Shown here: positions 1 through 32,000 of the stretch, piece by piece
Layout of the letters: the number at the start of each line of letters is the position of its first letter
Position numbering within the stretch: position 1 is the stretch's first letter
Source: Haloquadratum walsbyi C23
GTDB taxonomy: Archaea; Halobacteriota; Halobacteria; Halobacteriales; Haloferacaceae
Direction of reading: 5' to 3'
NCBI RefSeq assembly: GCF_000237865.1
Contig: NC_017459.1
Coordinates: 1,320,001 to 1,352,000 of the forward strand
Length of the DNA stretch: 32,000 bases
Position numbers and translations under genes: made by a program
The notes under the pieces: model-generated
Databases searched by the model: none
What the model was told of the DNA's origin: nothing
The model's input: only the letters and a program-made list of their open reading frames with translations

Positions 1-123
1 ATTCCCTGAATCGTCTCTGTCCTCATGAAGCCGCGTAATCATACCACTCAAGTCAGATTCAGAGTGATTGAATGTATTCTCTGGAAGAAAGTCGAAAATA
101 AACTTTGATTTTGAACGTTCCAT
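1..123 (-). CDS. 5' part (41 codons) of an unknown protein; third gene of the NTPase-helicase operon, continues beyond the window
   Basis: The ATG at 123..121 starts 2 nt after the helicase TGA (128..126). The open frame MERSKSKFIFDFLPENTFNHSESDLSGMITRLHEDRDDSGN runs to position 1. It is absent from the ORF track because it is truncated. Confidence 0.45.
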   Translation of the reverse strand, partial: MERSKSKFIFDFLPENTFNHSESDLSGMITRLHEDRDDSGN

Positions 124-125
124 CG

Positions 126-3100
126 TCATCGCCCATCATCCCCTTTGAATAACGCATCGATGAATGGTTGATTATTAAATTGCGGGGTAATTGACCCTGA
201 ATTACCGATATCCCGAAGGCTTACCATCGGCTTTTCATCACGGGGAAACTCCGGATAGTTCATTGATGGAAGATTCTGTTCCCAGTACCGCCAAAGATTA
301 TTTAATTTTGTATCTAGCTGTGAGGTGAAATATCGCGTCTCGGTCGTTTGCTCATCAACCCCGAAGGCGCTACGAAGTAATATTTTCATGTTCTGCTTTG
401 TGAAATCAGAATAATTGTTGCTAGTCATGAGCTTATACAAATGGCTTGCTTTCTGTACATTGGCACGGACTTGCTTCGTGTCCTTGGTTACAGTTTCTGA
501 TCGCCACATCGTCGGGCGATAGTGCTGTATAAGCAGTGCATTAGCGACACCGACGAATGTCCGTTCGATACCGAATTTTGCCCAGCGGTCAATTGGGACA
601 GGTTCGACTGCTCGGTCAAGATATTCATGCATTTTCTCGAAAAACCGGTATCGGTGCATATCCCGCTCTTCGAGTGGATTAAATGCATTAAATACGAACC
701 CCGTGACCCCTGATTGGCGACCAACCCGGCTGCTAGACTGGATATATTGGAACGTCTGCGCCGGTAATCCGTAGAACATCATCATATTGAACCTATTAAC
801 ATCGATTCCATGACCAATGAAGCTAGTTGACGGGACAGTATCTACCCGATTCTCAAATGGAATATCACCCTGATTCTCAAGTGTTTCAAGAAGATCCGAA
901 TCTTCTGTATCCGCAGTCAACTGTCGTTCAACTATCGAATTTTCATATCCATTCTCCATCATCTTCGGGTTCGTATGCTTCGCAATATTTTCCCGATAAC
1001 GATCCTTCTCAACCTTATTAGTAAAGTAAATTACACTTAGCTCATACAAATCAAGGAGTTCACGCTTTTTCGATTTAGTTAATGAATCAAGTCCAACTCT
1101 ATCTGCGAGTTCCTCAGAAGACAATTCACGTGCATCTCGAATAAGTTCGTGATAATTCTGAATAGTGTCTAGAATCGAATACAGATGAGATCGGTTGTCA
1201 GGCATAAACCCAACATACTCTCGCTGAATCGTATCCGTAAGGTGACCATAGAACGTTTCCCGGCGTTTCGGCCCATCGACTGGGAATCTGACTGCTTCTT
1301 TTTGGAAGAGGTTCTGCATCTGCCGCTCGTACTTGGCAATTGTGGCAGTAGATGTGAGGATTTTCGGCTCCTTTCCATGAATCTCGTCGCAAAGCGTCAG
1401 ATAAAGTGTCTCATAATGTGATGAGAACGTCCCCAGTTCCTCACTTAGCAGATGAACCTCATCGATGAGATGTAGCGTGGGAACTGGGTCATACAGCTCA
1501 TTTGGGTCTACCTCACGCAGATTTTCTGAGTCGACATCACAGTGTGCGTGCTCAGAGCACTTACCAGAGTAGCCGTATCCATGAATCGGGCATTCTGTGG
1601 TAAGATTTCCCAGTATGTTCGCGAACCGCGGTTGCATACCAGAGACAACTATCTTATCCAGTGAACCTAGCAGTACGGACGGGACATATCGGTAAATATC
1701 ACGATCAACGACATAGAGCGGCAGTTGACCAATACAGCTATCGCCAGTACAGTGATGAAAGACACTATTCTTCTCTTTATCAAATTCCACCCTAACGTCG
1801 CTCTGGCAAAGCGGGCATGTTTCTACAACCTGGCACTCCTCCTCTAATCGCTGTTGACTTTCTGAGAAGGCCTCTCGGTACCGATCTCGACTTGTTCCAA
1901 TAGCGTTTGGTGTATCGTGACTGCCAACGTAGAATCCTAACGAGAACGGCTCGCCACGACTATCCAATCCGAGGTTATTGTTTGCCTGACGTATCTCCTC
2001 AGCGTAGAGAAGACTTTCAAGAAACCGATCTTGCTGTTGGCGACTCAAGAGTCGTAATGGGAATCGTATCCAGGCAGTGACGCCCTGTTCTTTCCCACGT
2101 AACCGATCGTAGAATAAATTAAACAGTATTAGCCCCAGATATGCCTCAGTTTTGCCACCCCCCGTTGGGAACCATAGCACACCAGCAGCATCGTCATGTG
2201 GTGACTCAAATTCTGGATATTCCCGTCGTACAATACTCGAGAGATTACTCACAATATAAACAACCTGGAACAGTCGCCAACCAGGGAAATCGTATTGACG
2301 GTCGTTGACCTCGTTCATTAGACGGAAAGCGCGAAGCGCCTGACTATCCTGTTTTAGTATGTCAATTCCCTGTTGAAACCGCTCAATTTCCGTTGTAAAA
2401 TCTTCAGCTGCTGCGTCGTATTGCTCGAGTTCTGCCTGAGAAAGTCCCAGTTCGCGGCGTATCTCCTCTCGTCGAGATCCCTGCCATGAATTAAGATACT
2501 CAATCATCCCTGACTCAATATCTTCGAGTGTTTCAATTGTCTTTCCACTCGCCAACTGGTCAAAATTGGTTTCATATGCCGTGTTGAAAACAAACTCGTA
2601 GACTGGACAACGTGGCACTGCTGTTGTCTCAATTCGTCGATTCCCATGGTCATCTATCTCACTCGTCGTTCCGCAGTTGTGTCCCTTACTCCACACCCGT
2701 TGGTCATAGCGATAATCTTCCGGTACCAAATCAAAAGTATATGGCTCAAATTGACCGACTGCGGTGATCTTTGGGTTAAAAATAAATCGTTCAAATATCC
2801 CATCATACTCATCCGAACTCTGACCATCGGGCGAATAGTTAGCGAGTGCAAGCGCAAACTCATCACCACTTCTGGTGACCTCAGCTTGAAGATCCCACTT
2901 AAGATCCGCTTCGGATAGTTTTGTTCGCTGCTCAACGCGTGCTGTGTATTCTGATTCAGAGAGTGGTGTTGTTGATGTCTTATTTGACGTTATCGGCTGC
3001 TCAGATAATGAATTATTCACCCCAGGAAAATCGTCCAATGAGTCTGAAACTGTCGTTTTAAGCTTAGACTGAAGCATCTCGGTAATGCGGCTTGCCTCCT

Positions 3101-3638
3101 GCTCATGCGCCGTTGGATCAAACTCTGTGTCGACGCTGATGCCAACACGACGAAAGAATCGTTTATCTAAATTATACAATGAATCAAAGTTGATATTTTC
3201 TTCTGAGACATCAGACGGGTCGATACTCCCATCCATTCGATTGGCTGCCTCCACCTGTGCTGCTTGCAATGATTTTTCGAATAGGTGTAGATATTCCTCG
3301 TACGTAGGAACTGCAGGGTAATAGACATCAAAAGAAAGTGATATATCAACCGTATCGCCGGTTGAAACTGGAGTGAATTCTAGTGAAATACTACTGGGTC
3401 TGGTCTTTGCTTCAAATTCCTCGTCCTCAAACAGATCATGTTCTGGTGCGAGGTTCGAGATATGATATTGATCGTGAGGGAAGTTTCCTGAGCAGTAGGA
3501 CTGATGCTGTCCTCGTGAGCGTTTGAGCGTTTCCGTTGTCAGGTGTGACCCAATCTTATGTGCTGGAGTTAGGTTTATGTCATTTTCGTCACTTGCTGAC
3601 TGCTGGACATCTACCTGTCGCGTCTCTGAATCACTCAT
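126..3638 (-). CDS. Large SF2 (DEAD/DEAH-like) helicase, ~1170 aa, with a ~490-aa N-terminal region of unknown function and a Cys/His-rich insertion in the motor core
   Basis: Motif I LWFPTGGGKTEAYLG lies at 2139..2171 and motif II LIDEVHLL (DEVH) at 1452..1463. C-terminal lobe motifs are STSFIGHGIDV and QYIQSSSRVGRQ. The track ORF starts at TTG 3662. I prefer ATG 3638, which overlaps the upstream stop as ATGAGTGA. Confidence 0.9.
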   Translation of the reverse strand: MSDSETRQVDVQQSASDENDINLTPAHKIGSHLTTETLKRSRGQHQSYCSGNFPHDQYHISNLAPEHDLFEDEEFEAKTRPSSISLEFTPVSTGDTVDISLSFDVYYPAVPTYEEYLHLFEKSLQAAQVEAANRMDGSIDPSDVSEENINFDSLYNLDKRFFRRVGISVDTEFDPTAHEQEASRITEMLQSKLKTTVSDSLDDFPGVNNSLSEQPITSNKTSTTPLSESEYTARVEQRTKLSEADLKWDLQAEVTRSGDEFALALANYSPDGQSSDEYDGIFERFIFNPKITAVGQFEPYTFDLVPEDYRYDQRVWSKGHNCGTTSEIDDHGNRRIETTAVPRCPVYEFVFNTAYETNFDQLASGKTIETLEDIESGMIEYLNSWQGSRREEIRRELGLSQAELEQYDAAAEDFTTEIERFQQGIDILKQDSQALRAFRLMNEVNDRQYDFPGWRLFQVVYIVSNLSSIVRREYPEFESPHDDAAGVLWFPTGGGKTEAYLGLILFNLFYDRLRGKEQGVTAWIRFPLRLLSRQQQDRFLESLLYAEEIRQANNNLGLDSRGEPFSLGFYVGSHDTPNAIGTSRDRYREAFSESQQRLEEECQVVETCPLCQSDVRVEFDKEKNSVFHHCTGDSCIGQLPLYVVDRDIYRYVPSVLLGSLDKIVVSGMQPRFANILGNLTTECPIHGYGYSGKCSEHAHCDVDSENLREVDPNELYDPVPTLHLIDEVHLLSEELGTFSSHYETLYLTLCDEIHGKEPKILTSTATIAKYERQMQNLFQKEAVRFPVDGPKRRETFYGHLTDTIQREYVGFMPDNRSHLYSILDTIQNYHELIRDARELSSEELADRVGLDSLTKSKKRELLDLYELSVIYFTNKVEKDRYRENIAKHTNPKMMENGYENSIVERQLTADTEDSDLLETLENQGDIPFENRVDTVPSTSFIGHGIDVNRFNMMMFYGLPAQTFQYIQSSSRVGRQSGVTGFVFNAFNPLEERDMHRYRFFEKMHEYLDRAVEPVPIDRWAKFGIERTFVGVANALLIQHYRPTMWRSETVTKDTKQVRANVQKASHLYKLMTSNNYSDFTKQNMKILLRSAFGVDEQTTETRYFTSQLDTKLNNLWRYWEQNLPSMNYPEFPRDEKPMVSLRDIGNSGSITPQFNNQPFIDALFKGDDGR

Positions 3639-5799
3639 TAGAAAGTTTCTCCATTGCTTCAATTGACACCTGAGTTATATCCTCCTCTACACCGTCAATG
3701 CTATCAAGATCATCAGATGTCGACTTATGCTCGCTGCCAACACACATTTGCGCCTCGACAGCTCGGCGGGCTCGCTGCCCAATCTTTTGATGTATCCGTC
3801 GGATTTGTTTCATTGATTGGACGATTGCGGGGGCACGTGGTTTCAATTCTGGCTGGAGTACTTCAAGCACACGAGATACATCTTTGTCATCGCTCGGACC
3901 GATTGTGCGACCATTCGTCCAGAGTCGAACAGTGACTTCTGATGTCACATCCGAGCCGGCTGCCCGAATCATTCTGAGTGCGTCGGAGTATGATGTATCG
4001 CCATCCGTGATATTTGACTGGAGAACGTCACGCCATTGTTGTACTGTCCTTCCACACTTCCGTATCTTATCTTGCTCTTTGGCTGAATCAAGATACATCT
4101 CATAAATATCATCGGTTGCTGTGCTGAGAAGAAGAATATCATCCCCAACATCGAGATCCTCAACCCTAACTCGCGCAATCTCCCCTGAATCGTTGTATAC
4201 TGGGAACTTTGAGTGCAATCCAACAGTCCGCACGTCCCCATTGGATAGTTCAACTCTCACCTTGCTACCAGTCACCTGGCTTTTTGAACTTCCTCGTGAC
4301 CTACCATTCTGTTTATTCCGCTGATACTTTCGACGAGTGTCAGTATTACCCTCTCTGGAACTCGATCCTTGAGACTTTGTCTCACCAATAACCTGTGTCT
4401 CAAAGGTAGCGTTGGTATTGTCGAGTCCAGATTTAATTTGACCCAACACAGTCGAGCCCCAAGTTACGAATTGATATGTCGTGATGTCTGAACAAAGAGG
4501 AAATTGGTACGGATGCGAGTTATACTCGAACGGTCGGGCATATACTGTTTCTCCGCTTGTTGCGGGCTCAATGTCATCTAGAGTTTGAATTGATGCATAG
4601 TTCTCAGGCATTGTCCCGTTCTCCATGTTGATGGCATGAAGTAACGCCTGGTGTTCGTGATCATCCTTGACCACTATTGTACGATTAATACCTTCTAATT
4701 CTGCTTTTTCAATAGCTTCGAACAGTGCCTGTTGGACTGGATGTTCTTTGTTCAATATTCCTTGCAGGTGATTGATTCCTTGAACGTAATTAATAAGAAG
4801 TTCAGCTGTCTGCCCATTTGCTCGTTGTGCAATACCCCGGAGTCCTTGCACCAGGTCTTTTACTGTAGATTGATAGAAATCTCCAGTAACAGCGTCTGCC
4901 CAGTGCTCAGGTTTAACAGGAAGCTTGGTGAGAAGATTATAAACCCATCCGACTTCCATCGGGGCAAGTCCCCGCTCTTGAAGTTTGTTTTTCATCTCTC
5001 TAAGTTTGTTAATGGCCTTTCCATTGTCCGGATATCCAAAAGAAATGCAACTAACTGACAAATCAGAGGTGGCAAGTAGCCGTTCATATCCGGCAGCCAT
5101 AGTCGTTGCTTTAGCTGTTGACCCTGGACTCGCGGTGGTGAGTAGCTCACTCGTGATTGCGAAGTTATTAGATTGGTCTTGAATAGGGTCGAACACGCCG
5201 CGGTTAGTGTCTGTGTAGAATATAATCGGTGGCGTATCCTCGTCAAGTAAGTCTATGATTGTTTCTAGTCGACGACTTGGCTCGCGCCATTCGGCTTTTC
5301 GCAAATCAATAAAAATCGCCCCGATGCGGTCGTTGGACCATGACTGATCAAATTCAAATCCATGTTTTGCCGTATAAAAGTCATCATCGTGGACTTGACT
5401 TAATTGTTGAATACACTGCCGGTCAAGTAAGCGTGGGTTTCGACCGATTCCATCTTCCCGCAGTTCATCGAAGCGCGTCACATACCCTTGACTCAGTGCA
5501 GGAAGAGCCATCAATGACTTCCCGGCACCAACGACTCCATCGGTTGGAAAACGGGTATCCTGTGAGCGAAGATACGCTAAACAAATTGCAAGGGGGACGT
5601 CATTGGTTGGAAGCGGATCGTATATATATGACGACTCTGTCTGCTCGATTGCCTCCATTACCGAATTAATGGCTGCCATTTCTGTATCCGCAAAATAGAG
5701 CTTACTGTCATCCTCGATGAATCCACTTCCAAACCATCGCTCAAAGATTGGACGGTTTCGAGCCTTACTGGCCGAGTCTCCCAACCCACCCGTAGACAT
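3631..5799 (-). CDS. 722-aa protein with an N-terminal P-loop NTPase domain, a basic low-complexity linker and an unknown C-terminal domain
   Basis: The Walker A motif GVVGAGKS (GxxxxGKS) lies at 5515..5538, with a Walker-B-like GAIFIDL about 70 aa later. The ATG is at 5799..5797. The composition is acidic. The gene end overlaps the helicase start by 8 nt. Confidence 0.85.
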   Translation of the reverse strand: MSTGGLGDSASKARNRPIFERWFGSGFIEDDSKLYFADTEMAAINSVMEAIEQTESSYIYDPLPTNDVPLAICLAYLRSQDTRFPTDGVVGAGKSLMALPALSQGYVTRFDELREDGIGRNPRLLDRQCIQQLSQVHDDDFYTAKHGFEFDQSWSNDRIGAIFIDLRKAEWREPSRRLETIIDLLDEDTPPIIFYTDTNRGVFDPIQDQSNNFAITSELLTTASPGSTAKATTMAAGYERLLATSDLSVSCISFGYPDNGKAINKLREMKNKLQERGLAPMEVGWVYNLLTKLPVKPEHWADAVTGDFYQSTVKDLVQGLRGIAQRANGQTAELLINYVQGINHLQGILNKEHPVQQALFEAIEKAELEGINRTIVVKDDHEHQALLHAINMENGTMPENYASIQTLDDIEPATSGETVYARPFEYNSHPYQFPLCSDITTYQFVTWGSTVLGQIKSGLDNTNATFETQVIGETKSQGSSSREGNTDTRRKYQRNKQNGRSRGSSKSQVTGSKVRVELSNGDVRTVGLHSKFPVYNDSGEIARVRVEDLDVGDDILLLSTATDDIYEMYLDSAKEQDKIRKCGRTVQQWRDVLQSNITDGDTSYSDALRMIRAAGSDVTSEVTVRLWTNGRTIGPSDDKDVSRVLEVLQPELKPRAPAIVQSMKQIRRIHQKIGQRARRAVEAQMCVGSEHKSTSDDLDSIDGVEEDITQVSIEAMEKLSNE

Positions 5800-5823
5800 A
5801 ATTATATTTACATTGTATTATCG

Positions 5824-5836
5824 GATAATTAAAACT
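5824..5836 (-). promoter_or_regulatory. Possible TATA-box-like element for a leaderless transcript of the NTPase-helicase operon
   Basis: On the minus strand GTTTTAATTAT sits about 28-36 nt upstream of the ATG at 5799, in a strongly AT-rich intergenic region. The call rests on position and composition only. Confidence 0.25.
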
Positions 5837-6526
5837 TTTCACGAGAGTCATTCTCATACACACTGTCCTCAAACTATCGAATATTGAATATATGTAAGTA
5901 ATTGACCTGCTAGAAGGTCTGAGAGCCATTCTGAGTGAAATATCTCACCAGGCGTGTATTGACGCGTCACGCTATCCGCTATATCATCAATGTTCATTCG
6001 CTCTCACTCACTCAATTCTATATACATGTATGAGCAAATAAATGTTCGCGTACTTATATGAGATGCTGGAGATGTTATTACCGTCGTCAGCCACGATGAT
6101 TGCGGCGCGCGAGTTCACGGATCACCGCGGTTGTTGCTGGTTCGCCTCTCATCTCCAATTGAGAGATTCTACATCTGACCCAGTGGATTGTAACATTATA
6201 TAACCAGATATACACGGCAACAACGATCCCAAACCGCAGGTGAAAGATATAATTACGCAGTGATTCTCTGAAAGCAGCATATTCGGCGTTGGGCGAGCGA
6301 TATTGATCCAAACCATGCGATTGCATCCAATCCTGCGAGTGATTTTCTACTAACCATACTTCGGTGGAACCCGCTTAATTCAATACAACGGTGGAACAGA
6401 TTCGATTATCCTTCCGGATCCGTCCCCTCATAAATCACTATCGGTATAGTAGTTTTACCCAAGATCTATGCTCAACTACTTCAACCGGGCAGAGAACCAG
6501 ATGAGTCGTTGTTTTTGAAGAACAGA

Positions 6527-7054
6527 CTACCCGAGACGTACCTCATAATGATGATCGTTGATTACACTGAGTCCGGTAAGACATGGCTGTGTCTCCCCAA
6601 TTGGAATATCTGAACATTCATAGATGCTATATCGGATCATATCATCATCACCATCGACCGTGTGTGCCCGAAGATACACAGGCACGAGTTGATCGACGGT
6701 GAGCGATAGTGACATTTCGGCTGCAAGCGTCGGATAGCCTATCCTATGCTTTGCTAATTTCCGTCCACGTCCACGTTTCGCCTCAATAACCAGCAGAATC
6801 CGCTTGCCCCCTCGACGAGTCATAATAAGCCCATCAATCTCGATTTGCCCACTATTATGATGGACAACTGTCGGGTGATCGGGATGCGGTTCAAATTGAA
6901 AATCAAATGTGGATGCGACTGTCGTCGGGGCAGTGCCAATCTGAGCGGTGTCGAGACACTCGAAGTCATGGAGGAGCTCACCAGCAAAAGCGAACTCACC
7001 GAGAGCGACGTCCAGGAGATTGCGGATAAAATCAACGAGAGTGGACGAACTCAC
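6527..7054 (-). CDS. PD-(D/E)xK (restriction-endonuclease-fold) nuclease-like protein; start uncertain
   Basis: The motif EIDGLIMTRRGGKRILLVIEAKRGRG fits D-x16-E-x-K, similar to NucS or Mrr-type cores. The track ORF (ATG 7198) would run antisense through the PIN gene 5' end. The only other in-frame start upstream of the motif is GTG at 7054. Confidence 0.5.
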   Translation of the reverse strand: MSSSTLVDFIRNLLDVALGEFAFAGELLHDFECLDTAQIGTAPTTVASTFDFQFEPHPDHPTVVHHNSGQIEIDGLIMTRRGGKRILLVIEAKRGRGRKLAKHRIGYPTLAAEMSLSLTVDQLVPVYLRAHTVDGDDDMIRYSIYECSDIPIGETQPCLTGLSVINDHHYEVRLG

Positions 7055-7075
7055 GTTGATGAGGAATCGGCGTAG
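6845..7075 (+). CDS. Possible short or degenerate antitoxin partner of the PIN protein; start uncertain (internal ATG at 6968)
   Basis: It ends 9 nt before the PIN ATG. The acidic C-terminal part MEELTSKSELTESDVQEIADKINESGRTHVDEESA looks protein-like. The N-terminal 40 aa are Cys/Arg-rich and overlap the minus-strand nuclease-like ORF. Confidence 0.3.
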   Translation: MPTIMMDNCRVIGMRFKLKIKCGCDCRRGSANLSGVETLEVMEELTSKSELTESDVQEIADKINESGRTHVDEESA

Positions 7076-7084
7076 ATTCGACGG

Positions 7085-7474
7085 ATGAAGTTGGTCATCG
7101 ACGCTAATGTCGTCATCTCTGCACTCATCGCTGATTCGAAAACGCGGGAGCTCATCGTCACGCTCGACCCCGAGCTTTTGACACCCGCGTTTGTCCACGA
7201 CGAAGTAGAGAACTACGAGGACCTAATCGTCGACAAATCCGGGATGAAACCGGTGCGAGTGGCACGGTTCATCGACCTTCTGTTCCAATACATCGACGTT
7301 GTCACCGCCAGCGAGTTCTATCCGGCTATCGAGAGCGCAGACGAAGCAATCGGTGATACCGATCCGGACGATACATTGTATCTGGCGTGTGCGATAGCCT
7401 GCGATGCGGCAATCTGGAGTGACGACTCCGACTTCTCCCTTCAAAAACGGAATCCAAATCAAGCGCTCTGTTGA
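7085..7474 (+). CDS. PIN-domain (VapC-like) ribonuclease toxin
   Basis: Motifs are MKLVIDANVVISAL (first Asp), HDEVENY, DPDDTLYLACA and IWSDDSDF (last acidic residue). The last ~12 aa may be frameshifted, because an alternative frame reads FKNGIQIKRSVEILQN and ends at 7490. Confidence 0.85.
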   Translation: MKLVIDANVVISALIADSKTRELIVTLDPELLTPAFVHDEVENYEDLIVDKSGMKPVRVARFIDLLFQYIDVVTASEFYPAIESADEAIGDTDPDDTLYLACAIACDAAIWSDDSDFSLQKRNPNQALC

Positions 7475-7624
7475 AATCCTCCAGAACTGATAGGATCGGT
7501 ATGCGAAATACAGAGCGTGGATGCAGCAAGTCGATAGGTGTCGATTCGACACTCTGTTTCCGACTGCTTTCGCTCTGAAACAGCACATGAGGTTTTACCG
7601 ATTTGGAGAGAAAACACTGCATTC

Positions 7625-8125
7625 ATGCCCTCCCGTCGGAGTATCATTGCGTCACTCGGAGCTTTGATTTTGAGCGGATTCGGTGCGTGGTTCTGGCTCA
7701 CCTCCGAATCCGCATCGGGATATGTCCAAGAAAAATCAATCGAAGCGAGATACCGAGAAGAGAATCAATTGCACAGTGAATCGATTATCACAGTCACTCT
7801 CAGCAACCCGCCTGGTTCTGCCCCTCCTCAATTAAGTTGGCTACACGATGACTGGCAAAACCAATTTGACTCCCCAACCAGTCCGGTCGTTTCTGAAGCC
7901 CTGGATAAGCAACTCCACCAAGCCTACGAAGATATCCGGTATATCGTTGGTGTTTGTACTCCAGCATGGGGGAACGAACAACAGGAGACAGGCTGTCACA
8001 ACGCGCCCACCAGTCGAGAGGAATTTAACCGGGTTCAAGTCCACAACCGCGTGAGTGCCTCATATACTGACACCGGACTCTCGATACATCGCGTCAACGG
8101 AACGTGGTCATTCGATAACCCGTGA
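7625..8125 (+). CDS. Secreted or membrane-anchored protein with a twin-arginine-type signal
   Basis: An internal ATG at 7625 gives MPSRRSIIASLGALILSGFGAWFWL (SRR plus a hydrophobic stretch). The 29 upstream codons of the track ORF lack protein-like character. Confidence 0.65.
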   Translation: MPSRRSIIASLGALILSGFGAWFWLTSESASGYVQEKSIEARYREENQLHSESIITVTLSNPPGSAPPQLSWLHDDWQNQFDSPTSPVVSEALDKQLHQAYEDIRYIVGVCTPAWGNEQQETGCHNAPTSREEFNRVQVHNRVSASYTDTGLSIHRVNGTWSFDNP

Positions 8126-8177
8126 CAAGGAGCGTTCTGTAACGACATCCGTTCAGTCGTATACTGGTCAGGATTTT

Positions 8178-8259
8178 GTGACCGATACGCGCATTTGATT
8201 CATCACCCGGTGGATCATTCCATTCAGTAGTTGATAGATAACACAGTGACCGATACAGA
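8178..8259 (+). repeat. R-family intergenic repeat, copy R1 (~80 nt)
   Basis: It aligns by eye with 9109..9190, 20921..21000 and 22134..22202. It begins and ends with the same 11-mer, GTGACCGATAC (8178..8188 and 8246..8256). Confidence 0.8.
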
Positions 8260-8359
8260 AGATGTATTCATCGAAGGGAGATCCCGATAGTAGCATTTCA
8301 GCCAATGAAACAGCAGTCAAGTCCTTTTTCGTATGATTAGCGAAACACGATACCGAGCC

Positions 8360-8563
8360 ATGAGCGAACGATCTTGTCCGGATTGTGATGTCCAGATGGA
8401 ACAGACGAACGTAACCGCTGAGGGCGTCGGTGACCTGTACATCGAAACTGAGAGAGACGGCGGTATCCTCGACCGCCTCGGCGTCGGGTATCAAGCTCCA
8501 CTTTCTGCATATCTTTGTCCGGAGTGTGGGCTCACTCGACTCTCTGCGGACCTTTCTGAGTAG
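8360..8563 (+). CDS. Small zinc-ribbon protein (CPDC...CPEC)
   Basis: MSERSCPDCDVQMEQ...LCPECGLTRLSADLSE carries two CxxC pairs and is acidic. I prefer the ATG at 8360 over the one at 8333. Confidence 0.6.
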   Translation: MSERSCPDCDVQMEQTNVTAEGVGDLYIETERDGGILDRLGVGYQAPLSAYLCPECGLTRLSADLSE

Positions 8564-8579
8564 TCAGGGGAGAAGACGT

Positions 8580-9074
8580 ATGCCTTCCATTGAGTCGTTC
8601 CCGACGAAACGCGGCACAGCACGGTTCTCCGAGGATTACGTGTACTTTCAGGAGTCGTTTTCGGGGTACATTAACTCACTCTACCGAAACTACTGGCAGC
8701 GCGGAACGTGGTGGTCTAGTGCTGCCTTTGTCGGTCATTTGTTTGCATATCCAATCGGCATCTGGTGGGTAGTCAGCGCGGTTTACGATGGGAACTTTCT
8801 CCACATCGCTGCCCTTTGCGGGTTGATCCTCGTACTCTATGTAGTGAATTACGCACGTGGGTTCCGATCGCCAGACCGAATTCGACTTGATACAATCGAG
8901 CAGGTCTCTGCAACGGATGGTATAAAAGGGATAACACGTCCTCGACTCGTTATTAGATACACTGACGGGGGAACGACGTATAAACGCCGCGTAAACCTCC
9001 CATCACTTTACACGAGTGGTAGAGAGACAGTATACGAACAGGCACGGGAGTCGTTTACCGAGCGGGGCTTCTGA
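8580..9074 (+). CDS. Membrane protein (two predicted TM helices plus a soluble C-terminal domain)
   Basis: An internal ATG at 8580 lies 16 nt after the zinc-ribbon stop. Hydrophobic segments are WWSSAAFVGHLFAYPIGIWWVVSAV and FLHIAALCGLILVLYVV. Confidence 0.7.
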   Translation: MPSIESFPTKRGTARFSEDYVYFQESFSGYINSLYRNYWQRGTWWSSAAFVGHLFAYPIGIWWVVSAVYDGNFLHIAALCGLILVLYVVNYARGFRSPDRIRLDTIEQVSATDGIKGITRPRLVIRYTDGGTTYKRRVNLPSLYTSGRETVYEQARESFTERGF

Positions 9075-9108
9075 ACGGTGCTTTTGATTCGGCGAGGAGG
9101 GGACGGCA

Positions 9109-9190
9109 ATGCTGGATACGCGCATTTGATTCAGCAATCGGCGGATCATTCTAGTCTGTTGCTGATAGGTCGCCGAATGACCGATGCAGA
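9109..9190 (+). repeat. R-family intergenic repeat, copy R2
   Basis: ATGCTGGATACGCGCATTTGATTCAGCAATCGGCGGATCATT...ATGACCGATGCAGA aligns with R1 along its whole length. Confidence 0.8.
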
Positions 9191-9323
9191 GATTACACTC
9201 AGTAATCTCGATCCCTACTATGGGGATACCAGAACGTCAGCAGAGAGAAATTTCACGCTTGAGCTGGTGTCAACGAGTATCTCCCTATTTATCGGTATGA
9301 CCCGCTGGATTAGAATAACGCGA

Positions 9324-9941
9324 CTAGTTTTCGGTTATCCCCTGTACGATAGTGATCAGCCGCCCCCGGTTCCTAACTGCTAATTCAGTTCCAGCAAGCA
9401 CAGCAAGGACTCCTAGTGTCGCTGGGCCAAAGTAGATGAGCCAGAGGATGAGAAAGAATGTAGGAGTACCTTCGCCGCCAACGAAGAGAAACGCATAGAC
9501 GGTACCCCACGTCGTTGCAAATAGCCAGACCCCAGCGATACGAAACCGATAAGAGAGATACAGAATTGTGGCACCACCCCACTGCGTGATAAACAGCATT
9601 CCGACCCCAATCATGATTGGGAGAACGAATGGGAGATCTGATGGAAACTCAGCCGCGAACCGCCAGAAAAGTATTCGCACACCAGCCCAGAAGGATAGCA
9701 ATGCCACAGCGTAAATCAATCCACCTATGATAGCAATCCGGCGACGATTATCAGCTGCCCTGCCCTGCAACACAAACGCCGAGACCGCTGTGAGTGCCAC
9801 CACGGTTGCGATGAAAACAGTTAGCCCGAGACTCCCCAAAGCGAGATGTGGTTGAAGTTGCAGGGGCTGTAATGACGCCCCCAACGGAATCCCATCGATG
9901 GAGACGAATGCGATGTCCAGTCCCAGCCGAATAGTGGACAT
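9324..9941 (-). CDS. Polytopic integral membrane protein, unknown function
   Basis: This 205-aa ORF has an ATG start and multiple long hydrophobic segments throughout. Confidence 0.75.
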   Translation of the reverse strand: MSTIRLGLDIAFVSIDGIPLGASLQPLQLQPHLALGSLGLTVFIATVVALTAVSAFVLQGRAADNRRRIAIIGGLIYAVALLSFWAGVRILFWRFAAEFPSDLPFVLPIMIGVGMLFITQWGGATILYLSYRFRIAGVWLFATTWGTVYAFLFVGGEGTPTFFLILWLIYFGPATLGVLAVLAGTELAVRNRGRLITIVQGITEN

Positions 9942-10196
9942 ACAAAACGCCTACTCGCAACGACGTATCAATCTGGCTCGTCGTTGCACAGTAAGAGAAC
10001 CGATCTGTATCGCAAGAAACCGATCAAGAGGTTTGTACAATGCAAACATGACATACGCTATGGGAACGATATCCGCCCCCTGAATCGGATATACTCATAG
10101 TGCTTTTATTCAGTCCGTAATCATAGTCAAATTGAGATATATTATCAAGATCAAAACTCTCAGTACTGTATCCTGAACGAGGCGGTTCTAACTAGT

Positions 10197-10775
10197 TTAG
10201 GTCGTTAGTGGTGGGGCTACCGCCGCCTGGTTCAGGAAGGTTCCCACAATGAGAATGATGACCACAATCGACCGTGGAATCGTCACTCGCAGCTTCCGAG
10301 TAAAGTAGCCACGGACAGGAGGGGCTGCAAAGGCTGCCAACAGTACATATATGCTTGTCGTGCAGATGAGTCGAACTGGCTGTCCGGAAGCGCTTTCTGT
10401 TGCCACCCAAATCGCCAGAAGAATCAAAAAGCCGGCAGCGAACCACGATGCGAGCGGCCCAGTCGTCTCAATCCGTATTAACCGGGCTGTCTTGTGAATA
10501 TACCTAGCCCGTCGTTGCTGGGTGGTCTCAACCTGCTCGGCAGCATAGGCGAGCGGTCTGTCTCTTTCGCCGAAATCTTTCAGCGCCGACAGCAACACGA
10601 AGAATAACACAAACGAGAGTACTGTCCACATCACTTGGTCGGCGGGAGTAATCACATATCTGCTGCCCAAGTCCCCTTCCCCTGGGTCAGGAATGACAAC
10701 GAACCACAACAGCTCAACAGCAAGAAACAAACATGCAATTGTCCACCGAACGATCGGCTGCTCAAGTTTTCCCAC
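10197..10775 (-). CDS. Integral membrane protein, unknown function
   Basis: This 192-aa ORF has a GTG start at 10775 and about 4 hydrophobic segments separated by a charged loop (RRARYIHKTARLIR). Confidence 0.6.
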   Translation of the reverse strand: MGKLEQPIVRWTIACLFLAVELLWFVVIPDPGEGDLGSRYVITPADQVMWTVLSFVLFFVLLSALKDFGERDRPLAYAAEQVETTQQRRARYIHKTARLIRIETTGPLASWFAAGFLILLAIWVATESASGQPVRLICTTSIYVLLAAFAAPPVRGYFTRKLRVTIPRSIVVIILIVGTFLNQAAVAPPLTT

Positions 10776-11022
10776 GCTTGGCAGTAAATCGGCTCTGAGC
10801 TGAATAAATTCACTGTGTCGAGATGGTTCAGTTCTGGCAGAACAGCACTCCCAAAATCGACCTTTTTTATACTATATCTTCCCAAAACTATGCTGACTCT
10901 TTCTCTGGGAGCTTTCAGTATATAAAGAACCGTCCGTTTGTGAACAGGAGAGTTTCACCAATTCATAAAAAATGTGAAATGAGTACATAAACAGACTTTC
11001 AGATAAGACTAGATATCGAATG

Positions 11023-11790
11023 AATCCTTGTTGATATCTTCATACTCTCACGCAGAATATGATATCTGTCCTGTGCGAAAACTACAGTTGCTTGAAATCT
11101 GTCTGTTTGTCGTAGTATGGGGAACCCTTCTTATGACGAAGAACATTCAACTCAGTCATACTCCTCAGGACTCGTTTGATTGTTTCCTCACTCGGGATCT
11201 CATCATATCCATCTTGATATAATCGGGACTTAATATCTGAGACTGTGAACTCTGTCTTCGATTCATCCACGACACTGCTCCATACTCTATCACGAGGGGT
11301 GACAGGACTATTGTTATCATTCGGCTGAACAGGACTACTCATATGTTGTTCTATGGGGACACAGACACATATATGATGTCGTAGCAGCGTGGTAACATTC
11401 CCCAAGAATGGATCAATTACAGCAGCACTGTCACAGATGCGCGGGCTCAATCCCACTCGCATTGTGATTAACGCAGACTCTGGTGAATAGTGCTCTTCAG
11501 AGAACAGACAGCAGAGAACAGAGATCGATCTTCCCAGGAGAGAATGTCATCAAATGGGAGTAAACGGATTATATCAATTACTCCAATTAATTGTAGACAG
11601 ACTGCGAGTTAGGATATTGATGAATCTCGACTCCAGTTCAGAGTACTCAACTGTGGAATTGACAGAGCCGAGTTTCGAGTAGTCTCTCAGTGAGAACCCG
11701 AAACCAGACACCTGATATTGACGCTTAATTTTGCATTGTGTTGAATGACTCACAACCTCGTCTGAATTGTTGACATGCTTCTGGTAAAAT
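11023..11790. repeat. Segmental repeat copy A (small wHTH gene plus ~450 nt of conserved non-coding sequence)
   Basis: It is collinear with 12371..13135 at a constant offset of 1348 nt. I counted about 20 mismatches by eye over ~710 nt (11023..11733). Similarity is weaker to ~11790. Confidence 0.9.
11082..11342 (-). CDS. Small winged-helix-like DNA-binding protein (86 aa), paralogue 1
   Basis: MSSPVQPNDNNSPVTPRDRVWSSVVDESKTEFTVSDIKSRLYQDGYDEIPSEETIKRVLRSMTELNVLRHKKGSPYY has a helix-turn-helix-plus-wing pattern. Most substitutions against copy B in this core are synonymous. The track ORF extends to ATG 11462 with a Cys/His-rich, non-acidic extension. Confidence 0.6.
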   Translation of the reverse strand: MSSPVQPNDNNSPVTPRDRVWSSVVDESKTEFTVSDIKSRLYQDGYDEIPSEETIKRVLRSMTELNVLRHKKGSPYYDKQTDFKQL

Positions 11791-11925
11791 ACTCTTCTCA
11801 CTCCTGCGGACCGACAACGCATCCTGGGATATCCCTCTCCCGCTCCCGAAAATCAGTGATACTGTCGTGTCTCATATCCAGAAACTGAGAATAGAATTCT
11901 TCTTATTCTGCAAAGATATTCGAAT

Positions 11926-12291
11926 ATGAATCGACGAAAGTTCCTCGCTGCAATTGGGTTGTGCTCTCTCGGTGGATGTTTATCAAGACCTGAGCAGTTC
12001 CTGCTCAGAAATTCTGACTTTACTCTTATCAATAGCCGTGACAGCCTGGTGAGAGGTTCTGCTCGAATCACAGAGAAAAATGGAAATACAATTGCTCAGA
12101 AAACATTCCTCCTCGAGAGTGGTGAAACAACTACATTGACAGCAATGTTACAAACTGTCGAAGGTTTCTTGATATCCGTTGAGGTAAATCGCCCACAGCA
12201 AAAGACATATGAATCGAAAATCACCGAAAAATCTGATATGTATGAAATAGAGATCCGGTCAAATGATATCGCTGTGGTAATTCTCACGTGA
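11926..12291 (+). CDS. Small Tat-type lipoprotein
   Basis: MNRRKFLAAIGLCSLGGC carries a twin-arginine motif followed by the lipobox LGGC. The gene lies between repeat copies A and B. Confidence 0.75.
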   Translation: MNRRKFLAAIGLCSLGGCLSRPEQFLLRNSDFTLINSRDSLVRGSARITEKNGNTIAQKTFLLESGETTTLTAMLQTVEGFLISVEVNRPQQKTYESKITEKSDMYEIEIRSNDIAVVILT

Positions 12292-12370
12292 TACTACTCA
12301 AGTGAGCACACAATGTAGAGTGAGCGACACGCTAGTCATCGGGTCATCAGGTTACGTTGTTGTCTCTTGA

Positions 12371-13135
12371 AATCCTTGTTGATATCTTCATACTCTCACG
12401 CAGAGTATGATATCTGTCCTAGGCGAAGACTACAGTTGCTTGAAATCTGTCTGTTTGTCGTAGTATGGGGAACCCTTCTTATGACGAAGAATATTCAACT
12501 CAGTCATACTCCTCAGGACTCGTTTAATTGTTTCCTCACTCGGAATCTCATCATATCCATCTTGATATAATCGGGACTTAATATCTGAGACTGTGAACTC
12601 TGTCTTCGATTCATCCACGACACTGCTCCATACTCTATCACGAGGAGTGACAGGACTATTGTTATTATCCGGCTGGACAGGACTACTCATATGTTGTTCT
12701 ATGGGGACACAGACACATATATGATGTCGTAGCAGCGTGATAACATTCCCCAAGAATGGATCAATTACAGCAGCACTGTCACAGATGCGCGGGCTCAATC
12801 CCACTCGCATTGTGATTAACGCAGACTCTGGTGAATAGTGCTCTTCAGAGAACAGACAGCAGAGAACAGAGATCGATTTTCTCGGGAGAGAATGTCATCA
12901 AATGGGAGTAAGCGGACTATATCAATTACTCCAATTAATTATAGATAGACTGCGAGTTAGGATATTGATGAATCTCGACTCCAGTTCAGAGTACTCAACT
13001 GTGGAATTGACAGAGCCGAGTTTCGAGTAGTCTCTCAGTGAGAACCCGAAACCAGACACCTGATATTGACGCTTAATTTTGGACTGTGTCCATTGAATCA
13101 CAACTTCGTCTTAATGATTCACATATGGCTTATTG
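12371..13135. repeat. Segmental repeat copy B
   Basis: See copy A. The offset is 1348 nt and the orientation is the same. Confidence 0.9.
12430..12690 (-). CDS. Small winged-helix-like DNA-binding protein (86 aa), paralogue 2
   Basis: It is nearly identical to 11082..11342. The differences are ND to DN and V to I, plus four synonymous changes. Confidence 0.6.
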   Translation of the reverse strand: MSSPVQPDNNNSPVTPRDRVWSSVVDESKTEFTVSDIKSRLYQDGYDEIPSEETIKRVLRSMTELNILRHKKGSPYYDKQTDFKQL

Positions 13136-13190
13136 AAACACGTTCGCTATCACTGTTGTCAAGAAAACAACTATACTTGAACGATCACAA

Positions 13191-14567
13191 TTAGTCATCG
13201 TCTTCTGCAATAGGATCGCCCATCACGCTCGGCGTCCCTGAGTCGCCGTTCTCTGGAAGCACAGCATTTAGAACAAGTGCCGTGACACCGCCCATGATGA
13301 GCCCCGAGGTGGCGAGAACTTGTGCCTCTGACGGAAGTTGTGCAAGCGCATCAGAGCGCCACTCGACACCAACGCCTATGACAAGCGAGACTGCGATAAT
13401 AGTGAGGTTGCGCTGGGTGAGTGTTGCACCCTGCGCAATCATACGAAGCCCGATAGAGATAATCATGCCGAACAGGACGACACCTGCACCACCCAGAACA
13501 GGGTTCGGCATTGCGCTCACAACAGCCGCGACCTTTGGGACGAGACCAAGCACAATGAGAAACACGCCTGCAATGCCAACGACAGATCGACTCGCGACGC
13601 CTGTGAAACTAATGAGACCGACGTTTTGACTAAACGATGTATTCGGGAATGCATTGAAAACACCTGCGACCGCGCTCATCACACCGTCTGCAACCAATCC
13701 ACCCTGTGTTTCCTCAGTTCTCGGTTGCCGACCCACCGATTCGGTAGTGCCGGAGATATCACCGATGGTCTCCATTGAAGTGATAATGTACGCGAACCCA
13801 ATAATTAAGATAGCACTGGGTTCAAATGATAGACCATATGCAAGCGGTCTTGGGAAAGAGAACCATGCCGCGCTTCCGACGGCAGACAAATCAAGCAGAC
13901 CGAGCGGAATCGCGGCAAGATATCCGATGATAACGGCGACGAGCACTGCCGCCGAGCGCATGAAGCCGTCGAAGAGTTGGTTCACGCCAAGTGCAACAGC
14001 AAAGACAAGTGCGGCTAATCCAAGATTTCTGAGACTACCGAATGTGTCCGTCCCAGGCGTGCCAGCAGAGTATTGAAGAGCGATTGGAATGAGTGTGAGT
14101 CCAACGAGCATGACGACGATGCCTGTGACGAGCGGTGGAAATAATCTCTCGATATCGTCAAAAACGTAGCCGATAAGCACCTCAATTGGTGCGGCAATAA
14201 TAACAGCACCAAAGATTGCTGCCAGTCCGAATTCAGTCCCGACGCTAATCAATGGCGAAACAAAGATTGCACTTGTTCCCATGACAATAGGGAGGCGAGC
14301 ACCGATTGGTCCAATCTGGTAGACTTGGACAAGCGTTGCAACACCAGCCACAAGCAGTGCCATCTGCACGATGTATGTCGTGTCAGAATTACCGAGACCA
14401 ATGGCACTTGCAATCACAAGCGGCAGTGCAACTGTCGAGAGAAACATCGCAAGTAGATGCTGGACACCCAGCGGGAGCGCCTTCGAAAATTCCGGTGTGT
14501 CTTCAATGCCATACTCAACCAGATCTTCGTTTTTAATTGAATCTTGAGCTGTGTTACCGTCTGACAT
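13191..14567 (-). CDS. Nucleobase:cation symporter-2 (NCS2; xanthine/uracil permease family) transporter
   Basis: This 458-aa polytopic protein contains MPNPVLGGAGVVLFGMIISIG. That matches the xanthine/uracil permease signature [LIVM]-P-x-[PASIF]-V-[LIVM]-G-G-x4-[LIVM]-[FY]-[GSA]-x-[LIVM]-x3-G as I recall it. Confidence 0.9.
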   Translation of the reverse strand: MSDGNTAQDSIKNEDLVEYGIEDTPEFSKALPLGVQHLLAMFLSTVALPLVIASAIGLGNSDTTYIVQMALLVAGVATLVQVYQIGPIGARLPIVMGTSAIFVSPLISVGTEFGLAAIFGAVIIAAPIEVLIGYVFDDIERLFPPLVTGIVVMLVGLTLIPIALQYSAGTPGTDTFGSLRNLGLAALVFAVALGVNQLFDGFMRSAAVLVAVIIGYLAAIPLGLLDLSAVGSAAWFSFPRPLAYGLSFEPSAILIIGFAYIITSMETIGDISGTTESVGRQPRTEETQGGLVADGVMSAVAGVFNAFPNTSFSQNVGLISFTGVASRSVVGIAGVFLIVLGLVPKVAAVVSAMPNPVLGGAGVVLFGMIISIGLRMIAQGATLTQRNLTIIAVSLVIGVGVEWRSDALAQLPSEAQVLATSGLIMGGVTALVLNAVLPENGDSGTPSVMGDPIAEDDD

Positions 14568-15005
14568 TTATCCACACTCATGTTTACGTTCTGTTAAATA
14601 TTAGGATGGTGTCGTATAGATGCCCTACATGATGTGGCGATAAGTGAGGCATTTGAGAGGAATCATAAGAAAATATTAAGATATTGAAATAGGAACCAGG
14701 AGTTTCTTATTTGTATATGATCAGTACATATATTCCGATTGCCACTTTTCATAAGAAGATGCCAGTGATTGATTCGATTGATGATACAGAAAAGCAGTCA
14801 GCCATCGTCTGTTTCAGATCGATCCGAACGAATTAGCCGGTCAACAGAACTGCAAATTAGGTACGGCACCACCTCGTAATGGTGGAATCAAGTGTGATGG
14901 AGAGGCTGTGACAGCCCTGTTTGCTTCGCTACGTGTTAGAGAATAGATTTCACAGCCAGAAACACTGCCGCCTGTCTTATTAGCAAACACTTTCTGGAAA
15001 CGGGT

Positions 15006-15731
15006 ATGGAAACGCAGACCAGTCCATCCGGGCTGGGTTCGAAAGCACAGGAGGTATTTCGGAGCGTTGCCGGTGCCACAGCACTCGCAGCCCTAGGCGT
15101 CGTTGCTGGATTTGTATCAGTGCTCGTTATCGATCCACTGTTTGTTATCCTCGAAACCGGATGGGTCCTGTTTGGAGGATTACTGCGGAACTATATTGTT
15201 CAACCGGGATTCGGACTCGTCGCGGCCGGGTACGTTTGGTGGTGTGACGACTACAACCCGCTGGACCGGATTCAGGTTCCCTCATCCGAGGGAGTCGCGT
15301 GGATTGTCCTTGGAGCGGTCGGGTACGAACTGGCAGTGCGTGTAGTGACACCAATCCTCCCTCTGCTCGGACTGAGCCACGGTGGACATAGTGGTCAAAT
15401 GACACCGACGTGGCGGGTATTCTTCGACCACCCCGAGATCATCGTTCCAGGACTGGTGATCATGTTCGTGCTCATGGCACCGATGGAAGAACTCCTCTAC
15501 CGAGGAGTGATTCACAATGCGCTCGAACCGGCACTCGGGTCGCTTGGGCGGGTACTGGTCGGCGGATTTCTGTTTGGCGGGATGCATATTTTCCTTTCAG
15601 GTGGACTTGTGTCACTACTGTTCACGAGCATCTTCGGCGTTCTTGCAGCCGCTGGCTACGAGCGGACAGAAAACTTGACTGTGCCGATTATGGCGCACGC
15701 AGGCCACTGGCTCATGTTCACTTCGTTCTAA
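15006..15731 (+). CDS. CPBP-family (CAAX/Abi-type) intramembrane glutamic protease
   Basis: Motifs are MEELLYRG (EExxxR), FGGMH (FxxxH) and MAHAGHW, in a multi-TM 241-aa protein. Confidence 0.85.
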   Translation: METQTSPSGLGSKAQEVFRSVAGATALAALGVVAGFVSVLVIDPLFVILETGWVLFGGLLRNYIVQPGFGLVAAGYVWWCDDYNPLDRIQVPSSEGVAWIVLGAVGYELAVRVVTPILPLLGLSHGGHSGQMTPTWRVFFDHPEIIVPGLVIMFVLMAPMEELLYRGVIHNALEPALGSLGRVLVGGFLFGGMHIFLSGGLVSLLFTSIFGVLAAAGYERTENLTVPIMAHAGHWLMFTSF

Positions 15732-15865
15732 TCCATTTTCATGATGGGTGCAACTCTGACCTGTGCTGGCTGAATCAGACAACTCTGGTTCTCAGTTTGC
15801 GACGTGCGACATACGCGCTGTCTATTCAGCAGCCACGTTGAGAAATGAGAGATATGTGACTTGCG

Positions 15866-16145
15866 TTATCGGTGGTGAACCTGCCGGAGCGCGTCAACTG
15901 TCGCCTTGCCTGAGATGCGTATGTACTTCTGTGCCGTTGTTAAATCGTTCTAGCTCATCAGTGCTTGGAGCGGAACCGGTGCGACCCCCTGATATGTGTG
16001 ATAGCTGGCTGCAGTCGCTCGGAGAGCGTGCGGATACACTCGACCGTCGATGTCTGCAGCCTCGACGGCGGCCGTCACTCATCTGTTCACAGCACTGCGT
16101 GACCGTGGAAATGCTTCGCACTGGTCGGTGAACCGTTCCAGACAC
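15866..16145 (-). pseudogene. C-terminal remnant of a tyrosine recombinase (phage-type integrase), with a frameshift and an in-frame TAG
   Basis: The minus-strand reading is VTAAVEAADIDGRVYPHALRATAASYHTYQGVAPVPLQALMS*NDLTTAQKYIRISGKATVDALRQVHHR*. It contains HxLR, the LxxLMG region and the catalytic-Tyr context. The TAG is at 15952..15950. An upstream segment (..RPVRSISTVTQCCEQM) is in another frame, implying a 1-nt indel near 16079. The N-terminal two-thirds are missing. Confidence 0.75.
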
Positions 16146-16152
16146 AGTTCCA

Positions 16153-16415
16153 ACAGAGAACAGAGATCGATTTTCTCAGGAGAGAATGTCATCAAATGTG
16201 AGTAGACGGACTCTATCAATTACCCCAATTAATTATAGATAGACTGCGAGTGAGGATATTGATGAATCTCGACTCCAGTTCAGAATACTCAACTGTGGAA
16301 TTGATAGAGTCTCGAGTAGTCTCTCAGTGAGAACCCGAAACCAGACACCTGATATTGACGCTTAATTTTGGATTGTGTATATAAAATCCAAACCTCGTCT
16401 GAACGGTTTTATACT
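16153..16415. repeat. Non-coding element copy C (homologous to 11505..11790 and 12853..13135)
   Basis: ACAGAGAACAGAGATCGATTTTCTCAGGAGAGAATGTCATCAAATG...GAGAACCCGAAACCAGACACCTGATATTGACGCTTAATTTTGG aligns with copies A and B. It carries a small deletion (GCCGAGTT region). Confidence 0.85.
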
Positions 16416-16562
16416 TCTATCGTATCTCATGTTAATTGACAATACGGAGTTATTCCCACGTGAGACGGCTTCTCACGGCAGGAATAAGAGTATACAATTA
16501 TTTAGTTAAATTGAAATGAAGATGTGCGTGTCAAGATCATCTCAACGCCAGTCCCGATACCA

Positions 16563-17246
16563 ATGAGGAGTCGCCGAACGGCACTTATTGGGGTCGGAAG
16601 CCTGCTCGCGGGTGTTGGCGGATTGCTTGGAACAACCGCGTTCAGTAGCGTCGAGGCTAACCGGACAGCATCAGTCTAGGTGGCAGGCGACGACAATGCA
16701 CTGCTGGGAATTGAGCCCGTAGATGGAGTTGATCGACATGTTGAGATCGCCAACGGAACGATCACAATCGATTTTGAGGGAATCAATCAGAACGCAGTCA
16801 CGGTGTTCGATCGTCTTTTTAAGATCACAAACAACGGAAACGACACTATAACTGTCGGATTTAATGATACCCTTGTCGTTGAGAGGGACACGACATACGA
16901 AAAGAATCCAACCGGAACTGGGTGGGCATACACCGGAGACAGCAAGGGATATCTGATTCTTTGGGGACCATATCAAGAGCCTATTCCAGCGGATGACCGG
17001 ATTGGGATTGACACAGGCACCCTCACCACAACCGGATTCACGGGTTCAGACGGGAGCGGGCTCGTTGATGACGGCTTTAAATATGAGTATGAACTCGAGG
17101 AGAACCGGACCGCCGATCCAGGCGAGAGTCTCTTTATTGGCGGGACCGTTGACACACGGACCGATGTACTGAGTAAGCCTGATGATCTTCCCACTGATCT
17201 CGACAACACGTTTACTCTCGTCGCTGAACAGTACGAATCAAACTAA
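16563..17246 (+). pseudogene. Secreted protein (resembles the archaeal DUF1102-type family) interrupted by an in-frame TAG between the signal peptide and the mature part
   Basis: ATG 16563 gives MRSRRTALIGVGSLLAGVGGLLGTTAFSSVEANRTASV, then TAG (16677..16679), then VAGDDNALLGIEPVDG... in the same frame. The track ORF is only the downstream part, from GTG 16680. Confidence 0.6.
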
Positions 17247-17284
17247 CGTCGGGACTATTGGAAGAAGCCTCCTGACGCTCTGCT

Positions 17285-17325
17285 GTGTATATAGAATCCA
17301 AAAGTTCATTTCAACGGTTCACATG
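17285..17325. repeat. Solo copy of the tail segment of the non-coding element
   Basis: TGTGTATATAGAATCCAAAAGTTCATTTCAACGGTT resembles TGTGTATATAAAATCCAAACCTCGTCTGAACGGTT at 16374..16410, and resembles the A and B tails more weakly. Confidence 0.5.
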
Positions 17326-17434
17326 GTTCACTATGAGCGAAAACGACTGTGTCCATCCGAAGCCACACTGAGTTCAGCTGGAACGTCCGGTTGTTCCGCT
17401 TCGGAGACAGAAATCACAGTCCCAACAACTGTGA

Positions 17435-17797
17435 TCAAACTGGCACGACGGTTGCAGTGCTTCCGTGATACACCAACTTAACCGTCTCACCGAGGTTTGA
17501 ATGATTGAATGCTCCTCGAGTGATCGCTGGCGTTGAACACTTCGCGTTCGGACATCGGTGCCCGAGGTAATACCGGATATTGTCAAAGCGGTCAGTCAGG
17601 GAGTCATGCGTGGCATCCGAGATAATCACCGTTTCCTCGGGATTGAAACAATCGTGGTAGTCTATGTGTATTTTGCGGTCGACTGTTCCGTCCGAATTCA
17701 GTTCAGCGTGGGCGACATCAACGGTATTGGACACCGCACCGTTCTCACGCTCTTGACCGCTTACGTGCCGAACCGCTACGGTGCCAGTCTTACTCAC
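17435..17797 (-). CDS. Hypothetical protein, possibly 5'-truncated
   Basis: This 120-aa ORF starts at GTG. Its frame stays open upstream only to a TAG at 17839..17837, which directly abuts the MITE end. No motif was recognised. Confidence 0.35.
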   Translation of the reverse strand: MSKTGTVAVRHVSGQERENGAVSNTVDVAHAELNSDGTVDRKIHIDYHDCFNPEETVIISDATHDSLTDRFDNIRYYLGHRCPNAKCSTPAITRGAFNHSNLGETVKLVYHGSTATVVPV

Positions 17798-17843
17798 GAG
17801 ACGGGCACCAGCATAGACTGCTGTCCCGAGGGTGGCTAGACCT

Positions 17844-18097
17844 CTGTCTCTTACCCATAAGTTCGTGGAGTCGTAACCGGACGTTTCAGACGCTCTCAGA
17901 GGTATTTTGAACTCAAAAAATCGAGGCGAGAAGCGATTCAGATAGTGATACCGGCTGTAGGGGTTACAGAACGCCGGTAATCAACTCCACTACAATTGTT
18001 CCAAAGAGGTGCTGAAACTATAGGTACCGGGGATTTCAGTCGTGCTCGCCGATCCCGTTCCGCTAAAATCCTGACTCGAGTTGTGGGTAAGAGACAG
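17844..18097. mobile_element. MITE-like element, copy 1 (~254 bp) with imperfect ~30-bp terminal inverted repeats
   Basis: The left end CTGTCTCTTACCCA (17844..17857) is the exact reverse complement of TGGGTAAGAGACAG (18084..18097). The inverted-repeat similarity continues inward (ATAAGTTCGTGGAGTCG versus ACAACTCGAGTCAG). There is no credible internal ORF. Confidence 0.7.
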
Positions 18098-18241
18098 GCC
18101 CAAAGTCGTGGGTATTCCCCTCGCTGGTTATAAACGCCTCCGCCGAGAACGCGAGTGTATGAGTACCACTGTAAGCCATCGTCTCGGGGTGTATCAGTGG
18201 CGTCAGAGCCGCGCTCCGTGTCGCGAAGCAGGAGTACGCCA

Positions 18242-18640
18242 ATGAGTATCACACTGAACCGTGAGTACGACTTCTCCCAGAGCGAGTACCTTGCTCAAGA
18301 GATCGAATCCACCCCGCATATCCGCGGCCGTCGGATCACCGTCCGAGACATCGGTGCGCTAGTCCACAAGCGCAAGCTGGCGCCGGCGACCATCGCCGAC
18401 CGATTCGAGTTGCCCGAGGCTGCCGTTCACGAAGCGCTCGCATTCTACCATCTGAACCCTGAGTACTTTGCCCAGCTCGAACAATCACGCCGACGCCAGC
18501 ACGAGGACGCGATCACGCCTGATGACGTCGCCCCCGACGAGCCGGTTGATGCTGCCGCCCTCGGCGTTGAGAACCTCTCGGTGACGTTCGACAACGGGGA
18601 CGATACCCCAGAGCCGGAACCAGACGGAAGCGGGGCCTGA
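18242..18640 (+). CDS. DUF433-like small DNA-binding or antitoxin-like protein with an acidic C-terminal tail
   Basis: TPHIRGRRITVRDIGALV...IADRFELPEAAVHEALAFYHLNPEYF matches my recollection of the DUF433 pattern. An internal ATG at 18242 is preferred. The DNA is GC-rich. Confidence 0.65.
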   Translation: MSITLNREYDFSQSEYLAQEIESTPHIRGRRITVRDIGALVHKRKLAPATIADRFELPEAAVHEALAFYHLNPEYFAQLEQSRRRQHEDAITPDDVAPDEPVDAAALGVENLSVTFDNGDDTPEPEPDGSGA

Positions 18641-18654
18641 GACGCCTGGAGTAG

Positions 18655-19041
18655 ATGGCGTCGTTCGACATCCTGCTCGATGAAAATATCGAGCCGTTTC
18701 ACGACGAGCTCCGGAGCCTCGGGCACAACGCCACGCACGTGCTGGACGTTCCCGAGCTGGGGGAAGGTGCGCAAGACGAGCCTGACATCCTCCCGTGGCT
18801 TCAAGCGAACGATACTATCCTGTTCACACAAGACGACCACTGGATCGGCGCCGACTCCTCGGACCCACAGAACGCCATCGACCCTGCTCGGACCGCCGGT
18901 GGGCTCTGGCTCAAGGACGAGTCGATGACCCCGGGTCAGCAGATCACGGCTATCCGCGTTATCGCGACACTGCTGTCCGCCGCCGACCTCGACGGCGAGT
19001 ACGTTGAGGTCACACAGCGCTGGCTCGACTACATCGAGTAG
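18655..19041 (+). CDS. DUF5615-like (PIN-like/Mut7-C-type) putative nuclease, partner of the DUF433-like gene
   Basis: FDILLDENIEPFHDELRSLGHNATHVLDVPELGEGAQDEPDILPWLQANDTILFTQDDHW matches my recollection of the family pattern. The gene starts 14 nt after the upstream stop. Confidence 0.6.
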   Translation: MASFDILLDENIEPFHDELRSLGHNATHVLDVPELGEGAQDEPDILPWLQANDTILFTQDDHWIGADSSDPQNAIDPARTAGGLWLKDESMTPGQQITAIRVIATLLSAADLDGEYVEVTQRWLDYIE

Positions 19042-19182
19042 AAAAACGAGGGACTCAGACTCCAGCCTGCTCTTAGAAAGTTACCCAACGCTTCCGAACG
19101 GAATCCCGAAAGTGGGGTAACTACACCCACTGGATTTAGCTCTCTCAAAGGAGCGGAGAGGTCCGACATCTCTCGTTCCTCA

Positions 19183-19599
19183 TCATGTCCGATACCAGTC
19201 CAGTTCCTCGGTCACGTCGAATCCATAATGTTGAGCGTCTGTCCGAAGCCCAATTAGGAACCCCGCTCTGTACGCATACTCAGAGCTGGGGACATTCCCA
19301 GTCAGGTCATCACTGGTTAGTTCCCGTTCAGACGGAAGGTACTGGTCTAACCGTTCTTCAATACACTCATGGAATGAATAAAGTGCGGAAATAAAGTTAT
19401 GCATCGCAGCTTTCACATTTAACAGGTATACTTCTGCCTGCTTAGGGTGATATGAATACGTCGGCTCTGCTACGTTGGTGTGACCATCTGTTTCCTGATT
19501 ATAGAGGTGAGAAGACTGTTTCAGACTCGGTGAACTCCACTCTCTGTCTGAAACTATTGCCCTCAGAGAAACCGGCTGTCTCCCGTTATATTCATCCAC
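19183..19599 (-). CDS. Hypothetical protein with a C-terminal Rx4H (HEPN-like) motif
   Basis: This 138-aa ORF has a GTG start. The C-terminal region reads ...YRAGFLIGLRTDAQHYGF, preceded by predicted helices (AEVYLLNVKAAMHNFISALYSFHECIEERL). Confidence 0.45.
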   Translation of the reverse strand: MDEYNGRQPVSLRAIVSDREWSSPSLKQSSHLYNQETDGHTNVAEPTYSYHPKQAEVYLLNVKAAMHNFISALYSFHECIEERLDQYLPSERELTSDDLTGNVPSSEYAYRAGFLIGLRTDAQHYGFDVTEELDWYRT

Positions 19600-19666
19600 T
19601 CAAGAGATACCAATATGCACAGATATATTCAGGCACAAACCACTCCTCTCATCAAGAGTCTTCAGA
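19507..19666. repeat. ~160-nt repeat, copy 1 (5' end and upstream region of gene 19183..19599)
   Basis: It aligns with 20122..20285 in direct orientation, with roughly four-fifths identity by eye. Confidence 0.8.
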
Positions 19667-19685
19667 AATGGAGCGGTGAAGACCG

Positions 19686-20000
19686 ATGAACGGACGCCAG
19701 TTGCTCGGATCTCCCCAACTCCAGGTGGCGATGGTCGGTGGCGGATTAACAGTCGGTGGGGTCTGGGGACTCACCACGATGTCCGGCGGCGTTGCGGCGG
19801 GTTTCGCGGCGATTGTGCTTTTGCTGACCGTTTGGGTTGGTCTCCTGTTGCTGCCGGTGGGACTGTTGATCACGCCAGCGGGCGGGTATGGGATCGAATT
19901 CACTCACCTGCAACGACGACTGCTCGCTGGGACCGTGATTGCTGGGTTCGCGACTCCGTTCGTTGGAGCGCCACTACTGTTCGTGATGGTGACATTGTGA
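19686..20000 (+). CDS. Small hydrophobic membrane protein
   Basis: This 104-aa ORF has three hydrophobic stretches. The segment is GC-rich and other frames are also open, so the frame choice is less certain. Confidence 0.5.
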   Translation: MNGRQLLGSPQLQVAMVGGGLTVGGVWGLTTMSGGVAAGFAAIVLLLTVWVGLLLLPVGLLITPAGGYGIEFTHLQRRLLAGTVIAGFATPFVGAPLLFVMVTL

Positions 20001-20121
20001 CCGGATCAGTGATGTAAATCCGGGAGTTATCATTATTGAGAACAAAAACGTGTCCAGAACGATGATTGTCCAACATATGTGATTCTTTCAGTCAAGATTG
20101 TGATTCAGAGACTCCACAGTT

Positions 20122-20285
20122 GTGAGAAGACTGTTTCACATTCGATGAATCCCATGCTTCTGTTTCTGAAATTATTGCCCTCAGAGAAACCGGCTGTCTC
20201 CCGTTATATTCATTCACTCAAGAGATACCAATATGCACCGATATATGCTGGCAGAAAGCGCTCATGCTTATCAAGAGTCTTCAGA
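20122..20285. repeat. ~160-nt repeat, copy 2 (contains a truncated 41-codon paralogue of the 19183..19599 N-terminus)
   Basis: The minus strand from 20217 to 20092 reads VNEYNGRQPVSLRAIISETEAWDSSNVKQSSHNCGVSESQS*. The intact gene begins VDEYNGRQPVSLRAIVSDREWSSPSLKQSSH. Confidence 0.8.
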
Positions 20286-20360
20286 GACTGAGTTTGAATC
20301 TGATTCAAATCCCGTGAGTATTCACAAACGTATTATCCAGACGAAATCAGCAGTATATCC

Positions 20361-20891
20361 ATGAATCGGCGTGAGCTGCTCCAACTAACCGGGGTATCGT
20401 TGGGTTTTATCGCGACTGGTTGTGTAGGAGTTGATCCGCCGCAAGACACAGACTCAGACTCAGACCAATCAGAAAACAGTACTCCCGGGTTAGATGCAAA
20501 CACGGAGACTACACAGACACCCGACCCAGACCAATCAGAAACTCCTAGTTTCGCAGACATAAATGCGGAGGCTAGACAAACATTAGACCCGGACCATTCA
20601 ATCCAGATTAAAAACGAACTCTCCGATCCAGTTAATGTGAGAGCAACTGTGACTCGGGAAACGACGGGAGAAACGGTGCACAACCAGACGTATACCCTCC
20701 AACCGGACGCAACCGTCATGGCTTATAATACTCGTCAGGCGAATCCTGATAGTATCGAAGAGTTCAACGTGTCAGTTACCGCCAATGGATCAACTGATAG
20801 CTTCCTAGTAGAAACGGATCAATGCATGGGAGATGTCATTGCACAAGTCACCGAATCTGAGGGCATCGATATGGTGTACTCAATCTGTTAG
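20361..20891 (+). CDS. Tat-type lipoprotein with an acidic Asp/Ser/Thr/Pro-rich linker
   Basis: MNRRELLQLTGVSLGFIATGC has RR plus the lipobox ATGC. The linker contains two PDPDQSE-type repeats. The C-terminal domain loosely resembles the 11926..12291 lipoprotein. Confidence 0.8.
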   Translation: MNRRELLQLTGVSLGFIATGCVGVDPPQDTDSDSDQSENSTPGLDANTETTQTPDPDQSETPSFADINAEARQTLDPDHSIQIKNELSDPVNVRATVTRETTGETVHNQTYTLQPDATVMAYNTRQANPDSIEEFNVSVTANGSTDSFLVETDQCMGDVIAQVTESEGIDMVYSIC

Positions 20892-20920
20892 AGATTTAAA
20901 ATCGCTCCCAAGAATTGATT

Positions 20921-21000
20921 ACAGGGTATGTGCGTTTGATTCATCACTCGCCGGATCATTCCATTCAGTAGTTGATAGGTGACCCAGTGACCGATACAGA
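20921..21000 (+). repeat. R-family intergenic repeat, copy R3
   Basis: GTGCGTTTGATTCATCACTCGCCGGATCATTCCATTCAGTAGTTGATAGGTGACCCAGTGACCGATACAGA is very close to R1. Confidence 0.8.
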
Positions 21001-21163
21001 GTGTACCTACACCAGCCGATTTTGTCCTTCACAGATAGTCGTCCACAAGAGAGCCGCCTAACTAGTGAACATAATACTTAATTAAAACACACCAGAACAA
21101 CTATTTGTGCTACCTGGTCCCCCCTCCCTTCGAACAGTGGTTAGTGAGATAGCTGTGTTCATA

Positions 21164-21814
21164 ATGGTAGCGTTCAGGCGATTAACCGACGCTACGCGTT
21201 CAGCTGTTTGGGCGATGTGGCGTGTCATCCGACGATTCGCTCACAGTTTCCTGTCGCTGTCTGCCACCGTATATGCCAGAGTGGGTGCTATCCTCTCCGG
21301 GCCTGTCAAGCAGTTCGTGGTCGGACCGTTGCGGGTAGCCCTTCTGGGACAACGTCGTGATGTTTCGCTCTTCATTGCGCTCCTGTCGCCGGTTCTGACC
21401 CTCGGGACAGCCTGGTGGGTCGGCTCCACAATCGGTTATGACACGCTGACCGCGTGGGTTCGCGGAACGTGGTTCGGAACTGATCCGTCACTGGCAATTT
21501 TCCTCGCAATCGGTGGTCTGGTTGTAATTGGTGCAATCAGCGCGGCCGTCAATTCAGGGCTGCTCCCGACGAGTGTCTTGGTGGGTGCGCCCGTTTTCGG
21601 TGCAGGTGTCACCCGATATGGAACGACCGTCACCTACTCATGGGGAACCCACGTCGTTTCGCTTCCCGAGGCCGTAGGAATAGCGGGTTTCTTTGCAGTC
21701 GGATTCGGAATTCCGATTGCTCTGTGTGGCTTCGTTCTGGGGCGTGCCCTCTGCTACGTGATTAGCGTGTACGGCGGTCATTCTGGACCGCCCTCACCGG
21801 TAGAAAACGCCTGA
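21164..21814 (+). CDS. Polytopic membrane protein, unknown function
   Basis: An internal ATG at 21164 gives MVAFRRLTDATRS.... There are at least 5 hydrophobic segments. The track ORF starts at GTG 21107. Confidence 0.7.
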   Translation: MVAFRRLTDATRSAVWAMWRVIRRFAHSFLSLSATVYARVGAILSGPVKQFVVGPLRVALLGQRRDVSLFIALLSPVLTLGTAWWVGSTIGYDTLTAWVRGTWFGTDPSLAIFLAIGGLVVIGAISAAVNSGLLPTSVLVGAPVFGAGVTRYGTTVTYSWGTHVVSLPEAVGIAGFFAVGFGIPIALCGFVLGRALCYVISVYGGHSGPPSPVENA

Positions 21815-21879
21815 GTGGCCTGCCCTCGTTCATATAGCTGTATCGGTTTTTGGGTTCAATATATTCATCATGTAAGATA

Positions 21880-22104
21880 CTGTCTCTTAGATATAAATTC
21901 ACCGAGTCTCAAGCGGCTATCTCAGATACTCGAACCCAATCTGTAATCAGAAGATCGAGGCAAGGAGATCGGCGGTGGGGGTTACTGACTGCGGATAAAC
22001 GAGATTAACAAGATCGTTTCATAAGTGTGTTTCATCTGTGGATATCAGGATTTTTATCCGATTCACCAATCTCGACAGCGACTCGATTCATAGATAAAAG
22101 ACAG
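21880..22104. mobile_element. MITE-like element, copy 2 (~225 bp), same family as 17844..18097
   Basis: The left end CTGTCTCTTAGATATAAATTCACCGAGTC matches the copy-1 left end at about 27 of 37 positions. The right end ...GACTCGATTCATAGATAAAAGACAG is its imperfect inverted repeat. Internal blocks (ATCGAGGC.AG, GGGGTTAC.GA) are shared with copy 1. Confidence 0.65.
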
Positions 22105-22133
22105 GTGTAAACTACCGGGATGTATCAAAATGG

Positions 22134-22202
22134 GTGACCGAGTCGCGCTGTGCATTCAGCAGTTGGCGGATCGATATATATAGGAATCGACAGATAGCAC
22201 AG
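22134..22202 (+). repeat. R-family intergenic repeat, degenerate copy R4
   Basis: GTGACCGAGTCGCGC..CATTCAGCAGTTGGCGGATC...GACAGATAGCACAG shares its start, the R2-like central block and the end block. The middle is replaced or deleted. Confidence 0.55.
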
Positions 22203-22267
22203 CCATCTACACATTGGCTGGAAACTTCGAATACCGGAATGATTCCTCACTCAACATCTGTTTTGAT

Positions 22268-22471
22268 TTACGGAAGGTGCTCCTGTTTTGCGTAGCAGTT
22301 GAATTGTTTCTGTGCGGTTGCAATTTGCTCATCGTCAGAGCTGATCAATCTCACCGTGGATTCACCATTGACTGGAGGAGGTCCCAACGGAACTACGTAG
22401 AGTTCACCACTATCCGAGCTAAATATGTGATGGTTTTCAGGTTCGAGACGACTCATATTTCGATTCTCCAT
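22268..22471 (-). CDS. Possible small protein (67 aa), divergent from the RHH gene
   Basis: An internal ATG gives MENRNMSRLEPENHHIFSSDSGELYVVPLGPPPVNGESTVRLISSDDEQIATAQ.... The longer track ORF would overlap the RHH gene start. No motif was recognised. Confidence 0.3.
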   Translation of the reverse strand: MENRNMSRLEPENHHIFSSDSGELYVVPLGPPPVNGESTVRLISSDDEQIATAQKQFNCYAKQEHLP

Positions 22472-22592
22472 GAGAGGAATTGAAGTGATGGCTCTGTTAA
22501 AATCCCAAATCGGTGATATATTCCCGGAGACATGGTGAATGCAGAGTAGATCGATAGCAGAAATTAAGCTTCGAGGCGCGTCAGGATATGAT

Positions 22593-22994
22593 ATGGTAAA
22601 GTCGACTGTCCGATTCCCCCAGGAAGTTCTGGACAAAGTTGAACAAATGGTCGAGGAAGGGACGTGCTCGAACAAATCGGAATTCCAGCGGTTTGCTGTC
22701 GAGTACGTACTCTCGAAGGCAACGGATCACGACCCAGATATAGTGGATTTTGACGAAATTTGGACAGATATATTTGCAGAACAGACAGAAGGAAATATTC
22801 CGACCGCTGAACCGGCTTCCGCTGGAGATGATACGTTCATCCAGGTTGCGACACGAGTTCGGCAGTTTGGCAGGCGCGAGCAAATTCAGACTGCTGAAGA
22901 GTACATCGATACTCACTATCCTGCTTCTGACCCTCGAAGCATACTCCTTGATGATATTCTTGCTCCGTATCGAAATCAACCCCCTGATGAGTAA
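22593..22994 (+). CDS. Ribbon-helix-helix (CopG/MetJ-type) DNA-binding protein with an acidic C-terminal extension
   Basis: MVKSTVRFPQEVLDKVEQMVEEGTCSNKSEFQRFAVEYVL shows the classic RHH beta-strand and two-helix pattern. Confidence 0.7.
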   Translation: MVKSTVRFPQEVLDKVEQMVEEGTCSNKSEFQRFAVEYVLSKATDHDPDIVDFDEIWTDIFAEQTEGNIPTAEPASAGDDTFIQVATRVRQFGRREQIQTAEEYIDTHYPASDPRSILLDDILAPYRNQPPDE

Positions 22995-23732
22995 TCCAGT
23001 GAATTGAATCTGAACCCAGACCCAGACCCGGCTGCGATATGTCTCCTCTCTGTTCCGAGTGAGTTGATCCACTCGGTTGCTGGAAATCTGTCAGCTGTCC
23101 GTGCAAGACATGCGCCCTCTATTCGGCACGCTGTTTCTGTTAGATGTGATGGACTTCGAAAGAGCCGGCAATCCAGCTTTGCTTGACCGTCTCCCGCTCA
23201 GACGACACGGACACGACATTGACCGGACACAGTACGCGACTCGATAGGAGATTTACGCTCCCGGTCGATGTCTGAATCGACATCTACGTTTGAGTCGACA
23301 TCGGCATCATAATCGATATCACCGAAAGACGCGTGTCAGTGTCGGTTTTGCTGTCTGTGCTGCATGCACCTGAACGAACTCGACTGTCCCTTCCGGTATC
23401 AGATGAGCCTTAGAGACTGTAGGTACAAGTGTGGGTGTATCTGTCATGCATTTGGGGACGGAGGACCCCAATCGACGATTTCTGACGTCACGATGATATG
23501 TGTCGGATACGCATATGGATGGTCTGCTCTGTCAGCAAACAGCATCAGACGTCGGTCTATACCGTTGAATTGTACGCTGGAGACGACAACATCAATATCG
23601 CAGGCGACGGCACGGAACGACTCACGCCCGATGGACATCTATGGCTGTAAACGCATGAAGTTAGATAGAATCGAGAAAGGTCATCACATCGGACGGATTG
23701 TCGCCTCCATCATTTCGACATTCTGGTATATA

Positions 23733-23789
23733 CTCAGCTTTGCACGTTGAATCGGAAGCGTGACGTACTGAGTAGCAGGAACAGATGAT
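23733..23789. repeat. 57-nt intergenic repeat, copy X
   Basis: CTCAGCTTTGCACGTTGAATCGGAAGCGTGACGTACTGAGTAGCAGGAACAGATGAT matches 24776..24832 at 47 of 57 positions by my count. Confidence 0.75.
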
Positions 23790-23857
23790 CCCGATTACAG
23801 ACTTCTCCGAGACTACCATGCGAAGCTGAGTATTCGTAAGTACTACCCATACAGAAT

Positions 23858-24766
23858 ATGAGTATACCACTGTCATTGATGGATCCTCTCACTGCGACTA
23901 TTGTAGTAGTCTCACTGATGCTACTCATTCTGCTGGCTTTCGGATCTCCGATTATATACACCGGGTGGAAACAGCGACAGCAGTATCACCAGTTGTCTGC
24001 AATACACACTAGTCTTGACGATGCTATCCCAGGGGAGGCTGTTGCTGTCTAAGGAACTGTGAGTAGCCAGTCACGGACTATTGACTCCCCGTACCGCTCA
24101 CAGCGTTGTGCTCTCGCGCTATGGGATACAGCGAGATTGAGTCGTGGTCAGGGAACGCAGTGGTTCCTGGAAGCCTCAGGCGTGATGGCAGATGAACTGC
24201 TGATTACTCTCGATACTGAACACGTGCCGGTCACAGGTCAACTACGCCAAAGAAGAGTACAGACCACAGCTCAGACGCTGAGCTCGGCTCTTGGAGTTGA
24301 TGTGAATTCCACGCTTGCGTTTATCGACACCGAACTCTCTCAGTCGGAGTTCGAGAAACAGTTCACACCGACAGAGGACCTCACAGAGACATATCGGGCT
24401 CACAACCGCGATATCGGGTTCGACAGACCAACACGAGACTCCTCCAACATGTTGGTGAGGCTGCTCGCAGAGCAACTCACTCCTCACAACACGGTTCGAT
24501 ATAGGGAGTTGACGTTTCAGGGTGGTGATGAGATAACGATCATCGGAGAGAAGACAGACGACGGTATTTCAGTTGTGGAAACCGGGGGCACTCACCCGAT
24601 TATCTCCTCGGAGTCGCTCTCGAATCGTCTCAGCAGATACCGACGAGAGTACGTCCTCCGATTGTATGGGTACCCGGCGTTCTGTCTCCTATTCTCGGCT
24701 CTGATCGCATACCCAATTGGAGGCGTCCCAAATGCCAATAATGTTCAATTCACGCTTTACATCTAA
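23858..24766 (+). pseudogene. Membrane protein (N- and C-terminal TM helices; possibly GIDE-domain-like) split by a single in-frame TAA
   Basis: ORFs 23858..24052 and 24059..24766 share one frame and are separated only by TAA (24050..24052) plus two codons. The junction reads ...DDAIPGEAVAV*GTVSSQSRTIDSPYRSQRCALALWD.... The second part has no ATG, only a GTG. Confidence 0.55.
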
Positions 24767-24775
24767 CCACAGTAT

Positions 24776-24832
24776 CTCAGCTTTGCACGTTGAACTAGAA
24801 GCATGACGTAGGCGGTAGCAAGAACGGATGAT
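24776..24832. repeat. 57-nt intergenic repeat, copy Y
   Basis: See copy X. The orientation is the same. Confidence 0.75.
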
Positions 24833-24980
24833 GTCGATCATGGACTTTTTACAGTGTGCGCGTGTACAACAGATTCGAATCGCTATGTGTGACAGACAGT
24901 GACAATAAGCCCCAAATATCGACAGGTCGTATAAGTAATTCCCGGGTTTCCACCACCGAAGCCCGTTGTTTTGTGGAATT

Positions 24981-25415
24981 ATGTTCGAATTTGAATCTGG
25001 ACCTAACCCCGATCTTGGAGCTGAGTCTGAATCCAATACTGAAGTCAACACCGAGATCAAGCCACGTCTTCAGCGCGCTCTTGAGGAACCACTTTCGGTC
25101 GTGTCGACTGAGGGAACTCCCGTCGAGAGTGACGCGTGGTTCGTCTCAGTTGTTTCACACAGTGGCGAATCATACACTGTCGACGTCCGTGACGGTCGCT
25201 GCAACTGTCCTGATGCACGGTATCATCTCGGTGCGGATCAGCGGTGTAAACATCAGATACGTGCCGAAATCGCGCTTGGACGGATGCCGGTGCCACCTTA
25301 CGCTGCGGAGACCGCTGATATTGACCGACTCCTCGGGGAACATACTGATGCGAATCTGCGATTCCTCGTGAACGACGGAGGATGTTATCGACAGGACATA
25401 CACCTCCGAACCTGA
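24981..25415 (+). CDS. SWIM-type zinc-finger protein
   Basis: YTVDVRDGRCNCPDARYHLGADQRCKHQIRAEIALG fits the CxCx(n)CxH signature. The N-terminus from ATG 24981 is acidic (MFEFESGPNPDLGAESES). Confidence 0.75.
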   Translation: MFEFESGPNPDLGAESESNTEVNTEIKPRLQRALEEPLSVVSTEGTPVESDAWFVSVVSHSGESYTVDVRDGRCNCPDARYHLGADQRCKHQIRAEIALGRMPVPPYAAETADIDRLLGEHTDANLRFLVNDGGCYRQDIHLRT

Positions 25416-25794
25416 CGAGGTGAAAAGACGCCAGGACTAGTCTCACTCTCGAATCCGAACACGGGGTCTACGTTCCAGCTGTTCGTTTCGACGAGGCAAA
25501 GCACCAGGTCGAAACTGCTGAGTCTGTATTATAGAGTCGGCGCTTCCCGTGACAGACGGTTATCAGGGGTCGGGGCGCATCGGGAGTTCGATGGTCGCAT
25601 TATGTAACTAATCCTTTCTGTATACGACGATATGTTACATAAGGCAATATCAACAATAAATATCGATTTACGCCAACTTAATAAACTCCGCTGGTCTGTT
25701 GAACTCCTCTCGTATTTATACCGTTCCGTGTAAATCTGCCATTAGAGAGGACTGCGAACGGTCGATTCAATCCTCCGATCGTATCATCACGTTG

Positions 25795-26067
25795 CTAGAC
25801 CCAGTGAAGGATATAAAGAAGGTAGATGCTAGCGCTCGTAACGAGTATACCAACCGCAATCAAAGCCACAGCAGCCAAGCCAGTTGTGTAGAATCCCATT
25901 TGAACCGCTTGGAGACCAACAAGAACGGTGAATGCTGCTAGTATCGTCCAAAAGACAGTCGAGAGAACTGACCGCCCCACTCTTGACATTTCCTCTCTCA
26001 CAGCACGTCGAATTTCAACTTCAGTGAGGTTGTCGGAGTTGCCCATATCGAACATTATGTTGACCAT
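25795..26067 (-). CDS. Small two-TM membrane protein
   Basis: This 90-aa ORF has a charged N-terminus (EVEIRRAVREEMSR) followed by two hydrophobic helices. Confidence 0.5.
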   Translation of the reverse strand: MVNIMFDMGNSDNLTEVEIRRAVREEMSRVGRSVLSTVFWTILAAFTVLVGLQAVQMGFYTTGLAAVALIAVGILVTSASIYLLYILHWV

Positions 26068-26121
26068 CCATTATATAACTGGCCTGGACAGCATGAGAAG
26101 TGTACTATCGGTATCTAACGC

Positions 26122-26301
26122 TCAGAGTGTCTTGTCGATGGTATCTGTGAGACAACCAACAGCAAGTTCATAGAGCTGTATCCACCGGTAGCGTGAGCGG
26201 ACGAATACGCCATACTTACGCTTGAGTTGGGAGTTTACTGTCTCTTCCTGACTCCGTTGAAAGCGTGTCAGAGAAAGGTTTCCGCAGGGATTGAATAGTA
26301 G
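26122..26301 (-). pseudogene. C-terminal remnant (~59 codons) of an IS4/IS5-type DDE transposase
   Basis: The minus strand reads LFNPCGNLSLTRFQRSQEETVNSQLKRKYGVFVRSRYRWIQLYELAVGCLTDTIDKTL*. It contains the R-x3-E-x6-K part of the YREK signature. A stop lies immediately upstream, and no N-terminal part is present. Confidence 0.6.
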
Positions 26302-26425
26302 TCAAATATAGATATCACACGTGTGCTAATAAGTGACGACTATATGAAATCAATCAGAAGACCAGTGAAACATGCAGAGGTTACATATGGTAAATCGTCA
26401 AGATCCGAGTCCTTCGGTAATGCCC

Positions 26426-26752
26426 TCACGGACCTCGAAGGATTCGGAAGAGGAGCGTAACCGGACGAACCATTGTGTGTCCAAGGTCGGCGATCACAAA
26501 GTCACGTTCGTGACACCGATCATAGAGGTATAATGCAACCGGGAGAAATCCAAAACAGATCACGAAACTAGCGAAGACAACGATTTCCGGCAGTTCAATG
26601 CCAATAACGGACACTCCAAGTACAAACATAGTCATCACTGCGGTGCCGATCCCGACTGCATACGAGATCCGACCTACTTCGAATATCAGATATTTTTTAG
26701 AGAGACCGAAGTACGTCTCGTCCATTTGGTTCGGGTCTGTCCCGTTGCTCAT
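26426..26752 (-). CDS. Small membrane protein, unknown function
   Basis: This 108-aa ORF has an ATG start and two or three hydrophobic segments. Confidence 0.5.
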   Translation of the reverse strand: MSNGTDPNQMDETYFGLSKKYLIFEVGRISYAVGIGTAVMTMFVLGVSVIGIELPEIVVFASFVICFGFLPVALYLYDRCHERDFVIADLGHTMVRPVTLLFRILRGP

Positions 26753-27341
26753 TACTTATCAGATGTGACTGTGGTGTAATATACGTCACCGACGGTCTCA
26801 CACTGTGAAACCTGACCTGTCTCTCTGTACCCCGTGCTACGGTTGCGCTGTCCATCTTGCATACCGGCACAATCCAGTATTGGGATTCTCTTCGTATGGA
26901 GTGACGAGTATGGACAGCGTCGAATCCATCCGAATCGCTGCCTGCTGACTGGGTCATCTGGACTGTGACTGCACTGGCACTCATCGCAACTGGAAATATC
27001 GTTGATATACTCCTCAACAATGGAACGCTTGCGCTAGTTAGCTATGTGGGTATATGAATTAATTATTCACCGTCGAGTGTTCAAATTCCGAGCACGGTAT
27101 TAATGACCATTTTTTGATTCCCGTTCAGGAAAATGTTCTCTCGATTATCCTTGTTGTAGACTGGAGCATGATCGATCGAACATAGCCTGCCATCTGATAT
27201 AATGATTGAATCAATCGGAGAATGATCATCTTCATCCTTGCGACGGTGGGAGATAACTCTATTCTCAGTCGTCGGTCAGTTTGAATCATAAGTAACATAT
27301 TTTAATTGATATTTAATCACATTCATATCAGACGTGTATGT

Positions 27342-27632
27342 ATGAGTGAGAATATCGGGGTCGAAGTATCAAATCGTCATCACAGTGAAGAAGAGAGTGA
27401 GGATGACACTGAAGCACAAGATGATGAACACGGGGCAATAAAATCCCAGCAGTTCAGCTTTGAAAAGAATGAGACAGTCGCTGATCTTATTATGAAGGCA
27501 TTAATCGATGATGGGACGGTCACACCCGATGAGTTGCCAATCTCGTCTGCTCAAAAGGCGTTACGGATATACGCTTATCAACATTCCAACGTCACATTTG
27601 ATTCGAGGGAATCGACACTCCGCCGGAGATGA
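27342..27632 (+). CDS. Small highly acidic protein, unknown function
   Basis: An internal ATG at 27342 gives MSENIGVEVSNRHHSEEESEDDTEAQDDEHG.... The flanks are AT-rich. Confidence 0.5.
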   Translation: MSENIGVEVSNRHHSEEESEDDTEAQDDEHGAIKSQQFSFEKNETVADLIMKALIDDGTVTPDELPISSAQKALRIYAYQHSNVTFDSRESTLRRR

Positions 27633-28150
27633 TTCGCTAATCGAGTCTGGAATCTAAACTGCCGCATCGTTCGACTAATTTAATTCCTTCAATGCGAATA
27701 TTGGACAATATCATAAATTAATGATATCTGATTGGAAAGGTTATAGGCTCAAATAATATCAGAATGTGGACTGGTGAAGATCAATTTATTAACGCTGATG
27801 AGTAACGGCGTTGAGTAATACTACATTCACAGCGCGGGATCCTCATTTATCAGATTGCACAGCTCCATGCTGTCGAATCCCGCCTGTTGATTAGCGAGGA
27901 TTCATTCTCCTCATATACATCAAACATATGTTCTTTATTTCTGCTATGTCCAAACGTAGTAACTACTGTCAGCGTAACTTACATTACTGTCGGGGTTATC
28001 TCTCCTAGAGGCAACTCATTTCCGAACACATTATAGGACAAAATATCAACGATATTGGCGACAACTGTACGAGGAATCCAGTCTACAGGTCACATGTATC
28101 ATGATAAATTCCTATCGGACGGGTAAAAACAGAATGTTCACCATACACTG

Positions 28151-28681
28151 ATGAGACAGCAAAGGATCTTCGAGCAGGTACCCAGATTAGTGATTTTGCC
28201 CTCTGTGGACGACTTTGCTCGACAACGAGAAAGATATGAGCATCGGGGATTATCGAAAACGGCTGGTCGGTACGCCGACCCCTCCACAGTATTAGAGGAC
28301 AACGTCAGCGATGGGAAATTTGAACTTTTTATATCCCAACTCAGTGAACTTAGTGACAACAACTCGAGGAACGACGTTGGCATCGACGATGTGCAAAAAG
28401 CCACTGAAACCGTCATTGAAAAAAGTCTCACCCAACACGTCGGAGAAGATCTGAGCATCTCACTTGATCTGTCAAGTCCCACCGTTTCCGATATTACGAC
28501 GCGACTATTCAATGACGGGGCTATCGCATCGAATATTGACCTGTTGGTGACTGGATTCGAGGATAGTGCATCACAGGGGCTGCTATCACTCCTAAATAAG
28601 TACCAACTGATGACGCCATTATGTTTACACCAGCGGGATGTACATGAGAAGTGGCGAGAAAATAGCAGGAGCCTTACATGA
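28151..28681 (+). CDS. Unknown 176-aa protein; first gene of the Mre11/Rad50-like operon
   Basis: It has an ATG start and acidic composition. Its stop overlaps the next start (ATGA at 28678..28681). No motif was recognised. Confidence 0.6.
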   Translation: MRQQRIFEQVPRLVILPSVDDFARQRERYEHRGLSKTAGRYADPSTVLEDNVSDGKFELFISQLSELSDNNSRNDVGIDDVQKATETVIEKSLTQHVGEDLSISLDLSSPTVSDITTRLFNDGAIASNIDLLVTGFEDSASQGLLSLLNKYQLMTPLCLHQRDVHEKWRENSRSLT

Positions 28682-29172
28682 TGGAGCAGGTGATTCACTA
28701 TGGGATCCCTCAGAAAGTGAGACATCCGGTTGATGAGATCATGAACTTTAGTGGTCTTCTGCCGGATGGCACGTTGATCGATGTTGTTCCTATGACCAAG
28801 TCAGCTGATCAGCGGTTGATTCAACAAGGGAGTTCTGGTTTTGGGAACATTGATAACGGGACTGCGGTGGCTGATAACAGTGAGGAGGGGCTGCTGGTGT
28901 CGCACAAACCGGATTGCGGCACCGCACATCTATTGAAGATCACTGTGCAAGATTATGTCTCGTTGAATCGCGATGAGATTAATTCGCGGACTGCAGAGGA
29001 ATTGCTGATGAAGTACTCTCAGTTGAGTTGCTTGAATTGGTTCTCAGGTTTCAATCAGGGCAAGTGTGCCCTGCTGCAAGTTCTGACGCACAATTTGGAT
29101 GAGAATCTGTCCGCGGACATTGATGCCCCGGACAGCATGTCGATAATCTCGTTCATACGGAGTGACATATAA
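28678..29172 (+). CDS. Unknown 164-aa protein; second gene of the Mre11/Rad50-like operon
   Basis: It is coupled at both ends: ATGA with the upstream gene and TAATG (29170..29174) with the downstream gene. No motif was recognised. Confidence 0.6.
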   Translation: MMEQVIHYGIPQKVRHPVDEIMNFSGLLPDGTLIDVVPMTKSADQRLIQQGSSGFGNIDNGTAVADNSEEGLLVSHKPDCGTAHLLKITVQDYVSLNRDEINSRTAEELLMKYSQLSCLNWFSGFNQGKCALLQVLTHNLDENLSADIDAPDSMSIISFIRSDI

Positions 29173-30551
29173 TGAGTTCAAAACAAAATACGACGTTTGC
29201 ACATATTTCAGACGCACATATCGGGCATCGACAGTATAATGTCAAGAAGCGGCGGGATGATATGCAGCTCTCGTTTCTGTCTGCCGCTGTAGAAGCCATA
29301 GACCGGGGCGTGGATTTCGCAGTTTTCTCTGGTGACTTGTTTCACAACAAGGATGTTGATGCGCTGGCGTTGAGTGATGCTGAGAGGTGTTTAGATGAGT
29401 TTCAGACCGAGAATGATAATGAGGACGATATCCCGGTTGTTGCGATCCAAGGGAATCATGATGACAACCTCTACAAAGAGGATTTAGGTTGGCTTGAGTA
29501 TCTCCATCAGCAGGGGAAGCTGATTTTCCTAGAGGCTGATTTCGGGGATACAGAAACGTTTGAACCACATGATCCAGATAATAAAGGGACGTCAGCCGGG
29601 TTTGTGGACTTTGATGATGTCCGGGTATTCGGAGTCCAGTATCTTGGTCGGCGCTTGGAGAATCATTTGGATGACGTTGTGGAGGGAATTCAAGCAGCGA
29701 ATGAGCGGTATGGCGAGCCGGGCTATACGGTTTTACTTGGACATTTCGGTATTGAGGGTCAGGTGCCGAAGATGTCTGGATTGGAGTACAGTAAGTTGGA
29801 GCCACTTCGGGAGATGGTAGACTACTTTGGTGTCGGGCATCTGCACACGCAGTACTCAATTGCTGATTGGGTGTATAGTCCTGGTTCGCTCGAGGTTCAC
29901 AGCATTCGTGAGGATAGCAACGATCTCGGGTACTACACTGTTACGACCACTAATGATGGGTTGGAGCCGGAACACCATCTGGCGAAAAGACGTCCGTTCT
30001 ATACTGTTGAGTTCAGTGTGGATGGGTATGAGTCTCCTGACGAACTTGCGCAAGACTTTGATCAGCAGGTGGAGGCAGAGGTCCCGAATCTGCGTGAAAC
30101 ACAGGATCGTGAGCAGTTCCGTGGGCGTGGTGAGCGACGGAATCCAGTGGTGTACCTCCGCTTGACTGGGCTATTGGAGTTCAGTCGCAGTCGGTTGGAT
30201 ATGGATGTGCTCAAAGGAAGTATTGAAGAGCGCATGGATCCGATTCACATCGAACCGAATGACGCCATGGAGACTCGAGATGCGATTTCTGTTCTTGAGA
30301 ATATTGATGATGGAAAGGATGCTGTAACGGATGAGTACGGTCAGATTGACCGTGATAAACTGGAACGTCGGGTATTTGAGCAGCTGGTGGATGGGCACCC
30401 GAAGTTTGGGGACTGTCCTGAGGAGATCGCTTCGGTGTTGCAGTCAGTCAAGCGACGGCATCTGGCAGGGGAACCGATTGATGCGGTATCGGATATGATT
30501 CAAGAGGAGCGGCGTGAGCTATTTTCCGTCGAGGGAGGTGATTCGGCATGA
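29172..30551 (+). CDS. mre11: Mre11/SbcD-family calcineurin-like phosphoesterase nuclease
   Basis: The phosphoesterase motifs appear in order: HISDAHIGH, SGDLFH, IQGNHDD, LLGHFG and VGHLHT. The protein is 459 aa. Its stop overlaps the Rad50-like start (ATGA at 30548..30551). Confidence 0.85.
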   Translation: MSSKQNTTFAHISDAHIGHRQYNVKKRRDDMQLSFLSAAVEAIDRGVDFAVFSGDLFHNKDVDALALSDAERCLDEFQTENDNEDDIPVVAIQGNHDDNLYKEDLGWLEYLHQQGKLIFLEADFGDTETFEPHDPDNKGTSAGFVDFDDVRVFGVQYLGRRLENHLDDVVEGIQAANERYGEPGYTVLLGHFGIEGQVPKMSGLEYSKLEPLREMVDYFGVGHLHTQYSIADWVYSPGSLEVHSIREDSNDLGYYTVTTTNDGLEPEHHLAKRRPFYTVEFSVDGYESPDELAQDFDQQVEAEVPNLRETQDREQFRGRGERRNPVVYLRLTGLLEFSRSRLDMDVLKGSIEERMDPIHIEPNDAMETRDAISVLENIDDGKDAVTDEYGQIDRDKLERRVFEQLVDGHPKFGDCPEEIASVLQSVKRRHLAGEPIDAVSDMIQEERRELFSVEGGDSA

Positions 30552-32000
30552 AGATTGAATCTATTGAACTTTCCAATATCAAAAGCTATGATGATAGTCG
30601 CACGAATGTCGAGTTGACTGATGGTGTTAATGCGGTGATTGGTGAGAATGGAGCAGGGAAGTCGACTGTTCAGCAGGCGATTGGGTTTGCGTTATTTGAT
30701 CATCTCCGGGTGTCCAGCCAGGGCGATTTCGTGCGGAATGGTGAGTCGTCTGGTTGTGTTCGGGTGACGTTTGTCTCGAATGAGGATGGACACCGATACA
30801 CCGTGGAGCGCCATGCTGGTCGTTCTAAACACCGGGTTATTGATTCGGAGACTGGCAAATTGTTGGATGGTCTGAGTGGTAAGAGCGAGCGGATTAGATG
30901 GCTGAAGGAGCATCTTGGGGTGCCACAGAACACTGATCTAGATACAGTCTGGAAATCGAGTGTTGGGGTACCGCAGAACAAGTTTGCTGAGGATTTTGCG
31001 AAGACGCCGGCAAATCGTGAAAGTGTATTTGATCCGTTGCTTGACTTGGATGTCTACGATAATATTTCTAGCTCCAGTGATTCCCGCCCGGACCTGTTGG
31101 AAGCAAAGCGTGAACTTGAGGATGAGTTGGATGAACTGGAGAGAGATATCGAAGCATTAGACGAGGAGGTTTCTGACCTGGATGAGTTAGTGGAGACACA
31201 CGACGAACTGAAGCACAAAATCAGGAAACTGGGCGAGGAAATTGATGAGAAGGAACGAGAACTGGACGACTTAGAGGGACGTAAGGACGCCCTTGATGAT
31301 CTAAAACAGAGGGTTGATGAGCTGTCGAACGACCAACAACTTCTCAGCGGAAAGATAGATACCAAGGAGAGTGCTCTGGATGATGTCGAGAAGGCGTTGG
31401 AGGAGGCTCGGAACGCCCGTGATCGACTCGATGAGCTTCAGGAGCAGTATGACGAGTACCAAAAGAAGGATGAAAGGCTGGATGAGTTGGAGGAAGACGT
31501 TGAGGAACGTGACGAACTAAACCAGGACCTAGAGGATGTGAATCGGAAAATAACAGGTCAGAAGCAGAAGGTCGAATCAATTGCAGCTGATGTTGAGAAG
31601 GCCGAAGATGCGCAAAGACGGATGGAGAAACTGGAGTCAGAAAAGAAGCGGCAGGAAGACCTAGAAGAGCAGCTTGACTCAATTGAGTCAGCTGAGGACG
31701 AGATCCAAGAACTCAGCGACGAGATTGATAATGTCGAGTCCAATCTTGAGTCGATGAGAGAGGACCTGGGTGAGACCATGATAAAAATCGAGCAAATACG
31801 GGCGTTAGAGAACACAGCTAACAGACTCGATGAGTTGGAAGAAAGAGAGCGCAAGCTCCTCAATGAGCAGTCCGGTCACGAGATCCGTATTGATGACCTA
31901 GAGGAGTCAATTCAGGCGTTACAGGAGGCTGATGAACCGGTGTGTCCGACCTGTGGGCAGGAACTGACCGAGACAGAAAGAGAAAATGAAATTGAGGAAC
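30548..32000 (+). CDS. rad50: Rad50/SbcC-family SMC-like ATPase, N-terminal 484 codons (truncated by window end)
   Basis: I translated it by hand; it is not in the ORF track because it has no stop in the window. The Walker A motif GENGAGKST lies at 30641..30667. A long acidic heptad-like coiled coil follows. The CPTC zinc-hook CxxC is at 31943..31954. Confidence 0.85.
   Translation, partial: MKIESIELSNIKSYDDSRTNVELTDGVNAVIGENGAGKSTVQQAIGFALFDHLRVSSQGDFVRNGESSGCVRVTFVSNEDGHRYTVERHAGRSKHRVIDSETGKLLDGLSGKSERIRWLKEHLGVPQNTDLDTVWKSSVGVPQNKFAEDFAKTPANRESVFDPLLDLDVYDNISSSSDSRPDLLEAKRELEDELDELERDIEALDEEVSDLDELVETHDELKHKIRKLGEEIDEKERELDDLEGRKDALDDLKQRVDELSNDQQLLSGKIDTKESALDDVEKALEEARNARDRLDELQEQYDEYQKKDERLDELEEDVEERDELNQDLEDVNRKITGQKQKVESIAADVEKAEDAQRRMEKLESEKKRQEDLEEQLDSIESAEDEIQELSDEIDNVESNLESMREDLGETMIKIEQIRALENTANRLDELEERERKLLNEQSGHEIRIDDLEESIQALQEADEPVCPTCGQELTETERENEIEE

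What the first reader, a model, noticed from the sequence alone, without database searches (positions are those of the whole stretch)
1..5836. Translationally coupled P-loop NTPase, giant helicase and a third gene: a defence-like module I cannot assign to a named system
Three consecutive minus-strand genes are tightly coupled.
- The first is a 722-aa protein with a canonical Walker A motif (GVVGAGKS, 5515..5538) and an hhhhD Walker B candidate.
- Its end overlaps, as ATGAGTGA, the start of a ~1170-aa SF2 helicase. That helicase has motif I PTGGGKTEAY, motif II DEVH and motif VI-like QSSSRVGRQ.
- The first ~490 aa of the helicase carry no motif I recognise.
- Two nt after the helicase stop, a third gene starts and leaves the window.

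The operon sits in a region full of toxin-antitoxin modules, MITEs and pseudogenes. A big NTPase plus a very large helicase plus further genes recalls multi-gene defence systems such as DISARM (DrmA helicase), Shango (ATPase plus helicase) and Dnd/Pbe-type restriction modules. That comparison is one of gene architecture only, not a sequence match. No methyltransferase or obvious nuclease is visible in the part I can see.
Basis: partly seen in the sequence, partly recalled or inferred. Interest (0 to 1): 0.75.

Follow-up and report, generated by a model that had tools for sequence, protein, structure and literature searches.

The report
Reduced DISARM antiviral operon, haloarchaeal
The three coupled genes are the DrmE, DrmA and DrmB core of the known antiviral system DISARM, in a haloarchaeal lineage that has lost the system's usual nuclease and cytosine methylase, so the module is identifiable and only moderately unusual.

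Summary
Window 3631-5799(-) encodes a 722-aa protein. It overlaps by 8 nt (ATGAGTGA) a 1170-aa SF2 helicase at 126-3638(-). A third gene starts 2 nt after the helicase stop, at 123(-), and leaves the window.

These genes belong to a named system. The 722-aa protein is DrmE (Pfam DrmE_N 7e-84, DrmE_C 5e-66). The helicase is DrmA (PADLOC 4e-127; solved DrmA 7S9V_A 7e-53; Foldseek 1e-23 over the full length). The third gene, read in full on a 98.8%-identical contig (L087), is a divergent DrmB.

This is the class 2 DISARM core, the three genes whose deletion abolishes defence in Bacillus.

The lineage is unusual in what it lacks. In 20 related loci (12 lineages), DrmC (PLD nuclease) and DrmMII (C5 methylase) are absent. 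In 42 more distant loci, DrmC is present in 36 and the C5 methylase in 19. The neighbours vary instead:
- PF01555 N4/N6 methylases.
- A helicase/PD-(D/E)XK/UvrD-like helicase module.
- BREX.
- In this strain, a convergent PLD-SNF2 fusion next to a gene whose partial product weakly resembles a methylase.

DrmE's Walker A motif is not conserved among its orthologues, so DrmE is probably an inactive SF2-like scaffold.

Verdict: a new variant of a known system, of moderate interest.

The parts
3631..5799 (-). drmE (722 aa): the class 2 DISARM accessory protein, with DrmE_N (residues 34-235) and DrmE_C (residues 510-686) domains
   Evidence: Pfam DrmE_N 7.1e-84 and DrmE_C 5.4e-66. NCBIfam DrmE_fam scores 118.6 bits against a cut-off of 80. 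PADLOC DrmE 6.5e-12. pN/pS about 0.2.
5515..5538 (-). Walker-A-like GVVGAGKS in DrmE (residues 88-95), present in this strain but not conserved in the family
   Evidence: Translation verified. In orthologues K is replaced by E/R/H/D/Q and S by P; the motif is absent from more distant DrmE proteins.
3631..3638 (-). 8-nt drmE/drmA overlap ATGAGTGA (drmA start codon plus drmE stop codon), suggesting translational coupling
   Evidence: Relatives show 4-11 nt overlaps at the same junction.
126..3638 (-). drmA (1170 aa): the DISARM SF2 (YprA-like) helicase, without a fused DUF1998 domain
   Evidence: PADLOC DrmA PDLC02576 4.1e-127. PDB 7S9V_A DrmA 7.2e-53. The AF2 model matches 7S9V_A/7S9W_A at E 1e-23 over about 1300 columns, next hit E 0.04. 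NCBIfam DISARM_DrmAS scores 357 bits, below its equivalog cut-off of 950.
2139..2168 (-). DrmA helicase motif I (Walker A), PTGGGKTEAY
   Evidence: invariant in 24 homologues.
1452..1463 (-). DrmA helicase motif II, DEVH
   Evidence: D726, E727 and H729 invariant, V728 nearly invariant.
714..740 (-). DrmA helicase motif VI, QSSSRVGRQ
   Evidence: Q967, S969, R971, V972, G973 and R974 invariant.
1..123 (-). 5' end of drmB (first 41 codons). The full 608-aa gene is seen on the near-identical contig L087
   Evidence: The N-terminal 41 aa are identical to P0122. L087 is 98.8% identical to window 1..6647. PADLOC DrmB 1.5e-30. A clade profile matches the DUF1998 region of 7S9V_B DrmB at 1.8e-12. Pfam gives no DUF1998 hit.

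Best explanation
The region encodes drmE-drmA-drmB, the core of a class 2-type DISARM anti-virus/anti-plasmid system. It belongs to a haloarchaeal lineage in which this trio is the only conserved unit.

**Mechanism, inferred from the Serratia DrmAB structures and the Bacillus class 2 genetics:**
- DrmA is a DExH SF2 translocase.
- DrmA pairs 1:1 with DrmB, the zinc-rich OB-CON-DUF1998 'canopy' that in other YprA-like helicases is fused to the helicase.
- The complex is auto-inhibited until it loads on single-stranded or 5'-overhang DNA of an incoming replicon.
- ATP-driven translocation then blocks the invader's replication.
- DrmE is genetically essential in class 2. Here it looks like an SF2/RecA-like protein with a decayed ATP site, so it most likely acts as a non-catalytic adaptor or regulator of DrmAB.

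**What this clade lacks:** the dedicated PLD nuclease DrmC and the C5 methylase DrmMII.

**What follows from that (inference only):** self/non-self discrimination and DNA destruction either rest on DNA structure alone, or are borrowed from interchangeable neighbours. Candidate neighbours are:
- PF01555 methylases.
- A helicase/PD-(D/E)XK/UvrD-like helicase module.
- BREX.
- In this strain, a convergent PLD-SNF2 protein next to a methylase-like gene.

**Shown:** gene identities, operon architecture, purifying selection, and the clade-wide absence of DrmC and DrmMII.
**Inferred:** complex formation, DNA sensing, the role of DrmE, and any use of neighbouring genes.
For: **Identity of the three genes**
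- DrmE.
- DrmA.
- DrmB.
- The split of helicase and DUF1998 into two genes is described as a DISARM hallmark.

**Architecture and maintenance**
- Coupled junctions are present here and in relatives.
- pN/pS is 0.18-0.23.

**Context**
- Relatives lie on haloarchaeal plasmids or in plasmid-like regions, among other defence genes.
- Those genes include RM, BREX, a Mokosh-like protein, PifA and CARF-PIN.

**Clade contrast**

| Feature | Close clade (20 loci) | Distant relatives (42 loci) |
|---|---|---|
| DrmC | 0 | 36 |
| C5 methylase | 0 | 19 |

- A canonical class 2 operon exists in Haloferax volcanii pHV1.

**Literature**
- Deleting drmA, drmB or drmE abolishes class 2 defence.
- DrmC is non-essential and often missing, and DrmAB may recruit other nucleases.
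- Class 1 DISARM still protects without its methylases and without autoimmunity.

**DrmE fold and motifs**
- All top Foldseek hits of the DrmE model are SF2 helicases.
- The catalytic motifs are not conserved.
Against: - No experiment exists for this clade.
- The DrmA and DrmB scores are below NCBIfam's equivalog or subfamily cut-offs. Pfam DUF1998 is not detected in DrmB.
- The DrmE model is poor (pLDDT 56, TM about 0.16), so the SF2-like fold is only suggestive.
- In Bacillus class 2 DISARM, methylation marks self. A trio without a dedicated methylase could be toxic or inert.
- Nearly every clade locus with long flanks has some DNA methylase within about 12 kb. 'Methylase-independent' is therefore not established.
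- Only 41 codons of drmB lie in the window. The remainder is inferred from a 98.8%-identical metagenome contig.
Confidence: 0.8

Rival explanations
1. In this strain the trio is one half of a composite, class 1/class 2 hybrid DISARM. The convergent genes just beyond window position 1 would supply the missing functions. They are a large gene with a methylase-like C-terminus followed by a 1208-aa PLD-SNF2 protein, that is, DrmMI-like plus a DrmC/DrmD-like fusion.
For: - L087 shows drmB followed, 100 nt on, by a convergent 1208-aa protein. It carries PLDc_2 (25.3 bits), SNF2-rel_dom and Helicase_C domains.
- That protein's best PADLOC hit is DrmD (8.8e-63). BrxHI, PLD_Helicase, HmaA and PbeA score close behind.
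- The gene upstream of it weakly matches the C-terminus of the HmaB adenine methylase (4.9e-6).
- Class 1 DISARM and ARMADA both use a BrxHII-like SNF2 helicase with a PglX-like methylase.
- An Asgard DISARM carrying both drmE and drmD has been reported.
Against: - The pair is absent from every other clade locus. phmmer finds only one weak SNF2 hit, in the more distant locus L104.
- The orientation is convergent, so the pair is not co-transcribed with the trio.
- The PLD hit is just under the Pfam cut-off, and the methylase hit is weak and rests on a partial gene.
- Defence islands routinely juxtapose unrelated systems.
- The pair could equally be an Hma-like or a PLD-helicase system.
Confidence: 0.15
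2. In this clade the trio works with a recurrent partner module in place of DrmC. The module is a ~707-aa helicase-like protein, a ~320-aa PD-(D/E)XK (Cas4-like) nuclease and a ~1170-aa UvrD-like helicase. PF01555 N4/N6 methylases would replace DrmMII. The window's strain would then be a derivative that lost or swapped these partners.
For: - The module flanks the trio in 10 of 20 clade loci (6 lineages), in four different arrangements. It appears in 1 of 42 distant loci.
- Its parts match PDDEXK_1, UvrD-helicase and GajB-like families.
- PF01555 methylases are the most frequent Pfam family among 103 neighbouring ORFs, with 14 hits.
- One such methylase lies 168 nt after drmB in L091, and another about 520 nt after drmB in Salinigranum halophilum.
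Against: - The module is absent from the window (26 kb upstream of drmE) and from L087 (4.7 kb downstream of drmB), and also from L004 and L099.
- The loci may share ancestry as related plasmids, so co-occurrence may be synteny rather than function.
- The methylases often sit next to Mrr-like or MvaI/BcnI-family nucleases, which suggests independent RM systems.
- The HMMs used for the contrast were built from clade members, so they are biased against finding divergent copies elsewhere.
Confidence: 0.2
3. The trio is a decaying, non-functional remnant of a class 2 DISARM that lost its nuclease and methylase.
For: - DrmC and DrmMII are absent.
- The DrmE ATP-binding motifs are degenerate across the family.
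Against: - All three ORFs are intact and coupled in 12 lineages spanning 54-99% DrmA identity.
- pN/pS is about 0.2 between near-identical strains.
- The DrmA catalytic motifs and the DrmB zinc cysteines are invariant.
- The clusters of the window's proteins hold 50-80 member sequences in public data.
Confidence: 0.05
4. It is a housekeeping YprA/MrfA-type DNA-repair helicase operon, not an immune system.
For: - YprA-family helicases include repair enzymes such as MrfA.
- An Mre11/Rad50-like pair lies at the far end of the window.
Against: - The helicase and DUF1998 are split, as in DISARM, not fused as in MrfA.
- Specific DrmE domains are present.
- The distribution is patchy. The first single-protein scan of one genome per species found no close relative.
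- The DrmE family has only 215 representative clusters among 1.84 billion proteins.
- Relatives sit on plasmids or in defence islands.
Confidence: 0.02

Closest known systems
Class 2 DISARM (drmE-drmA-drmB-drmC-drmMII; Bacillus paralicheniformis, Ofir et al. 2018). A haloarchaeal example is Haloferax volcanii DS2 pHV1
   Same: - The gene order drmE-drmA-drmB is the same.
- DrmA is a DExH helicase and DrmB is a zinc-rich DUF1998 protein encoded separately.
- Both DrmE_N and DrmE_C domains are present.
- These are the three genes whose deletion abolishes class 2 defence.
   Different: - There is no DrmC PLD gene after drmB and no C5 cytosine methylase nearby. This holds here and in all 20 clade loci.
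- DrmB is too divergent for Pfam DUF1998.
- DrmA and DrmB score below the NCBIfam cut-offs.
- PADLOC's type II definition needs all five genes.
Serratia sp. SCBI class 1 DISARM DrmAB complex (PDB 7S9V/7S9W)
   Same: - DrmA is homologous by sequence (7e-53) and over the full length by predicted fold (E 1e-23).
- The DrmB C-terminal four-cysteine DUF1998 region aligns (1.8e-12).
- The likely shared mechanism is ssDNA/5'-overhang loading and ATP-dependent action.
   Different: - Class 1 DISARM carries DrmD (SNF2) and DrmMI instead of DrmE.
- Identity to Serratia DrmA is only 18-19% over the structural alignment.
- A trigger-loop equivalent was not examined here.
ARMADA / other YprA-family defence systems (Bell et al. 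2025, bioRxiv 10.1101/2025.09.15.676423)
   Same: - They belong to the same helicase superfamily branch.
- That study notes 'many uncharacterized DISARM-like classes'.
- The strain's neighbouring SNF2 and methylase-like pair recalls ARMADA's BrxHII-like/PglX-like pair.
   Different: - ARMADA helicases cluster with Druantia, and the helicase and DUF1998 are normally fused.
- Here they are split as in DISARM, and DrmE is present.
- DrmE is not mentioned in that paper.
Hma (helicase-methylase-ATPase) or PLD-helicase candidate systems. This applies only to the neighbouring genes beyond window position 1
   Same: The 1208-aa neighbour matches HmaA (6e-54) and PLD_Helicase (1.7e-54). The next gene weakly matches HmaB.
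   Different: - DrmD and BrxHI score slightly better.
- No HmaC ATPase is seen, because the contig ends.
- These genes are not part of the three genes in the finding.

Membership tests
DISARM class 2 | DrmA: a large SF2 helicase of the YprA-like branch that lacks a fused DUF1998 | tested here: met
   PADLOC DrmA 4.1e-127. PDB DrmA 7S9V_A 7.2e-53. Foldseek 1.2e-23 over the full length. NCBIfam equivalog cut-off not reached, at 357 bits against 950.
DISARM class 2 | DrmB: a DUF1998/zinc-cluster protein encoded immediately downstream of drmA | tested here: met
   The gene starts 2 nt after the drmA stop. The full protein comes from the 98.8%-identical L087. PADLOC DrmB 1.5e-30. Profile against 7S9V_B 1.8e-12, including the four-cysteine motif. 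Pfam DUF1998 is not detected, and NCBIfam DrmB_fam scores below its cut-off on relatives.
DISARM class 2 | DrmE encoded upstream of drmA | tested here: met
   Pfam DrmE_N 7.1e-84 and DrmE_C 5.4e-66. NCBIfam DrmE_fam 118.6 bits, above the cut-off of 80.
DISARM class 2 | DrmC: a PLD-family nuclease in the operon | tested here: not met
   - A six-frame search with a DrmC HMM finds nothing in the window, in L087 or in the clade loci. The HMM was built from 33 related loci and validated by Pfam PLDc_2.
- A different PLD-like domain is fused to the convergent SNF2 gene in L087.
- The literature says DrmC is non-essential and often missing.
DISARM class 2 | DrmMII: a C5 cytosine DNA methyltransferase (PF00145) in the locus | tested here: not met
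   A C5-MTase HMM (Pfam-validated) finds none in the 32-kb window, in L087 or in 20 clade loci. It finds one in 19 of 42 distant loci. The rest of the genome cannot be seen.
DISARM class 2 | Protects against viruses or plasmids | not testable with these tools
   This needs expression and challenge in a haloarchaeon.
   - GVVGAGKS is present here. In close orthologues K is replaced by E, R, H, D or Q, and the motif is absent in distant ones.
- D165 is conserved, but no adjacent glutamate follows it.
- A 'DE' after the next strand occurs in others but not here.
- The fold is nevertheless probably SF2/RecA-like (low-confidence model).
ARMADA | [quoted passage not shown] | tested here: inconclusive
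   The helicase is of the split DISARM type and comes with DrmE. A convergent pair of an SNF2 protein and a weakly methylase-like gene exists in L087 only. No ARMADA models were available.
YprA/MrfA repair helicases | A single polypeptide with fused OB-CON-DUF1998 and a housekeeping context | tested here: not met
   The genes are split, and relatives sit on plasmids or in defence islands.

The most novel reading that the evidence does not exclude
DrmE-DrmA-DrmB is a self-contained 'sensor/motor' cassette that haloarchaea plug into interchangeable modification and nuclease partners. The partners would be PF01555 N4/N6 methylases, a helicase/PD-(D/E)XK/UvrD-like helicase module, BREX, or a PLD-SNF2 fusion. 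Alternatively, the cassette defends with no methylation mark at all. Either way, the clade would be a natural experiment separating DISARM's invader-DNA recognition from its restriction-modification-like accessories.
Probability: 0.3. Interest if true: 0.6.

Novelty: new variant of a known kind. Interest (0 to 1): 0.4.

Why it matters
**Open questions about DISARM**
- How does it kill invading DNA, given that DrmC is dispensable?
- How far does it depend on methylation for self-recognition?
- What does DrmE do?

**Why this clade is useful**
- Only drmE, drmA and drmB are kept together, under purifying selection and across at least 12 lineages.
- It therefore offers a minimal natural system for those questions.
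- It also points to concrete candidate partners: PF01555 methylases, a helicase/PD-(D/E)XK/UvrD-like helicase module, and a PLD-SNF2 fusion.

**Practical consequences**
- Rule-based annotators that require five genes would miss these loci, so DISARM-like immunity in haloarchaea is probably under-counted.
- For the scan itself, the finding is largely explained. It is a member of a named system, not a new kind of system.

Tried and rejected
**Exact-sequence look-ups.** Look-ups of the window's DrmE and DrmA (both candidate starts) found nothing. The source genome is not in the indexed collection. The context was recovered through 99%-identical cluster representatives instead.

**Single-protein scans.** Scans of genome contigs and metagenome contigs with DrmA found nothing. 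The alignment-based genome scan was swamped by distant bacterial DrmA and returned only one haloarchaeal locus, L011. Those 80 loci were not used further.

**Megablast of window 1-6000 against plasmids.** No match.

**Rejected: 'the clade has no methylase at all'.** The Pfam census and HMM searches showed PF01555 methylases in many neighbourhoods. The claim was narrowed to loss of DrmMII and DrmC.

**Rejected: a conserved small gene upstream of drmE.** The 42-aa ORF here and the 73-aa ORF in L002 are unrelated.

**DrmE structure.**
- Only 9 sequences could be used, and the model is poor (pLDDT 56). It supports no more than 'SF2-like'.
- A profile search of the PDB with DrmE gave only noise.

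**tRNA genes as island borders.** None in the window or in L087.

**Shango and Dnd/Pbe.** No PADLOC hits for the three genes. Only the N-terminus of the neighbouring protein resembles PbeA.
Full report
**1. Observation**

The ORF list confirms two minus-strand genes, a 722-aa ORF at 3631..5799 and a large ORF at 126..3662.
- From its ATG at 3638 the large ORF encodes 1170 aa.
- The two genes overlap in the octamer ATGAGTGA at 3638..3631.
- The helicase stop TGA lies at 128..126.
- A third ORF starts with ATG at 123..121 and leaves the window after 41 codons.

The quoted motifs translate exactly at these positions:

| Motif | Coordinates |
|---|---|
| GVVGAGKS | 5515..5538 |
| PTGGGKTEAY | 2139..2168 |
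| DEVH | 1452..1463 |
| QSSSRVGRQ | 714..740 |

Two metagenome contigs are 98.7-98.8% identical to this stretch. Against them, drmE and drmA show pN/pS of 0.18-0.23. These are real genes under purifying selection.

**2. Identity of the proteins**

*The 722-aa protein is DrmE.*
- It carries both Pfam DrmE domains: DrmE_N at residues 34-235 (7.1e-84) and DrmE_C at residues 510-686 (5.4e-66).
- It passes NCBIfam's DrmE_fam cut-off, at 118.6 bits against 80.

*The helicase is DrmA.*
- It matches PADLOC DrmA models, the best at 4.1e-127 over residues 296-1044.
- It matches the solved Serratia DrmA (7S9V_A, 7.2e-53).
- An AlphaFold2 model was built from 24 homologues (pLDDT 64.5).
  - It finds 7S9V_A and 7S9W_A at E about 1e-23 over roughly 1300 aligned columns.
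  - The next hit is at E 0.04.

*The third gene is DrmB.*
- It had to be read elsewhere. P0122 (608 aa) has an N-terminus identical to the window's 41 codons.
- P0122 lies on contig L087, which matches window 1..6647 at 98.8% and extends 6.4 kb further.
- It matches PADLOC DrmB at 1.5e-30.
- A clade profile aligns with the DUF1998 region of solved DrmB, four-cysteine motif included (1.8e-12).
- It is divergent, however. Pfam finds no DUF1998, and NCBIfam DrmB_fam stays below its cut-off.

The operon is therefore drmE-drmA-drmB, the front part of a class 2 DISARM system.

**3. What is missing, and whether that is a window artefact**

Canonical class 2 DISARM continues with drmC (PLD nuclease) and drmMII (C5 methylase). 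Haloferax volcanii pHV1 shows this full arrangement.

In this strain:
- drmB is followed after 100 nt by a convergent gene.
- The 26 kb on the other side of drmE, within the window, hold no methylase or PLD.

To test whether this is general, I collected loci in several ways:
- Look-ups of homologues.
- Annotated plasmids.
- A metagenome scan with a DrmB alignment.

Genes were called and clustered in the sandbox. The gene right after drmB in distant relatives is a PLD protein, and a recurrent ~370-aa neighbour is a PF00145 C5 methylase. HMMs of these two families were then run on six-frame translations:

| Set | Definition | Loci | Total DNA | DrmC | C5 methylase |
|---|---|---|---|---|---|
| Close clade | DrmB at least 52% identical; 12 lineages at 90% DrmA identity including Salinigranum | 20 | 372 kb | 0 | 0 |
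| Distant relatives | more distant DrmB | 42 | 548 kb | 36 | 19 |

The trio is the only conserved unit in the window's clade. It keeps 4-11 nt overlaps or 0-2 nt gaps at both junctions.

**4. What surrounds the trio instead**

I first thought the clade had no methylase at all, and that is wrong. A Pfam census of 103 neighbouring ORFs gave these top families:
- PF01555 N6_N4_Mtase, 14 ORFs.
- PDDEXK_1, 7 ORFs.
- UvrD-type helicase domains.
- Mrr_cat and MvaI_BcnI.

*Methylases close to drmB.*
- A PF01555-type methylase lies 168 nt after drmB in L091.
- Another lies about 520 nt after drmB in Salinigranum halophilum, the closest cultured relative at 78% DrmA identity. Its locus looks plasmid-borne.

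*A recurrent three-gene module.*
- It consists of a ~707-aa helicase-like protein, a ~320-aa Cas4-like PD-(D/E)XK nuclease and a ~1170-aa UvrD/GajB-like helicase.
- It adjoins the trio in 10 of 20 clade loci (6 lineages), against 1 of 42 distant loci.
- It occurs in four arrangements: convergent downstream, co-directional downstream, co-directional upstream and divergent upstream.

*Other neighbours.* BREX, a Mokosh-like MkoA, a PifA-like KAP NTPase and a CARF-PIN protein.

*In the window's own strain.*
- The neighbour is a 1208-aa protein with a PLD-like N-terminus (25.3 bits, just under the Pfam cut-off) and an SNF2 helicase core.
- Its best PADLOC hit is DrmD. BrxHI, PLD_Helicase, HmaA and PbeA score close behind.
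- It is preceded by a gene whose partial C-terminus weakly resembles the HmaB adenine methylase.
- This pair is found next to the trio in no other locus.

*Caveats.*
- The loci may be related plasmids, so co-occurrence may reflect synteny.
- The methylase HMMs were built from clade members.
- Many of the methylases sit next to their own nucleases.
- Functional partnership is therefore a hypothesis, not a result.

**5. DrmE is probably not an active NTPase**

- The Walker-A-like motif is real in this strain.
  - In close orthologues the lysine is E, R, H, D or Q, and the serine can be P.
  - In DrmE proteins at 22-30% identity the motif is absent.
- The hhhhD aspartate (D165, in FVDLRKxEW) is conserved across the family, but no catalytic glutamate follows it.
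- A 'DE' after the next strand is present in many relatives but reads 'DT' here.
- No member examined combines both features.
- The DrmE model is poor (pLDDT 56, pTM 0.34). Even so, its top Foldseek hits are all SF2 helicases.
  - These include RIG-I, MDA5, Dicer-2, SNF2, UvsW and XPB.
  - E-values run from 1e-6 to 1e-3, with low TM-scores.
- I read DrmE as an SF2/RecA-like protein with a decayed ATP site. This is an inference.
- The family is small. It has 215 representative clusters among 1.84 billion proteins, only about 20 are similar over the full length, and the rest share only DrmE_C.

**6. Likely mechanism**

From the Serratia work:
- DrmA and DrmB form a 1:1 complex.
- A trigger loop in DrmA auto-inhibits it.
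- The complex loads on ssDNA or 5' overhangs.
- ATP hydrolysis is needed for defence.
- DrmC is dispensable and does not co-purify. The authors proposed that DISARM may 'mix and match' nucleases from the host.

From the genetics:
- In class 2, deleting drmA, drmB or drmE abolishes protection.
- In class 1, DrmABC protects without the methylases, and cells lacking them show no autoimmunity.

The present trio is exactly the essential class 2 set. The most economical reading has three parts:
- DrmAB senses and translocates on invader DNA.
- DrmE acts as a non-catalytic partner.
- Methylation marking and DNA degradation are either unnecessary or supplied by variable neighbours.

**7. Comparison and novelty**

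- The components are known, and NCBI already labels the relatives' DrmE.
- A 2025 survey of YprA-family helicases notes 'many uncharacterized DISARM-like classes' and names the split DrmA/DrmB as the DISARM hallmark. It does not discuss DrmE.
- I found no paper describing a clade-wide drmEAB-only architecture. The searchable library is incomplete, and the original DISARM paper is not held.
- PADLOC's type II rule needs five genes, so these loci would not be called complete.
- I file this as a new variant of a known kind, with moderate interest.

**8. Source**

- G+C is 44-55% for most of the window.
- A 91% match to Haloquadratum walsbyi plasmid PL47 covers part of the window. This suggests a Haloquadratum-like haloarchaeon.
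- The Mre11/Rad50-like pair at the right end suggests a chromosomal location.
- Both points are inferences.

Noticed in passing
L087:8451-13048 (-), i.e. 1.8-6.4 kb beyond window position 1: A 1208-aa PLD-like + SNF2 helicase fusion lies convergent to drmB. Its PADLOC hits DrmD, BrxHI, PLD_Helicase, HmaA and PbeA all score similarly. It is preceded by a partial gene that weakly resembles the C-terminus of the HmaB adenine methylase. The pair could be an Hma-like, DISARM class 1-like or ARMADA-like accessory pair, or a separate system.
   Followed up: partly
L085:24106-30660 (-); also L086:5850-12483, L100:12255-18738, L091:1-4056, L096:12796-19279: A three-gene module sits next to the drmEAB trio in 6 lineages, in four different arrangements. 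It comprises a ~707-aa helicase-like protein, a ~320-aa Cas4-like PD-(D/E)XK nuclease and a ~1170-aa UvrD/GajB-like helicase. It is almost absent from loci of distant DISARM relatives. It may be a partner of the trio or an uncharacterised AddAB-like defence module.
   Followed up: partly
L091:12079-17383, L097:9990-12799, L101:6218-10281, L147:18042-19673: PF01555 N4/N6 DNA methylases, sometimes several, lie just downstream of drmB in several lineages. They are often accompanied by an Mrr_cat protein. In Salinigranum halophilum the methylase is preceded by a small HTH gene resembling an RM controller.
   Followed up: partly
L146 (Haloferax volcanii DS2 pHV1, record 34493-46760): The model haloarchaeon carries an apparently complete class 2 DISARM. 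Its genes are a C5 methylase, a 726-aa hypothetical protein in the DrmE position, a helicase-related protein, a DUF1998 protein, a PLD protein and an HNH endonuclease. This makes it a convenient experimental comparator and a confounder for heterologous tests.
   Followed up: no
window 600-2100 (-), DrmA residues 602-694: An invariant Cys/His cluster (C602, C608, C611, H628, C630, C635, C683, H686, C694) is inserted between helicase motifs I and II of DrmA. It is presumably a zinc-binding insertion in RecA1. Part of it aligns with Serratia DrmA.
   Followed up: no
window 6527-7474: A PIN_2-domain ORF (7085-7474, +, 2e-37) overlaps the start of a DUF6997 ORF (6527-7198, -).
   Followed up: no
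window 29172-32000 (+): A Mre11-like metallophosphoesterase (459 aa) is followed by a Rad50/SbcC-like ATPase ORF (GENGAGKST) that runs off the right end. GC skew here is strongly positive (+0.2 to +0.3).
   Followed up: no
window 22490-27405: Four pieces within this span are about 91% identical to hypothetical-protein genes of Haloquadratum walsbyi DSM 16790 plasmid PL47. Other short stretches match Haloarcula and Halorubrum plasmids at 85-92%. This points to a mosaic of mobile DNA and hints at the source organism.
   Followed up: no
L004:15671-23429: In one relative, a type 1-like BREX cluster (BrxA, BrxC/PglY, BrxB and a PglX-like protein) starts 320 nt after drmB on the same strand. L101 also has a PglX-like gene nearby.
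   Followed up: no

What the first reader, a model, noticed from the sequence alone, without database searches (positions are those of the whole stretch)
28151..32000. Mre11/Rad50-like genes embedded in a four-gene, fully overlapping operon with two unknown small proteins
All three junctions are overlapped: ATGA at 28678, TAATG at 29170 and ATGA at 30548. This implies co-translation of a 176-aa protein, a 164-aa protein, an Mre11/SbcD-type nuclease and a Rad50/SbcC-type ATPase. The nuclease has all five phosphoesterase motifs. The ATPase has Walker A GENGAGKST, a long acidic coiled coil and a CPTC zinc hook at 31943..31954.

As I recall, housekeeping archaeal mre11-rad50 is either a two-gene unit or is linked to herA and nurA. 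The two upstream proteins here are far too small to be HerA or NurA, and they have no motif I recognise.

SbcCD/SMC-like ATPase-nuclease pairs are also recurrent cores of defence systems. This operon lies in an AT-rich island next to IS debris. It could therefore be either the housekeeping repair locus with lineage-specific accessory subunits or an accessory paralogue with a different role.
Basis: partly seen in the sequence, partly recalled or inferred. Interest (0 to 1): 0.65.

Follow-up and report, generated by a model that had tools for sequence, protein, structure and literature searches.

The report
Argonaute gene scar before repair-like operon
The two "unknown small proteins" are dead fragments of a helicase gene and an Argonaute gene joined at one breakpoint, and the intact Mre11/Rad50 genes behind them start a mobile five-gene DNA-end-processing module that in relatives is usually attached to a full Argonaute defence gene.

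Summary
The two small ORFs are not genes.

- **ORF1** lies inside the first 212 codons of a large ResIII/SF2 helicase gene. Its start codon is now ATA, and a frameshift and stops follow.
- **ORF2** is the last ~161 codons of a ~760-aa long prokaryotic Argonaute (pAgo).
- **Joint:** the two fragments meet at 28663-28665.
- **Decay:** both fragments evolve neutrally. Mre11, Rad50 and NurA are under strong purifying selection.
- **Overlaps:** two of the three are by-products of decay. Only the Mre11/Rad50 ATGA is conserved.

The window ends inside a conserved module: Mre11-Rad50-NurA-DUF8166-HerA. It is not the haloarchaeal housekeeping pair. It occurs patchily in halophilic archaea and one bacterium, on plasmids and among defence genes.

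Of 30 informative metagenomic loci of this pAgo clade, 26 carry module genes directly downstream, in two different gene orders. I found no paper describing this linkage.

I infer that the module supplies end resection for pAgo DNA interference, as RecBCD does in bacteria. This copy lost its pAgo and persists alone.

The parts
28033..28663 (+). 5' fragment (codons 1-212) of a large ResIII/SF2 helicase gene, now a pseudogene. The original start is ATA at 28033, and a frameshift and in-frame stops precede 28151.
   Evidence: An exhaustive HMMER search matches ORF1 residues 18-172 to residues 59-213 of 875-2700 aa proteins at 51-58% identity, E 1e-42 to 1e-45. Those proteins carry ResIII plus Helicase_C. 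tblastn shows homology from residue 1 at 28033 to residue 212 at 28663, with frame changes and stops. Substitutions are spread evenly over codon positions, 31/28/35, p=0.67.
28663..28665 (+). Breakpoint joining helicase codon ~212 to pAgo codon ~600, out of frame.
   Evidence: Helicase homology ends at 28663. Nucleotide homology to the intact pAgo of L004 begins at 28665 and is random upstream of that. Relatives L081 and L082 share the same joint and have a further 41-nt deletion, window 28653-28693.
28665..29172 (+). 3' remnant (about the last 161 codons) of a ~760-aa long pAgo. It starts just after the 'AKDG' motif. The N, PAZ and MID domains and most of PIWI are gone. The former stop TAG is now TCG at 29149-29151.
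   Evidence: tblastn with the L004 pAgo matches residues 600-760 at 68% identity, E 5.5e-61. PADLOC pAgo model PDLC02436 hits at E 7e-7, and the intact L003 protein hits the same model at E 6.5e-52. Supporting alignments are A2 and A3. Codon-position substitutions are 20/23/26, p=0.69.
29159..29162 (+). GGAG motif 9 nt upstream of the Mre11 ATG, retained from the former pAgo-Mre11 spacer. It may be a ribosome-binding element.
   Evidence: The ACGGAG motif is identical in the window, L001 and L004. L009 has a purine-rich AGGAGG at the same place and L003 only a weaker purine-rich stretch (alignment A3). A role in translation is inferred, not tested.
29172..30551 (+). Archaeal-type Mre11 nuclease (459 aa), intact, first gene of the five-gene module.
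   Evidence: Pfam Metallophos. Catalytic residues are invariant. A profile hits P. furiosus and M. jannaschii Mre11, E 3e-27. The AF2 model has pLDDT 83.7 and its best fold match is the Mre11-Rad50 complex 3av0_A, E 5e-18. Codon-position substitutions are 24/10/109, p=7e-27, and dN/dS is 0.06.
30548..32000 (+). Rad50 ATPase, first 484 of 905 codons, cut by the window end. Walker A is at 30641-30667 and the CPTC zinc hook at 31943-31954.
   Evidence: NCBIfam Rad50 models hit at E 5e-44, with Pfam AAA_23 and SMC_N. The full-length L001 copy (99% identical over the shared part) has LSGGE, a Walker B DEPT and an H-loop. It hits M. jannaschii and P. furiosus Rad50 in the PDB. dN/dS is 0.14-0.15. 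The 4-nt overlap with Mre11 is conserved in relatives.

Best explanation
**Shown.** Window 28033-29172 is a scar, not two genes. The first 212 codons of a ResIII-type helicase gene are joined at 28663-28665 to the last ~161 codons of a long prokaryotic Argonaute (pAgo) gene. Both pieces are decaying neutrally. ORF1 and ORF2 are chance open frames within them.

The real functional unit starts at 29172 and runs past the window end. It is a translationally coupled module, Mre11-Rad50-NurA-DUF8166-HerA, and it is under purifying selection. In relatives the same module sits directly behind an intact pAgo, itself preceded by a P-loop/wHTH protein, a ~240-aa unknown protein and a divergently oriented PLD nuclease.

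**Inferred.** The module is a self-contained DNA-end-resection machine that travels with pAgo.
1. pAgo, or another nuclease or replication itself, makes breaks in invader DNA.
2. Mre11-Rad50 and the HerA-NurA helicase-nuclease degrade the DNA from those ends.
3. This destroys the invader and yields small DNA guides for pAgo.

Bacterial pAgos obtain this service from RecBCD.

In this lineage the pAgo arm and its upstream partner genes are missing, while the module has persisted long enough for about 0.15-0.2 neutral substitutions per site to accumulate. So it works without pAgo, either as a stand-alone degrader of linear or broken foreign DNA or as an extra repair system.
For: **Fragments**
- ORF2 equals pAgo residues 600-760 (alignment A2; PADLOC).
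- ORF1 equals helicase residues ~42-212, and homology extends upstream to a dead start codon through a frameshift and stops.
- The joint is mapped to 28663-28665.
- The pAgo stop was lost by TAG to TCG.
- The ORF structure differs in sister contigs L081/L082, where a 41-nt deletion removes the ORF2 ATG and fuses the frames.

**Selection**
- Against L082, the fragments show equal substitution rates at the three codon positions (p=0.67 and 0.69). Their rate of 0.15-0.19 per site is about that of upstream non-coding DNA.
- Mre11 and Rad50 show strong third-position bias (p=7e-27 and 4e-13).
- dN/dS is 0.06-0.15 for Mre11, Rad50 and NurA.
- Against L001, non-synonymous:synonymous counts are 6:1 in ORF2 and 5:18 in Mre11 plus Rad50, Fisher p=0.0045.

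**Module**
- NurA and DUF8166 follow Rad50 in L001. HerA follows in L081.
- The same five genes are found in 20-odd species genomes.

**Link to pAgo**
- pAgo lies upstream in L003, L004, L007, L009, L016 and L017.
- A second PIWI clade sits next to the module in L028 and L037.
- Starting from the pAgo, 26 of 30 informative metagenome loci have module genes immediately downstream. There are two gene orders: Mre11-Rad50-NurA-DUF8166-HerA, and NurA-HerA-Mre11-Rad50-GHKL ATPase.

**Precedents**
- CbAgo interference and guide biogenesis depend on RecBCD processing of double-strand breaks (10.1101/2020.03.01.971358).
- Haloarchaeal long-A pAgos with PLD partners defend against plasmids and a virus (PMC11442185).
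Against: - No experiment or expression data exist for any member.
- About two thirds of module-bearing species genomes show no pAgo within 10 kb, so the module does not require pAgo.
- Some relatives have only Mre11-Rad50 with no NurA or HerA nearby (Thermoplasmatales L018-L027). These may be ordinary housekeeping pairs of that lineage.
- dN/dS of the fragments by the Nei-Gojobori method is 0.5, not 1. I attribute this to the method's bias, because the codon-position test is flat. Weak residual constraint is not strictly excluded.
- It is unknown whether the joint arose by deletion in place or by insertion of a transferred fragment. No intact relative has this helicase next to the pAgo.
- The source genome could not be searched for a second mre11-rad50 pair.
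Confidence: 0.75

Rival explanations
1. One reading: a true four-gene operon in which the 176-aa and 164-aa proteins are new accessory subunits co-translated with Mre11/Rad50.
For: The ORFs are open and overlap by 4 and 1 nt. Both ORFs keep the same lengths in four near-identical metagenome contigs, L001, L042, L043 and L080.
Against: - Both are fragments of much larger genes.
- The substitution pattern is neutral.
- The ORF2 start codon is deleted in L081/L082.
- Neither ORF exists upstream of the module in any other lineage.
- The contigs that keep both ORFs differ from the window by only about 1-3%. That is too little for stop codons to be expected.
Confidence: 0.03
2. This is the housekeeping mre11-rad50 repair locus of the organism, here of the herA-nurA-linked type known from thermophilic archaea.
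For: - The best sequence and fold matches are archaeal Mre11 and Rad50.
- NurA and HerA are linked, as in thermophiles.
- Selection is purifying.
Against: - Scores are far below the haloarchaeal equivalog cut-offs.
- H. volcanii has Mre11-Rad50 but no HerA or NurA (PMC7776575).
- The module was detected in about 20 haloarchaeal species genomes. This is a lower bound, because the scan relied on two peptide patterns. It also occurs in Thermoplasmata, Hadarchaeia, a DPANN archaeon and the bacterium Natroniella.
- It lies on plasmids.
- It is flanked by restriction-modification, GmrSD, SMODS/SLATT, TerB/BrxD, Schlafen-like and pAgo genes.
- The window itself carries DISARM DrmE.
Confidence: 0.05
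3. The module is cargo of a plasmid or integrative conjugative element and serves that element, for example by processing transferred DNA ends or in recombination and maintenance. On this view it is not host immunity, and its adjacency to pAgo reflects shared island location.
For: - There are plasmid copies.
- TraG/TraC-like and DUF8128 genes lie next to HerA in L003, and the same gene clusters lie next to HerA in L008.
- Window 25306-27483 is about 90% identical to H. walsbyi plasmid PL47.
Against: - Shared location does not explain why 26 of 30 pAgo loci have the module immediately downstream on the same strand with 21-26 nt spacers.
- It does not explain why the linkage survives a complete change of gene order at 38-45% pAgo identity.
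- A second pAgo clade is also found beside the module.
Confidence: 0.15

Closest known systems
Archaeal Mre11-Rad50-HerA-NurA end-resection operon of thermophiles (Constantinesco et al. 2002 and 2004, as cited in PMC7776575)
   Same: It has the same four enzymes, linked in one operon. Mre11 and Rad50 are closest in sequence and fold to the P. furiosus and M. jannaschii proteins. Pfam NurA and HerA (DUF87) domains are present.
   Different: - It is found in mesophilic halophiles whose model species lacks HerA and NurA.
- Its distribution is patchy and horizontal, on plasmids and in defence islands.
- It has an extra conserved gene (DUF8166, ~205 aa, with no detectable relatives in the PDB).
- It is frequently fused to a pAgo operon.
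APAP system: haloarchaeal long-A pAgo plus PLD-family AgaP (PMC11442185)
   Same: Intact relatives have a long pAgo with a PLD-domain protein (Pfam Aq_aa27 / PLDc_2) next to it, and they are haloarchaeal. L037 has pAgo-PLD directly in front of the module.
   Different: - That paper does not mention Mre11, Rad50, NurA or HerA.
- Here the pAgo is followed by a five-gene resection module and preceded by a P-loop/wHTH protein and a ~240-aa unknown protein.
- In the window itself neither the PLD nor a functional pAgo remains.
Cooperation of bacterial pAgo (CbAgo) with RecBCD in guide generation and DNA interference (10.1101/2020.03.01.971358)
   Same: The proposed logic is the same: a double-strand-break resection machine feeds and amplifies pAgo targeting.
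   Different: RecBCD is a housekeeping complex encoded elsewhere and unrelated in sequence. Here the resection machine is encoded in the pAgo operon itself. That would be a genetic rather than merely functional coupling, and it is untested.
SMC/Rad50-like ATPase defence systems (Lamassu LmuB, PbeC, Gabija GajA, JetC)
   Same: The Rad50 N-terminal half hits LmuB, PbeC and similar models at E 1e-20 to 1e-8 through the ABC head and coiled coil.
   Different: No partner proteins of those systems are present. The nuclease is a true Mre11. NurA, DUF8166 and the Mre11-like protein hit no PADLOC model at the threshold used. Rad50 equivalog models score higher than any defence model.

Membership tests
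Mre11 nuclease family | Five calcineurin-type phosphoesterase motifs with metal-binding Asp, His and Asn residues | tested here: met
   D14, H16, D55, N95, H96, H191, H223 and H225 are invariant in 32 homologues. Pfam Metallophos scores 40.6 bits against a cut-off of 21.5.
Mre11 nuclease family | Nuclease plus capping-domain fold, with a C-terminal helical Rad50-binding region | tested here: met
   The AF2 model has pLDDT 83.7. Top Foldseek hits are M. jannaschii Mre11 in the Mre11-Rad50 complex (3av0_A, E 5e-18, 464 aligned columns) and P. furiosus Mre11 (TM-score by target 0.70-0.76). The profile aligns to PfMre11 residues 2-334.
Haloarchaeal housekeeping Mre11 / Rad50 orthologues (NCBIfam NF041030, NF041035) | Score above the curated equivalog cut-off | tested here: not met
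   Mre11_Halo scores 59 bits against 550. Rad50_Halo scores 102 bits against 1000, with only the N-terminal half available. The Pyrococcus- and Sulfolobus-type models score higher but also fall far below their cut-offs.
Rad50 ATPase | Walker A, long coiled coil, CxxC zinc hook, signature motif, Walker B and H-loop | tested here: met
   Walker A and CPTC are in the window. LSGGE, DEPT and SHN are in the 905-aa L001 copy. Rad50_zn_hook scores 38 bits against a cut-off of 24.3 in the L003 orthologue. PDB hits are to archaeal Rad50.
Mre11-Rad50-HerA-NurA operon | NurA nuclease and HerA helicase genes in the same operon | tested here: met
   These genes are not inside the window. NurA (Pfam E 9e-29) follows Rad50 in L001, which is 99% identical over the shared part. 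NurA-DUF8166-HerA follow in L081 and in 20-odd other loci.
Long prokaryotic Argonaute (functional pAgo) | Full N-PAZ-MID-PIWI protein carrying the PIWI catalytic residues | tested here: not met
   Only residues ~600-760 of ~760 remain. The remnant starts after the 'AKDG' motif, so the candidate D, E and D positions and the MID pocket are absent. It evolves neutrally.
APAP (pAgo plus PLD AgaP) system | Adjacent PLD-family AgaP gene together with an active pAgo | tested here: not met
   No PLD, HTH or p240 homology was found anywhere in the window (tblastn). All three are present in the intact relatives L003, L004, L009, L047, L048, L050 and L052-L054 (L049 and L051 are cut at a contig end).
Known defence systems in PADLOC-DB 2.0 | System-specific protein models for the component genes | tested here: not met
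   The Mre11-like protein gives only a marginal PDC-S60 hit (E 2e-4). NurA, DUF8166 and p240 give none. Rad50 and HerA give generic LmuB and HerA hits. No full DefenseFinder or PADLOC system call could be run.
ResIII/SF2 helicase (ORF1 parent gene) | Helicase core motifs (ResIII plus Helicase_C) | tested here: not met
   The fragment ends at residue 212, exactly where the ResIII domain begins in the homologues, at residues 197-345.

The most novel reading that the evidence does not exclude
The Mre11-Rad50-NurA-DUF8166-HerA cassette is a mobile immune module, an archaeal portable counterpart of RecBCD. Several different sensors or nucleases recruit it: two pAgo clades, PLD AgaP-like proteins, and TerB plus BrxC/D-like ATPase plus DEAD helicase sets. 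It degrades invader DNA from breaks and supplies DNA guides. It retains anti-plasmid or antiviral activity on its own, which is why it survives here after loss of its pAgo.
Probability: 0.35. Interest if true: 0.8.

Novelty: new variant of a known kind. Interest (0 to 1): 0.6.

Why it matters
It corrects a tempting misreading. Tightly overlapping small ORFs in front of repair genes can be decay products, and here the decay can be reconstructed to the nucleotide.

More importantly, the scar points to a gene association that I could not find described. A whole clade of long pAgos is encoded in one operon with a complete double-strand-break resection set: Mre11, Rad50, NurA and HerA.

Bacterial pAgos are known to depend on RecBCD, which the relevant archaea are not known to have (my own knowledge, not checked here). 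An operon that brings its own resection machine would explain how archaeal pAgos get guides and finish off targets. It would also provide a compact, transplantable system to test that.

The module also persists for a long time without pAgo. That suggests this repair machinery has an independent role in conflicts with mobile elements.

Tried and rejected
- **Exact look-up of the window's Mre11:** nothing found.
- **k-mer homology searches for ORF1 and ORF2:** each returned only one 95-96% identical copy. This wrongly suggested orphans. tblastn against a syntenic relative and the exhaustive HMMER search revealed their parent genes.
- **Pfam, NCBIfam and PHROGs on ORF1 and ORF2:** nothing useful.
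- **pAgo against PDB sequences:** phmmer found nothing, and the profile gave only a marginal VbAgo match. I therefore could not assign the fourth catalytic residue or confirm the DEDX tetrad.
- **DUF8166 and p240 profiles against the PDB:** nothing. DUF8166 against HerA by hhalign: no relation.
- **Apparent rearranged or decayed pAgo in Haloquadratum J07HQW1 (L016):** rejected. The pieces are separated by runs of N, so this is scaffold ordering and not biology.
- **Nei-Gojobori dN/dS of the fragments:** it came out at 0.5, which is ambiguous. I replaced it with the model-free codon-position test.
- **Missing 3' part of the helicase downstream of HerA in L081:** not found. Deletion in place versus insertion of a transferred fragment stays open.
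- **Repeats or IS ends at the joint:** none.
- **Promoter and terminator scan:** it is bacterial-type and uninformative for an archaeon.
- **Literature:** one search was badly phrased and wasted.

Full report
**1. Observation**

The four reading frames are real. They are 28151-28681 (176 aa), 28678-29172 (164 aa), 29172-30551 (459 aa), and an open frame from 30548 to the window end.

The junctions are ATGA at 28678, TAATG at 29170 and ATGA at 30548.
- the Walker A motif GENGAGKST at 30641-30667;
- the CPTC hook at 31943-31954;
- the five phosphoesterase motifs.

The 459-aa protein is Pfam Metallophos. The fourth protein hits AAA_23, SMC_N and all archaeal Rad50 models. The region is not AT-rich relative to its surroundings: it is 48.8% GC against 48.5% for the rest of the window.

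**2. ORF2 is the tail of an Argonaute gene**

- PADLOC gave one hit for ORF2, to pAgo model PDLC02436, positions 297-423 of 460.
- Relatives of the Mre11-like protein (52-75% identical) lie in operons in which a 760-763-aa PIWI protein sits directly upstream of Mre11.
- tblastn with that pAgo matches window 28666-29148 to residues 600-760 at 68% identity, E 5.5e-61. Nothing in the window matches residues 1-599.
- The intact protein hits the same PADLOC model at E 6.5e-52, and Pfam Piwi just below its curated cut-off (28.3 against 28.9 bits).
- In alignment A2 the remnant begins just after the conserved 'AKDG' motif. The ORF2 ATG corresponds to an invariant internal Met-Met.
- Intact relatives have a 21-26 nt spacer between the pAgo stop and the Mre11 start. 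In the window the stop TAG is TCG at 29149-29151, so the frame reads on for seven codons to a TAA that overlaps the Mre11 ATG. The TAATG overlap is therefore a product of one substitution.

**3. ORF1 is the head of a helicase gene**

- The word-indexed search found only a 95% identical copy.
- The exhaustive HMMER search matched ORF1 residues 18-172 to residues 59-213 of 875-2700 aa proteins, at 51-58% identity and E down to 3.5e-45.
- Those proteins carry ResIII starting at about residue 197, plus Helicase_C.
- tblastn shows that the homology begins at helicase residue 1 at window 28033. There the start codon is ATA. The homology passes through a frameshift and in-frame stops and ends at residue 212 at 28663.
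- Nucleotide homology to the pAgo starts at 28665.
- So a single joint at 28663-28665 fuses helicase codon ~212 to pAgo codon ~600, out of frame. ORF1 ends at a TGA that overlaps the internal ATG only because of that.

**4. Both fragments are dead, and the genes behind them are not**

Four metagenome contigs that differ from the window by about 1-3% carry the same scar: L001, L042, L043 and L080. Their non-synonymous:synonymous counts are:

| Region | Comparisons (N:S) |
|---|---|
| ORF1 | 8:5, 9:4 (no substitutions in the 272 bp shared with L001) |
| ORF2 | 6:1, 4:1, 8:2 |
| Mre11 | 3:5, 5:9, 2:2 |
| Rad50 | 2:13, 3:10 |

Fisher's test gives p=0.0045 for ORF2 against Mre11 plus Rad50 in the L001 comparison.

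A more distant sister lineage, L081/L082, differs at about 15-24% of sites in the scar and the DNA just upstream of it, and about 10% in the coding genes. It shares the joint but has an extra 41-nt deletion across it. That deletion removes the ORF2 ATG and fuses the frames into one 336-375-aa chimeric ORF.

Against L082, substitutions by codon position are as follows:

| Region | Positions 1/2/3 | p |
|---|---|---|
| Helicase fragment | 31/28/35 | 0.67 |
| pAgo fragment | 20/23/26 | 0.69 |
| Mre11 | 24/10/109 | 7e-27 |
| Rad50 | 36/25/97 | 4e-13 |

The fragments change at 0.15-0.19 per site. Upstream non-coding DNA changes at 0.19-0.24 per site.

dN/dS is 0.06 for Mre11, 0.14-0.15 for Rad50 and 0.10 for NurA. 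It is 0.50-0.54 for the fragments. I read the last value as method bias, given the flat codon-position profile.

**5. The real unit**

L001 continues past the window end with the rest of Rad50 (905 aa; it has LSGGE, Walker B and an H-loop), then NurA (403 aa), then the start of a DUF8166 protein. L081 adds HerA.

A pattern scan of one genome per species found 34 loci. Most of them carry the same order, Mre11-Rad50-NurA-DUF8166-HerA, with 4-nt Mre11/Rad50 overlaps. The hosts are:
- Halobacteria, including the plasmids of Natrinema zhouii and Halospeciosus flavus;
- Thermoplasmata;
- Hadarchaeia;
- an Iainarchaeum MAG;
- the bacterium Natroniella acetigena.

Further plasmid copies are in Halobaculum marinum and strain DL31.

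Profile and fold comparisons place the nuclease and the ATPase with P. furiosus and M. jannaschii Mre11 and Rad50. They score far below the haloarchaeal housekeeping equivalogs. H. volcanii has no HerA or NurA (PMC7776575). This is an accessory, horizontally moving module.

A Thermoplasmatales subgroup (L018-L027) has only Mre11-Rad50. It may be that lineage's ordinary repair pair.

**6. Link to pAgo and other defence genes**

Module side:
- An intact pAgo lies directly upstream in L003, L004, L007 and L009, preceded by a P-loop/wHTH protein and a ~240-aa unknown protein. In three of these four a PLD (Aq_aa27) gene lies alongside.
- L017 has a pAgo cut by the contig end in the same position.
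- L016 (Haloquadratum J07HQW1) has pAgo pieces, once scaffold gaps are allowed for.
- A different PIWI clade (838-869 aa) sits beside the module in L037, together with a PLD, and in L028.

pAgo side:
- A metagenome scan with the pAgo alignment returned 46 loci.
- Of the 30 with enough downstream DNA, 26 have module genes immediately downstream.
- Group 1 (57-100% pAgo identity) has pAgo-Mre11-Rad50-NurA-DUF8166-HerA.
- Group 2 (38-45% identity) has pAgo-NurA-HerA-Mre11-Rad50 (683 aa) followed by a GHKL ATPase.
- Linkage that survives such divergence and a reshuffled gene order argues for a functional connection.

Other genes beside the module:
- TerB_N/TerB_C plus a BrxC/D-like ATPase plus a DEAD helicase (L038 and the DL31 plasmid);
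- a PLD alone (Halobaculum plasmid);
- SMODS plus SLATT, restriction-modification, GmrSD, a Schlafen-like helicase and McrBC-type neighbourhoods.

The window itself starts with DISARM DrmE and a large helicase.

**7. Mechanism**

Shown:
- the scar;
- its neutrality;
- the intact module under selection;
- the recurrent operonic linkage to pAgo.

Inferred: Mre11-Rad50 with HerA-NurA resect DNA from breaks. In the pAgo operons they would destroy invader DNA and supply small DNA guides. CbAgo obtains this service from RecBCD (10.1101/2020.03.01.971358). Haloarchaeal long-A pAgos with PLD partners are proven defences (PMC11442185).

The scarred lineage has kept the module under purifying selection while about 0.15-0.2 neutral substitutions per site accumulated. 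The module therefore has a pAgo-independent function, either stand-alone degradation of foreign linear DNA or extra repair. I put the pAgo-cooperation mechanism at roughly 45-50%, and the structural and evolutionary reading at about 90%.

**8. Literature and novelty**

Only five papers in the searchable library contain Argonaute, NurA, HerA and Mre11 together, and none describes this linkage. Searches on pAgo plus Rad50 or Mre11 found nothing relevant. Three further checks gave the same result:
- the pAgo census paper does not mention these genes in its main text;
- the 2009 prediction paper names none of the four as a pAgo neighbour;
- the APAP paper mentions only a neighbouring helicase.

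Within that library the association appears undescribed. Subscription-only papers were not searchable.

**9. Limits**

- The source genome could not be scanned for a second mre11-rad50 pair.
- No expression data exist.
- The functions of DUF8166, p240 and the P-loop/wHTH protein are unknown.
- The pAgo catalytic tetrad could not be verified structurally.
- How the joint arose is open.

Noticed in passing
window 126-5799 (- strand): A 722-aa protein has strong DISARM DrmE_N and DrmE_C domains (E 7e-84 and 5e-66). It overlaps a 1178-aa DEAD/Helicase_C protein. This looks like a DISARM-type defence locus at the other end of the window.
   Followed up: partly
window 25306-27483 and about 25695-26260: This stretch is about 90% identical to Haloquadratum walsbyi DSM 16790 plasmid PL47. 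An IS5-family transposase fragment is 87% identical to a Haloprofundus plasmid copy. The source is therefore probably a Haloquadratum-like genome or plasmid, and the whole window's 48.5% GC is consistent with this.
   Followed up: partly
L081 1-1011 and L082 366-1493: In a sister lineage a further 41-nt deletion across the joint puts the helicase and pAgo fragments in one frame. This gives a 336-375-aa chimeric ORF that stays open despite about 15-19% divergence at these sites. The codon-position pattern still looks neutral.
   Followed up: yes
L016 (Haloquadratum walsbyi J07HQW1 scaffold) 9835-18430: The pAgo pieces appear to lie both before and after Mre11-Rad50, but they are separated by 50-N gaps. 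The order is a scaffolding artefact. This genome probably has the intact HTH-p248-pAgo-Mre11-Rad50 operon.
   Followed up: yes
L057-L079 (for example L059 6172-17794): There is a second operon architecture: HTH-p240-pAgo-NurA-HerA-Mre11-short Rad50 (~680 aa). In at least L057 and L059 it is followed by a GHKL (HATPase_c_3, MORC-like) ATPase.
   Followed up: partly
L038 3753-9803 and L046 (DL31 plasmid) 5756-11806: A trio of genes sits directly upstream of the module where pAgo sits in other loci: TerB_N/TerB_C-TM2 protein (829 aa), BrxC/D-like ATPase (447 aa) and DEAD/Lhr-like helicase (~750-770 aa).
   Followed up: partly
L003 17534-21374 and L008 17530-21345: Genes with faint TraG/TraC-like hits and a DUF8128 gene lie convergent to HerA in L003. 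The same gene clusters lie there in L008. This hints that the module can ride on a conjugative-type element.
   Followed up: no
L044 1239-8642: An intact homologue of the helicase that gave rise to ORF1 (1238 aa, with ResIII, Helicase_C, DUF5797, HNH_repeat and PadR) sits next to McrBC genes. The parent helicase is thus itself a resident of defence islands.
   Followed up: partly
window 24966-25415 (+): A 149-aa ORF with a CxC...CxH pattern matches viral family phrog_17897 (E 8e-28, function unknown). It lies next to the IS debris.
   Followed up: no
window 23733-23804 / 24776-24847 and 19541-19645 / 20159-20263: There are two pairs of direct repeats, 72 nt at 79% identity and 105 nt at 90%. 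There are also two 235-aa GTG-start ORFs at 21107-21814 and 24059-24766. This may be duplicated or mobile sequence.
   Followed up: no
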